This document shows, piece by piece, positions 1 through 64,000 of a DNA stretch of 64,000 nucleotides. Source of the DNA: Trypanosoma brucei (Eukaryota); contig CM000208.1 in the NCBI GenBank assembly GCA_000002445.1, positions 256,001-320,000 of the forward strand, given 5' to 3'. The translations under genes and the position numbers were made by a program. The notes under the pieces were generated by a model. That model saw only the letters and a list, made by a program, of their open reading frames with translations. It was not told the DNA's origin and did not search any database. Numbering within the stretch: the first letter of the stretch is position 1; every line of letters begins with the position of its first letter.

Positions 1-744
1 GCTTTCCACACCTGCATTACCCCACCACACTTCACCTACAAGAAAAAATAATTTTTTTCATGGCCTTTCTTTTTTTTTTTCTCTTTCTCTCTCTCTTTTA
101 TTCTTCGCACCTTCATTATGTCGTAGTTCGTCATTTGTAGCAGCTTCCTTGTAGAGTGGTGAGGTGACTGGCGAAGGGCAAATTCACTTATGCTATTTAC
201 ATATTCCACAACTGATGCCTGGGAATTATATTGCATCAGCTGAACGCAAGTAACTGGAGCGGTGTCATGCGCAGTGGGGGAACTTAACAAAGCGCGATCA
301 GATACGAATGGTTGGTATGGGCGTCAAATCAACGAAGGGAGAGACCAAATGGGGAAAGGTCAACTCACATTGGCTACATGAATTCTTGTGTTAACCAGGT
401 GTTAAAACGGCAGCTCCTAAGTTTACTCGAACTAGGCGTAGGGATGCGATTTTCGCGCACCAACTTGACGGTGATATCCCCCGCTGTGTTTTGTGTCGGC
501 AATTTTTTGACTTCCACTTATTGTTGGTGTTGCCCCATCACGGTGGATCACACTTGACACTTTTACTCACCTGCAGTCGCGCAATTGAATAATAACAATA
601 GCGATAACTGATGAGCAGTTTTTTGATCCCTTGCTCTTTTTTATTGGCTACCGCCTAGTTATAAACCCACATTTGGGGTTGGGAAAAGGGAGGAAAGAAA
701 CGAAGCAGTTAACTCAATCGCGAAGCCGATACACACATTTGTAA

Positions 745-1389
745 GTGTCAGGAGGAGGTGGCATGACATTAGGGCCCACAACCAGAGTAACTGTCAATGT
801 TACGGGTACAGTAACTGTGCCGCTGCATCTCAACGCGCTTGAAAGCCTCGATGACGCCCCCCTTCAAGAGGAAATCATGAGGGAGGCGGTTCGGCTCTCA
901 CTGGCGGAGCAACTGGGTGGATTCGACAACTTCACGGTTACTTCTGCACGCAAGGGTGGTAATCATGTCTGCGAGGCGCGACTGGATGTGGGCGACCTCT
1001 GCTCAATCATTGCTGACGTGAAGAACGCTTATGAGCATGGAGAGCGACGGCTTCGAGAACTGCAACAACTGATCACTGCGATTCGTGAACAGTTGAAAGA
1101 AAGCGGAAGAGAAGGCGGGAGCGAAGACGAGGACATCACCGTCCCCGGCATAGTAAAGGTCGTGAGTGACATGGTGGAAGATGCATTACGAGGACCCGGT
1201 GAGTCTTCGCTTTCAGCGGCCATCCGCGAGGTTTCGAATGATAAGAGTTGGTTGGAGGAGGTGCCTGTTGGAGATCGTAGCGGCGGGGCGGCGAGCAAAT
1301 CTGATGAGGACAGCCCAAGTGGAGTCGGTTACACGCGCTTGCCTGACAGCGGTGAAGACAGCAATGGGAGTGAAAGACAACTGGAGTGA
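745..1389 (+). CDS. Hypothetical acidic/Ser-rich protein with one ubiquitin-interacting-motif-like segment (QEEIMREAVRLSLAEQ)
   Basis: Uninterrupted 214-aa ORF with coding-like composition. The sequence eeIMREAVRLSLAE fits the UIM pattern (acidic run, phi-x-x-A-phi-x-x-S-x-x-acidic). A pyrimidine-rich tract lies upstream (about 560-700). Confidence 0.5.
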   Translation: MSGGGGMTLGPTTRVTVNVTGTVTVPLHLNALESLDDAPLQEEIMREAVRLSLAEQLGGFDNFTVTSARKGGNHVCEARLDVGDLCSIIADVKNAYEHGERRLRELQQLITAIREQLKESGREGGSEDEDITVPGIVKVVSDMVEDALRGPGESSLSAAIREVSNDKSWLEEVPVGDRSGGAASKSDEDSPSGVGYTRLPDSGEDSNGSERQLE

Positions 1390-1637
1390 CTGTGGGGACT
1401 CCAAGCTACACTGCTCTTGATTCTTGTTGTCGTTATTTCTTTTTCTTCTTTTCGAACCAGGGTCACCGTTGCGCTGGTCTAATCTCGGCATGAGAGTTTT
1501 CATGAAACTAGCTCATGTTTTCCCCCTCCTTCCTGTGATGTCCATATTATCATTGAAGAGGGTTGTGAAGCCCCATCACACGCTCTTAATACATAAACAG
1601 AACTAATTGCTTTGGTGTGAGCCGTGGTATCCATTAA

Positions 1638-3065
1638 GTGGAAGTTAACGCAGACGACATGCTGCGTGGCGTGACAGCACTTTTGGAAGCTATTGACGAA
1701 CGTGCAGAGCAACACGCCCGTCAGGCAGTAGAAAGGAACGTCGAGATCAATGTGTCATCCTGTTCTACGGAAGGCCACGACCCTGCACAACAGGGAATGT
1801 TGAGATGCAACGTTCCTGATGGTTCAGTTGCGATTGACCCCGCCGGGTCTGGTGTTGTCTATCTTCCAACATTCCCGGAGCCACCCTTCCCACTCCATGG
1901 GTTTGCGGCGCCTCCCCATCATGATGACGCCGTCGCCCCTTCCCTTAACACGTGGAGTCACATAGAGGGCAATGGAATTGCAACAACAGCATCTGCACTC
2001 GCGGCCGTGGGCAGGGATTCCAGTTCGCCTCTTACGGGGCAGAAGGAAAAGCAAATTGAGGCGCTAACTCAAATGGTTCAGCGGTACCAGGCAGCGGCAG
2101 AAGTTGCAAAGCAAGAATTGCTGCAACAGTCTCTGAGAGTGTGCAAACTAGAGGAAGCACTGCAAGACACAAAAACGGAATTGGAGGAACACAAGGTAAA
2201 GTCGCGTTTGTTGTTGGAAGAGCGCCAGCGTCAGTGCGAGGAGCTTCACGCACTTCTCGAGCGCAGGAAAGAAAGTGTCCCATTTTACCATAGTGATGAT
2301 ATCCCGGGGCAAGCGGAAAGTCACGTCGAAGGGGTGGAGGGTGTCAAAACCGAGGAGGGAGATGTGGGAGATTTGAGAAACAGCGTTACTTCCTTACAGC
2401 GGCAGCGTGAGTGGCTTGAAGCGCAAGTGGCGGCGGGGAGGCGTGAGACGACAGAGTTTCGTCAACGGCACAGCGCAGTATTGCAAGATCTGGAGTTCCT
2501 CAAAGCAGACCTAAAGGGGGTGCAAGAGGCTTTGGACAGCGAAGTAGCGGCACATAATCATAGCAAAGCGCTTTTGCAGAGCCGACAACGTGAGCTAAAT
2601 GAGTTGCGAGCAGCTGTGGAAAGAAATGGAGGGACTTTCACCGCCTCTGGGGCCCTTGTTGCTTTACGTCCCGATGGAAGGAAAGAAGGTGATGTGCTGC
2701 TTTCCCGCCAATTGTTGGAAAAACATAAGGCGATGGAAACGGCGCTGCGTGACGCCGCAGAATGGCGTCGACGATGTGAAAGGATGACGAATAGGCTTGA
2801 AGAAGAGCGCACAGCACGTGTATCCATAGAGGCGCCCTATCCGATGGGTGAAGTGGGCGAGCCGCATAGTGTCACATTTTTCGGTGAAGAGTACAACGGT
2901 GTTGTTGGCCAATTCATAGGGAAATGTGGTCATGTTCTCGATTCAACGGCACTCCACGCCGCAAGACTGCTGCGTCGGTCGTCACCACTTCGGATCTTTA
3001 CAATGGTGTACATTGTTTGTCTTCACGTACTGATTGTTGTGGTTCCGTTAATGCTGTCCAGTTAG
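1638..3065 (+). CDS. Coiled-coil protein with a C-terminal hydrophobic tail, possibly tail-anchored
   Basis: 475-aa ORF with long heptad-like E/Q/L/R-rich stretches from about residue 130 to 400. The last 25 residues (FTMVYIVCLHVLIVVVPLMLSS) form one hydrophobic segment at the extreme C-terminus. Confidence 0.55.
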   Translation: MEVNADDMLRGVTALLEAIDERAEQHARQAVERNVEINVSSCSTEGHDPAQQGMLRCNVPDGSVAIDPAGSGVVYLPTFPEPPFPLHGFAAPPHHDDAVAPSLNTWSHIEGNGIATTASALAAVGRDSSSPLTGQKEKQIEALTQMVQRYQAAAEVAKQELLQQSLRVCKLEEALQDTKTELEEHKVKSRLLLEERQRQCEELHALLERRKESVPFYHSDDIPGQAESHVEGVEGVKTEEGDVGDLRNSVTSLQRQREWLEAQVAAGRRETTEFRQRHSAVLQDLEFLKADLKGVQEALDSEVAAHNHSKALLQSRQRELNELRAAVERNGGTFTASGALVALRPDGRKEGDVLLSRQLLEKHKAMETALRDAAEWRRRCERMTNRLEEERTARVSIEAPYPMGEVGEPHSVTFFGEEYNGVVGQFIGKCGHVLDSTALHAARLLRRSSPLRIFTMVYIVCLHVLIVVVPLMLSS

Positions 3066-3435
3066 GTGGTTGACTGATGAGTGATGAGGTGGCTTTGTGC
3101 GCATACAGTTTAACGGCAACACGCGGAGTGTGCAGGCGAAGTTGCATTCCGTGGTGTTCACTCCTTCGCAATGCTTGCCGCAAAAAGCAGCGGCCTGATA
3201 CTACCTTTCGGTCCCTTATTGGTTTCACTCCCTGTTCGTTTCCCTGTTGAAATGATTGTTGGTGTTCCTTGACTGAGTTGCTCTTCCTCCCCCTAGCGGA
3301 TCAATTCATTTTTTTTCTCGAAACCCACATGTTTTTCTTAACCACGATGTGGAATCACTGCTGCAGTTCCAACAGGAGGAACAATAGAGGTAAAGAAAGT
3401 GGTAGATATAAAGACGAGTAAAAGCAACCAGCACG

Positions 3436-5265
3436 ATGGAGTTAATTGATCCCGTAGTCCCCTATGGTGACCGAGAGGTGCAAGAGGCTTTGCGACTGCT
3501 CGAGGAGCCCATCATCGTATTTGGTGAAACAATGTCAGAGCGTCGGCAACGTCTACGCAAGCACATGGTGGAAAAGGGATACGGAAGCTTGGATGCAGTC
3601 CGCGGGATACAACATTATTCAGGCTTCACTGCTGCAGCTGCGGCAACTCCGCGTGTTGGCAGAATGATTTCTGGTGCGGTTGAAGCAGGGGGAAAACTTT
3701 CCGATGCGCCATCAGAACTCGTCAAGAAGCGTGTGGCCCTACTTCCTGTTACGCTGGAGCGGGCGGAACGGCGGATCGCAAAACTAAAGGAGGCGTTTGT
3801 TGCACCCACTGCCGTTCGTGCCGCGCACCACTCGATGGTTGATCGGCTGCGCGGCCTCCGCTTAACGAAGTCAGTTCGCAACGTGAAAGTTGTTAGACAA
3901 CGTGATGGGCCGTCGACATCTGAATCTGCGTCTATTTCAGAATTCTTTTGCATGCCCTTCACCTGCTGCGCGGCAGTCCCAGCGTTGGATCATATCGCGG
4001 TAACTGGTGCCGTGAACGGTGTCGTAACGATGTGGAGTGCTTCAACTTGTCGTGCTCTTGGAAGTGGATCCACGTGTGAGACTGGCTGGGGGCCAGTGCG
4101 GCATCTTGCGGCGCATCCCATTCAGCCACTCTTTTTTAGCACAACAATGTTCGACTCGCGCATCGCAATGTGGCGCATTTCCACGCAACCCCTGGACGAT
4201 ACGAGTAACGCAGGTGAAAGTGGCTCCAGCGTGGCCGGTGCTAATGGTGGAACAGGTGCAGTTGCAGACACCAACTTGTTCCTCAAGCGAGTGGCGCTAA
4301 GTAGCTCGAAACATACAGCAGGTATTAACCGAATCGCAGTGGACCCCACTGGTGTTTGGCTTGCTTCTGCAAGTGATGACACCACTGTGCGCTTGTGGGA
4401 CATCAATAACGACACCCCACTTCTTCCGCTGGTTTCTCACAACGGATATGAAGATGTGTGTGGTATCCTTGATGTGCGGTTTCATCCAGACTCATCACTT
4501 TTAGCTACAGCTGACAAAGCAGGGCGCGTAGTTGCGTGGGATCTAAGGAGCGGGGCGGTCTCCTTCACCGCGGCTGGGAAACACGGCGGTCATTTGCAAG
4601 CCTGTACATGTCTTTCATGGTCGCTGTGCGGTTTTCGGTTCGCTACGGGTGGTGCCGACAACAATGTGCACGTCTGGGATGCGCGTTACCTGTGTCGCGG
4701 AGCGGCCGGAGCCCCATGCATACTGGCGGGTCACGACGACGTCGTCACATCCGTGGAGTTCTGCAGAAACCCCAGCTTCCCAGCCGTTCCAGCCGCACTC
4801 GTTTCCACATCTCTCGACGGAACGGTAAGATTATGGGATATGAATGCCACGGGTGCAAGTGTGCAGGTGTTGCGAGGGCCTTCTCCCGTTCGTGGACAGT
4901 GTTGGCCCGCAGAAGGGGGGCAAACGGGGGAAACGTTGTTTACCGTAGCCCATAGTAAGTACTGGTCGTTGTGGAGTTGTGTTGCGGATGGGGAGAGTTG
5001 CGAAGTCACTCGCAGAGAGACAGAGGACACTGTTGTCTCGGAGGTGGTGACACTGTTAAGGGACGACGTCGTGACGAGTGGCTTCAGAGAAGAGGAAGGC
5101 GATGGGGATGACGAAGAGGAAGAGGAAGACGAGATGATGGCATTGCGAAAACATAATAAGACAGCCACTGGGGAAAGTTGTTTGGCCCCCAACAATGGTG
5201 ATGAATGTGCCCACGAAAGCACCGATGATGATGAGGATGAAATGCAACTACTGAAGAGAAAGTAA
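3436..5265 (+). CDS. PRP4: U4/U6 snRNP PRP4-like WD40-repeat splicing factor
   Basis: The N-terminal motif EPIIVFGETMSERRQRLRKH resembles the PRP4/SFM signature (EP..LFGE....RR.RL). Multiple WD40 blades follow, ending in VRLWD, VVAWD, VHVWD and VRLWD. The C-terminus carries an acidic D/E tail. Confidence 0.75.
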   Translation: MELIDPVVPYGDREVQEALRLLEEPIIVFGETMSERRQRLRKHMVEKGYGSLDAVRGIQHYSGFTAAAAATPRVGRMISGAVEAGGKLSDAPSELVKKRVALLPVTLERAERRIAKLKEAFVAPTAVRAAHHSMVDRLRGLRLTKSVRNVKVVRQRDGPSTSESASISEFFCMPFTCCAAVPALDHIAVTGAVNGVVTMWSASTCRALGSGSTCETGWGPVRHLAAHPIQPLFFSTTMFDSRIAMWRISTQPLDDTSNAGESGSSVAGANGGTGAVADTNLFLKRVALSSSKHTAGINRIAVDPTGVWLASASDDTTVRLWDINNDTPLLPLVSHNGYEDVCGILDVRFHPDSSLLATADKAGRVVAWDLRSGAVSFTAAGKHGGHLQACTCLSWSLCGFRFATGGADNNVHVWDARYLCRGAAGAPCILAGHDDVVTSVEFCRNPSFPAVPAALVSTSLDGTVRLWDMNATGASVQVLRGPSPVRGQCWPAEGGQTGETLFTVAHSKYWSLWSCVADGESCEVTRRETEDTVVSEVVTLLRDDVVTSGFREEEGDGDDEEEEEDEMMALRKHNKTATGESCLAPNNGDECAHESTDDDEDEMQLLKRK

Positions 5266-5661
5266 CTCTTGGGATTGTTACTTCAGGTTGCAACATTCAT
5301 CAGTCTTCATTCTCCCGAGTTTTGGTATCTGGCGCCAACAAAGGGAAACGCAGTGGCCGCAGGACTCCATGGACTTCTAGTCGCTAGCTTCAACTCAAAT
5401 GCGACACACTGGGGGGGGGGTTGTTTTGTGCTCGTGTAATCCCTTCAACGTGTACTTTTGTTTGTGGTTTTCCGACCTTCTATTTGGCTGATAGCATGGA
5501 CCCTTGTCCGTTTTATTCTCTTGTTTACTCGCTCGCCACATTTTTTTTCCTTTTAATGAAAACCGTAGCATTAACCGTAGCACGACAAAGTGGACGGGGG
5601 AAAAGAAGGAAAGGGGGAAGGCAAATCAGGAAGGGAGTTGATAAAAGGCCCGCAACTTTAA

Positions 5662-8600
5662 ATGCCACGTGGAGGAGTCCGTTCTGATTCACACGTGGCG
5701 GCAGAAAAACCGCCGCGTTTACCTAATGCCGACTATTTCATTGACTCCATCAACCCTGATGATCCATCATCTATAGTTGCAGCTATGCGCTTCCTCATTG
5801 AAATGTCTGCCAACCTTTCGGATCACGGAAACCAAGCAGAAAGCATTAAATGTGCAGAGTCTGTTCTCTTACTGAGACGCGCACATGAGAATGCAGTAGC
5901 ACCACTCATTGGACCGCTCGTTGAAGAGGGGTTGTTACCTCTTTGCAGTGTAGATCACGCCGCAGACATTGTTCTCCGGTGCAACAGCAATGCTGTGAGC
6001 GCCTTTAACCAACGGTGCTTCGACATGGCTGAACTGTTTCTAGGTAAGGCGCTCTTCTTAACTGATAGTCGCACTACCGAGGAGCTGAATTACTTCCCTT
6101 CTGCGGAAGCACGCCGCCTGCGCCTACGTGCCGCCACACTGAACAACCTTGGTTGTATGGAAAAACGCCGTGGAAGATTGGAGGAATCGCTCCGGTATTT
6201 GCGGCAGGCCGTGGATATGGAAGTGGCACTCGACAGGACAACTGGTGGATCACCGTCAACATACCTCAACATGTGCACCGTACTCAACGAACTCCAACGG
6301 CATGACGAGGCGGTTATTGCGGTTGAAAACGCCCTTTCTGCTATGAACGAGCAGATGCTTCGGCAGCAACACAAGCAGCAACTACCAACATGTGCTATGA
6401 TGCTCGTGGTGGGGTTATATAACCTGGGAGTTTCGCTTGAGCTACGTAACCGCAGCGGTGATGTCGAGAGGGCAAAGAATGTATATCAGCAGGCATTGGA
6501 GGCCAGCCGCAAGTATTTTGTTGATCCGGCATGCCCAACAGTAGAAATGGCAATGATGGCAATCCAGCGAATGCACGCAGACCCGGTGTTCAGGGAGGAG
6601 CGACTTGAGAAGGAAAAGAAGGAGCGTGGTAAGACGGCAAAGGGACCACTACCACCTATATCAAAAGCAGCATCCGCGGATCATTTTTCGTCGGCAACAG
6701 AACCGCCGCCGCAACAACAACAAGCTGCACAAGAAACCGCTACGTCAGTTATGTCTGTTATACCAAGCACTCCAACACGCATCTCGTCGGCGTCGAAGGC
6801 GTCGATATTAACCCCGCCCCTTTCTTCGGCCACTCGACCGCAGATGCCCAGAAATATGCTACCGGACCACGAATCGACCAACCGGAAGGGGCCCCCTGAG
6901 CGGTCTGTTGCGCCCGATATGCAGAGGGAGCCCCAAGGAGGGAGTGAAGAAGAGTCCCCGGGACCGCAGGATCCACAATGGTCATCAACGCCAGGTGGAA
7001 GACCGTCGTTTCCACGGACTCAGGCGTCAGCCTGTTCTCCACCATCGCCACAATTCACGCTTTATCGACCGGAAACACGTCTGGAGGCATCTGTTCAAGA
7101 GGAACAACCACCACCTGTAATCGAGATTGAGCCGGAGTCCACCCAACTGTCAGCGCCCGTACCATTACAACTGCTGCCCCAACAGCGGCAAAGCGAGGAA
7201 GCGTGCTTAAACCCTCTTGAGGATGCAAAAGCAGCCCCATGCAGTGAGTCTAGTTCTGCCAAGTCTGCAGCTGCGTTGGTGGCGAAGCCAGGGGTGCCGG
7301 GTCTTATGAAAGTGAACACGCAGGTAACTGAGTGGCGATCCGGGGTAGTCCGCGGTCAGTCGCCGAAGTCTTTGTCCGACGAATTGCGTGCGCAAACGGT
7401 ACCGGAAGTCACGAAGAAGGCCCCCAGCATGGGTTGGTCGGGCTCTTCCCTATTTAGTCGCTTGGAGAGCATGTCGGTTAAGAGCGGTCCCTCTTCGCAG
7501 GATCCTTTCGTGTGCTCAACAACAGCTAAACAAGCTGCCTCAGGACCACTGGGGGCCACAAAGCGGTCGGGCATTAGGCCACTGGTGCTTTCCCCTATTA
7601 GGTCCCAGTCGCTAAAATCGGGAAGCACAGCCAGTGCCGGGGTGTCGGACGGGCAACATCGCATTGCTCTCTCCTCTGTGTTCGAGTCAAAGGATGCGAG
7701 GAAGCTAAGTAAAGGATCTAGTTCCTCTCGGTTAGATACGATGAGTCTCTTTGGTCGACGTCGCTTTGCAAGCATCACATCGCTTGCACCTAAAGACAGT
7801 TCGGAAACGGCTTCGACGAGCCGGCCTATCCTTTCCGCGCAACAGGCTGCCTCAGTGGAAAAGCATCTCATGCGCGCCCAGCTTGGACAGAAAAAGGCAG
7901 AGGAACTACGGGGAAGCCTTTCCGCAGCAGGTCGCAGCGCTGCACTTGCCAGGGCGAAGGAACGAGAGCAAAAGCGTCTAGCCAAAGAGGAGGCCAAAAA
8001 CGACGTCGCATTAGCAGGGGTGCTGTATGAGAAATTTGTTGAGGGAATGCGCACTGATGAACTTAGGCGCTGTCACCGAGCCGCTGTAGCCATTCAGCGT
8101 ATATGGCGTGGTAGCCTCGCGCGCACACTGCTGACAAGGATGGTTATTGCCTCCAAGAAGATTCAAAAAACTTTCCGCATTTACCTCGTGAAGTTACAGG
8201 CCATTAGGCTGGCGGAAAAGGTGATGGAAGAGCGGCGGCAATCCGCACGGTTGAAGAAGGAAATGGAAAATGCCATAATAATTCAGAACCGTGTGCGACA
8301 GTTCCTACGACGACTGGAAATACGGAGGTGCTACCTGGCGCGGAAGATGCGTCACCGAAATGCAGCGTGCCGCATTCAGCGTGGTTTCCGTGCCTTCCTC
8401 AGGTGGCGTGAGGAGCACCTCGCGGCTCTCATTGAGGCTCAGCGAGCTGAGGAAGAGCGAATCTATGAAATGGAGGTACGCGCTGCGCGGCGTATTCAGG
8501 TGGCTTATAGGTGCTACCTGAAGCGAAAAATGGAGTTCCTCTTCGAACAGGAGCAAGAGCGCCGCAAACATGCCGCAGAGGTCATTCAAGCTCGGATGCG

Positions 8601-10932
8601 CGGTGTACTGGCGCGCGCTTGGTTCCGCTACTACAAGGCTTATCACTACGAGCAGGAACTCAAATCGGCAACTAATCAGAAGCGAATCGTGGTGATGCAA
8701 ACAGCTACGAGAGCCCTCCTTTCTTCACGCCTTCGCAGACGGATGGAAATGGACTTACTTTACCAACTCCAACAACAAATCCTGAACAAGTCTGCAACCA
8801 AGATACAGTGCCAGTGGCGCAACCGCTTAGCGCGAATCAAGTTAGATCGATTACGTGCAGAAAAGGCGGTGTTGGAGCGTCGGGTAACGCGTGTTAAGCG
8901 GTGGTACCAGACACGTGTTCTGCGTCGAAGTTTCCTGCAAGTAAGAGAGAACAGGCGCCAAAACGACGCAGCCACCTGCATCGCGCAGTGGTACCGGATG
9001 TGTAAAGTGAGAGAGAAAGAAAGAGAAACTGCACGATACCATGCAATTAAGGCACGTGAGGCTCGTTTGGCGCGTCTTCAGGCAGACTCTGTTGTGCTGC
9101 TACAGGCCAGTTGGCGGGCCCATAACAGTTTCGTCTACGTCAGAAGTGTGCGGAGTTCATTCTTGCGCCTTACGCTCTGCGCGGAGTTCTTTCAGCGTAT
9201 TGCCAGGGGGTTTCAAGGACGAATGGAACTCTTCGCGTATAAGTGTTTTCTCATCCGTCAGGCACAGGAGCGCGTTGAGGCCCAGCGTCGAGCAAGGGCC
9301 GCTTGCGTTGTTCAGCGTGCCTGGAGGTGCGCATTTGCAAAGGATAGGGTGGTGCATATGCGAAGATGTCACGTCGCAGCAACCATGATCTCAAAACACT
9401 ATCGTGCTCGCTTATGTAGAATGGAGCTGCAACGGCTACGGGAGGCCAAGAGGTTCGAAGAGGAGACGGCAGCAGCCATGCGGATACAGAAGGCCGCACG
9501 CCACTTCTTACGCCGTCTGGATTTGCTTCGTCATGAGAATCGTAAAAGGAAGCGGAAGGAGAGGATGTTTATCCTCATGCGCCGCGACGAGGCCGCGACG
9601 ACGCTCCAGGCAATCTGGCGCGGACGAGTAACACGGCGAGTACTTGAAGAGGAAAGGAGAGAATTAGCGGCATTAGAGGTACATATCCGGAAGGTGCAGC
9701 GCGCGTGGCGAACGCATAAATTCCGCTGCGGAATAAATGCGACGGTATTGAAGCATACTGACCTCCGGAAGAGGCGCTCCACAGCGGCGCTCAAGATTCA
9801 ATGCTTCTGGAGGAAAATGGTTGCTGCAGAAAAGGTGGCCGTCCTCCGTCAGTTGCATAGGCGCCGTGTAAAGAATGCAAGAATTATCCAACGGTGGTGG
9901 CGGTGCATGCTGGCGAAAATGGAGTTGGAGGCGCGTAGGTTGAAACGACAAGAGGAAGTAGCGTATCAACTCTATTATATGGAAAGATGGGATGAGGCCG
10001 TTAGTCTCATTAACGCCTTCTTGCAGACAATGCTCTCGCAGCAGCATAGGCTGGTGGTGAAGAGGAAGAGACTACTTGAGCAACTGACGGATAAGGAACG
10101 GGAACGGTACCTCCGCAGACACGCGGCCATTATAAAAATTCAAAGGTTCTACCGCGGACACTACGAGCGTATGTATGCACGTGGGGTTAGGCGAAAGAAG
10201 ATGGAAGAGGAGCAACGCAAACGCGAACAGGAAGCCTTGGAACAGCGAAGCGCTTTGGCTATACAGTGCGCTTATAGGGTGTTTAGGGCGTGTTGTGAAG
10301 TCACAGCACGTCGTAGGGCAAAGAGAGAGAAACAGTTGGCCGAGGAGCTGGAACACTACACGACAATGGATCCACAGGATGTCGTGCGCAACCTGTTCTG
10401 GATGCACGAGTCACATATGAAACGCGACCACATCAGGGGGCGTCTCAATGTCAAGGCGCGAAGCGACAAGGCTGCGGTCGTGATTCAGAGGGTGGTTCGA
10501 CGCTGGCTTGCAGAACTCCGTATGGCTCGCAGAAGGGAGAAGAGCAAAGCACTGAGGGCTGTTGCGATCATTAAAAGCTACTGGAAGAAATACCTTGAGT
10601 GCAAGCGCGCTAATCTGTTAGAAATACAGAGGCGTGCGGCTACGATCATTCAGGCACAGTTTCGGGGCTACATTCACCGATGCGAGTGGGAAGAACGGCG
10701 ACAAGCATCTGAGAAAGAGAAAAGACAACAGGTATTGGGAGAGAATAAGTTCGACGCTACGGCCACCGTTTTGCAGTCCTTCTGGCGTCGCATCACGGCG
10801 CAACGCTTGGTGAACCGGATGCGAGAGGAGCGCATGGAAGAAAAGAACTTCCATGTTACCAATGAGGCGGCCCGTACCATTCAGCAGGTGTATCGGTGTT
10901 ATAGAGAACGCCGCATGAATCAAAATCAATGA
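5662..10932 (+). CDS. Large IQ-motif array protein (N-terminal TPR/helical region plus about 25 IQ calmodulin-binding-like motifs), ASPM-like architecture
   Basis: 1756-aa ORF. From about residue 800 to the C-terminus there are repeated [AIV]xxIQxx[WFY]R motifs, for example AAVAIQRIWRGSLAR, AIIIQNRVRQFLRR, ACRIQRGFRAFLRW and AALKIQCFWRKM. The alternative internal start MRFLIEMS is possible. Confidence 0.8.
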   Translation: MPRGGVRSDSHVAAEKPPRLPNADYFIDSINPDDPSSIVAAMRFLIEMSANLSDHGNQAESIKCAESVLLLRRAHENAVAPLIGPLVEEGLLPLCSVDHAADIVLRCNSNAVSAFNQRCFDMAELFLGKALFLTDSRTTEELNYFPSAEARRLRLRAATLNNLGCMEKRRGRLEESLRYLRQAVDMEVALDRTTGGSPSTYLNMCTVLNELQRHDEAVIAVENALSAMNEQMLRQQHKQQLPTCAMMLVVGLYNLGVSLELRNRSGDVERAKNVYQQALEASRKYFVDPACPTVEMAMMAIQRMHADPVFREERLEKEKKERGKTAKGPLPPISKAASADHFSSATEPPPQQQQAAQETATSVMSVIPSTPTRISSASKASILTPPLSSATRPQMPRNMLPDHESTNRKGPPERSVAPDMQREPQGGSEEESPGPQDPQWSSTPGGRPSFPRTQASACSPPSPQFTLYRPETRLEASVQEEQPPPVIEIEPESTQLSAPVPLQLLPQQRQSEEACLNPLEDAKAAPCSESSSAKSAAALVAKPGVPGLMKVNTQVTEWRSGVVRGQSPKSLSDELRAQTVPEVTKKAPSMGWSGSSLFSRLESMSVKSGPSSQDPFVCSTTAKQAASGPLGATKRSGIRPLVLSPIRSQSLKSGSTASAGVSDGQHRIALSSVFESKDARKLSKGSSSSRLDTMSLFGRRRFASITSLAPKDSSETASTSRPILSAQQAASVEKHLMRAQLGQKKAEELRGSLSAAGRSAALARAKEREQKRLAKEEAKNDVALAGVLYEKFVEGMRTDELRRCHRAAVAIQRIWRGSLARTLLTRMVIASKKIQKTFRIYLVKLQAIRLAEKVMEERRQSARLKKEMENAIIIQNRVRQFLRRLEIRRCYLARKMRHRNAACRIQRGFRAFLRWREEHLAALIEAQRAEEERIYEMEVRAARRIQVAYRCYLKRKMEFLFEQEQERRKHAAEVIQARMRGVLARAWFRYYKAYHYEQELKSATNQKRIVVMQTATRALLSSRLRRRMEMDLLYQLQQQILNKSATKIQCQWRNRLARIKLDRLRAEKAVLERRVTRVKRWYQTRVLRRSFLQVRENRRQNDAATCIAQWYRMCKVREKERETARYHAIKAREARLARLQADSVVLLQASWRAHNSFVYVRSVRSSFLRLTLCAEFFQRIARGFQGRMELFAYKCFLIRQAQERVEAQRRARAACVVQRAWRCAFAKDRVVHMRRCHVAATMISKHYRARLCRMELQRLREAKRFEEETAAAMRIQKAARHFLRRLDLLRHENRKRKRKERMFILMRRDEAATTLQAIWRGRVTRRVLEEERRELAALEVHIRKVQRAWRTHKFRCGINATVLKHTDLRKRRSTAALKIQCFWRKMVAAEKVAVLRQLHRRRVKNARIIQRWWRCMLAKMELEARRLKRQEEVAYQLYYMERWDEAVSLINAFLQTMLSQQHRLVVKRKRLLEQLTDKERERYLRRHAAIIKIQRFYRGHYERMYARGVRRKKMEEEQRKREQEALEQRSALAIQCAYRVFRACCEVTARRRAKREKQLAEELEHYTTMDPQDVVRNLFWMHESHMKRDHIRGRLNVKARSDKAAVVIQRVVRRWLAELRMARRREKSKALRAVAIIKSYWKKYLECKRANLLEIQRRAATIIQAQFRGYIHRCEWEERRQASEKEKRQQVLGENKFDATATVLQSFWRRITAQRLVNRMREERMEEKNFHVTNEAARTIQQVYRCYRERRMNQNQ

Positions 10933-11277
10933 TGTAAACACAGCAGTTAGTTATTATACTAGATGTTTTATTGCAAAATTCACCCTCCCTTCTCTCCCCA
11001 CGATCCGTACATACACTTTCGTCTTTACTTCTTTCCCCTCCATTTGATGTTGCTCCTCTATCTTTGTGAGAGCGGTGGGATGAGGTTGCTTACGTTGTAA
11101 TGCAGTTTTTCTCAACCCCATGTCTGTATGACAGCAGTGCAACGAAGATATGTAAGAGGTATTTTAGAGGACAGAAACACAAACAGCAGCAGCAACGGAG
11201 GGGCTCTAGTGACCACTTGGATGCCTTTCTTCTTTTTTTCTATGTGTGGTGGTCTACCCACCGAAGGGTAGAAGGGA

Positions 11278-13221
11278 ATGTGTATTCCCCTCTCCTCTCT
11301 CTTTTGCCATTGTCCTTATACACATTGTTGTCCCGTGTATTCTCCCCGCATTTCTTTCATCATACATGTAACATGCCATGTCGCGAGCAAGGGTTGGGGT
11401 ATGGCCGCCGTGGAGCCATACAGACGCTTTGTGTCGATAGAGCTTCCCTTTTGCCTTCCTGTAACGGTGGAAACCAACACCGACGGTACCCATTCCTCAT
11501 GTGCCACGGCCACGGCGGATCGCCACACGGTAGAGGCATTTGTTCCCCCGTCATTCCTTCGACCTTGTATCGACGACATCATACCGACGGCACGGGAGAA
11601 GGCGGAACGTCAGGAAGGAGGTAACGACACCGCGGGAAAGGGTGAACCGAAGGAAATGTTGGGTATTGCAACAACGACGGAATATTGCACGGGGGAAATA
11701 TTCTCAGGGTGGCGGTCGCTGGATTTTGACGCGGATCTGGAGAGTCGTTTGGAGGGAACTGCCGACGGAAACCGTAGCAAGCTGACGACTACGGCAAATG
11801 AAGAAGGGGAGGCAGAAAGAGAACGAATAAGGCGCGAGTCCTTTCCCTCCATTACCCCCCAGCTCTTGCTTCAGGGATTCTTTCGTAATGATCTCCTGGT
11901 GGAGGTGAAACGCACGCGACGGGTTAAACGATTGCGTAATGTGGAGACGGGACGTGTGGTAAAAGAAACTTACGTTGATGGTGGCACTGATCACAAGCAA
12001 ACGGGGGTAACTGTATTAGGTGTTGTGTCACGCGAAGTAGACATTGTTAAACCGGCGGATTTCTGTTTTTCCCCTTTCACGAGCGAAAATATTGAATCAT
12101 TTCCAGAACTGTGCAGTGGGAACATTTTTCCACCAGGTCACTTTATAGGCGAGAAGAGTCCGTTCGAGGTCGCTTTAGTGTATGATTCACACTCGGGGAA
12201 GAGGGACATGGACCGCCTGGATAACACTGCAACATCATTTAACTGCGATGAGGCACCACTGTGGGAGTTTGAGGGCGTTCCCACGCTGACGATGGCAGCA
12301 GGCGACCCAAACATTCCACCGCCACCGAGTCAAGCGCAGATGGATATCCTCCGCCGCCTGAACGAAGGTTTTGATGAGCAAGGCTGCATAGAGGTGCGAG
12401 CCGTGAAGGCGCTCTTGGAAGAGCGTCCGGTATGGGTGACGAAGGACCTCATAGACGCCATTTTCGAAACGGGTGTATGCCCTCGCACACACATAAATAA
12501 AAAGGCTGTGGCGTGCTTGACGTATATCATTAAAAATGGGCCGTTTAATAGGATGCGCATCCGTATGGGGTTCAACCCATATGCCAACCCCAGCTCAGCA
12601 TGCCTGCAAAGAATCGCTGTGAAGATCTGCCGTCGCTCTGAGTTAGGTACATGCCTGCGTGACATTAGTCGCGTTCCCTACATCAATGAGGTGCTGCAAG
12701 AAATACTTGACAGTAAATCCCACAAGCGAGGCTCAGAGGAGGATAGCGGTGCTTTCAAACGGCCAAGTTCGCTGCCATACCGCCCACGGGGAACACTTTT
12801 CGAGAGGCTCGCAAGGGCTATTGGGCTAGGACAACTTTATGTCGCCCTTCAGTTAATTGATGTGAGTGATGACGCCTTTCTACAAGAACTACTTTCAACC
12901 GTCTCCGCAGATGCAGAAATTCCCCTTGAAGACCGTACGTGGCGATGTGGTTGGATAGGTAGTGGGTGTTACCAGCGAGCTATCAATCACATAATTAGTA
13001 CCTTTACAACATTTATTCGAGAAGAGGTAGAACCAGTGCTGCAGAGGAGACGAAGCGGCCAAGAAAACGACCAAGTTGGGGAAAGTGCAGGTGAGCGGTC
13101 TCCGTATGCCTCCTCCACCTCCAGTGTGTCACCAGAGAGTTATGGTGATGATGATAATGAGGACTCACTCGAGAGTGTTAGTCCTGTAGACGATTTGTCC
13201 CAGCATCCAGATGACGGATGA
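11278..13221 (+). CDS. TFIIIC subunit tau95/GTF3C5-like protein (Pol III transcription factor). The true start is probably Met at 11401
   Basis: The segment ERPVWVTKDLIDAIF...YIIKNGPFNRMRIRMGFNPYANP resembles the conserved tau95 core, recalled from human GTF3C5 (ERPIW...GPWR..WIRFGYDPRKNP). The first 41 codons are Cys/His-rich and overlap the upstream polypyrimidine tract. MAAVEPYRRF at 11401 is the more plausible start. The C-terminus is an acidic Ser-rich tail. Confidence 0.55.
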   Translation: MCIPLSSLFCHCPYTHCCPVYSPRISFIIHVTCHVASKGWGMAAVEPYRRFVSIELPFCLPVTVETNTDGTHSSCATATADRHTVEAFVPPSFLRPCIDDIIPTAREKAERQEGGNDTAGKGEPKEMLGIATTTEYCTGEIFSGWRSLDFDADLESRLEGTADGNRSKLTTTANEEGEAERERIRRESFPSITPQLLLQGFFRNDLLVEVKRTRRVKRLRNVETGRVVKETYVDGGTDHKQTGVTVLGVVSREVDIVKPADFCFSPFTSENIESFPELCSGNIFPPGHFIGEKSPFEVALVYDSHSGKRDMDRLDNTATSFNCDEAPLWEFEGVPTLTMAAGDPNIPPPPSQAQMDILRRLNEGFDEQGCIEVRAVKALLEERPVWVTKDLIDAIFETGVCPRTHINKKAVACLTYIIKNGPFNRMRIRMGFNPYANPSSACLQRIAVKICRRSELGTCLRDISRVPYINEVLQEILDSKSHKRGSEEDSGAFKRPSSLPYRPRGTLFERLARAIGLGQLYVALQLIDVSDDAFLQELLSTVSADAEIPLEDRTWRCGWIGSGCYQRAINHIISTFTTFIREEVEPVLQRRRSGQENDQVGESAGERSPYASSTSSVSPESYGDDDNEDSLESVSPVDDLSQHPDDG

Positions 13222-13960
13222 CAATGTCAACTTATGGCATCCTCCACCTTGGTCCCCGGAGGAAAATAACTGTTTAGTTATTTTGTTTAGCTGCATTGTA
13301 CGATTGGCACGGTGTCGCCATTGGTTGGCAAAGTTGATCGGTATCGCCGCATCGTGCACTCAGCGTGCCTACCGTGTGCGGCTAAGGGGTTCTCCTCTGT
13401 GACGGTTGGGGTGGAGAGCGACCGACTTCATTACTGTTATCCATTTTGTCTGCGCAGGCTTCATTCGATGCACCCATGGAAACAGTACGGAGGGGTTAGC
13501 GAAGAGAGCAAACGCAAGATTACAGAATCTTGCCAACCCTCTCCCCAACTTGCCCTCGTGCCCACATGTGGCTGTCAGCAATAGTAGTTGGCACATTTAC
13601 CTGCATTGTTGGAGGGAAAGGAAGAGGAGGCTGTCGATATCCCGCCCTTCCCGTTTGTTTTCCCATATCTCTTGTGAACCGGCACATTGGGTCTCAAACT
13701 GGAATGTAATTTTTTCAGCTGTTCCGCAATGTTGCTGTTGTGACGATCAGTTTGCCTCACGTGCCGTCGCCCCTCATCTTCCCCCCTCCAGTTTCCGTTA
13801 ACATCCTGTTATTTTCGTGCGCGTGAGAGCACGCAAACATACCTGAAGCGAGTGCAATACAAAACGTCTACCAGCCGCTGTTTGTCTTCCCATTTCACAT
13901 TTCATACCTACTAAAACACGTATAATCACGTCTTCACTTTATGAAGTATAGAGTCGCAAC

Positions 13961-15124
13961 GTGCCAAGCATGGCAGCAGTGATGAAATTAGAAAAGTTCT
14001 TCGTTGCAACGCTTATCGTTGCCGTCACGAGGTGCTTCGCAGAGGAAGTGGACACCGTTGCTCCAGGTAAGGCACCACCACAGGACGTAGTAAATACCTT
14101 GTGTGGGGCGAAGCATTTATTAGAAGCAGTAAATAAAAAGGCGGGGACTCTTGCGAGCGAAGTAGAAAAGCATGTCACTGATGCGAAGGCTTCTCTAGAC
14201 GGAACTGTCAAAGCGTCAAAGAGCACGCAGACCTTGTACGAAAAACTGCAGAAGGATGTAATGGATGCGGGCCTTACCGCTGTTGTTGTAGAACGGATGA
14301 AGGGAATTGCCGACGCCGCTGTCGAGGTGGCGGCGAGTGCCGAGGAAGCTTATGAAAAAGTGATACGAACGAATGAAAGTGTTGGGACAGCCGCAGCGGA
14401 GATAGAAACGAGTTCGAACCACTCCGCGAACCTTATCGACAAAATACTAATGGCCACCGCGGGGGTGGAAGATAAGGAAACAGAAGAAGACTTTTGCAGT
14501 GGTGTTGAAAATAAATATGGTGATGGCCTCAAGAATGCGAGTCGGCCGCATTGTCGACTATTTGACAACTGTAAGTTGGACGATATTAATGGCAAGGCAT
14601 GGCAGCCCACGCACATGGAGCTGGTAATCACATACCATGGGATATGTTATCGTCTTGACGCGGTAGAACTGTCTATGGGAATTGCAAAGGACGCGGCTAC
14701 GAAGGCATCGCAGATGAAGACGCGTGCTGAAGAGGGAATGGCGTCAGCTTATCAAGAGTCGATTGTCGTGGCGAGGGAAATTGCCGGGGAGGCGGAGAGA
14801 AAAAGACTACTAGCAGAAAAGGAGCTGGCGGAAACAAGGGAGAAAGCGGCTGCAGATGCCAAAGCTCGGAAAGAAGCGGAGGAAGAAATGAGACGGAGGG
14901 CCGAAAGGGAAAGAGCGGAAAAAGAGGAAGCTGTCGCTAGGGCGGAGCGAATGGAAAAAAAGGGGAAAACAGTAGCCGAAGTTGTGGTGAAGGCTGAACA
15001 TGATCAAAAGGCAAAAGACGGTGCAAGTGACATCAGCAGCCGGAGAATCGGATCCCTATGGAGTCCATTGCGCGACGTTTGGTTAATACTTCCTGCCGCC
15101 TCGCTGTGTTTATGGACTCAATGA
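13961..15124 (+). CDS. Putative secreted or GPI-anchored surface-type protein, with signal peptide, alpha-helical KE-rich region and hydrophobic C-terminus
   Basis: The N-terminus MPSMAAVMKLEKFFVATLIVAVTRCFA has an h-region and a cleavage-like site. Cysteines are spaced through the N-terminal half. A K/E/R-rich helical block lies at about residues 270-340. The C-terminal GSLWSPLRDVWLILPAASLCLWTQ is hydrophobic, like a GPI addition signal. Confidence 0.55.
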   Translation: MPSMAAVMKLEKFFVATLIVAVTRCFAEEVDTVAPGKAPPQDVVNTLCGAKHLLEAVNKKAGTLASEVEKHVTDAKASLDGTVKASKSTQTLYEKLQKDVMDAGLTAVVVERMKGIADAAVEVAASAEEAYEKVIRTNESVGTAAAEIETSSNHSANLIDKILMATAGVEDKETEEDFCSGVENKYGDGLKNASRPHCRLFDNCKLDDINGKAWQPTHMELVITYHGICYRLDAVELSMGIAKDAATKASQMKTRAEEGMASAYQESIVVAREIAGEAERKRLLAEKELAETREKAAADAKARKEAEEEMRRRAERERAEKEEAVARAERMEKKGKTVAEVVVKAEHDQKAKDGASDISSRRIGSLWSPLRDVWLILPAASLCLWTQ

Positions 15125-16365
15125 AAGAAACTTATAGGACTGTTGAAATTCACACGAACACGTCATATGATACGAACTCTACAGTCAAGCGATTTGAATT
15201 GTGCCGCACCTCTCCCGGTGCGTGCCCTCAATATTTCTATTCGTATTCACCTAGCCTTCGTTAAGGGTGAATACGGTAACGTATAATTTTTGCTTTATAA
15301 AGGGAAAATGAAGGGAACTTATTAGTGTGAATAAAGCGGGTGACGGAGGGCTCCCTCAGTGTTTATCCGATTACGATGTGAATGTTATTTGTCTTCCTCA
15401 AGTGAAGTTTGGTGTCGTGATGCAGTTGGAACATGCCATTGGTTGCGCGACATGATGTTTTGCTGCTGTTTCTTTTAAAAGGAAAAAAAACAAAGTATTG
15501 ACAACAACAATAATAATAATAATAGAGTGAATAGATACGCGATGGAAAGGAGGATGGGGGCGGTTGCTGTCATCCCACGCCTAAACACTATGCGCTGTTC
15601 GTCACCTGCATGGTTAACAACCCCGTGACTTATCTCATAACATCCCATTCCGACACAGCATTCGTTCCCGTAAGCGAAGTTTTTTTTCCCCCTTCAATGT
15701 GCTTTTGCGAGGCGATTATCCTTAAGGAAGATCCACGTATGTGTTTATGTATTTTCGTATTCATGAATTTGTGTACTTATATATTCGCACAAGTAAAATG
15801 AAGGAACAACTGTTTTTGTCTCATATTGTTTTCTTTTTTGTTTTGTTTTCAATGGGAGGACGGTTCTCTTCATTGGGGGAAACCCCGTTTGAAATTTTAA
15901 CGGGGAAGCGGTTTAGGGCCAATAAAACCGTCTAATGTTGATGAACTTTCCACACATCAAGAAATTTCGTACCACAATCAGCACCTACCTCTGTTTCTTG
16001 CGTTGCGGTTTGTAAAGTTGCTGGTGACGCAGTAAAGTGGAAATAAATAAATAAACATAAATAAAATTCTGCAGCGCGGAGGGGGAACATATGATTTATT
16101 ATGAAAATGTGTGTTCTCGAATATGAATCTCCCTTTTTATCCTTGTGTGTTTTTGCTATTTTTTCTTTTATTAAGTACCCAACACAGTTGATAGGCTGTT
16201 CGTACCGCTGCGTCCGAAGTAAAAAATTTTTTATTTTTTATTTTTCCTTTGAACAGTAATAACGATAGCAGCAGCTATAGCACCGACCATCACCACTAAT
16301 AATAATATTATTGTTGTTGTTATTGTTGCCGCCCCTTCAAATATTATCGGCATTACGTGTGAATA

Positions 16366-16848
16366 ATGAAAGCCCGTTCCTCCCGCCCAGTGACAACAAT
16401 AACGGTGACATCAGAAGAAACCATTCAAACGCACAATGCACGTGATACCCCACGGACATTTGAGTACAAAACCAAAAGGAATGAACTCATGCGAAGGTTG
16501 GAGGAAATGCGAAATGCGTTGGAAGAAGATAATAATAATAATAATAAAGGATCACGTGTGAAACTTTGTTATTATGATATTACATTTAATTGCAGGGATC
16601 CCGTCGATGTTACTGTTATGAGTGGCTTTCAGAGATTTGAGGGACTCGGGGACACATTAAGCGGACACATGAAATGCGAAGAAGATGACAGGCACAAATT
16701 TGTGGGGTTAATTAAAGAAATTATTCAATTGGATGTGAGTCACCGCGCGAGGAATATGGACAAAAGTGAAATTGCGGTAGTGAGGATTGCAGCAAACTTC
16801 AAGGAACTTAACAGCACCTTCACGAGAAGCGCGGCAACACTCCTTTGA
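16366..16848 (+). CDS. Hypothetical 160-aa protein, last ORF of the plus-strand array
   Basis: ORF with varied, coding-like composition. It contains an in-frame (AAT)n microsatellite encoding NNNNN. A long AT-rich spacer lies upstream. Confidence 0.4.
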   Translation: MKARSSRPVTTITVTSEETIQTHNARDTPRTFEYKTKRNELMRRLEEMRNALEEDNNNNNKGSRVKLCYYDITFNCRDPVDVTVMSGFQRFEGLGDTLSGHMKCEEDDRHKFVGLIKEIIQLDVSHRARNMDKSEIAVVRIAANFKELNSTFTRSAATLL

Positions 16849-19800
16849 GTACAGCTGTTGTTTGCCTGCTTGTTTATTTTGTTGTTGTTGTTTTCTTTTT
16901 TCATTTTCCACCTTCAACATTACCAACTCCAATCCTCCACCCGTGTCGTTGCCGCAACCCCTTCAGCATTCAAAATAAAAAAAAAGAAACATATATAAGC
17001 GTGCGTGTGTGTCTGAGTAATTGGATATTGTATTTTTGACATCCGTTCTATTCAAAAAAGGAACCTGACAAAACAAGCGCATACCGTTTTCCTGCATAAT
17101 TTTTTTTTCTATTTATGTACTCATACATGCGCTTACTAACACTAAGCGAGATGAAAGATATCATATCATGTGATGCGGTGCAAGTTTTGGCATTTTTTTT
17201 TTAATTTTTTACTTGCACTTCAATAACAGGACGATAAACGGAAGTGAGGTACGTCAAGACAAGCCAAGTGTGTCGAAGAAATTTATCAGCAGAAGTCGTT
17301 TCGGCATGCATTTACGCATATTTTTATGTTTATGCATATAATATAAAAGCATATTCATATACTCATTGGTTTATTATGAGCGTGGTGTAATGGTGAATGT
17401 CATTCAAACATTTACACTATACACTTCTTTTACGTTTCATTGGTGCACTAACATTAAAAGTGGGAGTGCCCAGATGAAAGATATTTGGCTGAATATTTAT
17501 ACCGCCACGTAGCGCATAAATAAACAGACATATATTTTTATAAATACAAATTTATCGACGCAATGCAACCGGAGCACCACGGTGGCCCCTACGAGTTATA
17601 TGCCCACTTCTCCTCAAAGAAAAAATATTTTATCTTTTTTTTCATTTTATTTTCCTTTTTACACCTGTGCTGGGAAACTAAACGTATGTCCCGTAGTTTT
17701 TTTTTTATGTACGTGTAGGGGAGGACGGTGGGGAAATGGTCGACGTTGGACGCTTCGAATGGGAGCTCAACCATAACACTATTTTTAGCGTGTGCTTTTT
17801 TTTCTTTTTTAGTTCCTTCTACTGTTCGCGGTGCAAAACAAAAGAACAAATCGCGTACCGTCATATCGCTCGTTTTTTTATTATTATTTACTATTTCCCC
17901 CCCCCCCTCCCTTTGTGGCGTTTCGTTGTCCCCAATTGCTTTTTCTTTCCTTTCCTTCATGTTTGTCCATTTACTGACTGTCAGGATCGAAGAACAATTG
18001 AATAATGGTAATAACAAAGGGCAACTGCACACTTCGCCGTCTAATATGAGGAACGGGATTTTTGAATTGTGATGCCTTCAAGTTCCCTCAAGTCCCAAAA
18101 AATATATATATAGTGTTTCTTTTTGTCCCCTTTACTTCAGCGGTCATGCAAAATCAGCTCCTTCATTTGTTACGGTGCTGAAATTTACTTGAAGTTGTCG
18201 TATTTTAGGGAACCCATGCATGAACACTAACAACAATATTAGTGAAACAATTGCTTAACATATGTGTCTCTGCTGTGATTTCCTTCTTGTGAATTACCTA
18301 ACGGTGTTCAAAAAGTCATTTCGTTGATGCAATTTGTTTCCCCTCCCTTGTTTTGTGGTGACGTACTTTTGACACCGCTGTTGTTTTGCTGGGTCTGATG
18401 GAAGGTTCGGGGACGCAGAAACGGAAAAAGCGAAGGGGAGACATACACTTCTTTTATAATAATAATAATGAGGCTGACTTCCCTATCCTTTTGGCCTCCA
18501 TTAAATTCCTTTTCTTTCCGCCTTGAGCTGCTAGAGCTTTTCCCCAAACTGTATAAACTGCAGAGGGCCACTTAGAAGCCGTGCCGTAGCGAGAGGTTCC
18601 GAATTGACAAAAAGAAGAGCGCGTCAGTCCTCCCTCACAGGTTAACCGCTTTCTAAATAGTTGGAAATTACACAAATATCAACACAGTCCCGCTCACTTA
18701 TTCGCAAGCCGACTTTCGCGTCACAACATTGCGGCCCTCATAAGAAAGCCCTCGCTGTCATCCATTGGAAACCCGTCTCGGTTGACTTCAATAATGTATG
18801 AAACAGGAAGAGTAGCCACCGGGGGAAAGAGGCAGAGAGAGGAACGCCGACGCGTTCCGCTATTCTGGGTGTCAGTTCCATCATGCGTTATCATGGTCTC
18901 GCTTCGGTGCGACTTCTTGAACATTCCAGTAGGGGGCTGTGACAGCGACTTGGCTTTACGGGATTGTTGTTCTGCAGCGCTTCTGGGTTCATTTATTCCT
19001 TCAGCTTTCGCACTTGGGGCCATTCGAGGAAATCGGCGAAGGGTTTCTGGCACCTCAGTCTCATTTAAGTGTGGTTTTCTCCCCCCCCCCCCCAATTTCC
19101 TTGCCGAGTGCCCATCGCAGGTGCCCTGTCAACCCAGCATTCCCGAGAAGGTACTTGGGAAACACCGAATAAGTGCGGCTCCCCGCCCCTCTTTTCTTTC
19201 GTTGCTTCGGTGTGGCCCCAGTGTTTTCTGTCGCCCAAAACCACATTCACCATGTCTGCCCACGTTACTGCGAAAGCAGGGCCCTTAAGAGGCAGCCCTC
19301 AATGCATAGGATGCCGTTCAACTCTTTTCCCAACCTCTCCATTGATGCGATGACGCGTGGTGCGGTGCCTTGTACGAATCCCTGTCACCTCGGCGGCGAT
19401 CCCGCGCTCCCCGACGGCAAGTTTCTTCGCCAAAAAAGCGCCGTTCTCCCAGGGAGGAAAATACCCAAACATTCTTTCACGAGCGGATGTACCCTAAACC
19501 GATCCCCACTTACAGGCGAAAAGCCCGTTGTTTACCATTCCCCCCTTTGTTCTCTCCCTCTCTTTGCCCCATTTACTCCACGCACTCCCCACACGTTTCA
19601 AAAACTTCGCGATCCCCGTGCACGACGTCCAATTTCTCTTTCCCTCCTCATTTCCTCTAACCCTCACAATCTTCAACCTCACCAGCTCCACCATATCCTT
19701 AAACCCCCTCGCCTTCTCTGTTGCGTCTTTGGCTTTTGCTTGAACGAAGGCATACACCAATTTCAATCTCCCTGATATATTACAAAGCCCCCACAGGGCC

Positions 19801-20451
19801 CACTTATCTTGAGTTCACCATTATCCGCAGACGTAAATCTACGAAAGGCAAACAGGACGCAACCAAAGTAATGACTTCTTTTGCGGGCATTCTATGTGTA
19901 GTTTCGGAGGTGAAGGGGAAAGCACACCGAAGTGAAAACTTAGCACCGCAGAAGCACTCCCCGACTAGGCTTAAATACGTTAACATGAGAATATAAGATA
20001 ACATAAGTGAAGCAACGAAAAGAACATAAAAGACTAATATACCAGAAAACACCGCCAACCCCAGCGTAGAGCCTCATCCCGAAAAAAACGAGAGTAAAGA
20101 TCGTTATTTCTGATATCGGGGTAAAGATGGCAACTCGCACACGGAGGATCAGCTTAAAGTACATCTTCTAATTGCGCACCGCTGAAAAGACAAATAATTA
20201 CTTGCGTTAAGTGTCAACTAGATCCCCTCGACCCACAGAGGAAATATCCACCGAAACCAAAGACTACATTTCACTGTGAACAACGAAACACGGGCGGTGC
20301 CTCGGATGGCAAAAAGGTTGTCCCTTTTGAGGATGGCTCATTAAAACATGGTGGGCTTTTGGCGCCCTCAAGGGAGACATCCATAACAATTAGGGGAAGC
20401 TGACTACCAACATTCTACATTTATCAAAGCCTACAAACGACCCCCTCCAAC

Positions 20452-20670
20452 ATGGGTGCCGGCAGCTCGTCTGCGTCTATTCGTGGTGGAGCGTCCGTTG
20501 TTGAGGAATCGAAAACAGAAGGAACTCCAGAAAGCATGGTAACTCCGCTTGGGCTTTCGGATGAGGAGCAGCCCAAGGTCACATCAACCTACTTCCCCAC
20601 CCTCAAATATAAAACGGCTCTAATGGAGTCATGGAAAAGCCGGAACCGTTGCGCAGAAGAAGGATGTTAA
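20452..20670 (+). CDS. Possible small ORF with an N-myristoylation-like start (MGAGSSSA...)
   Basis: 72-aa ORF. Gly2 and Ser6 fit the MGxxxS/T myristoylation consensus, and the composition is coding-like. A CT-rich tract of about 650 bp lies directly upstream, where a trans-splice polypyrimidine signal could sit. Confidence 0.2.
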   Translation: MGAGSSSASIRGGASVVEESKTEGTPESMVTPLGLSDEEQPKVTSTYFPTLKYKTALMESWKSRNRCAEEGC

Positions 20671-21573
20671 GTTGATAACTGGTGAATGTATGGAACAGGT
20701 ATTTTCAGTTGCCAACAGAAGAGCCCTAATACGATAAAGATCAGTTAAAGGAGAGTTCCCCCCGTCTTATGTGATCTGCTTTAAACACTCTGAGATAACA
20801 ATATGGAAAGCTTTGAGGAACTCTGGAAGCAGTTGCAGTTGGATCCCTTGCGATGCAACACTTGGGAATGACAGGGAGATTTGTACGTTGAAAGCCTTAG
20901 AGGCTATCGTATTCGTGGAGGGTGGTCGTTTGACCGACATTTGGGAGGCGGAGCGCGACAGAGTACCGTGCCACACGTGAGAAAGTTGTTGAAGAGAGGA
21001 GAATATCTCAATGATACCATTGCACATTTTATTTGCCAAATTGCGGCTCAAGCAGTTACTAGGAGGAAGGGGTGCGGAGCCGCGGCGCCCGGAAGAATCA
21101 TGAGGCGCATAAACATCAAGGGGGTGGACCTCATTGTACTAATGAAGAAGGTGTCGAATGAAACAGTTGTGCGGGAATGAGGATATGGGGCTTCAAAACC
21201 ATTCATCATCAGGGGGGGGGAATGTTGGAGGCTGCTAAAGTTGGTATTCGTGCCGTATCTGTTAACCACTTGGAATCTGGTTGTTAGTGGTTACCGCCTT
21301 CCAAAGAGGCAGCCGATGCATACAAGGGCGGGCACATATGCACAGCCCTCTCGCAAAGATACACTCAACACATTCACTCACACATACTTAAACGGACCCG
21401 CAGAATGTCAAGTGCTTTACTCTTTTTGAGCAACCGACTCCGAAAACTTGCCCCTTCGGATAAAAAAAGTGAGTGTTTGTGATGAATAAATACGGAAACA
21501 CTTCCTATCATATGTGGGACACTGAGGTACACGAAACATACGGTGACGGAAAAGGGGGATTCAAAACCCTCAA

Positions 21574-21852
21574 TCATGACACGACTTTACTAAATCCTTC
21601 TATTTCTATCTGTTTCAAGCACTTGGTCATAACTGGAACACTCAGTTCCTCCTTCTGTTGCAGCAATAAAAGAATAGACTTTTGTATACTCCTCTCAGTC
21701 AATCCCTTGTCTCTTTCAATATGCATCAAAACTGTCTCATGAAGGAGTTCCATAACCTCGTCCCGCAATTTGTCAGCGCGTTGAATAAACACGCTTGCAA
21801 TTATATCTTGTAGTTCTCGCAGTTCCGGAAGCCACGGCGTGGTGGAGTGGGC
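21574..21852 (-). pseudogene. Protein-like C-terminal fragment at the edge of the strand-switch region (...LPELRELQDIIASVFIQRADKLRDEVMELLHETVLMHIERDKGLTERSIQKSILLLLQQKEELSVPVMTKCLKQIEIEGFSKVVS)
   Basis: The C-terminal ~90 codons of the 149-aa minus ORF look like real protein sequence. The N-terminal part is low-complexity (GGEGGGG, poly-Leu) and runs over the C/A/G homopolymer block, so an intact gene is doubtful. Confidence 0.25.
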
Positions 21853-22258
21853 ACAACCACAAATAACTAAAAAACTAAGACCCCCTCTAGTGAGATTCAA
21901 CAAAGACAAAAGGTAAAACACGCAAAAAGTCAGTAGTCTACACGGAAAAAAGGAATATTTCAAAACATCCACCAACAAATTACCGCCCCCTCCCTCCCCC
22001 CCCAAAAAAAAGGGGGATCGCAAAAAGAAACTACATTCAAGGACACCAAAAGCACTCGCCGTTGCAAAACATTACTATAGTCACCAGCATGCGCCAGCTG
22101 GGATCCACTACTTTTCCGATTGAAAAAAAAATACTACGAGATCAAAAATAGAAAGCATACTAATCACTGAAGGGAACGACCCTGTCTTATACCACAGGTA
22201 CAGAAGGAAATATATACTCGTCTTCAATGCAATACACATAAATTCGAACAGACTCCGG

Positions 22259-23653
22259 TTACGAGAGTGGTTCGTTCCTCATGAATTTCTCAATTATAGT
22301 GGATGCCGCAGCAGGTTGATCCATCGGCACCATGTGACCCGCACCGTACACCTGCACAAAACTGAAGTGCATTGACGATGTGTTTGATGATACGCTACGT
22401 ACAAGACCCGCAGCACTACCATCAATAGATGAGAATGGGGTACCAGGGGCCTTCACAAACTCTTCACTTCCAGACCACTGAAGTGCAAGTGTCCACTCCT
22501 TATTTCCAATCCAGTTGCAGATAAAGTCCATATCACCGGCATAAATCATTACTCGAACTCCATCTTCGAGGAGTCCACTAATTGTGTAGTTAAAGTTCTT
22601 AAACCAGTCAACGGCAAACATCAGGTTCACCTCCATGTTACAAGCTTGCCAAGTCATTGGATCTACACCCAGAGACCTCTGAACATCCTCACGGTTCATA
22701 AAGTTGTCAACTCCCGTTGTGTTGTAACATAATGGCCCATCACATGTTTTGCGGATATCATAAACGTTCAGGCCTGTAGCTGAAAACAGAGCTACCATCG
22801 GACCACAAGTCACACGGGAAAGCTTGCACGACGAGTCCGCGGATGATGAATTATCAGCGTCACAAGCAGAAATAGTACTTTGACAAGCGGGCACCATCGC
22901 CGACATCATCACATGAACAAAGGAAGATACACACGGACTTCCAAGAACTTCCTTGCACCAGTCCCATGCAAGTCTGGGATATGACGCATATTGTGTATAC
23001 GGATCTGTTAAACCGTTTCCTACAGCCAATCCTGCAAGAGGAATGTATATGCCTTCACCCTTTTTATTGCCTTGGTTAATGCGGTAAGCTGTAGCCGGAG
23101 CAAAGTGGCCACCGTAGCTTTCCCCAACAACAAAGAAGTCGTTTTCACGCAGGTCCTCGTGCTCACCAAAGAAGGCCTGTAGAAAGTTGTACATGTCCTC
23201 CGACACCTCCGCTTCATTCTTATCATAATCCGCTTTATCCGCATACGAAAAGCCCACACCGGCAGGTTGATCGATATATATTACATACGCGTGGTTGTTC
23301 CACGAGTACGTATTGTTGTATATGTCACCAGTCGTTTCGTTCATGAGGCAAGGTCCATTCTCTGCAAGTAGCGCAAACATGGAACTACATCCAGGACCGC
23401 CTGTCATCCACAGGAGCACTGGGGCATTGGGATTGCCATCACGTGGTCCAAATGCCCAGTAGAAGTAATGTTTGTCACTCTGCTCTCCAGGAATATCAAA
23501 ATATCCGCTCCATTGATTAACGCCGGGGTCACAAGGCTCCCAACCAGAGCCCGTCGTGCGAAGCGTCGGACGGCGGATAGCCTGAAGGGCGCTTGCACTC
23601 TGCAATAAGAGTAGCAACGAGATAAGAAAAAGCGACGTGTGGCACAGCATCAT
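22259..23653 (-). CDS. CBP1: Serine carboxypeptidase (S10 family, CBP1/serine carboxypeptidase III-like), tandem copy 1
   Basis: 464 aa with a signal peptide. It has the GESYGG catalytic-serine motif, an S10-type core (WMTGGPGCSS, GHMVP catalytic His region) and N-glycosylation sequons. It is near-identical to copy 2 over the first ~230 aa. Confidence 0.9.
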   Translation of the reverse strand: MMLCHTSLFLISLLLLLQSASALQAIRRPTLRTTGSGWEPCDPGVNQWSGYFDIPGEQSDKHYFYWAFGPRDGNPNAPVLLWMTGGPGCSSMFALLAENGPCLMNETTGDIYNNTYSWNNHAYVIYIDQPAGVGFSYADKADYDKNEAEVSEDMYNFLQAFFGEHEDLRENDFFVVGESYGGHFAPATAYRINQGNKKGEGIYIPLAGLAVGNGLTDPYTQYASYPRLAWDWCKEVLGSPCVSSFVHVMMSAMVPACQSTISACDADNSSSADSSCKLSRVTCGPMVALFSATGLNVYDIRKTCDGPLCYNTTGVDNFMNREDVQRSLGVDPMTWQACNMEVNLMFAVDWFKNFNYTISGLLEDGVRVMIYAGDMDFICNWIGNKEWTLALQWSGSEEFVKAPGTPFSSIDGSAAGLVRSVSSNTSSMHFSFVQVYGAGHMVPMDQPAAASTIIEKFMRNEPLS

Positions 23654-23974
23654 TTGTATGGGAACTTACTTCTACACAGATGATCGAAAGAAACAAATCA
23701 CAATCGGAGAGGAACGGGAGGCAACGGAATGCCGAATTTGGAAACCATGAGAGAGCACCCAACATAGTCACGAAGTTGCAGTATGCTGACCAACGTCCAA
23801 AAAAACATCCGTACAAAGCATGTCGGAAGCAAAGCATTGAGAAACAGCAAAATATTTAAAGTCTTTAAAAGAATAAAAAACACTCGCAGCCACATACCGT
23901 CATAAGTCAGGGCTTTTTAAAAGCAGTAAAGGAATCAATTCAATGCAATACACATAAATTCGAACAGACTCCGG

Positions 23975-25369
23975 TTACGAGAGTGGTTCGTTCCTCATGA
24001 ATTTCTCAATTATAGTGGATGCCGCAGCAGGTTGATCCATCGGCACCATGTGACCCGCACGGTACACCTGCACAAAACTGAAGTGCATTGACGATGTGTT
24101 TGATGATACACTACGTACAAGACCCGCAGCACTACCATCAATAGATGAGAATGGGGTATCAGGGGCCTTCACAAACTCTTCACTTCCAGACCACTGAAGT
24201 GCAAGTGTCCACTCCTTATTTCCAATCCAGTTGCAGATAAAGTCCATATCACCGGCATAAATCATTACTCGAACTCCATCTTCGAGGAGTCCACTAATTG
24301 TGTAGTTAAAGTTCTTAAACCAGTCAATGTCAAACATCAGGTTCACCTCCATGTTACAAGCTTGCCAAGTCATTGGATCTACACCCAGAGACCTCTGAAC
24401 ATCCTCACGGTTCATAAAGTTGTCAATTCCCGTTGTGTTGTAACATAATGGCCCATCACATGTTTTGCGGATATCATAAACGTTTATACCTGTAAGCAAA
24501 AAATCAGATACAAAGCCGCTACAAGCAGCACCAGCCATCTCACAGTAAGAATCCGCGGATGATGAATTATCAGCGTCACAAGCAGAAATATTACTCTGAC
24601 AAGCGGGCACCATACTGTTCATGGAGTCATATGTCTCGCGGGATATACATGAATAGCCGAGAACTTCCTTGCACCAGTCCCATGCAAGTCTGGGATATGA
24701 CGCATATTGTGTATACGGATCTGTTAAACCGTTTCCTACAGCCAATCCTGCAAGAGGAATGTATATGCCTTCACCCTTTTTATTGCCTTGGTTAATGCGG
24801 TAAGCTGTAGCCGGAGCAAAGTGGCCACCGTAGCTTTCCCCAACAACAAAGAAGTCGTTTTCACGCAGGTCCTCGTGCTCACCAAAGAAGGCCTGTAGAA
24901 AGTTGTACATGTCCTCCGATACCTCCGCTTCATTCTTATCATAATCCGCTTTATCCGCATACGAAAAGCCCACACCGGCAGGTTGATCGATATATATTAC
25001 ATACGCGTGGTTGTTCCACGAGTACGTATTGTTGTATATGTCACCAGTCGTTTCGTTCATAAGGCAAGGTCCATTCTCTGCAAGTAGCGCAAACATGGAA
25101 CTACATCCAGGACCACCTGTCATCCACAGGAGCACTGGGGCATTGGGATTGCCATCACGTGGTCCAAATGCCCAGTAGAAGTAATGTTTGTCACTCTGCT
25201 CTCCAGGAATATCAAAATATCCGCTCCATTGATTAACGCCGGGGTCACAAGGCTCCCAACCAGAGCCCGTCGTGCGAAGCGTCGGACGGCGGATAGCCTG
25301 AAGGGCGCTTGCACTCTGCAATAAGAGTAGCAACGAGATAAGAAAAAGCGACGTGTGGCACAGCATCAT
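23975..25369 (-). CDS. CBP1: Serine carboxypeptidase (S10), tandem copy 2
   Basis: 464 aa. Its N-terminal ~235 aa are identical to copy 1. Its central segment (YSCISRETYDSMNSM...CEMAGAACSGFVSDFLL) differs from copy 1, and the C-terminal ~170 aa are shared with copy 3. Confidence 0.9.
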   Translation of the reverse strand: MMLCHTSLFLISLLLLLQSASALQAIRRPTLRTTGSGWEPCDPGVNQWSGYFDIPGEQSDKHYFYWAFGPRDGNPNAPVLLWMTGGPGCSSMFALLAENGPCLMNETTGDIYNNTYSWNNHAYVIYIDQPAGVGFSYADKADYDKNEAEVSEDMYNFLQAFFGEHEDLRENDFFVVGESYGGHFAPATAYRINQGNKKGEGIYIPLAGLAVGNGLTDPYTQYASYPRLAWDWCKEVLGYSCISRETYDSMNSMVPACQSNISACDADNSSSADSYCEMAGAACSGFVSDFLLTGINVYDIRKTCDGPLCYNTTGIDNFMNREDVQRSLGVDPMTWQACNMEVNLMFDIDWFKNFNYTISGLLEDGVRVMIYAGDMDFICNWIGNKEWTLALQWSGSEEFVKAPDTPFSSIDGSAAGLVRSVSSNTSSMHFSFVQVYRAGHMVPMDQPAAASTIIEKFMRNEPLS

Positions 25370-25983
25370 TTGTATGGGAACTTACTTCTACACAGATGAT
25401 CGAAAGAAACAAATCACAATCGGAGAGGAACGGGAGGCAACGGAATGCCGAATTTGGAAACCATGAGAGAGCACCCAACATAGTCACGAAGTTGCAGTAT
25501 GCTGACCAAACAAGGAATTATCTATTATTTGAGGAGGAGGAGAAACATTAAACGCCAGCGAGCTACGTTAATGCGGCCATTGAAATTGAGAAACTCATCA
25601 TTTCTGGCAGCAGCAGAAGTGAGGTACCAGAAAGTAGAACATTCCCCCTCTATTGTGCAGTGGCATATGCATTCAATTGTAACACAGGCATTGGACCCGC
25701 AAATATGCCACTTCATAGAAGTGCATAGCAAGTCTATACGGCAGTAAAGACACAATGTAAAACATAAAGTCCAGAACCGGTAAGGGCATCCAAGAGACAC
25801 AAGGTCCACAAAAACATCCGTACAAAGCATGTCGGAAGCAAATCATTGAGAAACAGCAAAATATTTAAAGTCTTTAAAAGAATAAAAAACACTCGCAGCC
25901 ACATACCGTCATAAGTCAGGGCTTTTTAAAAGCAGTAAAGGAATCAATTCAATGCAATACACATAAATTCGAACGGACTCCGG

Positions 25984-27384
25984 TTACGAGAGTGGTTCGT
26001 TCCTCATGAATTTCTCAATTATAGTGGATGCCGCAGCAGGTTGATCCATCGGCACCATGTGACCCGCACGGTACACCTGCACAAAACTGAAGTGCATTGA
26101 CGATGTGTTTGATGATACACTACGTACAAGACCCGCAGCACTACCATCAATAGATGAGAATGGGGTATCAGGGGCCTTCACAAACTCTTCACTTCCAGAC
26201 CACTGAAGTGCAAGTGTCCACTCCTTATTTCCAATCCAGTTGCAGATAAAGTCCATATCACCGGCATAAATCATTACTCGAACTCCATCTTCGAGGAGTC
26301 CACTAATTGTGTAGTTAAAGTTCTTAGACCAGTCAATGTTGAACATTTTGCTAGCATCAAAAACGCAAGATTTCCAAACAGTAGGGCGGACACCAAGTGA
26401 CTTCTGAACATTCTCACGGTTCATAAAAGCGGGTATGGCATCAAATTTGTAGCAAAGTGTTGCGTTGCATTTTCTTCGGATATCATAAGTACTTATTTTT
26501 GTCAAAGTGAAAAGATTAGTCACAGGATCGCATGTCACACGAGACAACTTACACAAATACTGCGATGATGAAGCGCCAGCGTTGCACGCGTTGATCACTT
26601 TCTGGCAAGCGGGCACCATACTGTTCATGGAGTCATATGTCTCGCGGGATACACACGGACTTCCAAGAACTTCCTTGCACCAGTCCCATGCAAGTCTGGG
26701 ATATGACGCATATTGTGTATACGGATCTGTTAAACCGTTTCCTACAGCCAATCCTGCAAGAGGAATGTATATGCCTTCACCCTTTTTATTGCCTTGGTTA
26801 ATGCGGTAAGCTGTAGCCGGAGCAAAGTGGCCACCGTAGCTTTCCCCAACAACAAAGAAGTCGTTTTCACGCAGGTCCTCGTGCTCACCAAAGAAGGCCT
26901 GTAGAAAGTTGTACATGTCCTCCGATACCTCCGCTTCATTCTTATCATAATCCGCTTTATCCGCATACGAAAAGCCCACACCGGCAGGTTGATCGATATA
27001 TATTACATACGCGTGGTTGTTCCACGAGTACGTATTGTTGTATATGTCACCAGTCGTTTCGTTCATGAGGCAAGGTCCATTCTCTGCAAGTAGCGCAAAC
27101 ATGGAACTACATCCAGGACCACCTGTCATCCACAGGAGCACTGGGGCATTGGGATTGCCATCACGTGGTCCAAATGCCCAGTAGAAGTAATGTTTGTCAC
27201 TCTGCTCTCCAGGAATATCAAAATATCCGCTCCATTGATTAACGCCGGGGTCACAAGGCTCCCAACCAGAGCCCGTCGTGCGAAGCGCTAGAGATAAACT
27301 ACGATAGACAGTATTTGCTAAAACTACGACCAGGATGCAAGCAGCCAGTAACGATAGCATTACCGGATACGAAATGAGCCGCAT
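25984..27384 (-). CDS. CBP1: Serine carboxypeptidase (S10), tandem copy 3, with divergent signal peptide and central region
   Basis: 466 aa. Its signal peptide (MRLISYPVMLSLLAACILVVVLA) differs from copies 1 and 2 (MMLCHTSLFLISLLLLLQSASA). GESYGG and the His region are conserved. The central ~100 aa are unique to this copy. Confidence 0.9.
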   Translation of the reverse strand: MRLISYPVMLSLLAACILVVVLANTVYRSLSLALRTTGSGWEPCDPGVNQWSGYFDIPGEQSDKHYFYWAFGPRDGNPNAPVLLWMTGGPGCSSMFALLAENGPCLMNETTGDIYNNTYSWNNHAYVIYIDQPAGVGFSYADKADYDKNEAEVSEDMYNFLQAFFGEHEDLRENDFFVVGESYGGHFAPATAYRINQGNKKGEGIYIPLAGLAVGNGLTDPYTQYASYPRLAWDWCKEVLGSPCVSRETYDSMNSMVPACQKVINACNAGASSSQYLCKLSRVTCDPVTNLFTLTKISTYDIRRKCNATLCYKFDAIPAFMNRENVQKSLGVRPTVWKSCVFDASKMFNIDWSKNFNYTISGLLEDGVRVMIYAGDMDFICNWIGNKEWTLALQWSGSEEFVKAPDTPFSSIDGSAAGLVRSVSSNTSSMHFSFVQVYRAGHMVPMDQPAAASTIIEKFMRNEPLS

Positions 27385-28913
27385 ATGTAATCTGACGTCT
27401 CTTGCTACTGTATCTAGGTGTATGTATATCTTTTTTATTCTGATTATTATTTATTTAAAAATAAAATACTCTTTGCATCTTTTTTTTTTTGAGTTAAATA
27501 CAGTTTGAAGATAGTCCGCGGTGGTTATGTTGTAACGCCAAGAGTAAGGTAGTGAGATAAATGGGTGAGAAGTTCAGTTGCTCATGTGAACAGCCCCTCT
27601 CTTATTCCTCTCGGGTTTGTTGTTGGTGTCGTGTTGTTAATTTCACTGTAGCTGTTACAACCTCTTTATTGTTAATTTTCATTTCCTTTATTCTCTTCTT
27701 TGTTTTTTCTCTTCTTGTGTGACGTGTCTTCTGGTTTCTCCTTCCTCCTGTTCCGCTTCTTGTTACTTTCCCCCTTTTGTGTTGCTGTTTTCTCTCCCTC
27801 CCCCCCCCGCACTGCACGTGTCTTTTGATTTTCTCTTTATCACACTTCGCGTTACTCTGTTCGTAGCCAAAACAGCAAACACAAACATATATATATATAA
27901 ATATATATTCACTTGTCCGTATGCGCATGGGTTTAATCATTCACCGTGGGGTTTGGAAAAGCTGCTGTGAGGTGCTCCTTTCCTCCCCATTCTATTCTTT
28001 CATGCCCTTCATTTTCCTCTTGTTATTTTGTGTGGTTCATTGCCTGAAACAGCACACGCGGAGTCGTGTCATTTTCACGGTGTAATCGCCGGTGCTCACA
28101 GTGAACAAAAAAATGTAATATAAATACGGGGACCGATGGGTTATGCCGTCGCGACTTGAAAAAAAACGCAAGCGAGGCGATACAATAACAATACACTCGC
28201 ACAAATGCAAGATGACAAGGATATTGAAAAAGACCAGAGGGAAGTGAAAGAAAAAAAAAAAGATCGTCACATCCAATTGTGATTGCACTCCTTCTCGTCA
28301 GTTCGGATACGTGTGTCTCATGCATTTTTGATATGTTCTCGTGAAGCACCCTCACAAACCGTTGTGGTAAACAAAGAGATAGGTGATTCCTTTATTTTTT
28401 TTCTCTTTTTTTCTTTTTTAATACCCTAACTTCCCACAAGTTCTGAGAGAGCGTTATAAATAAATCTCCTCCACGTCGCCAGTAGGGGATAGGACTCCAC
28501 ACGTAAAAGCGCCGGGAAGTGCAAGGACAAAAAAACCAATAAAAACGAGAGGTGCGCCGCCCCGTGGCCAGCGCTGACGAGAAGGAATTAGTGCCTTCAA
28601 CCAACAATTCACTAAAGTCAGCTCTCATCTAGGGATGAAAACGTTGCACGTGCATATAATAAATGTGCAAACACAAATATTTCACATTCTCTCGTTGCGG
28701 CAACACTGTCCTACAGGCCGATCTTATGAGCTGCTCGAGAGGCTTGTTGCACCCGCATACACATGCCAACAAAGTGTTCACCGACATCGATGAGAATTTG
28801 AATTTCCCACCGGCATCATATCAGGCATGCTGTCCCGCTTCTCCGCTCTCGTCTCACGGTTCCTTTCCACCAATGCACTCACCACTTTATCTATCTCCTC
28901 TCTCCGTCTCCTT

Positions 28914-30581
28914 TTACGCCCGTGTCATGATGATGTCGTCGATCTTGAGGATCATCATCACACATTCCGCAGCGAGCCTGACAGCCGACGTCGACACCAG
29001 TAGCGGCTGCACGACATTCTCCTCCACCATATCTGTCACACAACCTTTTCGTACGTTAACACCAGCGTTCTTGTTTCCACTGGCATGCGCATTGCGGAGC
29101 TCCGTTACGATAGAAATAGGCTGAAGGCCGGCATTTTCGGCTAGTGTGTATGGGACAACCTCGAAAGCATCTGCGAAGGCACGCATGCAAAAGGTTTGCA
29201 TACCCTGAGCGCGCTCCCGTGCGTATTTGCTGAGTTGAAGGCACACCTCAGTTTCGCCAGCGGCACCACCAGCTACAATGGCGCGCTTCTTCACGATGGA
29301 ACGGATCACACAAAGCGAATCATGTAGCGCACGCTCAGCCTCCTCCAGCATCAGGTTATTGCTTCCGCGTAAGAAAAAAGTAACAGTTTTTCCAAAGAGC
29401 TGCAGGTTAATCTTCTCCGACGGAGGCTGCACCCCCGTGATTCGGATAATCTTTCCGCTCGGGGTGTTTTCCTCTACCACAAGATCTGCATGGCCAAATT
29501 TCTCCGGCTTCAAGTTCTCTATGTTCGCCACAGGGAGGCACCCGATCGTTTTGGTAATAAAGTCGATGTCGCTGCGCTCAACGTCCTTTACCACCATGAT
29601 CTTCATCTTGGCGAGGAAGTCGAGACTCTGCACGGTCACAGCGTCACGAAGAACGGATTTTTGCACCAGCAGCACATTTACACCTGCATCCTTAATCTGT
29701 TTGCAAAGGTTCAGAAGGTACTTTCGTTCCTCCTTTAACGCCCGATCCATCTGGTTGTAGTCGCTGATAGTAACAGTACTCTCCATGTCCGTCTTGGGTG
29801 GCGAAAGCTGAAACTGAATAAGGGCTATTGTGGCGTTTGCAATGCGCACTGGACCACCGGCGACGTGGGACGCCTTCTGCTTGAACACCATACCGTTCGA
29901 AAGCATTACCGACTCGTCGATTGTCCCTCCGAGGGCCGTCACGATGCGCACATCTCGCAAATCCACGTCGCCGTTATCCCTCATTATTTGCCTCACCGCA
30001 TCCACAGCCATTGGGGCTATCAAATCGCTATTCTGCGAAATGATTTTTGAGTTTAGCGACGTGATGGCGGCCCTAATGAGCGTCTCCCTGTCGTTGATGT
30101 CAATTTTCACGCTCATCCCTTCCAACACCTGTTCAGCTAATTTAGCACATTCGTTGAAACACTCGGATATCTGCGTCGGATGAATTCCCTTCAACAGCAG
30201 TTCCTCCACAGCACGTAGCAGAGCGCCACAGAGCACTACAACACTTGTAGTCCCGTCTCCCGCCTCCACATCCTGTGCTTTGGAAAGTTCCACCAACATC
30301 TTGGCACACGGGTGAGTTACCTGCAGTTTGGAAAGGATCGTCGCACCATCGTTACTGATGATTACCTCACCGCGAGGTTCAATAATCATCTTATCCATGC
30401 CTCGAGGGCCGAGAGAAGTGCGAATACAATCCGCCACAGCTTTGGCAGAGGTGATGTTACTTAGACGCACATCAGTTTGTGTGTTTGTGTCTTTCTTGTT
30501 TTCATTTGCCTTCTTGGTAGACATTTTGGGGGTCTTCTTTTTTGTTTTCTTTTTATCGTTAGCTTGTATCGACGTATGCAC
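28914..30581 (-). CDS. CCT4: T-complex protein 1 (CCT) delta subunit chaperonin. The likely true start is Met at 30524
   Basis: VRLSNITSAKAVADCIRTSLGPRGMDKMI matches the CCT delta N-terminus, and the group II chaperonin equatorial, apical and GGG motifs are present. The first 19 codons of the ORF (MHTSIQANDKKKTKKKTPK) are probably an over-extension; MSTKKANENKK is more plausible. Confidence 0.85.
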   Translation of the reverse strand: MHTSIQANDKKKTKKKTPKMSTKKANENKKDTNTQTDVRLSNITSAKAVADCIRTSLGPRGMDKMIIEPRGEVIISNDGATILSKLQVTHPCAKMLVELSKAQDVEAGDGTTSVVVLCGALLRAVEELLLKGIHPTQISECFNECAKLAEQVLEGMSVKIDINDRETLIRAAITSLNSKIISQNSDLIAPMAVDAVRQIMRDNGDVDLRDVRIVTALGGTIDESVMLSNGMVFKQKASHVAGGPVRIANATIALIQFQLSPPKTDMESTVTISDYNQMDRALKEERKYLLNLCKQIKDAGVNVLLVQKSVLRDAVTVQSLDFLAKMKIMVVKDVERSDIDFITKTIGCLPVANIENLKPEKFGHADLVVEENTPSGKIIRITGVQPPSEKINLQLFGKTVTFFLRGSNNLMLEEAERALHDSLCVIRSIVKKRAIVAGGAAGETEVCLQLSKYARERAQGMQTFCMRAFADAFEVVPYTLAENAGLQPISIVTELRNAHASGNKNAGVNVRKGCVTDMVEENVVQPLLVSTSAVRLAAECVMMILKIDDIIMTRA

Positions 30582-31472
30582 TTACAAATCCTAATTATTC
30601 TCGTTTCCCTTCAAATATTTCCCTTTTAGTTGTATAATCTTCATATACACGCGCGCATGCGCCAAACAAAAAGAAAAAAAGTAAAGAAGAGGAAACGAGA
30701 AACACCAGGGAAGTATTAAAGAGGGAACGCTATTGCCCATGCCAATGGTACAAATAAGTGACTTTATCTTCACACCGCACCTCCGCGAAACAAATATATG
30801 CATGCATTTCCCTATTCATTTCACAAGCACAGCACCTGACTTTTTTTTTTTCGCATAAGACACTAAAACCGAGGGACTGCTATAGCCAATACGCTTAAAC
30901 AAATCCCCACATACCAGGGCATCAAAACAAAATGCATTGTCCAGTACACTCCCCTCACCCGGGATGGGCGAAATTAAATTGGATTGCTCTGTTCTGTGAA
31001 ACAGAAAAAACAAAAAAAGAAACAAGTCAAGGAGAAAACATCGAATGTCTATGTACACAACTTGACACCACTCTTCTGCCTCACCTCCAAAGGGTAGAAG
31101 CATTCACAAACGTCTGCAAGCACACCTGCACACCCCTCTCTTCTTTTCTTTTTTCGGAGGGGGGTGCTGTGGCAAAAAAAAAAAGATAAATTAGAAGAAA
31201 AAAAAAGAGAACCACTGCGTCAGCCAACCCTCGACATATCTCTCCATTCACTATCTGTAGCACCCGCCTATTCCGCCTCCTCCATACGGACTCAACCATA
31301 TCACCAACACCCTACACCCATACATATATTTACATATAGATAGCACACGCGTGGCAAATCACCATTCTGTGGGAAGCAAGAAAAGATTCCCTTAAGTAGC
31401 ACCAAAGCCCTCGCTCATAAGAACATACAAATACAAACACCTATATGTCGGCAACTCACCCGTCGGTCACCT

Positions 31473-32387
31473 TTAGAACTCGACAGAAAAGTATGGGTGC
31501 TCCAATGCCTGAGCTGCGGTTAATCGTTCACTTGGCTCATACCTCAGCAGCCAACGAAGAAGATCAATCCCCTGCGGGCCAAGTTTCGCATAGGCGGGAT
31601 TCGTTTGAAACTGCTCTTCACAGGTCGCTGCAAGGGTTTGCTGAAACTCCGGTCTGCTCAGCATGTTGGAAGAGTTGGGATATGTGTCCATGGATGGCCA
31701 CACTTGTCTATTTGGAGTACCGAGGAACTGAAATATTCGTAGCAGTTGATCCGCATCATTCTTCCCCGTGAAGAGAGGAGCGCCAATGGCCATCTCAGCA
31801 AAGATGCACCCAACCGACCAAATATCAACAGGTGTGCCGTACTGCGTGGAGCCTAACAACACGTCTGGTGAGCGATACCACAACGTCACCACCTCCTGAG
31901 TGAACTTTTTAACAGGAATACCAAATGCGCGCCCCAGCCCAAAGTCAGCCAGTTTGAGCTCCTTTTCGCGCGATATTAAAAGGTTAGGTGGTTTCAAATC
32001 ACGGTGCAGCACATTCCTTTCATGGCAAAAACGGACTCCGCTAAGAAGGCTGCGCATAAACTCTTGGATGGTGCCCGCGTCCAAGTCACCGCCCACGTGG
32101 TCCATGTATTTCTTGAGATCCATCTCCATGCACTCAAACACAAGCGTGAGTCGTTTCTCGCTATGGCAAACGTCCAACAACCTCACGATGTTCTCGTGAC
32201 GAAGCTCCTTCAGGATGGAGATCTCCCGAATAGCGGTGCATGGAACACCTTCCTCCTCCTTTTCTAGGCGAATGCGCTTAACCGCAACGATAGTCCCAGT
32301 TGTAACATCACGGGCTCTGAACACCACACCGTACGATCCCTCGCCAATCTTCTGAAGCCGCTCGTAACGACTCCCCATTCTATCCAA
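31473..32387 (-). CDS. CRK1: cdc2-related kinase with a PCTAIRE motif (CRK1-like CDK)
   Basis: It has GEGSYGVV (glycine loop), VAVKRIRLE, PCTAIREISILKEL (cyclin-binding helix variant), HRDLKPPNLL and DFGLGRAF. A start at MGSRYERL (32378) is also possible. Confidence 0.85.
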   Translation of the reverse strand: MDRMGSRYERLQKIGEGSYGVVFRARDVTTGTIVAVKRIRLEKEEEGVPCTAIREISILKELRHENIVRLLDVCHSEKRLTLVFECMEMDLKKYMDHVGGDLDAGTIQEFMRSLLSGVRFCHERNVLHRDLKPPNLLISREKELKLADFGLGRAFGIPVKKFTQEVVTLWYRSPDVLLGSTQYGTPVDIWSVGCIFAEMAIGAPLFTGKNDADQLLRIFQFLGTPNRQVWPSMDTYPNSSNMLSRPEFQQTLAATCEEQFQTNPAYAKLGPQGIDLLRWLLRYEPSERLTAAQALEHPYFSVEF

Positions 32388-33140
32388 TTATTGAGACTCT
32401 CTCTGCTTGTTATACCGAACAAGCTCCCTACTGCTCCTTTCTGATTCCCCACCCCACAGACTTACGCAGATGTTAGTCTTCAGTGTGAAATATTGTCGCA
32501 GCAAATTACAAACAAGGCCAAATATGCGGCCACAACGCCTCAAGCTAAACCACGAAAAAAAAAAAATAGGGGGACGTACCCGCACTTATTTCACGGTGGC
32601 CGTCCGCTCGGAATTGTGGCAATCCTGAATAAAGGGTGCCACTCCTAAACCGATAATGCACCCTGAGGAGGCAAACGACAATGTGGTCAATCCCCCCCTT
32701 TCCCACTGCACAGCCGCAACCGTATCAACCGACAAGAAACCTTTCAAAAAAAAAAAAAACAACACAAAAGGAAAAGCACCCCAACTAGTAAATGAACACG
32801 ACTCTGCAAAAACGGGCTACGAACACACAAGAAGATCAAAAACGAAGAAGAGATAGAGACAGAGGACACAGTTGCGTAAAATAATGAAAAGTAACAAACA
32901 TCATTGGAATACCTTCCCCGCATTCAATCCCAAGAGAAGAAACTGGCTGCAGATCCTCATCACGAGCACCGCAACGACAGCCCCTCAACACAGAGTCGCG
33001 TGTGGGCTGACGCATACGGAGAGAGGTTCCTGGGTATGAAAGTAGAATAAAAGACATGCAAAAAAAAAGTGGGGAAAAATAAGAAATCCACGACACCACC
33101 CGCACAGTTTCCTGCAGGGTTATTCCATTGATGCACTTTC

Positions 33141-33572
33141 CTAGTTACGTGGCTTCTCCTTCTTCTGACGGTACAAAGCGTACAACCCGACACTGGAGAC
33201 CTTCACGATCTTAAATCGCACCCCGGGAATATCACCAACGGCGTGACCGGAACGACCGAAACCAGAGACCAGCACCTCGTCATTCTCCTCGATAAAGTGC
33301 AGGCAACCATCATTGGGAACGAAAGCGATGATCTTCTTGTCATTCTTGATCAGCTGCACACGAACGCACTTACGAATGGCAGAGTTGGGTTGTTTCGCTC
33401 CAACGCCAATCTTCTCCAACACGATGCCCTTGGCATGCGATGAACCACCGAATGGGTTGGCCTTCTGTGCCACAAATGTGTGGGACTTCTTCCAACCCTT
33501 GTCTGCCCAGCGGTTCTTACGGCGCAGGCGGACGAGCTTACGAGCTGCGTGCTGTCCGTTGGTCTTCGTCAT
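33141..33572 (-). CDS. RPS23: 40S ribosomal protein S23 (uS12), copy A
   Basis: 143 aa ([32 protein letters not shown]...) with the characteristic uS12 sequence. It is identical to copy B. Confidence 0.9.
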
Positions 33573-33952
33573 GGTGTCCTACTTTTCCTTCAGCAAGCGA
33601 ATGAGTGGCGAACGGAAAGGAGATACAGTACGTTACTGAACGGTAGCACGTGGACTTCTCAGGGCCCACAAATCCCTTGCGACCACCCCATCACTACCGG
33701 GCCCGGTGTGGTACCAGGACAAGGAAGTGGCAAAAGACAGCTGACCAACGCTGCAATCAAGCAGTGTAAAGAATTAAAAAAGAAAATTCAAGCTTAAATG
33801 ACGAAATCAACGAAAAAAAAAGTTACGCAAGGGAAACAAAACAAAAAATGAAACCCCTGGAGGACATCAAGAACTTCTTCACTACACCACCGTGGTTGAA
33901 CAGTGAACCGTCCAAACAGTTTCCTGCAGGGTTATTCCATTGATGCACTTTC

Positions 33953-34384
33953 CTAGTTACGTGGCTTCTCCTTCTTCTGACGGTACAAAGCGTACAACCC
34001 GACACTGGAGACCTTCACGATCTTAAATCGCACCCCGGGAATATCACCAACGGCGTGACCGGAACGACCGAAACCAGAGACCAGCACCTCGTCATTCTCC
34101 TCGATAAAGTGCAGGCAACCATCATTGGGAACGAAAGCGATGATCTTCTTGTCATTCTTGATCAGCTGCACACGAACGCACTTACGAATGGCAGAGTTGG
34201 GTTGTTTCGCTCCAACGCCAATCTTCTCCAACACGATGCCCTTGGCATGCGATGAACCACCGAATGGGTTGGCCTTCTGTGCCACAAATGTGTGGGACTT
34301 CTTCCAACCCTTGTCTGCCCAGCGGTTCTTACGGCGCAGGCGGACGAGCTTACGAGCTGCGTGCTGTCCGTTGGTCTTCGTCAT
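33953..34384 (-). CDS. RPS23: 40S ribosomal protein S23 (uS12), copy B
   Basis: The 143-aa product is identical to copy A. The 3'-flank of about 55 bp is duplicated, but flanks diverge beyond that. Confidence 0.9.
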
Positions 34385-34845
34385 GGTGTCCCTCTGCGAG
34401 AGATTGTTTCCCCGTCTGCAGAGGTGAGTTTTTGCGTTTGGAAAAAAGGTTTAAGAAGAAAAAAGTCAAAAAAAAAAAGAGAGAGGAGAACAGAGGTAGA
34501 CACATGTGTGAGAGGAACAAGGAAAGCAAGCACATAATCATTTCAAGGAGGAACTGAAACTGCCCGTGGCATGGCTACACGGTTTGGTGTATATAAACCA
34601 CTTTTTGTCCCTCACTCCTCCACCGGGGCAGAAATGAATTTCAGAAAAAAAGAGGTAAAAAGAAGAAATGACGAAAAGAAATAAAACTGTTACCGTGCTA
34701 ATTGGCAAAGCATGATGCACATTAAACTCCCACCAACGAACTCATACCCCTAATGCAGCAATAGCACGGACCAACACAGAGACCACATCTCTTGAAGACG
34801 TCAGACATCAAGAAAGCAACAACCAAAGAGTAGAGGAGACAAACT

Positions 34846-35415
34846 CTACTCATCAACTTCGATGTTGGTCTTTGTCTGCACGTAGATGCCGTCCAAGAAC
34901 TTACGGATATCCTTCTTCTTCACTAGGCAGAGCTGATGCATCACAGCAGCCTCACGAGACACCTGTTCCAAGTCATTCCCCTCAAGCACGAGTTCATCCT
35001 TGACAAGTGCAGCATCTGTACGATAGACCTTCACATCGTCTGCCACCACCTGTCGGCGGACACGCTTCTCCCCAAGGAAGTTACGGATCTCCACCAATTG
35101 GTTTTCCACCGTCACGGAAATGGGAAAGTGAGCGTATGCGAAGCGCACTTTGAAGCGGAAGCCTTTTGTAACACCCGTGATCATGTTGCGCACGTGCGAG
35201 AGAGCGGTGTTGATGGTTGAGTTATTGATCTTGTTACCAAACCAACGAACTGCGGTGAAGGTACGGAGCTTCTTGTTTACGCGGAAGTCAAGCTGTAGAT
35301 GACGCAAGTCCTTTGTGAGCGTGCCACGCTTCCCCTTCACCGTTACGATGCGGTCTTTTACGGAGACGGTGACATCTTCGGGGAAGGTGATTTGGTCGTG
35401 CGACTTGATCTTCAT
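34846..35415 (-). CDS. RPL9: 60S ribosomal protein L9 (uL6)
   Basis: 189 aa (MKIKSHDQITFPEDVTVSVKDRIVTVKGKRGTL...) with the typical eukaryotic L9/uL6 two-domain sequence. Confidence 0.85.
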   Translation of the reverse strand: MKIKSHDQITFPEDVTVSVKDRIVTVKGKRGTLTKDLRHLQLDFRVNKKLRTFTAVRWFGNKINNSTINTALSHVRNMITGVTKGFRFKVRFAYAHFPISVTVENQLVEIRNFLGEKRVRRQVVADDVKVYRTDAALVKDELVLEGNDLEQVSREAAVMHQLCLVKKKDIRKFLDGIYVQTKTNIEVDE

Positions 35416-36802
35416 GTCTCAGTCTTCCCCTCCCTCTTATCTTCTGCTGTTTAGTGGCTGATTTGGACGAATCCTTTCTCAGCTCAGTATTCGCGCAGTC
35501 GTATGTAGCGGCCACGTGAGCGTGACCAACTGGTTCTCTGACGAGAGGAAAGTACGGGAGGCTCAAGCTCTCAACGCTTTGACTATCAGTACCAAGAGGT
35601 AAAATTTTTTTGAGGAAAGAAAGAAGCATAAAAAGTGGCAAGTACAGTACTTGGCAGGTGGGCAAAAGGTCGACAGTTATCACAGGATTGTGCAGTGGCA
35701 TGAAGATATGTGGCTCACAAGGAAAGCACACAAAAATAACTGAAGTGAGCTTTTAAAAATAATAATAAGGAAAACAAGCGAACAAATATAGAAATGGAAC
35801 TGATCAAAAGAATAAACTAGAGCAACCCATGCATCCCCTTTCGTTTTCCCCTTCACACGTGCGTGACATCTAAAAATGCAATAAAAAACGATAACACCAT
35901 TACAACCCTTAACTACACACTACTGCAGTACCTTATGAAGTAGAAATATGGAGGAAAGTAACAGTTGCCAAAGCGCTTCGCTCGATAGGTGTACTCGGTT
36001 CGCTCCTCCACGCATTGTTACTTCCATCTCAAGATTTTCCCCTCCCCCCCCCACACACACTTTTTTCCCTTCCTTTCCTCGTGGGATAGGGAAAGCGAAC
36101 CTTTAATGGCATTATTAATACAATAGAGGAATATCCAGTAGAAAAAAAAAAGGTCGGATGCATCCCAGAAAGGTGAGAAAAGTCAAAACAAGACGATGCA
36201 ACGCGGGACATCGCAGTCGGAATGATAAAGAAACAGGGAGGGACAAACTCACAAAAAATATTTCTCCCCACAATAACAACATTTGAGAGGGAAAAAAAGG
36301 AATAAAATTTATTTACCCCCACAAAAAGGCAAGAAAGAGCAACGACACACTTGAAGCAGTGTGTCATGCCAGGATCAAACAGAGAAGCAATTGACCTCTC
36401 CTAACCCCGCTCCCCAAACACATACACACATTAACCTAAACACTTAAATTTTTTTTTACCGAGAGTGATAGTAACAAAACAATGACAGCCGTAGAGTTGA
36501 GCTTGCGCAAAGGTCCGCATGTCGCTTAACATACATCCACGCTTTTTTTTTTTAATTCTCCTGCCGCTATACACTTTTCCCGGTAGTCACTACAAATATC
36601 ATGCACTCAATCGTCAGCTTTTTTTCGTGACGTAAAAAGTGACTACATCACAGATGTCACCACTCGCTGTACAACGAAATGTGCGGCGGGCACCCGCAAC
36701 CGCTGTAACGTCTTCCTCTTGGATTTTCCAGTGGAAAACCAGCGAGGGATGATATGTGCAGTTCCACGGAAAAGCAAAGCAAGGAATAGAACTAAAGAAA
36801 AA

Positions 36803-36812
<10 letters not shown>

Positions 36813-36839
<27 letters not shown>
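36813..36839. repeat. (AT)n microsatellite of about 27 bp in the RPL9-kinesin spacer
   Basis: Direct reading: caatatatatatatatatatatatatatac. Confidence 0.95.
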
Positions 36840-36947
36840 CTAGACAAATTGAGATTAAATTTAATAAAAAACAAATAACTCAAAAAAATAAAAGCAAAAG
36901 GGAAAAGACTATCAGCCCAATTATGAAACGATTTCCGTCTTTTCCCC

Positions 36948-39900
36948 CTACACCGGCAAAAAACTACAGGAACTCATGCTCTTTCCATTCCGCCCCTCAC
37001 ATACACTGGAAGACTTCGACGCCATGTTTGACAGGTGACATGGTTTGCCATGGGCCATGTTACCAAGCGCAGCGAAAGTTTTTGATCGACTGAATCGGGT
37101 GCACGCCTTCGTCAAAGCACGGGGCTGCAGCTCCCTCTCCGAAAAGTATGCAGTGCTCAAATTTCGAGCGTAATTGAAGGTGCGGCTGCGACGTGGCAGT
37201 CCCGTGCTGGCAGCAACGGTAATGTCAGCCTCCGAAACGGGTACCACTATTATCCTAGACCGCCTGCCAAACTTCTCGACGGTGGAGCCTGACGGTTTCT
37301 CAGAAGCGGAATTTGACTGACTCTGTTTTTGAAGGTGCCCCGACTTGCTCAACCTCATGGGCTCTCTGGAGGGGAAGTCAAGTGGCGTGAAGGTGGTATT
37401 TGGAGCCAAGCTCAGAAACGTTAGTCCACTTTCTTGGGATGGTGAGTGCAGTGTACTGGATGCAGACGTGCCTCGAAAGGAAGTTGACCCCGGTGGACAC
37501 TTTTTCCACTTAGTCATCGCGTTACCCAATGTGCTGTTCTTTACGCGAGCAGAGAGTTTTCCAAGAATGTTTCTACTCGCCGTCACCGTGATGTCCGTGG
37601 CACCAATGTTCTTGCCGCTTCTGGGGATTTCCTTACCGAGGGTTGAGGCTCGTCTCTCATCCGGTAGCAAGTTCTGACACGATGTGGCGTTCGTGTTGAC
37701 GAGACTTTCCTGCCGTACCAGTCGGGCAATTTGCATGACATGATCTCTATTACGAATCAGTTCCACATAACAGATATGATCCGTCTTGGCTGCAACGTCC
37801 CAGTGGTCGTACCAAATGAGTAATCCATACAATGCATCCCCTGCTTGGCGGCGCCGGTGGCTGACGAGGCCCGAAAGGATGTCAGCCTCAGTCACCGTCC
37901 AATCCGCACCAACGCATTGGGGCTTCCGAGCAATTCCGCTGATCGTCCCACGCAGCTTGTGCATGTAATAACGGAATTGAGTTTCAGGGCGAAGATGCAC
38001 AGCAGGTGCAATTAAAGCGAATCGATGTAGGCTTTGACGATTCAAAACATAGAGTTCCACCTTTAAACGATCCAGCAGAATGCGTAACCCCATGAGAACA
38101 AGTGTGATCATTTCCCCAGTAAACTTGAAGTCTGGCGGAGAGGTGGAGTGGCAACCCTGGCCACCAAAACCGCTCATCGCCTCATTAATGAGTTCTTCAA
38201 CACGCTGATACAAGTCGTTGGCATCTTTGAAGCCATTGGGGCCGTTATCTTGTACCTTTTCTCGGAGGCAACTCAATGTGTAACGCAATTCCTCAACTTT
38301 ACAAGCAAGGGAGGCAGCGCGCCTGTCGTATTCCCGCTGCTGTTGCTTGAGCAACATCCGTTGTTCCTGGAGAAGTGTCACCTTGTTGTCAAGTGATTTC
38401 TTCCTTATGTTGGAGTCGGCCTGGTCAGTAGTCCACAGGTTCATGTCTGATGCATCACGCTTCCTTCCTGCCTCAACTAACTGCCTGCTTCTCACACTGG
38501 AAACAGCCATTCGTTCCGCCATTTTCTCGGTAGTGGGGCTCTCCCGCTTCTTTGCATTCATCTTCAAGTCATTCACATCACCTTGAACGCGGAAAACAAG
38601 ACCCTTGTAATGTTCACCTTCATCTCTCTCACGGTTGACATCGGTGACAAGCTGGTTTTTCTCTCTCTCCAAACCAACCAGTACGGTCCCTACTACAAAC
38701 ACTGATTCTGCTGCAGTTTCCTTCTCAGAGTGTTCAACAACGCTTGTGTTAGCAGGGAAGTCGGGGACATGTTCCTTCAGAAACTGCTGCGCCCGAGTGT
38801 CACTGAGTTCCAAGTGGAGATCGTCCCGTGAAGCCTGCACAACACCCCTTGTCCGCCCCTCACCGCTCGTCAAACTAACGTTGGTGCTGCTTCTGCTCCC
38901 ACTTGTGAAGGTCCCACGGGCGACGGACCCCATCGCCCGCCGCTTCCACATGCGAGTTAAAGCACGAAGCATCAGAATCTTTTCCGCCATTATGGGGAAT
39001 TGCTCATTCATCTCAAACTCACTCACCACACTCACCTCCATGAGTGCCCCCTCCATGCTGTGTAGGATCGCTCCCAAATTACTTATTTCCCCTTTCAGTT
39101 TGCTGTGATCCGCCGCGGAGTCGAGGAACTCCTTCGTCAGCTGCGACAACTCGTCCTTTAGCTGCGCTTCACTGAGTTCAAGTTCCGTGTTCGCATCCTG
39201 AGCAATGCGCAACTTACTCTCCAGCACGCTTTTCTGTCCACGTAAATCTTCGACAGAGCGTTCGAGTGAGCGGATGCGCACCCACAGCTCACGCTCACGT
39301 ACACCATCGGATGTTAAATGAAAAATATTGGCATTCGCCGAGTAGCCCACTACTGTGTCCGCATTTAACTCGGAGCAAAAATCGCCCACGAGAGACATCC
39401 TTGTTCCGGGGAGCGGGCTCGTTCGTGCACCCTCACGCGGGTGTGGCCCATTCCGCAAAGGATTAGCTGCACCACTGGGTGTCGATGTCTTCGATTCTCG
39501 CAGCCCCTTTACTTTTCGCTCTCCACCGTCAAATTCATCTCCCCCCTTTTGATATGGCATATGGACAATAGTGTCAGTTCCTTTCTCAACCCTTACCACA
39601 GCTTCATCGCCGCAACCGATGAATTTGATGCCCTTCCCATCCTCCATAATTCCTGATTCCATCGGCGGAGAGTTTACTACATTTGCCGTTACAGGCTGCG
39701 ACAGGGACGAACTGCGCTCCAGTTCAGCAAGACACCGCGCCACTTCCCCGAATTCGACGCTACGCTTCGCAAACCTCCAGCTACACACTTCACTCTCCCG
39801 CAAGCAATCCCTTTGACTCTCTGCCAATGCACCAGCGCCGACACTACAGCACTTCCAGTTAGAGGTACGCTGGAAGGCATGTGCTGCGGTACTCATATCC

Positions 39901-42344
39901 ATAGGTTTGACAGAGTGCATGTGAGTATGAATGTGGTCCCCGTATGGCAGCATAGGACGGGGTAAAGGTGAAGTTTCGTTGTCATAATGAGCGTCAAAAC
40001 CTCGGCTGTTAGGTGTGTAGCAGCTATGCCTATCGCTACCACCATCACTTTTCTCCTTCACCGTTTCAGATCCCTGCCGCAACAGCGGCACACCCATGAG
40101 CTGGCACTGGTAGTCAACGCTTTGTGCTTGCCACCGCAGCACCTCAAGGAGATTTGTTCTGTTGTGCTTCAGCTGCGAAAGTTGTTCCTCCGCGGACCCC
40201 GGTGCGGAAACAGGCGCCAACTGCGATGCAATGTCCTCCGGCATGTCGTTACTTTCCATATATCGACCATGGCGTGCAAGACAGTTAGCGTCCACGTAAT
40301 GGAAAGTCACGAAACTCTTCTCAGAGTCATCCCCAACACTGTCAATGTAAACACAAAACACATCACCATGCGTCAAGCTCCATTGGTCACCATCACTGTG
40401 TTTAATGCCGTTCATATGGCAAACGACTTTTTTGTGAAGAACAGCCTCATCGCCTTCTTTACAGGGAGGGACATACCGAACCCAGTAGCGCCGTTCACAC
40501 GAGTTACTTGGCATCCTCTCAAACTCCACTAATCCATGGCTAGTCTCCAAACATTTCAGTTGAGGTATCTTTGGCCTCGCCACAAGTTGTCCACTACCTT
40601 CAGCGCCGCTCAAGAGATCTGAAAGGTGAAACTGCACAACGTTCCTTGTCAGTGAAGAGATACCGATCCTGCTACCCTCCACATTTGCCACACCTATACC
40701 CGTGGAGTTTTTATATTTCCTGTGAACCGTGACAACTAGTGGCACAGCACAGTGATCAGCTGTGGAAAAAACAGCCTCACTCACAGTACCGTACCGCTTT
40801 ATCGGAGCGCCGCAGCGCAATGTTTTGTGCGGAATAGTCCCACAAATGGTAATCTCACCACTGTCGCTGTCCCTTGCATCACTCTCAGACAGAAGACCAT
40901 CAATGGAATGGCCGCTTCCAGCAACTTTTAGGAGGTTCTCAACGTGCTGTCGCAGCTTTTCATTCTCCTGCTTCAGCGCCGCGTTTAGCTCCAGTAGACT
41001 ATTACGAGTTTGAAAGGTTGTGTTCACAACTGGCCTATTGCGTATCTTGCGCACGCCCTTGGCATACTGCATAGTGGCACACGATTCCTGGTAACAGAAA
41101 GCAACGGGGGATATCGTGGCAATCATGAAGGTTTTACTGTTTCCACCCAGGTAGTCCCTCAGAACCATCGTGAGGAGCGAGTCGCGATAGTTCACGTACT
41201 TAGAGCCTTGAGAAATTTCGTTGATGACACGCGAGAGGGTGGTAAGGGACTGGTTGATCTCAATTCCTTCATCACGACTCTTCCCGTCGGTTTTCGCAGT
41301 CTTCTGTCGCTCACTTCCCGCCAAGTCAACAATGTTGAGCAGTGCGTTGAGTTCCACAGTCTCCCTCGTCACCTTATCTGTACGCCATTGAGTGACGTGC
41401 AACTGAAGTATAGTATGGCTACGGCTGCTGTGTGCATTCATTCCCGTTTCCCCTGTCTGTCGCCTGCCAAAGCCCAACTCCACCAGCGGCATCGCCTTAT
41501 CTGCCGCCGTAACAAAATGCCTTTGTAGTTCATGTATAACCAACGCCTCTCTGCCGCTACTGTCTCGCACGAACGTCACACGAAGCGGGCCCTTGCGGGA
41601 GAAGAGACAAAACGCCTCGTTCTGGTAGATCTCGAAGAAGGACAGTTGTACGCGGAACGAATAATCCGTCTCCGTGTTTTCTTCATAGTTACGCTTTATG
41701 GCCTCGAGGCGCATAAACAAGTCATCCATGGTGCGTGGGACAACACCGGGGTCCCGCTGAATATAGGCAGCATCTCCAAAAAGGGTGTAAGTCTTACCAC
41801 TGCCTGTTTGGCCGTACGCAAACACACAAGAGTTGATGCCTTCCACAGCTGCCGATACAGCGTGCACGGCAGTGGAAAGGTAGACATCCTCCTGCGATCC
41901 GTATTCCGGTGGGCGAATGAAGTCGCTGTTTCGAACAATCGGCATTTGCAACATGGAGTCTGCGTCCATCGACGCAAGACAGTTGTCAAACTCGAAGTAG
42001 TTTGCCGTTGCAGTGGACATTAACGGTCGACGCTTGGAGTGTTTACCCACGGTGCGCAGTGAACGGCCCACAAGAAGTTGAACGACATGCTGCGCATCAC
42101 GCACCGCGCACGCAGCATCGTCCAGCGATTTTGGGTCGTGCAAGGCAACAATATTCTCAAGTGTAGAAACGCAAATGCGCTGCGATGCCCGTGTGGTGCT
42201 TCGCGGGGGTCGATGCCTGGGGCTCATCCTGCCTGCGCCGCATTTCCTGCTGCTGCAACTCAGTTCCAGTTCCGATAGCGTCGGGACGGAGCGGACGCGC
42301 AAACAAACATAAATATATCCGTTGTCTGGGTACTCGATTGCCAT
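36948..42344 (-). CDS. Kinesin-like protein with the motor domain near the N-terminus and a very long tail. The start codon is uncertain
   Basis: It has the P-loop FAYGQTGSGKTYTLFG, switch I NAHSSRSHT, switch II LNIVDLAGSERQ and the neck region. The first ~110 codons of the ORF may be a 5' over-extension. The tail is long, Ser-rich and coiled-coil. Confidence 0.85.
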   Translation of the reverse strand: MAIEYPDNGYIYVCLRVRSVPTLSELELSCSSRKCGAGRMSPRHRPPRSTTRASQRICVSTLENIVALHDPKSLDDAACAVRDAQHVVQLLVGRSLRTVGKHSKRRPLMSTATANYFEFDNCLASMDADSMLQMPIVRNSDFIRPPEYGSQEDVYLSTAVHAVSAAVEGINSCVFAYGQTGSGKTYTLFGDAAYIQRDPGVVPRTMDDLFMRLEAIKRNYEENTETDYSFRVQLSFFEIYQNEAFCLFSRKGPLRVTFVRDSSGREALVIHELQRHFVTAADKAMPLVELGFGRRQTGETGMNAHSSRSHTILQLHVTQWRTDKVTRETVELNALLNIVDLAGSERQKTAKTDGKSRDEGIEINQSLTTLSRVINEISQGSKYVNYRDSLLTMVLRDYLGGNSKTFMIATISPVAFCYQESCATMQYAKGVRKIRNRPVVNTTFQTRNSLLELNAALKQENEKLRQHVENLLKVAGSGHSIDGLLSESDARDSDSGEITICGTIPHKTLRCGAPIKRYGTVSEAVFSTADHCAVPLVVTVHRKYKNSTGIGVANVEGSRIGISSLTRNVVQFHLSDLLSGAEGSGQLVARPKIPQLKCLETSHGLVEFERMPSNSCERRYWVRYVPPCKEGDEAVLHKKVVCHMNGIKHSDGDQWSLTHGDVFCVYIDSVGDDSEKSFVTFHYVDANCLARHGRYMESNDMPEDIASQLAPVSAPGSAEEQLSQLKHNRTNLLEVLRWQAQSVDYQCQLMGVPLLRQGSETVKEKSDGGSDRHSCYTPNSRGFDAHYDNETSPLPRPMLPYGDHIHTHMHSVKPMDMSTAAHAFQRTSNWKCCSVGAGALAESQRDCLRESEVCSWRFAKRSVEFGEVARCLAELERSSSLSQPVTANVVNSPPMESGIMEDGKGIKFIGCGDEAVVRVEKGTDTIVHMPYQKGGDEFDGGERKVKGLRESKTSTPSGAANPLRNGPHPREGARTSPLPGTRMSLVGDFCSELNADTVVGYSANANIFHLTSDGVRERELWVRIRSLERSVEDLRGQKSVLESKLRIAQDANTELELSEAQLKDELSQLTKEFLDSAADHSKLKGEISNLGAILHSMEGALMEVSVVSEFEMNEQFPIMAEKILMLRALTRMWKRRAMGSVARGTFTSGSRSSTNVSLTSGEGRTRGVVQASRDDLHLELSDTRAQQFLKEHVPDFPANTSVVEHSEKETAAESVFVVGTVLVGLEREKNQLVTDVNRERDEGEHYKGLVFRVQGDVNDLKMNAKKRESPTTEKMAERMAVSSVRSRQLVEAGRKRDASDMNLWTTDQADSNIRKKSLDNKVTLLQEQRMLLKQQQREYDRRAASLACKVEELRYTLSCLREKVQDNGPNGFKDANDLYQRVEELINEAMSGFGGQGCHSTSPPDFKFTGEMITLVLMGLRILLDRLKVELYVLNRQSLHRFALIAPAVHLRPETQFRYYMHKLRGTISGIARKPQCVGADWTVTEADILSGLVSHRRRQAGDALYGLLIWYDHWDVAAKTDHICYVELIRNRDHVMQIARLVRQESLVNTNATSCQNLLPDERRASTLGKEIPRSGKNIGATDITVTASRNILGKLSARVKNSTLGNAMTKWKKCPPGSTSFRGTSASSTLHSPSQESGLTFLSLAPNTTFTPLDFPSREPMRLSKSGHLQKQSQSNSASEKPSGSTVEKFGRRSRIIVVPVSEADITVAASTGLPRRSRTFNYARNLSTAYFSERELQPRALTKACTRFSRSKTFAALGNMAHGKPCHLSNMASKSSSVCEGRNGKSMSSCSFLPV

Positions 42345-43161
42345 AATATGAAGCCTCTCGACTCTCCCTCAGGAGTTACAAACTCAGGATGTGCTTGTGG
42401 GCTCGACTCACTGGGTATTTAATGGCTCCCTCTCCCCCGCTCCTGGCGATGCAAGGCCGTGAAACGTGAGTGGATGCAGCGGTACTAGAACAACAAAAAA
42501 GCAACTGATAGCAACGATACACTTTGATTGCAGCCTCCTTTTCTTCTTCGTTTCCACAGGTCGTTGGTCCCCGTATGACTTTGACGCACCAAACGGTTCC
42601 ACCTTTTAAAGCTAATAAGTAACGATAGATGGAAGTAAATCCTTTTCTTGCTGTATTTTTTCTTACACTTCCCCCTCTTGCTGTTTTCTCGCTACCTAAA
42701 GACCTCACAGCGAGCCGTCACAACCACGATGAAAGTGGGCCTTTAGTACTACTTTTTGCGCCGTTGCTCCCTCACACTTCTCTCTTTTAAACCCTACGTA
42801 GCAACCGCAGTCCAACAGCAACACACAAAGTAAACAGTTGAGACAAACGGGAGTTGAGATGCTTCAGGACTCCACAAAACTACTGAAGCAAAGATAATGC
42901 GTGACTTTGCTTCAGCGAAACTTCGAGCGGACAGACAACTGAGCGCAAATTTGATGAGCTTTCCCTTCCTTTATTTCCTTGCACCTCCAAAGTAATAAAA
43001 AAATAGATTTGCGAGCCGAACTTCGCACTTTAGGTTATGTCACGAATGCTGCTCAGGAATCCAAGGGAAAGCAACGACAGCAGCAACGGTTGATAAAAGC
43101 AGAACAGGTGCTCAATATGTTTTTTTTTCTTTTTCCTTGGTTTGCCGTAGGAGGGGAGTCG

Positions 43162-43181
43162 TATATATATATATATATATA
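43162..43181. repeat. (TA)n microsatellite. Further (TA)n tracts lie at 43872-43920 and 44494-44513 in the same spacer
   Basis: Direct reading of gtatatatatatatatatatact. Confidence 0.95.
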
Positions 43182-44556
43182 CTGTGTCCACTACGCAAAT
43201 GGCTGCAGATGTATCATCCATCCGCAGCGGCAAAGGCGTGAATTCACACAAACTCAAGAAAGTTGGAAAAAGAACAAAAAGGTGAGAAAATGCTACGGTT
43301 TGGAGAGCGATGGAGACACGGACAGACCTGCGAGTGAAGAGGCAAAGCGAAGTCACGTAAGCACATCGTCGGCAACATAAATCGTGGTAGGAACGCTAAC
43401 AACAGAAGTAAATATAATGGTAATGAGGGTAGTGACCGAAACAGAAGTACCAAAGAGGAAGAATCAATAACCACAACAAAAAAGTAGGAAAATAAACACG
43501 TACACGCATGAGAAGAACATTCATTTTTTTTTCAAAAGGGGAAAGAAAAAATTTTTGCGCCTGCGGACTCGACGCAACATCAAAAAAGTGGCACTGTAAT
43601 GGTCAGGTTAGGCAGCAATCATAAATAGGGAGAGGAGAGAAACAGGAAGAAGGACAGACACGGTGGTACACCCTCCTACCCGAGTGTTTGCAGGAGCTTC
43701 AGCATCCCTTTCAATCTATTACGCTAACCAAATAAATCACACCTTCCCCTTGCTTAATATAAAAGGCGTAAAGAAAATGACGATCATAGTACTGGTTTAA
43801 AATGTGTGTTGGTGCGAGATTGCCATGTTCCGCTGTAAGAAACAGTATAAACTTTCCCGCACACATACACACATATATATATGTTATGTATGTAATATAT
43901 ATATATATATAATTTATATTTGTCTCTTCGCATATAGTCGTGAATATGAATGAACATGTGTACCTGTCCTATCTACTCTCTTCGGACAGATGGTTTCTTC
44001 AGAGCTTAGAAAAAAAAAATAGATTAGGTTTACTATTTCATCTGTCGACTTGATTTGCATCTCCCCCCTTCCCCTCCTTGCATTCCTTCCGTTAGCCTTC
44101 TACTCTACGAGAAACATAAGAAAAATGAAAACTGAATAAGCGCCGCGTAAACAACTGCTACCACCGCATCGGCATATCATTACTCTACTCCTTCATAATC
44201 GTAATGAGTTGTAAATGATAACAAAAAGAAATGACATATCGTGCAGCGCCGCACAGGAACCATATATGCCCATCACTCTTTTACTGTATTACGTTACATG
44301 CTAAAAAAGAGAAATTTAGTAATAATAATATTAGTACTTGAAGGAGGGAAATACCAACAGTAAGAAAAACGGGGTTGGTCGCAAGAAATTTCCCAAAGAA
44401 TGATGAGCACAAAAACAGAGGATGAAGCATCAACACGCACCTGGGAACAAAGATTACACCTTCTATATGATATCGGTTGTCGCATCAGTTCTATCTATAT
44501 ATATATATATATAGAACCTTATGACACCCACAAACAAACCTCCAGCGTCAACTGTC

Positions 44557-46398
44557 CTATGCATTGTTACCGGCGAGTTGTGCTCCAACAAATGTTGAGG
44601 GCTCAGCGGAGAGCTCGTCGCTGCCACCTCCGCATGCTGCGGCGTAACCCATTGCAAAAGCCGGGGCGCTAGCCGTTCCCGTCCCCGTCCCCGCCGCTGC
44701 TGGCGGCGTCCCGCACGGGTTCCACCGCAAATTGTCGACGGTGGGAGAAGTGAAAGAAACTTTCGTGTGTGCAATTGGTTGCGGGCGATACAACGGAATC
44801 TCACTCGGTTTAGTGGGAACCTCCGATTCTAACATGCGCGTGATGCTTTCATGTTCGTTAATCATATCACGCAAGTGAGACTCTACACGCTCTGCTTCGC
44901 GGGTGGGCGCGCGGTCGCGCGGTGTTGATATTTCAATGGAAGGAAACGGCGGCAGATGCGGGGTAATGTAGTCATTGCCCGCAGCTGGCACCGACGCCGC
45001 ACTAGCCATCCCCGCTACTACACCTGGTCGCTGAAGCGGAAGTATAGGGTCCAACTGAAACGCAGGGAAGGGCCTCGGGGTACCAAGTGGATGCGGGGCA
45101 AAGGGAAGATACGATTGAGGCAGGGTATGTGGGTTCCCACCTGGAAGTTGCCCCGCGGGTATGGCCATATTAGTGACTGGGTCATTTCCGGCGGCCGCGC
45201 CATTGCCCAAGGGTTCAGCGCCTGGGGCAGTATGTTCCAGGGGTTCAGGTGACCCACCGCGCCCCCCTCGTAAATGGTCCGTTCCGTTGTCACTATAAAA
45301 GTTACTATACACACTGTTTTTATTGTTTTCCTTCTCTTTCTGCATTTCTAATTCTGCTGCCCTCCTCTCGTCCTCTTGACGTTGCTTTTTATCGTTGATT
45401 TGTCTCATCAGGTCTTCACGCAGCTGTTCGTCACTTGTCCAATTCGACCGCCCCCCACCGCGACCTTTTTTCACCCGGCCTGCCGCCTCAGAATGCTCCC
45501 GCTCCATCTCTGACTGCTCCTTTTGACCGAGACGTAGTCGCTCCGCACGAGCGGCGTCCTCCCTCCGTCTCTCTTCCTCCATTTGCAACTGCCGCTCCAA
45601 CTGCTGCTGGCGCCTGCGTTCCTCACATAGTCGTGCGTTTTCCTGTTGAAACTCAATGGCCCGTTGACGAGCCGCGCGCTTAGCTTCCGCAGAATCCTCA
45701 AAAGCGTTGAGATTAGGTAATGTTCCAACAGCCGCAGACCGCGGACGATGGAAGTCACCACGACTGCATGAGCGCCCAATAGGGTTGTTAATATACGGGA
45801 GCGGCGTCTCGGCGCGTGGCGTCCCTGCATTTACTGGGGGGAGTTGCAGTGGTGGTAAGTTGTTGGGTGCGGCGGGGGCGCAATTGTACAAGTATTGCGG
45901 CGGGGACTGGTGATAACACGCGTTGACACCGGGTGCGATCAGTGGGTGGCTAACAGGCGCGCACGCTCCCAACATAGGTTTGAACCACAATGGGTTTTTG
46001 TTAACCACTGGTGGAAGAGGCGCCCACGCCGCCGCAGGCTGCACAGGAGGAGGGGGAAGCGGAGGAAGAGCTTGGCCGAAGTTCGAAACTAAACCACCAC
46101 GATAGTTATTACCCAGAGCGTTGCCATTCACTTGTAGTGGTGTAAAATTAACATCGAATCGCTCCATTAGGGCGCTTGGTTGCTGCTGCTGCCACGGTTG
46201 CTGTTGTTGCTGCTCGACATAATGCGGTTGCCGACGAGGAGTGGCCGGTGGACCCCCATTGTACGCCCGTGGGGTGTTGCGGGGCTGACCTTGTGGCAGA
46301 ATTCCTATATTGTGATGATGATCGATCTCATATTCGCTGTCATCGTGACCAATTTTCCCAGCTATTCTCTGCCTCCTTTTGCGCTGGGCAAAAAGCAT
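44557..46398 (-). CDS. Pro/Gln-rich low-complexity protein with a central charged coiled-coil (ER/EQ-rich) segment
   Basis: 613-aa ORF. It has PPLPPPPVQP and polyQ-like runs and an RGG-like GRGGG, with a central E/R/Q block of about 120 residues. A (TA)n microsatellite lies just 3' at 44494-44513. Confidence 0.55.
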   Translation of the reverse strand: MLFAQRKRRQRIAGKIGHDDSEYEIDHHHNIGILPQGQPRNTPRAYNGGPPATPRRQPHYVEQQQQQPWQQQQPSALMERFDVNFTPLQVNGNALGNNYRGGLVSNFGQALPPLPPPPVQPAAAWAPLPPVVNKNPLWFKPMLGACAPVSHPLIAPGVNACYHQSPPQYLYNCAPAAPNNLPPLQLPPVNAGTPRAETPLPYINNPIGRSCSRGDFHRPRSAAVGTLPNLNAFEDSAEAKRAARQRAIEFQQENARLCEERRRQQQLERQLQMEEERRREDAARAERLRLGQKEQSEMEREHSEAAGRVKKGRGGGRSNWTSDEQLREDLMRQINDKKQRQEDERRAAELEMQKEKENNKNSVYSNFYSDNGTDHLRGGRGGSPEPLEHTAPGAEPLGNGAAAGNDPVTNMAIPAGQLPGGNPHTLPQSYLPFAPHPLGTPRPFPAFQLDPILPLQRPGVVAGMASAASVPAAGNDYITPHLPPFPSIEISTPRDRAPTREAERVESHLRDMINEHESITRMLESEVPTKPSEIPLYRPQPIAHTKVSFTSPTVDNLRWNPCGTPPAAAGTGTGTASAPAFAMGYAAACGGGSDELSAEPSTFVGAQLAGNNA

Positions 46399-47025
46399 TC
46401 TAGAAACGACCTCCTCTCTATGTAGCCAAATGCTGAAATTGTGACCTAAGCACGTTTACGGCACGCACGTTGGTACGAAAACCCTTCTGTGTAGGGTATA
46501 CCCAAGAGACGTGTTAATAAATTTGAAGGTAAACAAATAAGAAACAGCAAACGTGTTGGCCAAAAAGAGCACGAGTAGTGACAACAACAAAAAGCTTATG
46601 TTCTTCGGAACGGCACCAAACGTCAAACACAAGCACTTCCACACGGAAGACCAAAGAAACGGTAAGCACGAAGATAAGGTATTAAGGGATCGATGAACAG
46701 GAACTAGTACCTTGCGTCAACGCCCTCATGCATTTCCTATGTGCCAGTTCAGAGAAACAATAAGCGGCTCCTTGCCTAATTTTCTTCCCTTCCAGAACTT
46801 CCCCCTCCCCCGCCAAAACTGATCCGTCGGCTTGACTTTCCGTTCTCCCTAGCTTCCTTTCCCATCAAGTAGTATACATAAAACGGCGTCCTACCGAACA
46901 CCAGCCAAATTTGTTTGGCTCCTCGTCGCATCTAACAGGGGACTCAAACACTTCCCCAGCACACCAAAGGACGGAGAAGGAACGAATTATACTCTAAGCG
47001 ACAAAGCTCACTTATGTATGGAGAC

Positions 47026-47850
47026 TTACGGAGTTGAAGGCATCGAAATCATGTGCTCTAGCTGATTGCGCTTCAGTATGCCTTCCTTCTTGATTGCTGC
47101 CACCTCATCGCTGTGCTGTTTCCCCACAATAAGCATTTCTTCCTCACCCCTCGCCGATGCCTCGTCACACTGCTGCCGCAGCGTCTTTTCCTCCTCCGCA
47201 AGTTCTTCCATGCGTTTCTTCAACTTCCCCAAATCCTGCTGGACACGGCTTGTATCCTTCTCACCCTTCAGTGCCAAACGAAACGCATACCCGACGCGCG
47301 ACTCGAACAACTCGCGGTGTGCCGTTTGCGCCGCCACTCTTTCCGCGTGAATCTTTAGGAGCACTAAACCACGTTCCCAGCACTCGACAGTCACCTGTCG
47401 TATCACTTCGAGGAAACACTCGGCTAGTAGAAGAGATCGAATAGGACAGATGCCCGTGCGCTTCGCACCCGTCTCCCGCAATCGACGCCTCAGTTTCTCG
47501 TGTGTTTCGACAGTGTCAGTACGGGAGGCGGGCTTCGGGCTCGCGTGCTGGACCCACAACACCCCATCGTCATCATACCAAGCCCGTGGGGGAATGAAAG
47601 AGTCCAGCACCACACGCACGTTGGGATCCACCACGCTCTCTTCTATGGGCTCGCCGAAACGACGGCGGAGCTTAACGGAACGTTTTGGATCAGCTGGTGA
47701 AAATGGAAGCTCATAGCGAATAAGTGATGTGCTAGGGTCAACGGGACCAGTGACCATCGCATAATTGCGTTGGGGGGCATTTGGACCACCACGGGAAGCG
47801 ACCAATGGTCGCCTGTTCGTCCTGCTAGTTGACATCCCGTAAGGTTGCAT
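47026..47850 (-). CDS. Axonemal inner-arm dynein light chain p28 (DNALI1 family)
   Basis: FIPPRAWYDDDGVLWVQHASPKPASRTD...RETGAKRTGICPIRSLLLAECFLEVIRQVTVECWERGLVLLKI matches the conserved p28 core (ILPPREW..WVQ..S..PA.R.D...ARETGICP.R..L..CF.E.IRQVT..C.ERGLLLL). Confidence 0.8.
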   Translation of the reverse strand: MQPYGMSTSRTNRRPLVASRGGPNAPQRNYAMVTGPVDPSTSLIRYELPFSPADPKRSVKLRRRFGEPIEESVVDPNVRVVLDSFIPPRAWYDDDGVLWVQHASPKPASRTDTVETHEKLRRRLRETGAKRTGICPIRSLLLAECFLEVIRQVTVECWERGLVLLKIHAERVAAQTAHRELFESRVGYAFRLALKGEKDTSRVQQDLGKLKKRMEELAEEEKTLRQQCDEASARGEEEMLIVGKQHSDEVAAIKKEGILKRNQLEHMISMPSTP

Positions 47851-48302
47851 CTGGTAATTTCGGTAAATGCTCCACTTCTCCTATGCGCCTTCCGTGTCGC
47901 TCTTTCTTTCTTTTTTTAATGGAAGTGTCTGATTGAAGTCCACTAAAAACCTCTTCACAAAACCGCAGGGTGCGCAGTAATGTATGGTTATCGGATGAAA
48001 AGGGAAAGTGTTTCAAAGAAGGAAGTGAGAAAGAAGCCATAGCTAGTTACGGAAATAAATTTCGTTGGGGGAATTTTGTATGCGCTTGCAGGCCGGTGTT
48101 ATACAACGAAGGAAAGGGCAGTTTATGTAAGTTCCTTCAACGCTCCAAACTAAACTTGGGCATTGCCTAGCATACAAACGTCCGCGTGGGCGCGAGTCAC
48201 ATTAGCGCATACTTTTCTATACGTCTTCTATAGGCTTCTTTATTTATTCATTACTTTACTTTTGATTGCGTAAGCACAGTGTGGAGTAGTGTGCTTACGC
48301 AA

Positions 48303-49766
48303 TCAAAAGTAAACAAGGTCACGCATGCTACGTGGCACATCCGCCGGCATTTGCACAGTGTTAAGATAGTTGTAATCGTCCACGACAGTTAATACCGTAT
48401 CACATGTGTCATCAAAGTACGCTTGCTCAAGATAAGGTTCGTAGTGATGTACATGCGAGCGCACTGAGTAAAGCCTCATAAATCGTTCGTGTGCCGACTG
48501 TAGTTTTTGTGCTATTGAACAGTGGTTTGCAAGCATCAGCACCGAGTTCCGATGACCAAGTGGGCTGACGCTACATAAGGCTGTCTTGCAGCCGTCCTCA
48601 TTCCAGTACACAAGCTTCTGCCTTTCACGAATACGGGGAATGTTTCGCGTAAGATCCCCCACAGTGATTTGCGGACCTCGCGCTACGATGGCTGTGGCAA
48701 GGCAAGTACCCGCCTCATGTGTCAGCGCAGAGGATAAACCGTTAGAAACGTCAACGAACTGATGGTTTTTGTCGAGGCATGCTGCTATCATTGTGTCAAC
48801 AGAACGTGGTGCAGAAGCGGCAGCGTGGCGCGCCACACTTAGGGGGGCAATGGCGGAGGTGAGAAACAGCAGCCGCGGGTACGGTACTAGGTTTGTGGTA
48901 ATTTCGTTGATATCCATATTTAGTGGGCCGGGAAATCGCATGGCGCACGTTAAGTTACTGAGCAACTGTGCCACAAGTGCGTTCATAGAGTCGTAGGGGA
49001 GTTTGGTTTGGGTAGGTTGTGCGACACTGTAACCCCGCGCTGCTGGTGCACCCAAAGTGGTTTGCGGTTCCTTACGCTCACCGGCCGCTTGGCCTATGGT
49101 TTTTTGTCCGAGTGCCGAATCCGCCATCCGCGCAAGTGCATCATTGTCTAATGGCAGAACAGCATCAGCGTGCTCAATGAGCTCTCGGACCGCAAACGCA
49201 GTGTTGTATGGGGCCGTCACCACGTCGTCGATAGCTGAGGGCATCACAACAGGGCATATTCGAAACACGTGAGGAAACTCATCTTCTAGCATCCCAAGCA
49301 CACGCGTCCCAAGACCCGCACCAGTTCCACCGCTCAATGAATGCATTATTAAAAAGGATTGTATGCTATCACATCGCTCCACCTGCTCCCGCACAGTCTC
49401 CGTGATACTGTCAATGTACTTGTCACCGTACTCCATATGACCCACCGCCCAGTTGTTACCGGCACCACTTACATCCGACACAAAGAATGTTGCATCAAAG
49501 AGATGCCCTAATGGACCACGGAGCATCGCCCGTAACACACCCTCCTCCATGTCGACAGCTACACAGCGTGCTTTTAGAGAACCGGCCCTGCACGCCTTGT
49601 CACCGACACTTGCAAGGGGAGCGCTACCACTAACATCAAATAGTGCGTCACGAGCATCAGTGAACTGTGGGTTAGCTTTGTGTTCCTGCAACAGCACATC
49701 CCACCACTTAAGTCCCAGCTGGTTACCGCACTGGCCAACTTGAACTGTAACAACCTCACGGGGCAT
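48303..49766 (-). CDS. Tubulin-family protein, most likely epsilon-tubulin
   Basis: The N-terminus MPREVVTVQVGQCGNQLG matches the tubulin GTP-binding start. A tubulin signature variant SGGTGAG is present. The 487-aa length, extra insertions and basal-body-type divergence from alpha/beta favour epsilon, but delta or zeta cannot be excluded. Confidence 0.7.
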   Translation of the reverse strand: MPREVVTVQVGQCGNQLGLKWWDVLLQEHKANPQFTDARDALFDVSGSAPLASVGDKACRAGSLKARCVAVDMEEGVLRAMLRGPLGHLFDATFFVSDVSGAGNNWAVGHMEYGDKYIDSITETVREQVERCDSIQSFLIMHSLSGGTGAGLGTRVLGMLEDEFPHVFRICPVVMPSAIDDVVTAPYNTAFAVRELIEHADAVLPLDNDALARMADSALGQKTIGQAAGERKEPQTTLGAPAARGYSVAQPTQTKLPYDSMNALVAQLLSNLTCAMRFPGPLNMDINEITTNLVPYPRLLFLTSAIAPLSVARHAAASAPRSVDTMIAACLDKNHQFVDVSNGLSSALTHEAGTCLATAIVARGPQITVGDLTRNIPRIRERQKLVYWNEDGCKTALCSVSPLGHRNSVLMLANHCSIAQKLQSAHERFMRLYSVRSHVHHYEPYLEQAYFDDTCDTVLTVVDDYNYLNTVQMPADVPRSMRDLVYF

Positions 49767-50102
49767 CAGGGCCTGATATCGGGGCAGACGTAATCTGGAG
49801 AACTGTTAATCGCGCCCCAAAATCTGCGTCGGTGCTAGTTCCCGCTTGATTGATGGGTGACTGTATGCAAGGAGAGAAAAAAGGACACAAATGTGAATAT
49901 AAAAATGAAAAAGAAACAGACCACAAAAACGCAAAAACATAATGAAAGGAAAAATTAAAGGAAAGATTGGGGAGAGTGCTGACGAGGCACCACTTTGTGG
50001 GAAAGTAATTTAAAGGAGAATAAGCAAAAAACTGTTTGAGCTTCGCGTTATCTGGTACCATAGCAGGCGCGCACATTCTTTGCTTCAGGGCACCTAGACT
50101 GC

Positions 50103-53100
50103 TTACCTGCTCGCACGCAACTCCTGTACGAAAGATACGCTCCGTTCCCTTAACGATGATATATACTGTCTTACTGCCTCTACTCGCTTCTCAAGTTCCA
50201 CCTCACGCTTGCAGACGCTCTCCTGTGCAGCATCCAGTCGGGTCAGTAATTTCTCGACCTGATACCTCATATCACCTGAAATGAGGCTAGAACTGTCTGT
50301 GGTGGTTTTCACATTAGAAATATCCGGACGCTGCAACAACGCCGCCACCTGTTCTCTATTCTGGCGCAAAATTTTCCTCTGCCTAAGGACACCGGCGTGC
50401 TTTGACTGCAAAAGCAACAACTGGGAACGCAGCTCTCGCAACATTGACTGGTGAACAGTCGACTGAGGTAACACACCTTCAGTACCCGAAGAACAATCAA
50501 CATCCTCCATTGGTGGTAAAGCCGACTCGGATGGAAACTCCAAGAGCAAGCTTGGTGGCGAAAACGACGATGACGCCAGCGTATTATCGTCTGAGTTACA
50601 AACGGTATCAACGGTGGCAGTTACGCCACATGCGGTAGCTCCATTACTAAGAGTTGTAACGGGCTTCACTCCGATGCCATCACCCCCTTCCGAAAGACGT
50701 GGTTCTTTAAATAGTGGCTCCTCCAGCGGAGAATCGCAGTACAAACCAGCAGGGGAAGTAGTCTCGGACGGCGGCGTTGAGGGCCTGGCCTGTGGCGAGT
50801 TGCAATGAAATTGAGGAATACCAAATGAATCAGTTCCAGAGTACGGGGAGCTCATGTCATCCCCATTCGAGCAGCCTACACTCACCAAACAACTCTGGGC
50901 ACTTATAAGTATTTTTTCAATGTATGCTGCGGCGTCCCCCGTACCAGCAACCCCACCCGTGCTCAGGCTGCCCCCTGGCGTGTCCTCTAAGGAGGGTAGT
51001 TGAAACTGCGGGGCCCGCCCCGAATTCGTCCGCTCGAATGATGAGAGAGAAGAGTGACAGGGCCCAGTTCCAGCTGTATTTCCAGAAACTTTCAGTGGTC
51101 GTGTCAGCAGGGGACCGCTTGTTGGGCCGCGCTCGGATGCCGGCATCTTCTTACGCACATCAACACTGTCCACAGCAACCATAGCCTTTGCAGACCGTGG
51201 TGCTCCCCCACCCTCACCACTGTCACGCACGCAAGACGGTTTGCTCCCCACCGTCACAGACGCGGATGGAGGGTTACCAGCCTGTTCACTTGCCGGCAGC
51301 GATCCGTCTGCAACGGCGGAAACCGCTGATGTAGAAGTAACGATCTCACTTCGAGGCATGCGGTTCACGACATTCGCGCCATCACCAATAGAATTCCTGC
51401 CAACTCCATTGAGGGTTGAACGCTTCGGGCACTTAGGGGGAAGAGACCCCAGTCCTGCTTCTGCCTTTCCCTCCACACGACTCGTAAGGACGCGCCGGCC
51501 ACCTTCGTGAGCGATAGAAGGACCTGAGAGGCCGCTGCGTCGTTCCTGTGTCCCGCGAAACTTCCGGACCATCGTCCCCCCTTCCCGCCACAGTTCATTT
51601 TCTTCCTGAAACCCTTGCGCAATATGTCTCCACCGCTGTCCCTCCTCCCTTAGTGCTATAAGACCGGCGCGCAAGTTGAAGCCAATTTCCACTACCTCCT
51701 CTAGTTTATCGCGAAGAACTTGGCCATCAATAGTATGGGGTAAACCACAAGCACGGATATTAACATCCCCTGAGCTGTCGCCACCACTTCGACCTACCAG
51801 TGTTTCATCCGGGGGCGCTGCTGGTCCGAACTGATGAGGAGGTGAAAGGGGAGGGGGGGCAGTGATGGTGCCAGCAGATCGCTTATAAATATAGGGGTCG
51901 ACTGCGCCGAATATACTTTCCTGAAGATCAGTGATAAGACGGTCCTTTGCTTCCAACAAGCAGCGGAGATAGGCATTTTCCATCACATGGTCTACATCCT
52001 GTCCACTCGGATATTCTTGCCGCCGTGAGCACAACCGGTTTCTATTCATATCCGTGGAAGTACGCTGTCCCATACTTTCTCCTGTGGCGCAGCTGTCAAG
52101 ATCATTTGATGCATGTTGATCACGCCTCCCAGTGGATACAACACTGTAGATATTGAAGCACCCATCACCTCCCCCAGAGCCTGCTGCGGCACTATGTTCA
52201 CTGGAGCCGCACTGAGTCCCACCACAGGATCCTAACTCGGGTTGTGTACATGAGGCAGCGTCATTCCCATCCGCACTATCGCTCGACACGGAAACAAACT
52301 GATCCGAAGGAAAGATATTAAGTCCATCCCCGTACTGACGACTGCAGTGGCCATCAAGAGTGGGAACGGAAGTGGGAAAATGCCCGTAGGCATCCCTCAG
52401 TGCTGCTTCTAAGTAATCAAAAACCTGCTGCTTGTTTAACATCAGGTCCTCTAACTGTTGCACAAACCTCACAACTTCCTCACCCGCATCAGTTTGCCGC
52501 ACTTCTACACATGGAATCGCTTTCCCCGTTTGAACGGCGTCTAAAATATTAAAGGGTGGGTAGCCGCAGCGCGGCACACCGGCGGGTGACTGTGCGGCCA
52601 GCTTACGCAACTGCGCATAGAGGGATTGAACAGCCTCCCTTTGAAGTTGAGCAAGGCTGCCGCATTGCTCTAGTGTTTTCGATATGCGATCAAATTTGTC
52701 AACATGTTGTTTCATGTTGATGTCACCGAAACGAACAGCACCTGCGGGCACTGTCGAATTACTCTGCAAAAGAGCGCGAACCTGAACCACAGCAGTTTTT
52801 GCTGACTCCCATAGCTCCGGTTGAAGGGCCGAAAGCTTAACCTCCGTTACACGTAAGCGAACCAAAGTACGGTTGATCGTCTCAACTGAAGTTGGAGATT
52901 TCAGAGGCTGCACGCCACTACATGCGGTACCAGGTCCGCACCCAACTCCCTCCACTACGCAGTTGCGCAGAACCGAAATAATTGATACACTGTCTGCCTG
53001 AGCTTTTCTGACGTGCGCTAGTATGTCCAAGCATGCATTCAGTGAAGCAGTAGCCTCTGGGCTTGTTGTTAAATCGGCAGTTGGGTTGGATGCCATCGGT

Positions 53101-53105
53101 AGCAT
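50103..53105 (-). CDS. Large hypothetical Ser/Gly/Ala-rich protein with an N-terminal helical region
   Basis: 1000-aa uninterrupted ORF in the same orientation as its neighbours, with extensive low-complexity S/T/G/P regions. I recognise no domain. Confidence 0.55.
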   Translation of the reverse strand: MLPMASNPTADLTTSPEATASLNACLDILAHVRKAQADSVSIISVLRNCVVEGVGCGPGTACSGVQPLKSPTSVETINRTLVRLRVTEVKLSALQPELWESAKTAVVQVRALLQSNSTVPAGAVRFGDINMKQHVDKFDRISKTLEQCGSLAQLQREAVQSLYAQLRKLAAQSPAGVPRCGYPPFNILDAVQTGKAIPCVEVRQTDAGEEVVRFVQQLEDLMLNKQQVFDYLEAALRDAYGHFPTSVPTLDGHCSRQYGDGLNIFPSDQFVSVSSDSADGNDAASCTQPELGSCGGTQCGSSEHSAAAGSGGGDGCFNIYSVVSTGRRDQHASNDLDSCATGESMGQRTSTDMNRNRLCSRRQEYPSGQDVDHVMENAYLRCLLEAKDRLITDLQESIFGAVDPYIYKRSAGTITAPPPLSPPHQFGPAAPPDETLVGRSGGDSSGDVNIRACGLPHTIDGQVLRDKLEEVVEIGFNLRAGLIALREEGQRWRHIAQGFQEENELWREGGTMVRKFRGTQERRSGLSGPSIAHEGGRRVLTSRVEGKAEAGLGSLPPKCPKRSTLNGVGRNSIGDGANVVNRMPRSEIVTSTSAVSAVADGSLPASEQAGNPPSASVTVGSKPSCVRDSGEGGGAPRSAKAMVAVDSVDVRKKMPASERGPTSGPLLTRPLKVSGNTAGTGPCHSSLSSFERTNSGRAPQFQLPSLEDTPGGSLSTGGVAGTGDAAAYIEKILISAQSCLVSVGCSNGDDMSSPYSGTDSFGIPQFHCNSPQARPSTPPSETTSPAGLYCDSPLEEPLFKEPRLSEGGDGIGVKPVTTLSNGATACGVTATVDTVCNSDDNTLASSSFSPPSLLLEFPSESALPPMEDVDCSSGTEGVLPQSTVHQSMLRELRSQLLLLQSKHAGVLRQRKILRQNREQVAALLQRPDISNVKTTTDSSSLISGDMRYQVEKLLTRLDAAQESVCKREVELEKRVEAVRQYISSLRERSVSFVQELRASR

Positions 53106-53496
53106 CTTGATTGTTTACGAGACCTTTCTTGTAATAAACACAGCGGCCACTATATTAATTAAAGTACTAGATCGTTAAAACTACACAGCTCCCGCTGGTG
53201 CAGGATGGTGTGTCTCCTTGCTCCAGCTTGAAGTCAGCCACGTAGGCGGGCAAATGCGCTAAAAGGAGTCTGTTATGCTTCGGGAGGCCCAGAACTGTGT
53301 GGCGTTCAAGGGAGGAAATTACACTTCACGGGAACAACAAAAAATAAAAGGAAGTAACACAGTTCCCGAGAGTGGTGCTCATATAACTATGAGAGGGAAG
53401 GGGATGAGTCACAGTGGGGGAAAGCAAAAAGATGTAAAAGCCATCCGCTCATACGTTCCTCGCCCGTTCGGCATACGAAAACCATCGCATCCCTGA

Positions 53497-53519
53497 ACAC
53501 ATACACACACACACACACA
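53497..53519. repeat. (AC)n microsatellite
   Basis: Direct reading: cacatacacacacacacacacaa. Confidence 0.95.
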
Positions 53520-53701
53520 AACTTGCCCGCTCGCGGTTTCCACGGTACTCACCTGGGAGGAGCAAAAGTTAAAGAAATTTCCCACCCACGGCAGATGAGC
53601 CCCAAACAACGAAAACGAATATGGAAAAAAGACAGGAGAAAAAATAATGCCCTACTAGCAACGCAGTCCAACGGTTAAAGGTTGGGAGGGTACAGCTGTT
53701 T

Positions 53702-54148
53702 CTAAGCTTCTGCTAATTGTTCCATCTGAGCGCTGTTCAAACGCTCCTGCAACTCTCTTACCTCAGCTAGGAGTTTTTCCGCGCGCAGGGCATCGCGCTG
53801 ATGGGCGTGCCAGTAATTGTATTCTTGATCCATGTGGCCCAAGCGAAGCGCCTCCGCTTGTAATGTGGACGATATACGGTGAGAGGAGTCGTCATCCTTA
53901 ACATTTGCCTGATTCTGTAGTGCCTGTCTGCGATGCATGCGTTCGACCTCGTTGTAGTACAGCACTGCCTTCCTTCGAAGCTCTACGTGTGGACCATCCC
54001 GCTGCCGCTCAAAGTAATCCGAAATTTTGTAGCGTAGCGGGAAAGTCGCAGTTACACCAACAACCATCAAGAGCGGGGCGTACGACTGAGGGGAATGACT
54101 CATAAAGCCAAGTGGCGAGTACCACGGTCGTTTGGCGTACCGCACCAT
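53702..54148 (-). CDS. Small hypothetical protein with one predicted transmembrane segment and a C-terminal coiled-coil
   Basis: 148 aa. It has the hydrophobic stretch APLLMVVGVTATFPL near the N-terminus and a charged helical C-terminal half. It could be a small membrane protein, possibly mitochondrial. Confidence 0.45.
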   Translation of the reverse strand: MVRYAKRPWYSPLGFMSHSPQSYAPLLMVVGVTATFPLRYKISDYFERQRDGPHVELRRKAVLYYNEVERMHRRQALQNQANVKDDDSSHRISSTLQAEALRLGHMDQEYNYWHAHQRDALRAEKLLAEVRELQERLNSAQMEQLAEA

Positions 54149-55345
54149 GTTGCTGTCGTGATAACTAATATTATTTCCTACTTTTATCGTCCCTACAAAC
54201 GGTTAGGAGCACACTTCTCCCCTCCAACCCTACCTATTTTGGTAATTTCCACTTGTCTCCAGTTACTCCCTACTATGAATGATGTGTCTCTGCTTATCAG
54301 AGCACTGGATGCGCTAGACACAGAGCAGGAGCAAGGAAAAAAAAGATTCCAATCACATAAAAAGCAGTAAAAATCACCAAATCACGGAGATACTGCGCTA
54401 TTTTTTCTCACACCCCACAGCCACGCTATCATGTGCAAAGAAAGGGGGAAAACACTCTGCTCTTCCTCAAAAATATTCAGCATTTCTGAAAGTTATCCAC
54501 TTTTTCTCTTTTTTTTTTGTTCACACCTCAGCCTCAAGATGTAAATTCTTGCCATATATTTCCTGCACTTTAGATATCTTGCCCTACTAAGGGTTAACGT
54601 TCCGCTTGTCCTGCATTTCTAAGCTGGGGTCCATCTGCGAAGGGGCAAGATGACTTTAGCTATTCCTTCTTTTCTTTATATTGATGTAATTCCCATACGC
54701 ACACAGCGGCGAGCAATGACGAAAAACAGCAAGTTGAGATTGTGCAAATAAAAGGCAAACCTAAACAGGGAATTTTGAAGATTCAACAATATATAAGTCC
54801 CTTTTCTTCCTTCCTTCTAAAAGGCATTTACATCGTCATACTCCCCACACACGCCGCGCTCCCTCCGCACCGAACACGAAGTGTGGAAATATCCATTCTT
54901 CTTTCGAATTCTCCCCCACCTTTTATCTTTTTTGGCAAAGCACATCTCACTTCGACAAGGCCACTCAGTACTCACGCCTCCCAGTTTCGCACAAGCACTC
55001 GCATGATGAAGCAGACATATGCAGAGTAAAATTTTAAAAAGTATAGAGGCAGATATATATGTTTGTAGACATATTGGTGCATGCACTTGGATGCCCGTCC
55101 GTGAAGCATACGGTTGGATCAATCTTGCTTTTTTTTCAATTTTTGGAGCACCGTTTAAGGAAGGAAAGGGGGCTGCGACCCCACAGGAGCAGCAGTCAGC
55201 AATAATAACATATGAATTTCTCTATATTCTTTGCTATTTCGGTCGTTGGTGTTTTCGTGGTTTTCTCTTCCCTTGAACTCTCTCTCTCTCTACGCTCATA
55301 TACGTGATTGGCAGGCGTGGTTTAGCTACTGCAAACATGGCACCC

Positions 55346-58300
55346 CTAAATCCCGAAGACGGGAGAATCAGCCGCACCGCACCACGGGCAAGCTTTAGCC
55401 AGAGTTATGTACCGGGTCCAGTCATCCTGGTTGGCTGGTCGTTGGCAGTTGCGGCACTTGACGACACCACCGCCAACAATCGGATACCCCGTGACGGCGC
55501 ATTCGGGGTAAGTGACCCCAGCTGGCGACTGCAAAGAACCCTCAAACATTTCCACTTGGCCTTGCGGATCTGTTACTGTAGGAAGATGGGGATCTAAACT
55601 ATTGTCGATGGAGATGGCAAGAACCCATCTATTGACCTCTTCTTCCGATGTCTTCTCCACACTGGAACTTTTCGGCATTGGATACTTCTTCGGGAAATCT
55701 GTGCAGTCGAAGTCGCCGTTGTCTATGGCGCTACTATCAACCGCACCATCCTCAATTTTTTCGGAGATATCAAGGAAACGATTGAGATACAAGAAGGCGA
55801 TGGCATCTTGGCCGGAATTCCTTGCTGCCATCCCGGCGTCATAGAACGCCTTCTCGGGTGCGATGTGAGGAATCCACCGAGGGAGACCAAGCATCAGTTT
55901 AAGGGCATAGTCGTCAAGCGAAAGCTCCCGCATGCGCGCGGACATGTAGTAGATGTGTATGATATGTGCGAAGGCGTTTGCTTTGGCGACATCCTCTTGC
56001 TTTTGCCCCGATCTCGACATGCTTTCCACGACATCGGAGAAACATGTGTGAAATCGCTCAAGTTTCAAATCACTGTCAGGCCGCAGAGGCAGCTGTGCCA
56101 GTATACGATCCGCCATCTCGAGCCATGTCTCGTAAAAGCGGAAGTCACCTGGGTCAAGCGGAAGCTCCTCCACTACCCCAAGCGCAGCACCTAGCTCACC
56201 CTTGTTCGCATGATACTTCATCTTCAGGCCAGCCACATATTTCATTTCTTCGGGTGGCCGCTGCTTTGCCATGCGAAGAGCATTCTCCCAATCATTATTC
56301 GCAATGTATGCCTTGAATGCAGCCTCAGGATCGATCTCCTCAACCATTTTGGCATCCTTCATGCCGCCACCTTCAATACTGTTCTGTACTATGGCACGTT
56401 TGACATAATCTTCAAGTTCAGGGCTAATATGTTTGGCCAGGTACTCCGCGAGGTCAAACTTTTTACCTTCCACATACATGTTAATTGCGCCCTTGTAATC
56501 CTCGCAGTCCTCCAGACACTTACCTGCCTCCACATATCTCTGCGCTTCCTTCAACTTACCAGTGGCGACGCGCAAGACATTCTTGAGCATATTACGGTCA
56601 TGTTTCTGGGCCACCTTCACAGCCCTCACCCAAAGATTGGCCAGAACGTTGGGATTTTGCACCTGCTCTGCCGTAGCACCGAGGTACGTTTCGACTGCCA
56701 TTTGATACTCACCATGCTCCTCCAAGACTGCGCCAGCCTTCTGGGGATCACTTGACTGCAGTGCAATACGCTTTGCAATCTCACCCAGCATGTCTGGATA
56801 GTATTCCTTCGCCACGCGCTGGGCATCCGTATACATACGATTCTCCATGTATAGCTTCAACAGCGGCTCGGGGGCATTCGCACGAATGAAAAAGCTTTCC
56901 GCTTCACGGTAGTTACTTTTCTGAAAGCATGCCCGTCCCTGAGCCTGAAGAATGGAAGGAATGGCTGTCTGGTCGTAGCCTTCCGCCACTCTCATCGCAT
57001 TTTCGAACTCGTGCTGGTGCAGGTACATATCAATGGCCTCGCGCGGTTTTCCAGACTTCAAAAACGCCTCTTCGGCCATGCGGAAGTCACCCTGATCCTC
57101 GTAGTACATAGCATATTTGAGGTACACATAAGGCAATTTAGCAGGTTGTGCCAGTTGAGCCCATTGCAGTGCCAGGTCGAACTTTTGTGCCTCCAGTGCG
57201 GCCTCTATACCTGGGTTAATAAATGAAAACTTCATGAGTAGCCGTACGCCGTCCTCTGCTTCCACAACCATGGCACGAGAGAGAACCACTTGCTTCGCCG
57301 CGTTTGCTCCACCGTGCACCTTCGCTACACGAACAGCATCCTCCCACATCTCATGATCTCGGTACATATTAACTGCCCGACCCCAGTCTTTACCGGCCAC
57401 ATAATGTGTTTCAGCCATCTTGTAGTTACTCTCCTTCTCGAATTGAGCGGCCAGCGAAAGGTGCGTCTTAGACAGAAAATCGGGGCGGTACGCCTGAACG
57501 AGGCGAATCATATTTGTGTAATCGCGCGCCTTCTTGTACATAACAATGGCCTGATCCGGTTCGTTCACCTTCACGTAGATGCGCTCTGCACCGGCGTAAT
57601 CACCCTTAGTTTCCAAACGCTTAGCTTGGTCAACAAAGAGTGCGACCAACTGCTGCTGCGAGAGGTGCCGTTGTGCCACACGATACATGTGGTCGGCCAT
57701 TCCTGCACGGCTGTACATGTCCACCGCCTCGTTGATCGCATTAGCCTTGATGTAGAATTTCTCGGCTTCGCCATATTGATGCAATTCTTCGTAGTGGCGG
57801 GCTATATTCTTATAGAAACCTTTGACGGTCTCATCGTTGTCGCTACCCACCGTTTGGCTCTCAAGAATGTGCGCGGCCTTACTCCACTGCCTTGAGTCAA
57901 TGGCCGCCTTCACTGCTTTGTCGTATTTTTTCGCTTCGATGTAGTGGTTTATTGCTTGATCTACGTGCTTCTGTGAGACAAGGTAATCACCCCACTCCTC
58001 TTCTAGTGCAACCACTCGATCAGGAACAGCGCGCTTAGCAAACTCCACAGCACGACTGTAGACATGTCCCTTTTTGTATGCTTGAATAGCGCGGTCGTTC
58101 ATCTTGAGTTTCTCAAAGAAATCGCCGGCCTTTTCAAACACTTGAGCCTTAAACAAGGAGGCCGCGATGGCCTCCAGTAACTGCGACTCTGGTTTCATGT
58201 TATTCGCAGATATGACGTTAGCCGCTCGGGCCGGGGTACCGCCGCGCAAGTATAAGTTGATAGCATCGTTATGCTTACCCTCACGTTCCTTCTGCTCACC

Positions 58301-60604
58301 AGCCTTTTCAAACTGGCCAGTTTCCACGAGCCAATTGTAATAGCGGGTACGCTTATTAGCGAGGTCTGGCCAGCCGCGGGCCTCTGCAATGCTGATACTT
58401 TCATCAAACCGGTTCAGCTCCTCCCACATTGCCATAGCATCTTCGATCTTAGCATTCTCAAGGTAGAGTTGCTCAGCTTGTTTGTAGTCCTTGTTCAGCA
58501 TCGACAGCTCGGCGCGCACGGCGTAATGGTCATATCCATCCGTCGCCCCTCCACTAGACCGTGCTTCAGACACCGCTAGTTCATTGATTTGATTCAGGGA
58601 ATTAACCTTCGCCATGTCTCCTAATGCAGCGTAACAGCGCTGGGCAATGGGAAGTTTCAATTCCTGCAGTGCAAGTGAAGCAAGGTTAGCCCACATTGCT
58701 TCCGTTTCGGGAGTGAGCGCAATTTGATCAAGCAAGTCACATGCCTTGATGTAATCGTGATCCTCCATCGCGGTTCCAAACTCAATGAGTGCCTCGTCGA
58801 GACCATATGCAACTGTGTTGACGCCTTCATCAACAATCACTTCCGTCTTGCCGTTTCCGCGCTCGATACCCTCCACTTCGCCCTTAATAGGGACGACAGC
58901 CACGCGGTCCGGAGAGTTGATACTGTACCAGACGCACAGTTCCACACGATTCTGTGCGACTACCACATCGCTTCCAGGTACCCACTGCACATAAGTGCAA
59001 TAGTTCAACAGCGTTGTGCGATTTTGTTCTTCCAGGTCGTACAGGAACAACTGGTGCTGTTTATCGCGGAACAATAGTTTGTTAGCGCGGTAATTGAGCT
59101 CAAGCCAGTCGATGCGGCATTGGTGGGAAAGCCGTGCAACCGCAGTACCACTGGACAGGTCATCGATTTGCGCTGTTTGTCTGTCGATGAGGTAAGCAAT
59201 GAATTTACGACCTTGTTGTCCTTCACCTTCGCTGGTGATAGATGGGTCATGCACCCGAACCGAAATTCGATGTGCATTTCTTTCTTCCGTGCGGCATGTA
59301 CCAAGGATCTCATTCTTACCATATTCGATCAAGCATAACTCACCTGCAGCAAAGACCATACAAACTTGTGGGTTGTCAAATACAAATTTTTCGCGTCCGG
59401 ACAGCTGCCACGGAACCTCTGAGAGTTTGCACGAAATGAGGTCACCAACAAGAAGGGTCGTGGAGGTATGAGCCACTAGATATCGGTCCTGGTGAACATT
59501 TACACACTGTACTTCATACCCAAGGCTGGAGCGAAGTACGATGCGCGTCCCTGTGGCCAGCCGCTTCACGATGACCTGGTTATGACTAACATATGTGAAT
59601 TCAAAAGCACCACGGAGGCGATAGCGCTTGAGACATACGTCAAACATATCAACTGCTCCAGCCAAAGACCCTGTCACAAAACGACTTCCATCGTACTTCC
59701 ATGATATAGCAGAGAAACTGCATGAGTTGGGCACACGTATCACTGCACCTTCTTCCCACTTGCGAGACCGCAGATTAAAGTCAAAGAGTCGCAACTGCTC
59801 GCGACTGGCCAGGACAATCGCGTGACCGCTGGGATTAAAGCTGCCGACAGTAAATTCTCCCTCGTCCTCCGCCTTGTAGTCAAAGCTTTGCACTTTTTGA
59901 CCACTACGATCGTAAAAAGTAACAAAAGAGTTCTGCCCTGCAGCACAGATATTCTCTCCCCATAACAAGACATACGGGGGATGTCCGTGATTGAAGAGCT
60001 TCTTTGACCCTGAGCCTCCGCCCGCATCCTCGGACTCAAAGGTGTATTGATAAACAGCACCGTCGAGATGACCCGAAATTACCTTATTTCCGTCAGGGCT
60101 GCTCGCAATCGACACAACCGCATGTTCATGAGCGTAAAGAGCCTGAGATTTGTTTGCCTTTAAGATGCCAACCTTCACCTTTCCATCTAGAGTTCCGAAG
60201 ACAACAAGCTCCACGCCCTGTGAGGTCTCTGGCCAACACAGGCAGGTCACCGGACTGTTCTGTGGGAACTTACTGCAGATGGCCTTCTTCTCACCCCACT
60301 CAATGCCCACCCGGTAGATAGCAACGATCCCATCAGATTGCCCAATGGCGATTTTGGAGCTGTCAGGTGAGAACGCCATTCCTTCAATAACAAAGGCTTT
60401 TCCATTCTTACCATCGGCAGCCTTTGTGGGAAATTTATCCCGACGTTCCCCATGTTCATCATACAAATTGACGACACGATTGTTGTCAGCAACAGCGAGA
60501 CGCTTATTATTAGGCGACCAGCAGATAGCTTGCGTCCGGGCGATCCCCTGCTGGCACGCCATGAGCGTCTTGTAGTGTTTTACCTGCATGGTAGACAGTA
60601 GCAA
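55346..60604 (-). CDS. IFT172: Intraflagellar transport protein IFT172 (IFT-B complex). The likely start is Met at 60589
   Basis: MQVKHYKTLMACQQGIARTQAICWSPNNKRLAVADNNRVVNLYDEHGERRDKF...GMAFSPDSSKIAIGQSDG matches the IFT172 N-terminus almost motif for motif. WD40 propellers are followed by a long TPR-like alpha-solenoid, and the total length of about 1750 aa is typical. Confidence 0.9.
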   Translation of the reverse strand: MLLSTMQVKHYKTLMACQQGIARTQAICWSPNNKRLAVADNNRVVNLYDEHGERRDKFPTKAADGKNGKAFVIEGMAFSPDSSKIAIGQSDGIVAIYRVGIEWGEKKAICSKFPQNSPVTCLCWPETSQGVELVVFGTLDGKVKVGILKANKSQALYAHEHAVVSIASSPDGNKVISGHLDGAVYQYTFESEDAGGGSGSKKLFNHGHPPYVLLWGENICAAGQNSFVTFYDRSGQKVQSFDYKAEDEGEFTVGSFNPSGHAIVLASREQLRLFDFNLRSRKWEEGAVIRVPNSCSFSAISWKYDGSRFVTGSLAGAVDMFDVCLKRYRLRGAFEFTYVSHNQVIVKRLATGTRIVLRSSLGYEVQCVNVHQDRYLVAHTSTTLLVGDLISCKLSEVPWQLSGREKFVFDNPQVCMVFAAGELCLIEYGKNEILGTCRTEERNAHRISVRVHDPSITSEGEGQQGRKFIAYLIDRQTAQIDDLSSGTAVARLSHQCRIDWLELNYRANKLLFRDKQHQLFLYDLEEQNRTTLLNYCTYVQWVPGSDVVVAQNRVELCVWYSINSPDRVAVVPIKGEVEGIERGNGKTEVIVDEGVNTVAYGLDEALIEFGTAMEDHDYIKACDLLDQIALTPETEAMWANLASLALQELKLPIAQRCYAALGDMAKVNSLNQINELAVSEARSSGGATDGYDHYAVRAELSMLNKDYKQAEQLYLENAKIEDAMAMWEELNRFDESISIAEARGWPDLANKRTRYYNWLVETGQFEKAGEQKEREGKHNDAINLYLRGGTPARAANVISANNMKPESQLLEAIAASLFKAQVFEKAGDFFEKLKMNDRAIQAYKKGHVYSRAVEFAKRAVPDRVVALEEEWGDYLVSQKHVDQAINHYIEAKKYDKAVKAAIDSRQWSKAAHILESQTVGSDNDETVKGFYKNIARHYEELHQYGEAEKFYIKANAINEAVDMYSRAGMADHMYRVAQRHLSQQQLVALFVDQAKRLETKGDYAGAERIYVKVNEPDQAIVMYKKARDYTNMIRLVQAYRPDFLSKTHLSLAAQFEKESNYKMAETHYVAGKDWGRAVNMYRDHEMWEDAVRVAKVHGGANAAKQVVLSRAMVVEAEDGVRLLMKFSFINPGIEAALEAQKFDLALQWAQLAQPAKLPYVYLKYAMYYEDQGDFRMAEEAFLKSGKPREAIDMYLHQHEFENAMRVAEGYDQTAIPSILQAQGRACFQKSNYREAESFFIRANAPEPLLKLYMENRMYTDAQRVAKEYYPDMLGEIAKRIALQSSDPQKAGAVLEEHGEYQMAVETYLGATAEQVQNPNVLANLWVRAVKVAQKHDRNMLKNVLRVATGKLKEAQRYVEAGKCLEDCEDYKGAINMYVEGKKFDLAEYLAKHISPELEDYVKRAIVQNSIEGGGMKDAKMVEEIDPEAAFKAYIANNDWENALRMAKQRPPEEMKYVAGLKMKYHANKGELGAALGVVEELPLDPGDFRFYETWLEMADRILAQLPLRPDSDLKLERFHTCFSDVVESMSRSGQKQEDVAKANAFAHIIHIYYMSARMRELSLDDYALKLMLGLPRWIPHIAPEKAFYDAGMAARNSGQDAIAFLYLNRFLDISEKIEDGAVDSSAIDNGDFDCTDFPKKYPMPKSSSVEKTSEEEVNRWVLAISIDNSLDPHLPTVTDPQGQVEMFEGSLQSPAGVTYPECAVTGYPIVGGGVVKCRNCQRPANQDDWTRYITLAKACPWCGAADSPVFGI

Positions 60605-61110
60605 GAGTTAACCACAACAGATGTTTTGAGATTCCTTCCCTTACCCCTTCCTGTGGGCAAAAGTAACCCCTTGGTATATATGCGCTTCAGCTACCACAGT
60701 ACTTTTGCTTTTTAACAGGTTCTAAATTATTTCTATTCCTTTTTCACTTGTACCCCTTTTTGTGTTGCTTGCTTTGTGTGTGTATGGGCGTGTACGCTCC
60801 CTTTCAGTGCCCGGAGAGTAACACGCAACTAAAACTCCCCGATAAACAAGGGGAAAACATGTATAAAACAAGCGAACGAAACGATGGTGAGGATACACAG
60901 TTTTAGAATCCACCACAGCCAATGAAGTGAAGAGTTTAAAAATCTTAAGTAGCTGTTAAGGGCAACAGATACGCGCCATGCACCCCATACACTTAAAGTG
61001 TCATAGATCAAAAGAATATGACACTGCGCTGAACAATCATGAATTGACAACTGGCCACGTACGCCGCGTACGAAGCAAGTAACCTCACGTTTCCCGTTAC
61101 ACATTTCCCT

Positions 61111-62556
61111 TTAAAAACAAAAGGATCCGTCATCCTGGGTTTCGCCTTCGTCTAACGAATCTTTGGCCGGTCCCTCACCCACCGTTCCTCCACCCTGGCG
61201 TAGTGATTGCAAAAGAACACGCCGCACGCGGCTGATGGGAACTTCATCATCGCAGCGAGAAGCATTAAACGCACCTCGTTCACTCCCCCCAACCAGACTT
61301 GTGAAGAAATTCCTATCAACACAACTTCTCCGTACGGCAAAAATAAGTGCCTCTGAGTCCGTCGCCTTCTTCTTGGTTGCGATATTGTACAAAACCACCT
61401 TGGCATCATTCCCTGTTCCTTCGGAATTGCTGCATTCAGTCGATGTTCTCCCCTCTCTCCCAGCGTCCCTCTCACGTCCCACCAACCTCCTCTTCCTCTT
61501 CCCTGCGAATGCCCGACAAAGCAAAGGGAACGGCCTATGGACATCTGTAGGTTTCGCAAATAGTGACTCGACCCACCGAACGTCAGATATCTCTTTGTCC
61601 TGCACAGACATAAATAACGTAGAAAGGAGTCTATGAGACCACCACTCGCGGCCGTAATGAAGTAACAGCTCATCGCCCTCCTTAAGATCAACGACAGGCA
61701 TCAGAACCAAGAGTTGTGTGTTATCGTCAACAGTGAGGCGGACGTTAGCCTTGCATGTCAGGGCGCGGACCAGTCTCAACTGTCCCGTGTACTGTTCCTT
61801 CTCTACGGCAACAACTGATTCATGGGAACTCCCGCCAGTGGCATCAGACCCAATCAACTCCGCTTGCTCAACGCCTACGCTCGTATCCTCGTACACTTGC
61901 ATACGTTCCCTGTGCCTTCTCCAGTAGGTAGGGCTCGCCAAGTCATCATTTGGAGGCATTTCCCAAAGTATTCCGTCATTAATCTCAAATAAATGCTCTT
62001 CTTGGATGCAGAGCGGTGACACAGCCCCCGCTGAAGTACTGCGACCAGGAGATGCGGCTGCAGAAGACTGCATTGCATCCCCTTTGTCTTCCACAACAGT
62101 TTCGTCTTCTTCATCTTCAAAGTCAGCAGGATTACAGTCGCCGCCAGAAGCAGTGAAAACGCCCTGTTCTTCACCCTCATATCGCAGACCCAAAGAACCG
62201 GAACCATTCCCCGTAGAACACACGTGAGTGTAGCGATGGTGGTGCCGCTGCATCCATGCCCTCAGTCCGGAAGGATCAGAGAGCGGTGCGTGAGTGCTGG
62301 GTGCGAGTAAATACCAACCACGCAACGTGGCGATATTGAAGCACATCCCACTGCTAAACTGGTGTCGCAGGGCAAGAAACCGCCTCAGTGATATCGTGCG
62401 TCTGGGTGCACTAATAAGATTACACAGGTACGGAGGAGAAGTAGCTCCAACCGTTGGCGCTATTTCCACCGGAGTGAACTTTTTAAGAGCGCAAGTGAGG
62501 AAGACGCCTGTAGCCCCAGGGACAACTTTGCTGGGCCCAAGACAGGTCAGGGGCAT
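61111..62556 (-). CDS. Hypothetical protein with a SET-domain-like C-terminal region
   Basis: The motif EGDELLLHYGREWW resembles the SET C-terminal signature (G.EL..DYG..YW), and an upstream segment (RLVRALTCKANVRL) resembles a SET core. The assignment is tentative. Confidence 0.4.
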   Translation of the reverse strand: MPLTCLGPSKVVPGATGVFLTCALKKFTPVEIAPTVGATSPPYLCNLISAPRRTISLRRFLALRHQFSSGMCFNIATLRGWYLLAPSTHAPLSDPSGLRAWMQRHHHRYTHVCSTGNGSGSLGLRYEGEEQGVFTASGGDCNPADFEDEEDETVVEDKGDAMQSSAAASPGRSTSAGAVSPLCIQEEHLFEINDGILWEMPPNDDLASPTYWRRHRERMQVYEDTSVGVEQAELIGSDATGGSSHESVVAVEKEQYTGQLRLVRALTCKANVRLTVDDNTQLLVLMPVVDLKEGDELLLHYGREWWSHRLLSTLFMSVQDKEISDVRWVESLFAKPTDVHRPFPLLCRAFAGKRKRRLVGRERDAGREGRTSTECSNSEGTGNDAKVVLYNIATKKKATDSEALIFAVRRSCVDRNFFTSLVGGSERGAFNASRCDDEVPISRVRRVLLQSLRQGGGTVGEGPAKDSLDEGETQDDGSFCF

Positions 62557-63028
62557 GACAATAAACTACAATCACCGTCGGTCTTCCTTATGTCTACCGT
62601 ATGCGAAGGGTTGTATAACGTTTGGCAAATGCATAGGGAAAAGGGGTAACGTAAACAACACCCAAGGCAACAACAAACCAGAGGCTCTTCGACACACTCC
62701 CCCCTCCCTGAATGCTTTCCCATATCCACGTCTTGCAACAAGAACGTCATATAGTCGTTGTCACAACCAACCACCGTTTTTTACCGCTTAATCCATCTAA
62801 CTAAAACCTCATTCCCATGCCATTTTCGGTGTAGTACTTTTTACCGCTTTTTCCCTCGACAACAGGCAATTTCTTTTTGTAGGGAGCAGAGGTATATGTG
62901 CGGTGGTGTAAAGATATTAAACCGCCACAAAGGAATATATATATATGTAGAAGATGGAAGCAACGGGAGGAGGTACTCTGGCAATTCGGGGGTAAGAATC
63001 AAGCTAATTTTTTAACGGTACAATACAA

Positions 63029-63040
63029 GGGGGGGGGGGG
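63029..63040. repeat. G12 homopolymer in an intergenic spacer
   Basis: Direct reading: caagggggggggggggaaaat. Confidence 0.95.
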
Positions 63041-63571
63041 AAAATAGGGATAACAAACCACAATTAACGCAATTTGATGTGCAACGCCAGATCTGGCATG
63101 TCGCTGCAGACCTTCACTCCCGTTTTCCCACCGGCACAAGTGCCAAAATCTACGTGTTCGAGGGTAGCGAGCAAAAACGAACCCTCTAACGAATCGGCAC
63201 CAGCGATAGCTAGCACAAAGGGAATAACATAGCTCACGCTTTATTCGAGCATGAAATAAGAAACTTATTCCATGCGACACCCCCTAGTAGCCGGCACGAG
63301 ACAAGTTAACGCACTGCGACATGCACACCTAACCGAAACGGCCGTGTGTGCACAATTCCCTCCAAATGACCAAGGTACTTCATCACACTTTGTGATTCAC
63401 CCCGCGTCGAGTCTATACAGTTTAACTTGTATCTAAATATATATATATATATATGCGTGTATATCTTCGCCTCACTCGTGGTGCAGGAGGCAACCACCAT
63501 ACTGAAGAGATACGCGCTATGACCATGACCCGCGGGGATGCTCCCAAACAACGAGCACACAAGTGAGTATA

Positions 63572-63976
63572 TTATTTCTTCCGGGTCCGACTCTTACCTC
63601 TCGTTGTCTTCTTATCATTCACGCCTGCGGCAGTACCACCGGTTGAAGCGGAGTATAGCCTCCTTCTTGTTGCACCGTACATACCGAAACGAACAGCAGA
63701 GAGATCAGCCAGCGAGAACTCTGACTGCGAACTGCACCGGTCAAGGAGCTTCGACATCCGACGCTGGTACGTTGTCATGGTCGCAACTAATGGAGATGAA
63801 TCGTTTGCTGTGAGCTCCGAACTAGTTGACAAAGATGTGCTCAAGGAGAAACATGACAGCGGCTCCGGAATTTCGAACGTGCGGCTGCTCGACATGGCGA
63901 CAGAACACGGTTGAGAAATTGGTGGGTCGCTACAAACCTTTAGCTGCGCGAATTGACCTTGCTGCTCCTCAAACAA
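63572..63976 (-). CDS. Probable C-terminal part of a protein whose N-terminus may lie beyond the window edge
   Basis: 134-aa ORF in the same orientation as the minus-strand array. It has a Ser/Thr-rich body and a basic C-terminal tail. The reported Met is 24 nt from the window end, so the true 5' end is unknown. Confidence 0.3.
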   Translation of the reverse strand: MFEEQQGQFAQLKVCSDPPISQPCSVAMSSSRTFEIPEPLSCFSLSTSLSTSSELTANDSSPLVATMTTYQRRMSKLLDRCSSQSEFSLADLSAVRFGMYGATRRRLYSASTGGTAAGVNDKKTTRGKSRTRKK

Positions 63977-64000
63977 CCCCCTTCGAGGTTTGCGGTGTTT

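What the first reader, a model, noticed from the sequence alone, without database searches (positions are those of the whole stretch)
11278..13221. TFIIIC tau95-like protein inferred from a conserved core, with an implausible Cys/His-rich 5' extension in the ORF call
The core ERPVW...YIIKNGPFNRMRIRMGFNPYANP resembles the conserved block of TFIIIC subunit 5 (tau95/Sfc1), as I recall it from human GTF3C5. Pol III factors in kinetoplastids are highly divergent and sparsely annotated, so a tau95 assignment would be useful. The first 41 codons of the ORF overlap the upstream pyrimidine tract and look untranslated, so the start at 11401 (MAAVEPY) is preferred. The long acidic Ser-rich C-terminus matches the acidic tails of tau95.
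Basis: partly seen in the sequence, partly recalled or inferred. Interest (0 to 1): 0.5.

Follow-up and report, generated by a model that had tools for sequence, protein, structure and literature searches.

The report
Known trypanosome TFIIIC subunit Tau95
This gene is the already published Trypanosoma brucei Tau95 subunit of the RNA polymerase III factor TFIIIC (Tb927.10.980), and its first 41 annotated codons are an annotation error that was reported in 2010.

Summary
The ORF at 11278-13221 (+) is real. It is an exact match to T. brucei brucei TREU927 XP_822356.1, which is gene Tb927.10.980 (old ID Tb10.70.7170). The window is chromosome 10, 256001-320000.

The tau95 assignment holds:
- Pfam Tau95 HTH domain: E = 1.2e-21, 78 bits against a cut-off of 23.7, full model length.
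- The best PDB sequence hits are S. pombe Sfc1, human GTF3C5 and yeast tau95.
- Profile-profile comparison also recovers the N-terminal Tau95 triple-barrel domain (92-95% probability; reversed control 0.3%).
- The C-terminus is acidic and Ser-rich.

The protein was characterised experimentally in 2024 (PMC10781861). [quoted passage not shown]

- All seven other Trypanosoma orthologs begin at that Met.
- T. cruzi, T. theileri and T. vivax have no possible in-frame upstream start.
- Kolev et al. 2010 (Table S1) list this ORF as having a misannotated start, with the 5'-most spliced-leader site at window 11369.
- The TriTrypDB mass of 67.4 kDa equals the 606-aa form.

Verdict: observation confirmed, interpretation supported, nothing new. 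Low interest.

The parts
11278..11400 (+). Spurious 41-codon Cys/His-rich 5' extension of the GenBank ORF call. It is a pyrimidine-rich trans-splicing signal plus a short 5' UTR, not coding sequence.
   Evidence: It is 66% pyrimidine and 24% Cys+His. No ortholog has it. It is listed as a misannotated start in Kolev 2010 Table S1.
11285..11358 (+). Polypyrimidine tract region (Y-runs at 11285-11305, 11340-11347 and 11351-11358). It lies in a 112-nt gap between successive AG dinucleotides (11273 to 11386).
   Evidence: Gaps between AGs of 110 nt or more make up 13 of 3848 gaps in the window (0.34%).
11369..11400 (+). 5' UTR measured from the 5'-most mapped spliced-leader addition site (chr10 267369). 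The canonical AG acceptors at 11386-11387 and 11390-11391 lie inside it.
   Evidence: Kolev 2010 Table S1 row Tb10.70.7170, with an offset of 256000 derived from the identical ORF coordinates.
11401..13221 (+). TbTau95 coding sequence (606 aa, 67.44 kDa, plus stop codon), gene Tb927.10.980.
   Evidence: PMC10781861.
11401..12123 (+). N-terminal Tau95_N-like (triple-barrel, Tau55-dimerisation) domain, residues 1-241, with kinetoplastid-specific insertions at about residues 60-90 and 105-160.
   Evidence: hhalign gives 92% probability, E = 6.6e-7, collinear with the Tau95_N region of the outgroup. The reversed control gives 0.3%. The Pfam Tau95_N HMM itself gives no hit.
12124..12624 (+). Tau95 HTH / winged-helix part of the DNA-binding domain (residues 242-408). 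It contains the ERPVW and GPFNRMRIRMGFNPY motifs.
   Evidence: Pfam PF09734: E = 1.2e-21, 78.4 bits, model positions 1-144 of 144. Alignments to Sfc1 4bji and human GTF3C5.
12625..13062 (+). C-terminal part of the DNA-binding domain (winged-helix-interacting region, residues 409-554), with the conserved GW..Y motif.
   Evidence: hhalign of the C-terminal half against the outgroup: 99.94% probability, E = 5.4e-37, 327 columns. A weak second stretch matches Sfc1. This is the only well-predicted part of the AF2 model, with pLDDT 70-89.
13063..13218 (+). Acidic, Ser-rich, disordered C-terminal tail (residues 555-606).
   Evidence: Composition and net charge. pLDDT below 50. Acidic tails are present in nearly all orthologs. 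The tail is noted in PMC10781861.
13222..13810 (+). 3' UTR up to the 3'-most mapped polyadenylation site (chr10 269810).
   Evidence: Kolev 2010 Table S1.

Best explanation
The locus is Tb927.10.980, the Trypanosoma brucei ortholog of TFIIIC subunit tau95 (Sfc1 / Tfc1 / GTF3C5). The mature mRNA is trans-spliced inside the annotated ORF, so translation starts at the ATG at 11401 and yields a 606-aa, 67.4-kDa protein.

The protein has three parts:
- An N-terminal, insertion-rich triple-barrel domain. By homology this pairs with Tau55.
- A winged-helix / WH-interacting DNA-binding domain.
- An acidic tail. In S. pombe this tail auto-inhibits DNA binding.

The protein is part of a four-subunit TFIIIC (Tau95, Tau55, Tau131, Tau138) that sits on tRNA and U2 snRNA genes and, by analogy with other eukaryotes, helps recruit TFIIIB and Pol III.

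What is shown: domain homology, the start codon, complex membership and gene occupancy. The last two come from published experiments. What is inferred by homology: Tau55 pairing through the barrel, A-box contact, and auto-inhibition by the tail.
For: - The 647-aa ORF is an exact match to TREU927 XP_822356.1.
- Primers published for TbTau95 map onto the ORF, and the 383-bp RNAi fragment spans 12496-12878.
- Pfam Tau95 gives E = 1.2e-21.
- PDB hits are to Sfc1, GTF3C5 and yeast tau95 only, apart from one hit at E = 1.7 in the profile search.
- hhalign gives 99.94% for the C-terminal half and 92-95% for the N-terminal domain, with a negative reversed control.
- Synteny is conserved in T. vivax, T. 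cruzi and T. theileri, with the IQ/TPR gene upstream.
- PMC10781861 reports nuclear localisation, ChIP on tRNA and U2 genes, and TAP-MS recovery of Tau55/131/138 and C82. PMC11894013 reports the reciprocal pull-down with C82.
- The start at 11401 rests.
Against: - The Pfam Tau95_N model does not hit any of the 16 kinetoplastid proteins, even at E <= 10. The N-terminal domain therefore rests on profile-profile evidence and on published homology modelling.
- My AF2 model was poor (mean pLDDT 46.7) and gave no meaningful fold matches.
- The published RNAi did not deplete the protein, so essentiality and a direct transcriptional role remain untested. No ChIP signal was found on 5S rRNA genes.
- The mapped 5'-most SL site at 11369 is not preceded by AG in the TREU927 sequence. 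The mapping was done in T. b. rhodesiense YTat1.1.
Confidence: 0.97

Rival explanations
1. The full 647-aa ORF from ATG 11278 is translated, at least in some life stage or strain. This would need an upstream trans-splice acceptor (AG at 11265, 11270 or 11273, after the Y-run at 11224-11241). The product would be a T. brucei-specific Tau95 isoform with a Cys/His-rich N-terminal extension.
For: A second polypyrimidine run (11224-11241), followed by three AGs, lies just upstream of ATG 11278. GenBank and RefSeq, and the gambiense and equiperdum annotations, keep the 647-aa model. The 2024 paper cloned from this ATG and quotes about 72.8 kDa.
Against: Kolev 2010 reports the 5'-most SL site at 11369, downstream of this ATG, and lists the ORF as misannotated. 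No other Trypanosoma ortholog has the extension. T. cruzi has a stop codon four codons upstream of the conserved Met, and T. vivax and T. theileri have no in-frame ATG there. The composition is that of a translated pyrimidine tract. TriTrypDB's 67.4 kDa equals the 606-aa form.
Confidence: 0.03
2. The protein merely shares a winged-helix fold with tau95 (as TFIIF-beta-like proteins do) and is not a TFIIIC subunit.
For: Sequence identity to fungal and human tau95 is low, at about 17% to S. pombe. The Pfam Tau95_N model is not hit. One outgroup Tau95 protein also touches the TFIIF_beta HTH model weakly.
Against: The Pfam Tau95 match covers the full model, at 78 bits against a 23.7 cut-off, and no other family is hit. 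The N-terminal domain aligns collinearly with Tau95_N of proteins that carry both Pfam domains. Published TAP-MS recovers Tau55, Tau131, Tau138 and Pol III C82, and ChIP shows occupancy of tRNA and U2 genes.
Confidence: 0.01

Closest known systems
TbTau95 (Tb927.10.980; Mondragon-Rosas et al. 2024, PMC10781861)
   Same: It is the same gene. The ORF sequence is an exact match and the published primers map onto it.
   Different: Nothing biological. The paper's recombinant construct starts at ATG 11278 (647 aa), whereas the SL mapping, the orthologs and the TriTrypDB mass support the 606-aa form.
Schizosaccharomyces pombe Sfc1 (PDB 4bji DNA-binding domain)
   Same: It is the best solved-structure relative (E = 3.4e-5 with the single sequence, 2.6e-6 with the profile). 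It shares the RPVW...GPF...R.G(F/Y)(D/N)P motifs, the GW..Y motif and an acidic tail.
   Different: Overall identity is about 17%. The trypanosome N-terminal domain carries large insertions and escapes the Pfam Tau95_N HMM.
Human GTF3C5 / TFIIIC63 and S. cerevisiae Tfc1 (tau95) (PDB 8clk, 9gi4, 6yj6, 8ffz, 9gck)
   Same: They have the same two-domain architecture and acidic C-terminus, and they are hit in the DNA-binding domain.
   Different: They belong to six-subunit TFIIIC complexes. Only four subunits have been found in trypanosomatids. TbTau95 was not detected on 5S rRNA genes.
Leishmania major LmTau95 (LmjF.21.1100) and other kinetoplastid orthologs
   Same: They are orthologs with the same conserved blocks throughout. 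Identity is 30-55% in my alignment of kinetoplastid orthologs. The paper reports 34.9% for TbTau95 against LmTau95, which I did not align myself.
   Different: In my alignment, most non-Trypanosoma orthologs have short unrelated N-terminal leaders and longer low-complexity insertions. The association with C82 is reported to be strong in T. brucei and weak in L. major.

Membership tests
TFIIIC subunit tau95 (Sfc1/Tfc1/GTF3C5) | Tau95 HTH / winged-helix DNA-binding domain (Pfam PF09734) | tested here: met
   E = 1.2e-21, 78.4 bits (cut-off 23.7), model positions 1-144 of 144, residues 242-408. All 16 kinetoplastid orthologs hit the model. hhalign gives 99.94% over 327 columns.
TFIIIC subunit tau95 (Sfc1/Tfc1/GTF3C5) | N-terminal triple-barrel dimerisation domain (Pfam PF17682, Tau95_N) | tested here: met
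   The Pfam HMM gives no hit. A profile of residues 1-241 aligns collinearly with the Tau95_N region of 28 outgroup proteins: 92% probability, E = 6.6e-7, reversed control 0.3%. Against a broader outgroup the figures are 94.9% and E = 4.6e-8. Four of the 28 were confirmed to carry both Tau95_N and Tau95. Structure prediction was inconclusive.
TFIIIC subunit tau95 (Sfc1/Tfc1/GTF3C5) | Acidic C-terminal tail | tested here: met
   The last 70 residues hold 18 Asp/Glu, 13 Ser and no Lys, with pI about 4.05. The tail is conserved in the orthologs.
TFIIIC subunit tau95 (Sfc1/Tfc1/GTF3C5) | Physical membership of a TFIIIC complex (Tau55, Tau131, Tau138) | not testable with these tools
   Published TAP-MS with TbTau95-PTP recovers the three other subunits at 53-88% coverage. 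There is a reciprocal pull-down with C82.
TFIIIC subunit tau95 (Sfc1/Tfc1/GTF3C5) | Occupancy of Pol III-transcribed genes with internal promoters | not testable with these tools
TFIIIC subunit tau95 (Sfc1/Tfc1/GTF3C5) | Requirement for Pol III transcription | not testable with these tools
   The published RNAi failed to deplete the protein, so this remains untested.

The most novel reading that the evidence does not exclude
In some life-cycle stage or strain, an upstream trans-splice acceptor (AG at 11265-11273) is used. ATG 11278 would then be on the mRNA, and a T. brucei-specific 647-aa Tau95 isoform with a Cys/His-rich N-terminal extension would be made, possibly with altered localisation or regulation.
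Probability: 0.03. Interest if true: 0.3.

Novelty: already known. Interest (0 to 1): 0.07.

Why it matters
It matters little beyond annotation hygiene. The gene is the founding subunit through which a TFIIIC complex was shown to exist in trypanosomatids, but that was published in 2024, and the start-codon error was published in 2010. There are two practical residues. GenBank/RefSeq (XP_822356.1) still carries the 647-aa 'hypothetical protein, conserved' model. The 2024 study's recombinant antigen was cloned from the spurious upstream ATG.

Tried and rejected
- AlphaFold2 on the 16-sequence kinetoplastid alignment gave mean pLDDT 46.7 and pTM 0.34. Foldseek of that model against the PDB returned only noise, with every E above 2. 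I did not use the second prediction job. Only proteins returned by the search for homologous proteins may be submitted, so the alignment could not be deepened.
- A second word-indexed homolog search with the profile added only one Phytomonas protein.
- The Pfam Tau95_N model gave no hit for any kinetoplastid member. I replaced this test with profile-profile comparison.
- The supplements of Nilsson 2010 held no row for this gene. For Siegel 2010, no supplementary files are held.
- I looked for an AG immediately upstream of the reported SL site at 11369 and found none. The most likely reasons are that it is a minor site or that the strain used (YTat1.1) differs, but this is unresolved.

Full report
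**Observation**

An ATG-to-stop ORF of 647 codons lies at 11278-13221 on the + strand.

The first 41 codons (MCIPLSSLFCHCPYTHCCPVYSPRISFIIHVTCHVASKGWG) differ sharply from the rest of the ORF:
- They are 24% Cys+His, against 4% for the remaining protein.
- They are 66% pyrimidine at the DNA level. That is higher than any 123-nt window of the remaining CDS (mean 46%, maximum 61%).
- They contain Y-runs at 11285-11305, 11340-11347 and 11351-11358.
- No AG begins between 11273 and 11386. A gap that long occurs in only 13 of 3848 AG-to-AG gaps in the window.

The last 70 residues hold 18 Asp/Glu, 13 Ser, 5 Arg and no Lys.

**Identity of the locus**

- The 647-aa translation is an exact match to EAN77528.1 / XP_822356.1, 'hypothetical protein, conserved', from T. 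brucei brucei TREU927. UniProt Q38CE2 names it 'Transcription factor IIIC subunit 5 HTH domain-containing protein'.
- Kolev et al. 2010 list Tb10.70.7170 at chromosome 10, 267278-269221 (+). That is the same length as the window ORF, so the window is chr10 256001-320000.
- The gene is Tb927.10.980. Primers published for TbTau95 map onto it. The RNAi pair spans 12496-12878, which gives exactly the stated 383 bp. The expression primer ATGTGTATTCCCCTCTCC sits at 11278.

**Tests of the tau95 assignment**

- Pfam returns a single family, PF09734 (Tau95 HTH domain): E = 1.2e-21, 78.4 bits against a gathering cut-off of 23.7. The match covers the whole model (1-144) over residues 242-408 of the 606-aa form.
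- A sequence search of the PDB returns only tau95 proteins: S. pombe Sfc1 (4bji, E = 3.4e-5), human GTF3C5 and S. cerevisiae tau95.
- A profile of 16 kinetoplastid orthologs improves these hits. It also weakly picks up the GW..Y motif of the WH-interacting subdomain.
- An exhaustive profile search of 1.84 billion representative proteins found 72 proteins. Of the ten I scanned against Pfam, five distant ones carry both Tau95_N and Tau95.
- hhalign of the C-terminal half of the kinetoplastid alignment against 33 outgroup proteins gives 99.94% probability, E = 5.4e-37, over 327 columns.

**The N-terminal domain**

The Pfam Tau95_N model hits none of the 16 kinetoplastid proteins. However, a profile of residues 1-241 aligns collinearly with the first 123 columns of a strict 28-protein outgroup. 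That region corresponds to P0054 residues 1-185, and Pfam places Tau95_N at 20-175 in P0054. The alignment scores 92% probability and E = 6.6e-7. The column-reversed control scores 0.3% and E = 0.2. A broader outgroup gives 94.9% and E = 4.6e-8 for the block NDLLVEV...VLGVVSREVDIVKPADFCF.

The domain is therefore present but carries kinetoplastid-specific insertions, at roughly residues 60-90 and 105-160. This agrees with the published HHpred result (100%, E = 1.9e-40) and homology model.

**Published function**

Mondragon-Rosas et al. 2024 (PMC10781861) report the following for TbTau95:
- It is nuclear.
- It is highly enriched by ChIP on two tRNA genes and on the U2 snRNA gene, but not on 5S rRNA genes.
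- It co-purifies with orthologs of Tau55 (Tb927.11.1590), Tau131 (Tb927.1.3860) and Tau138 (Tb927.11.4520), and with the Pol III subunit C82.

A second paper recovers all four TFIIIC subunits with tagged C82. The RNAi experiment did not deplete the protein, so essentiality is untested.

The mechanism I commit to is the canonical one. The N-terminal barrel pairs with Tau55. The WH/WHI domain contributes to promoter DNA recognition within the Tau131-Tau95-Tau55 module. The acidic tail modulates DNA binding, as it does in S. pombe. These three steps are inferred by homology. Complex membership and gene occupancy are shown by experiment.

**Start codon**

Four lines of evidence support 11401:
- All seven other Trypanosoma orthologs begin at the Met that aligns with M42 (MAIIGPHRRF, MSGVAPHRRF, MANIPPYRCF, MSSVAPHRRF, MPNVEPHRRY). 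Conservation starts exactly there.
- In T. cruzi an in-frame stop lies four codons upstream of that Met. In T. theileri and T. vivax the upstream open frame contains no ATG.
- Kolev et al. [quoted passage not shown] The 3'-most poly(A) site is at 269810, which is window 13810, giving a 589-nt 3' UTR.
- The 606-aa form has a calculated mass of 67.44 kDa. This equals the 67.4 kDa TriTrypDB size quoted in both 2024 papers. The 647-aa form is 72.0 kDa.

There are two caveats. First, position 11369 is not preceded by AG in the TREU927 sequence. The mapping was done in T. b. rhodesiense YTat1.1, and only 75% of minor sites have an AG. The canonical AGs at 11386 and 11390 are the likely major sites, which would give a 9-13-nt 5' UTR. 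Second, a further Y-run (11224-11241) followed by AGs at 11265-11273 could in principle support an upstream splice site. I give that alternative about 3%.

**Context**

Synteny is conserved. In T. vivax, T. cruzi and T. theileri the same large IQ/TPR protein lies upstream of the Tau95 gene.

**Verdict**

Both the observation and the interpretation are correct. The identity (2024) and the start-codon correction (2010) are already in the literature, so novelty is 'already known' and interest is low.

Noticed in passing
window 11366-11380: If the mRNA really begins at the reported 5'-most SL site (11369), its 5' UTR carries two out-of-frame AUGs, at 11373 and 11378. The one at 11373 opens an 84-codon overlapping frame that ends at 11624. 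Splicing at the canonical AGs (11386/11390) would avoid both.
   Followed up: partly
window ~15100-22250: This is a convergent strand-switch region. All sizeable ORFs are on the + strand up to about 19.8 kb and on the - strand from 22.3 kb onward. It contains no tRNA gene. Kolev 2010 lists Tb10.70.7120 and Tb10.70.7110 (window 18794-19288 and 19302-19775) as ORFs without a detectable transcript, and ends the + strand transcription unit at Tb10.70.7140.
   Followed up: partly
window 22259-27384 (-): There are three tandem ORFs of 464-466 aa. The first is a Peptidase_S10 serine carboxypeptidase (E = 1e-108). They correspond to the CBP1 genes Tb10.70.7100/7090.
   Followed up: partly
window 13961-15124 (+): The downstream neighbour is a 387-aa Ala/Glu/Lys-rich ORF with hydrophobic N- and C-termini and no Pfam hit. 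The genes at the syntenic position in T. vivax hit the GARP (glutamic acid/alanine-rich protein) family weakly, so this may be a surface protein.
   Followed up: no
window 3436-5265 (+) and 5662-10932 (+): The upstream neighbours are a PRP4-like WD40 protein (PRP4 motif plus WD40 repeats) and a 1756-aa protein with an N-terminal TPR and many IQ calmodulin-binding motifs. The latter is syntenic with Tau95 in three other trypanosomes.
   Followed up: partly
window 28914-62556 (-): The rest of the minus-strand cluster holds ordinary housekeeping and flagellar genes: a CCT/TCP-1 chaperonin subunit, a protein kinase, a 1798-aa kinesin, an axonemal dynein light chain, a divergent tubulin-family protein (487 aa) and a 1752-aa WD40/TPR IFT-like protein.
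   Followed up: no
PMC10781861 versus window 11278: The 2024 paper's recombinant TbTau95 (pCold construct, used to raise the antiserum) was amplified from the spurious ATG at 11278, and the text quotes about 72.8 kDa. The paper's own mass-spectrometry table uses the 67.4-kDa (606-aa) model.
   Followed up: yes

What the first reader, a model, noticed from the sequence alone, without database searches (positions are those of the whole stretch)
22225..27400. Three-copy serine carboxypeptidase array shows gene-conversion mosaics rather than simple duplicates
Copies 1 and 2 share an identical N-terminal ~235 aa and signal peptide. Copies 2 and 3 share the segment RETYDSMNSMVPACQ and an identical C-terminal ~170 aa (including KAPDTPF and YRAGHMVP, against KAPGTPF and YGAGHMVP in copy 1). 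Copies 1 and 3 share GSPCVS and CKLSRVTC. Copy 3 alone has a different signal peptide and a unique central ~100-aa block. This patchwork is the signature of repeated partial gene conversion among paralogues. The variable block lies in the region that in S10 peptidases sits between the catalytic Ser and Asp/His, so the copies may differ in substrate pocket or glycosylation, since N-x-S/T sequons differ between copies.
Basis: seen in the sequence. Interest (0 to 1): 0.55.

Follow-up and report, generated by a model that had tools for sequence, protein, structure and literature searches.

The report
Mosaic carboxypeptidase gene array, Trypanosoma brucei
Three tandem lysosomal carboxypeptidase genes of the sleeping-sickness parasite are kept almost identical in their catalytic core by recombination between copies, while a 115-residue helical cap stays very different and is itself a patchwork; this is real, but it is one more case of a known process in an already studied drug-activation locus.

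Summary
The window is Trypanosoma brucei brucei TREU927 chromosome 10. The three genes are Tb927.10.1030, 1040 and 1050 (TbCBP1A, B and C), S10 serine carboxypeptidases that activate benzoxaborole prodrugs.

The mosaic is real. CDS nt 89-710 and 1053-1392 differ at 0-3 sites between any two copies. Nt 711-1052 (aa 237-351) differ by up to 39-55%, and the closest pair switches repeatedly: c1=c3, then c2=c3, c1~c2, none, c1~c2.

Permutation and triplet recombination tests give p<=5e-5. Silent differences at codons whose amino acid is conserved occur in 22/47 central codons against 4/316 flank codons, so selection on the protein cannot explain the pattern.

T. b. gambiense carries the same three types at 99.4-99.7% identity, so the mosaic is not an assembly artefact.

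The variable block is the helical insertion between catalytic Ser179 and Asp376. N-glycosylation sequons number 6, 7 and 5.

- The c2/c3 identical C-terminus is 113 aa, not about 170.
- "CKLSRVTC" is retained ancestral sequence with 6 silent differences, not conversion.
- Copy 3 has the ancestral signal peptide; copies 1 and 2 have the new one.

New here: Leptomonas-type S10 arrays show the same homogenised core with a cap that keeps orthology.

Verdict: a new member of a known kind, of modest interest.

The parts
25984..27384 (-). c3 = Tb927.10.1050 / TbCBP1C CDS (466 aa). First in transcription order, directly downstream of the TCP-1 delta gene.
   Evidence: Exact match to XP_822363. PF00450 E=3.6e-107. 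Naming from PMC7710103.
23975..25369 (-). c2 = Tb927.10.1040 / TbCBP1B CDS (464 aa).
   Evidence: Exact match to XP_822362. PF00450.
22259..23653 (-). c1 = Tb927.10.1030 / TbCBP1A CDS (464 aa). Last gene of the minus-strand transcription unit.
   Evidence: Exact match to XP_822361. PF00450. Genes to the left are on the + strand.
27288..27384 (-). c3 nt 1-97: the ancestral-type signal peptide region. Not homologous to the c1/c2 N-terminus.
   Evidence: 57/88 differences from c1/c2. Resembles the T. congolense and T. vivax N-termini.
25282..25509 (-). 228-nt unit upstream of and into c2: 140 nt of 5' flank plus 88 nt encoding the novel signal peptide. An identical copy lies at 23566-23793 in front of c1.
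   Evidence: 100% identity between the two copies, and no other copy in the window.
23566..23793 (-). c1 copy of the 228-nt 5' flank plus novel signal-peptide unit.
26666..27287 (-). Homogenised 5' core block of c3 (CDS nt 89-710 in c1 numbering). The same block lies at 24660-25281 (c2) and 22944-23565 (c1).
   Evidence: 1-3 differences in 622 nt between any pair. dS 0.01-0.04.
26327..26665 (-). Central variable block of c3 (aa 237-351 in c1 numbering), the helical cap/insertion domain. Private to c3 from aa 259.
   Evidence: 23-24/48 and 62-65/167 differences from c1/c2. pS 0.59-0.64. Helices H244-264 and H270-291 plus short helices.
24318..24659 (-). Central variable block of c2. Private islands lie at 24642-24659 (island A, nt 711-728) and 24485-24548 (island D, nt 822-885). 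It is identical to c3 at 24600-24641 and near-identical to c1 at 24549-24599 and 24318-24484.
22602..22943 (-). Central variable block of c1. Its private island B lies at 22898-22925 (nt 729-756, 21 of 28 nt differ from c2/c3).
25948..26326 (-). Homogenised 3' core block of c3 (nt 1053 to the stop) plus 36 nt of 3' flank shared by all copies. The same block lies at 23939-24317 (c2) and 22223-22601 (c1).
   Evidence: 0-3/340 differences. Repeat family D1.
25370..25983 (-). Long spacer between c3 and c2 (614 nt): about 184 nt of shared 3' flank, about 290 nt present only here, then 140 nt of shared 5' flank.
23654..23974 (-). Short spacer between c2 and c1 (321 nt): the same 3' flank joined directly to the same 5' flank.

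Best explanation
The array consists of TbCBP1C, TbCBP1B and TbCBP1A, three tandem S10 (CPY-like, lysosomal) serine carboxypeptidase genes at the end of a polycistronic unit on T. brucei chromosome 10.

Shown:
- Each gene has two core blocks, nt 89-710 and nt 1053 to the stop plus 36 nt. These encode the alpha/beta-hydrolase core with Ser179, Asp376 and His440, and are essentially identical in all copies, silent sites included.
- The core blocks flank a 342-nt block (aa 237-351) that encodes the helical insertion/cap domain. This block is highly diverged, and nearest-neighbour relationships within it switch at sharp breakpoints.

Inferred mechanism:
- The duplicates are old. Repeated inter-paralogue recombination (gene conversion and/or unequal crossing-over) keeps homogenising the core.
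- The cap block escapes homogenisation. Either its divergence blocks heteroduplex extension, or selection keeps three different caps, or both.
- Short tracts have shuffled sub-blocks. c2 is c3-like up to nt 770 and c1-like over nt 771-821 and 886-1052.

Expected consequence (inferred): the mature enzymes differ only in the cap, in residues aligned to CPY S1' positions and in N-glycan sites, giving isoenzymes with different substrate ranges. The long identical core blocks also make the locus prone to deletion or contraction by recombination, as published for drug-selected lines.
For: Identity of the locus.

Segment table, as c1-c2 / c1-c3 / c2-c3 differences:
- nt 89-710: 3/2/1 of 622
- nt 711-728: 7/0/7 of 18
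- nt 729-770: 21/21/0 of 42
- nt 771-821: 3/24/23 of about 50
- nt 822-885: 31/28/35 of 64
- nt 886-1052: 3/65/62 of 167
- nt 1053-1392: 3/3/0 of 340

Synonymous divergence: flanks <=0.04, centre 0.3-1.6. Silent-only contrast 22/47 against 4/316, p=1.7e-18.

Recombination tests: run and switch permutations p<=2e-4; triplet tests p<=5e-5, <=5e-5 and 0.012.

Independent assembly: T. b. gambiense has the same three types at 99.35-99.71% nt identity.

Ongoing exchange: sites 309 and 1260 are incompatible with the orthology of the three types between subspecies.

Concerted evolution against other species: core blocks are 98-100% identical within T. brucei and 74-84% (N block) or 64-79% (C block) to T. 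vivax and T. congolense. The cap is 50-74% within T. brucei and 43-57% to other species. T. brucei monophyly has 100% bootstrap for the core blocks and 41% for the cap.

Fold of the cap: all 8 cysteines of the cap are conserved in all copies. The AF2 model has pLDDT 94.6, TM 0.84-0.92 to CPY, and an all-helical block.

No other S10 gene in the genome could act as donor (PMC4376731).

The same architecture is seen in two Leishmaniinae arrays, with strong tree incongruence.

Published recombination within the identity blocks produces CBP1A/C chimeras (PMC7710103). T. b. equiperdum has a natural single c3/c1 chimera.
Against: - With only three sequences, every 'shared' pattern is also a private patch in the third copy.
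- For islands A and D, outgroups show that the shared state is ancestral. These islands do not themselves prove c1-c3 exchange.
- The origin of the very divergent short islands is unresolved. c1 island B matches c2/c3 at only 7/28 nt.
- The direction, number and age of the events cannot be inferred.
- Gene conversion cannot be told apart from unequal crossing-over.
- Evidence for exchange since the brucei/gambiense split rests on two sites.
- Copy number in the DAL972 assembly may be arbitrary (PMC2854126).
- Selection for cap diversity and different substrate specificities were not tested here. Cap dN/dS is about 0.3-0.6, not above 1.
Confidence: 0.8

Rival explanations
1. The triplication is recent, and the cap then diverged through rapid diversifying selection or local hypermutation. 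No exchange between copies is needed.
For: The cap is the least conserved part of the family everywhere: mean majority-residue frequency 0.53 against 0.63-0.67 for the core. c2 and c3 caps carry 2-3 times more lineage-specific replacements than c1. c3 departs from three residues that are >=97% conserved in the family: G294K, N296S and V342A.
Against: Silent sites show the same contrast: pS 0.59-0.64 in the cap against <=0.02 in the core, and 22/47 against 4/316 codons with a conserved amino acid. Selection on the protein cannot produce that. c2 switches nearest neighbour at nt about 771 between two deeply diverged partners. c3 retains 7-12 ancestral residues that c1 has lost, so the caps are separate old lineages.
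Confidence: 0.04
2. The mosaic is an assembly artefact: reads from a collapsed or mis-joined repeat were chimerically assembled in the TREU927 reference.
For: Tandem arrays are hard to assemble. Published comments say that copy number in such arrays can be arbitrary (PMC2854126; PMC1855330). T. b. equiperdum shows one copy only.
Against: The separately sequenced T. b. gambiense DAL972 genome contains the same three types with the same breakpoints. Each differs from its TREU927 counterpart by 4-9 nt. The T. b. equiperdum gene is a clean c3-5'/c1-3' join of the same types. Read-depth and PCR work in Lister 427 treats the locus as three genes with the same unique and identical regions (PMC7710103).
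Confidence: 0.02
3. The core identity reflects recent duplication. The divergent cap segments, or just the short islands A, B and D, were imported from donors that are now lost or unsampled (a fourth paralogue or a divergent allele), or arose by local non-homologous events such as micro-inversion or template switching.
For: Island B of c1 is at the random level of identity to c2/c3 (7/28) and is weakly similar to their reverse complement (shuffle p=0.0055, post hoc). The islands have sharp edges inside otherwise identical sequence. Copy number varies between subspecies, so lost donors are conceivable.
Against: T. brucei has no S10 gene outside the array, and no copy of any island exists elsewhere in the window. 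The c1 island B peptide keeps family-typical residues in register (S..H..M, as in T. vivax and T. congolense) and is closer to T. vivax than the c2/c3 version (15/28 against 11/28), which an inversion would not give. Frame-shifted alignments give no signal. This rival still needs recombination, so it is a variant of the main explanation rather than an alternative to it.
Confidence: 0.12

Closest known systems
TbCBP1A-C locus as described by Giordani et al. 2020 (PMC7710103)
   Same: It is the same three genes. That paper already draws regions that are >99% identical among paralogues and regions unique to Tb927.10.1050 and Tb927.10.1030. It shows recombination within the identity blocks giving CBP1A/C chimeras and drug resistance, and shows that S179 is needed for activity.
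   Different: That paper does not analyse how the pattern arose. It has no silent-site analysis, no breakpoint or recombination tests, no polarity from outgroups and no comparison with arrays in other genera.
Chimaeric tandem gene arrays of T. brucei (Jackson 2007, PMC1855330; Jackson et al. 2010, PMC2854126)
   Same: Tandem same-strand duplicates show 'mixed patterns of variation': concerted evolution over part of the unit plus partial gene conversion. 21 of 47 arrays contained chimaeric copies, and subspecies-specific mosaics are common.
   Different: Only arrays with at least 4 copies were analysed. This array (Tb94) appears only in Table S3. Here the boundary between homogenised and diverged sequence coincides with a structural domain boundary.
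Yeast carboxypeptidase Y (PDB 1YSC/1CPY), family S10
   Same: 35-36% identity. Same fold (TM 0.84-0.92, rmsd 2.0-2.3 A). The Ser/Asp/His triad motifs GESYGG, DxDFICN and GHMVP are present, as is the cysteine pattern of the insertion domain.
   Different: CPY is a single-copy vacuolar enzyme. The T. brucei genes form an array whose members differ only in the part aligned to CPY residues about 197-313.
S10 tandem arrays of Leptomonas pyrrhocoris (5 genes) and a related metagenomic trypanosomatid (6 genes)
   Same: The three-part pattern is the same. Core pS is 0.1-0.4 (N block) and 0.1-0.6 (C block) against 0.45-0.83 in the cap. Core trees group by species (99-100%), while cap trees group orthologues across species (74-100%).
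   Different: Homogenisation is much less complete than in T. brucei (84-94% against >99.5%). One lineage (M4/Lp2/Lp5) also escapes in the C block. These caps are not orthologous to the T. brucei caps, so the pattern arose separately.

Membership tests
Peptidase family S10 (serine carboxypeptidase, CPY-like) | Significant match to the family profile over the full length | tested here: met
   PF00450 E=1e-107 to 1e-110, profile positions 8-420 of 420, for all three copies.
Peptidase family S10 (serine carboxypeptidase, CPY-like) | Catalytic Ser, Asp and His in the conserved motifs | tested here: met
   GESYGG (S179), DMDFICN (D376) and AGHMVP (H440) align with CPY GESYAGH, DKDFICN and GGHMVP (the CPY residue numbers Ser146, Asp338 and His397 are from memory). 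The three residues are invariant in all three copies and in 74 homologues. S179A abolishes function in the published work.
Peptidase family S10 (serine carboxypeptidase, CPY-like) | Alpha/beta-hydrolase core with a helical insertion domain | tested here: met
   AF2 model pLDDT 94.6. Best PDB matches are 1CPY/1YSC at TM 0.84-0.92. aa 237-351 are helical, between core strands 206-212 and 367-373.
Peptidase family S10 (serine carboxypeptidase, CPY-like) | Carboxypeptidase activity at acidic pH and lysosomal location | not testable with these tools
   Only literature is available: the T. cruzi homologue, and the assignment of CBP1B as lysosomal/endosomal.
T. brucei tandem arrays evolving by concerted evolution with partial gene conversion (Jackson 2007 class) | Head-to-tail copies on one strand within one transcription unit | tested here: met
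   Three minus-strand copies with spacings of 1716 and about 2008 nt.
T. brucei tandem arrays evolving by concerted evolution with partial gene conversion (Jackson 2007 class) | Non-random clustering of shared polymorphisms between sequence pairs (GENECONV / triplet criterion) | tested here: met
   Longest-run permutation p<=2e-4 for all pairs. 3SEQ-type p<=5e-5, <=5e-5 and 0.012. These are my own implementations, not the published programs.
T. brucei tandem arrays evolving by concerted evolution with partial gene conversion (Jackson 2007 class) | The heterogeneity holds at silent sites, so it is not a selection artefact | tested here: met
   dS <=0.04 against 0.3-1.6. 4/316 against 22/47 silent-variable codons.
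T. brucei tandem arrays evolving by concerted evolution with partial gene conversion (Jackson 2007 class) | Paralogues within a genome are closer than orthologues between species in the homogenised part | tested here: met
   Core blocks are 98-100% identical within T. brucei and 64-84% to T. congolense and T. vivax. Bootstrap for T. brucei monophyly is 100% for the core and 41% for the cap.
T. brucei tandem arrays evolving by concerted evolution with partial gene conversion (Jackson 2007 class) | Rooted phylogenetic incongruence: different pairs share derived states in different segments | tested here: inconclusive
   c1+c2 share derived states over aa 259-274 and 296-351. For islands A and D the shared state is ancestral, and the polarity of island B is ambiguous.
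T. brucei tandem arrays evolving by concerted evolution with partial gene conversion (Jackson 2007 class) | Exchange continuing after the subspecies split | tested here: inconclusive
   Only two core sites (309 and 1260) are incompatible with type orthology between TREU927 and DAL972.

The most novel reading that the evidence does not exclude
In trypanosomatid S10 arrays the helical cap behaves as a protected specificity cassette. Recombination keeps one shared catalytic core homogenised, while selection (and/or rejection of diverged heteroduplex) preserves a small library of old cap variants with different S1' pockets and glycans. This would have arisen independently in Trypanosoma brucei and in Leishmaniinae. 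A corollary follows: natural contractions of the array, such as the single CBP1C/A chimera with a Y180C change in T. b. equiperdum IVM-t1, would alter sensitivity to carboxypeptidase-activated prodrugs in the field.
Probability: 0.35. Interest if true: 0.5.

Novelty: new member of a known kind. Interest (0 to 1): 0.3.

Why it matters
The locus decides whether T. brucei activates valine-ester benzoxaborole prodrugs such as AN11736, and it is also a suramin-sensitivity hit.

The anatomy explains two published observations:
- Resistance arises easily, because 622-nt and about 380-nt perfect repeats flank each cap and invite deletion.
- A CBP1A/C chimera does not restore sensitivity, because the copies differ only in the cap.

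It also gives a clean natural experiment for asking which cap residues set S10 substrate range. It predicts that isolates with contracted arrays, possibly T. b. equiperdum, differ in prodrug sensitivity.

As evolutionary biology it is a tidy, domain-delimited case of partial concerted evolution that recurs in another trypanosomatid lineage, but the process itself is well known.

Tried and rejected
- **Micro-inversion origin of c1 island B.** Reverse-complement similarity is weak (score 9, shuffle p=0.0055, post hoc, and it needs gaps). The c1 peptide keeps family-typical residues in register and is closer to T. vivax. Judged unlikely.
- **Compensated frameshifts in islands A, B and D.** Shifted registers of -4 to +4 give no excess identity. 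Rejected.
- **Donor sequences elsewhere in the window.** None was found for the islands, the c3 block, the novel signal-peptide unit or the extra 290 nt of the long spacer. The rest of the genome could not be searched. The literature says there are only three S10 genes.
- **tRNA genes or tandem repeats near the array.** None.
- **Base-composition artefact behind the species-level grouping in the Leishmaniinae core blocks.** GC3 differs only slightly between the species (0.74-0.77 against 0.79-0.84) and is similar in cap and core, so it cannot explain the contrast. However, an amino-acid NJ tree of the N block does not recover clean species clades, so homogenisation there is partial.
- **Literature support for CPY S1/S1' residue lists.** The search returned nothing relevant, so those assignments rest on memory.
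- **T. congolense paralogues.** Nine are reported, but only one T. congolense sequence was identified among the named hits. The age of the caps relative to that species is therefore open.
- **Earlier gene-conversion analysis of this array.** Jackson 2007 lists it as Tb94 but did not analyse it. Seven papers cite the gene IDs, and none concerns their evolution.
- **Failed run.** One bootstrap run timed out and was repeated with a simpler distance.

Full report
**What the region is**

The three ORFs on the minus strand are c1 (22259-23653), c2 (23975-25369) and c3 (25984-27384). They are exact matches to XP_822361, XP_822362 and XP_822363 of Trypanosoma brucei brucei TREU927, annotated 'serine carboxypeptidase III precursor'. 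The coordinates fit array Tb94, 'serine carboxypeptidase (CBP1)', chromosome 10, 228880-234005, in Table S3 of Jackson 2007. So c1 is Tb927.10.1030 (TbCBP1A), c2 is Tb927.10.1040 (TbCBP1B) and c3 is Tb927.10.1050 (TbCBP1C), in the naming of Giordani et al. 2020.

All three match Pfam Peptidase_S10 end to end, with E about 1e-108. These are the only S10 genes in the genome (PMC4376731).

c3 is transcribed first, just after the TCP-1 delta gene. c1 is the last gene before a convergent strand-switch region: the genes left of about 15.1 kb are on the + strand.

**Check of the observation**

The protein alignment confirms most statements:
- c1 and c2 are identical over aa 1-238.
- c2 and c3 share RETYDSMNSMVPACQ.
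- c1 and c3 share GSPCVS.
- c1 alone has KAPGTPF and YGAGHMVP.
- c3 has its own N-terminus and a private block, aa 259-351.

Two points are wrong. First, c2 and c3 are identical only over the last 113 aa (352-464), not about 170. Second, the shared CKLSRVTC of c1 and c3 carries six synonymous nucleotide differences in 24 nt. It is retained ancestral sequence (T. vivax has CKLSRYSC), not a converted tract.

**Nucleotide anatomy**

Differences per segment, in c1 CDS numbering:

| nt | c1-c2 | c1-c3 | c2-c3 | note |
|---|---|---|---|---|
| 1-88 | 0/88 | 57/88 | 57/88 | c3 not homologous |
| 89-710 | 3/622 | 2/622 | 1/622 | 5' core |
| 711-728 | 7/18 | 0/18 | 7/18 | island A |
| 729-770 | 21/42 | 21/42 | 0/42 | contains island B (729-756) |
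| 771-821 | 3/51 | 24/48 | 23/48 | |
| 822-885 | 31/64 | 28/64 | 35/64 | island D |
| 886-1052 | 3/167 | 65/167 | 62/167 | |
| 1053-1392 | 3/340 | 3/340 | 0/340 | 3' core |

Outside the CDS:
- c1 and c2 share a 228-nt unit that is 100% identical: 140 nt of 5' flank plus the 88 nt that encode their signal peptide.
- c2 and c3 share about 184 nt of 3' flank. c1 shares only the first 36 nt of it.
- The long c3-c2 spacer equals the short c2-c1 spacer plus about 290 extra nt.

**More than chance, and not selection**

- Shuffling the order of the 166 polymorphic sites never reproduced the longest concordant runs (36, 7 and 21 sites) or the low number of pattern switches; p<=2e-4.
- A 3SEQ-type max-descent test names c2 as a recombinant of c3-like and c1-like sequence (p<=5e-5). 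It gives p<=5e-5 for c1 and p=0.012 for c3.
- Nei-Gojobori dS is 0.00-0.04 in both core blocks. In the central block it is 1.1-1.6 for c3 against c1/c2, and 0.3 for c1 against c2.
- Restricting to codons whose amino acid is identical in all three copies, 22 of 47 central codons carry silent differences, against 4 of 316 flank codons (Fisher p=1.7e-18).

Diversifying selection alone therefore cannot explain the pattern. The core has been homogenised.

**Not an artefact**

The T. b. gambiense DAL972 locus (L001) has four genes: one c3-type, two identical c2-types and one c1-type. They are 99.71%, 99.64% and 99.35% identical to their TREU927 counterparts and have the same breakpoints. The mosaic therefore predates the subspecies split. 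The copy number of that assembly may be arbitrary.

Two core sites, 309 and 1260, are incompatible with the orthology of the three types between the subspecies. This hints at continuing exchange, but it is thin evidence.

T. vivax has a single syntenic gene with a c3-like N-terminus. So c3 carries the ancestral signal peptide and the c1/c2 N-terminus is the novelty.

**Polarity and limits**

With three sequences, 'two share' is the same statement as 'the third is private'.
- Outgroups show that c1 and c3 hold the ancestral state in island A (GSPCVS) and island D (KLSR..C.P). c2 is the derived copy there.
- c1+c2 share derived states over aa 259-274 and 296-351, including the new NTT sequon. 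c3 keeps 7-12 ancestral residues that c1 has lost.
- Island B is ambiguous. Both versions look like bona fide family variants, and the c1 version resembles T. vivax and T. congolense (S..H..M).

The robust recombination signal is the switch of c2 from c3-identical to c1-identical at nt about 771, between partners that are about 50% diverged on both sides of the switch.

The c1 cap is the most conservative. The c2 and c3 caps carry 2-3 times more lineage-specific replacements (p 0.01-0.3, depending on the outgroup). c3 departs from three positions that are >=97% conserved in the family: G294K, N296S and V342A.

Against T. vivax, silent sites are saturated everywhere (pS 0.75-0.89). The c1-c3 cap pS is 0.64. 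The cap split therefore looks younger than the T. vivax split. Its timing relative to T. congolense is unresolved.

**Structure and function**

- The alignment to CPY places catalytic Ser179, Asp376 and His440 in the homogenised core.
- The variable block aligns to CPY residues about 197-313.
- An AlphaFold model of c2 (pLDDT 94.6) superposes on 1CPY/1YSC at TM 0.84-0.92. It shows aa 237-351 as an all-helical insertion between core strands 206-212 and 367-373.
- All eight cap cysteines are conserved in the three copies, so all three caps are folded and constrained.
- From memory of the CPY literature (not verified here; one search found nothing), CPY Tyr256, Tyr269, Leu272 and Ser297 line the S1' pocket. 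Their T. brucei equivalents are Y298 and Y310 (invariant), T313 in c1/c2 against D in c3, and A337 in c1/c2 against S in c3.
- Sequons: c1 has 6, c2 has 7 (the extra one is N260) and c3 has 5 (it lacks N268 and N311 and has its own NAT). All the differences lie in the cap. The figure of seven sites for CBP1B agrees with PMC11236118.

Published genetics fits paralogue-specific function. CBP1B re-expression restores AN11736 sensitivity, and S179A does not. A CBP1A/C chimera left after recombination within the identity blocks did not sensitise cells to the drug. TcoCBP1H complements but TcoCBP1A does not.

**Comparative extension**

Paralogues from other trypanosomatids showed the same contrast in protein identity, so I fetched two arrays:
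- six tandem S10 genes on a metagenomic, Leptomonas-like contig (L005, genes M1-M6);
- five tandem genes in Leptomonas pyrrhocoris (L007, genes Lp1-Lp5).

pS is 0.1-0.38 in the N core and 0.1-0.6 in the C core, but 0.45-0.83 in the cap, apart from the near-identical pair Lp2/Lp5.

Nucleotide NJ trees are strongly incongruent:
- The N block groups by species (99-100% bootstrap).
- The cap groups orthologues across species: M1+Lp1 96%, M5+Lp4 96%, M4+Lp2+Lp5 100%, M2+Lp3 74%. Species clades get 0%.
- The C block groups most copies by species, except the M4/Lp2/Lp5 lineage.

GC3 does not differ between cap and core. An amino-acid tree of the N block is less clean, so homogenisation there is partial.

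The Leishmaniinae caps are not orthologous to the T. brucei caps: Trypanosoma is monophyletic for the cap at 94%. The pattern of a homogenised core with an escaping cap therefore arose at least twice.

**Comparison with what is known**

Partial gene conversion and concerted evolution in T. brucei tandem arrays is established. 21 of the 47 arrays with at least 4 copies are chimaeric (Jackson 2007), and subspecies-specific mosaics are described (Jackson et al. 2010). This three-copy array was only listed there.

Giordani et al. 2020 already drew its identical and unique regions and showed recombination within them. Among the seven papers that cite the gene IDs, none analyses the evolution of the array.

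The finding is thus a correct and well-supported instance of a known process in a known locus. The added value is the domain-level boundary, the corrected polarity, and the recurrence in Leishmaniinae.

**Verdict**

- Novelty: a new member of a known kind.
- Interest: about 0.3.

Noticed in passing
L002:10001-11404 (T. b. equiperdum GCA_003543875.1, CM010681.1): The syntenic locus holds a single CBP1 gene. It is a clean chimera: the c3 5' flank, signal peptide and N core joined to the c1 cap and 3' end. It also carries Y180C next to the catalytic Ser, at a residue that is invariant in 74 homologues. This is the same kind of product as the CRISPR-made, AN11736-resistant CBP1A/C chimera. It may be a real contraction or an assembly collapse.
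   Followed up: partly
window 1-20267 versus L001:15098-21392 and L002:13391-19700: Collinearity with T. b. gambiense and T. b. equiperdum ends at window position 20267, about 2 kb downstream of c1. The next 6.3 kb of L001 carries genes on the opposite strand: two without Pfam matches, a tRNA_edit gene and a class II tRNA synthetase. It has no match anywhere in the 64-kb window, although the two other subspecies agree with each other at 99%. The far side of the convergent strand-switch region therefore differs in TREU927.
   Followed up: partly
L001:7992-11392 (T. b. gambiense DAL972): The c2-type gene plus the long spacer is present twice, with 100% identical CDS, giving four copies. One codon of this c2-type differs from TREU927 c2 at all three bases (CTG to GAA, L to E, c1 nt 1030-1032), and two of those bases match the c3 type. 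This may be a micro-conversion or a multi-nucleotide change. The published genome paper says the copy number may be arbitrary.
   Followed up: partly
window 25525-25830 (-): A 101-aa ORF sits inside the long c3-c2 spacer and is called as a gene, twice, in the DAL972 annotation. It has no Pfam family on record and is probably not a real gene.
   Followed up: no
window 26327-26665 versus 22602-22943 and 24318-24659: At conserved Cys and Phe codons of the cap, c3 uses TGC and TTC where c1 and c2 use TGT and TTT (6 of 7 silent-variable Cys codons). GC3 over the whole cap, however, is the same in the three copies (0.43-0.46).
   Followed up: partly
window 22898-22925 (c1 island B): This 28-nt patch matches c2/c3 at the random level (7/28) in direct orientation. 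It shows weak gapped similarity to the reverse complement of the c2/c3 patch (TGTTCAT...ATGTC; shuffle p=0.0055, post hoc). Its origin is unresolved.
   Followed up: yes
L005:4447-19102 and L007:10001-20966: In the Leptomonas-type arrays most paralogues have a different N-terminal signal-peptide region, as in T. brucei where c3 differs from c1/c2. N-termini as well as caps escape homogenisation.
   Followed up: no
window 15100-18300: An AT-rich stretch (GC 0.33-0.41) with short AAT/ATT-type runs lies between the convergent transcription units. It contains no tRNA genes and no tandem-repeat arrays.
   Followed up: no
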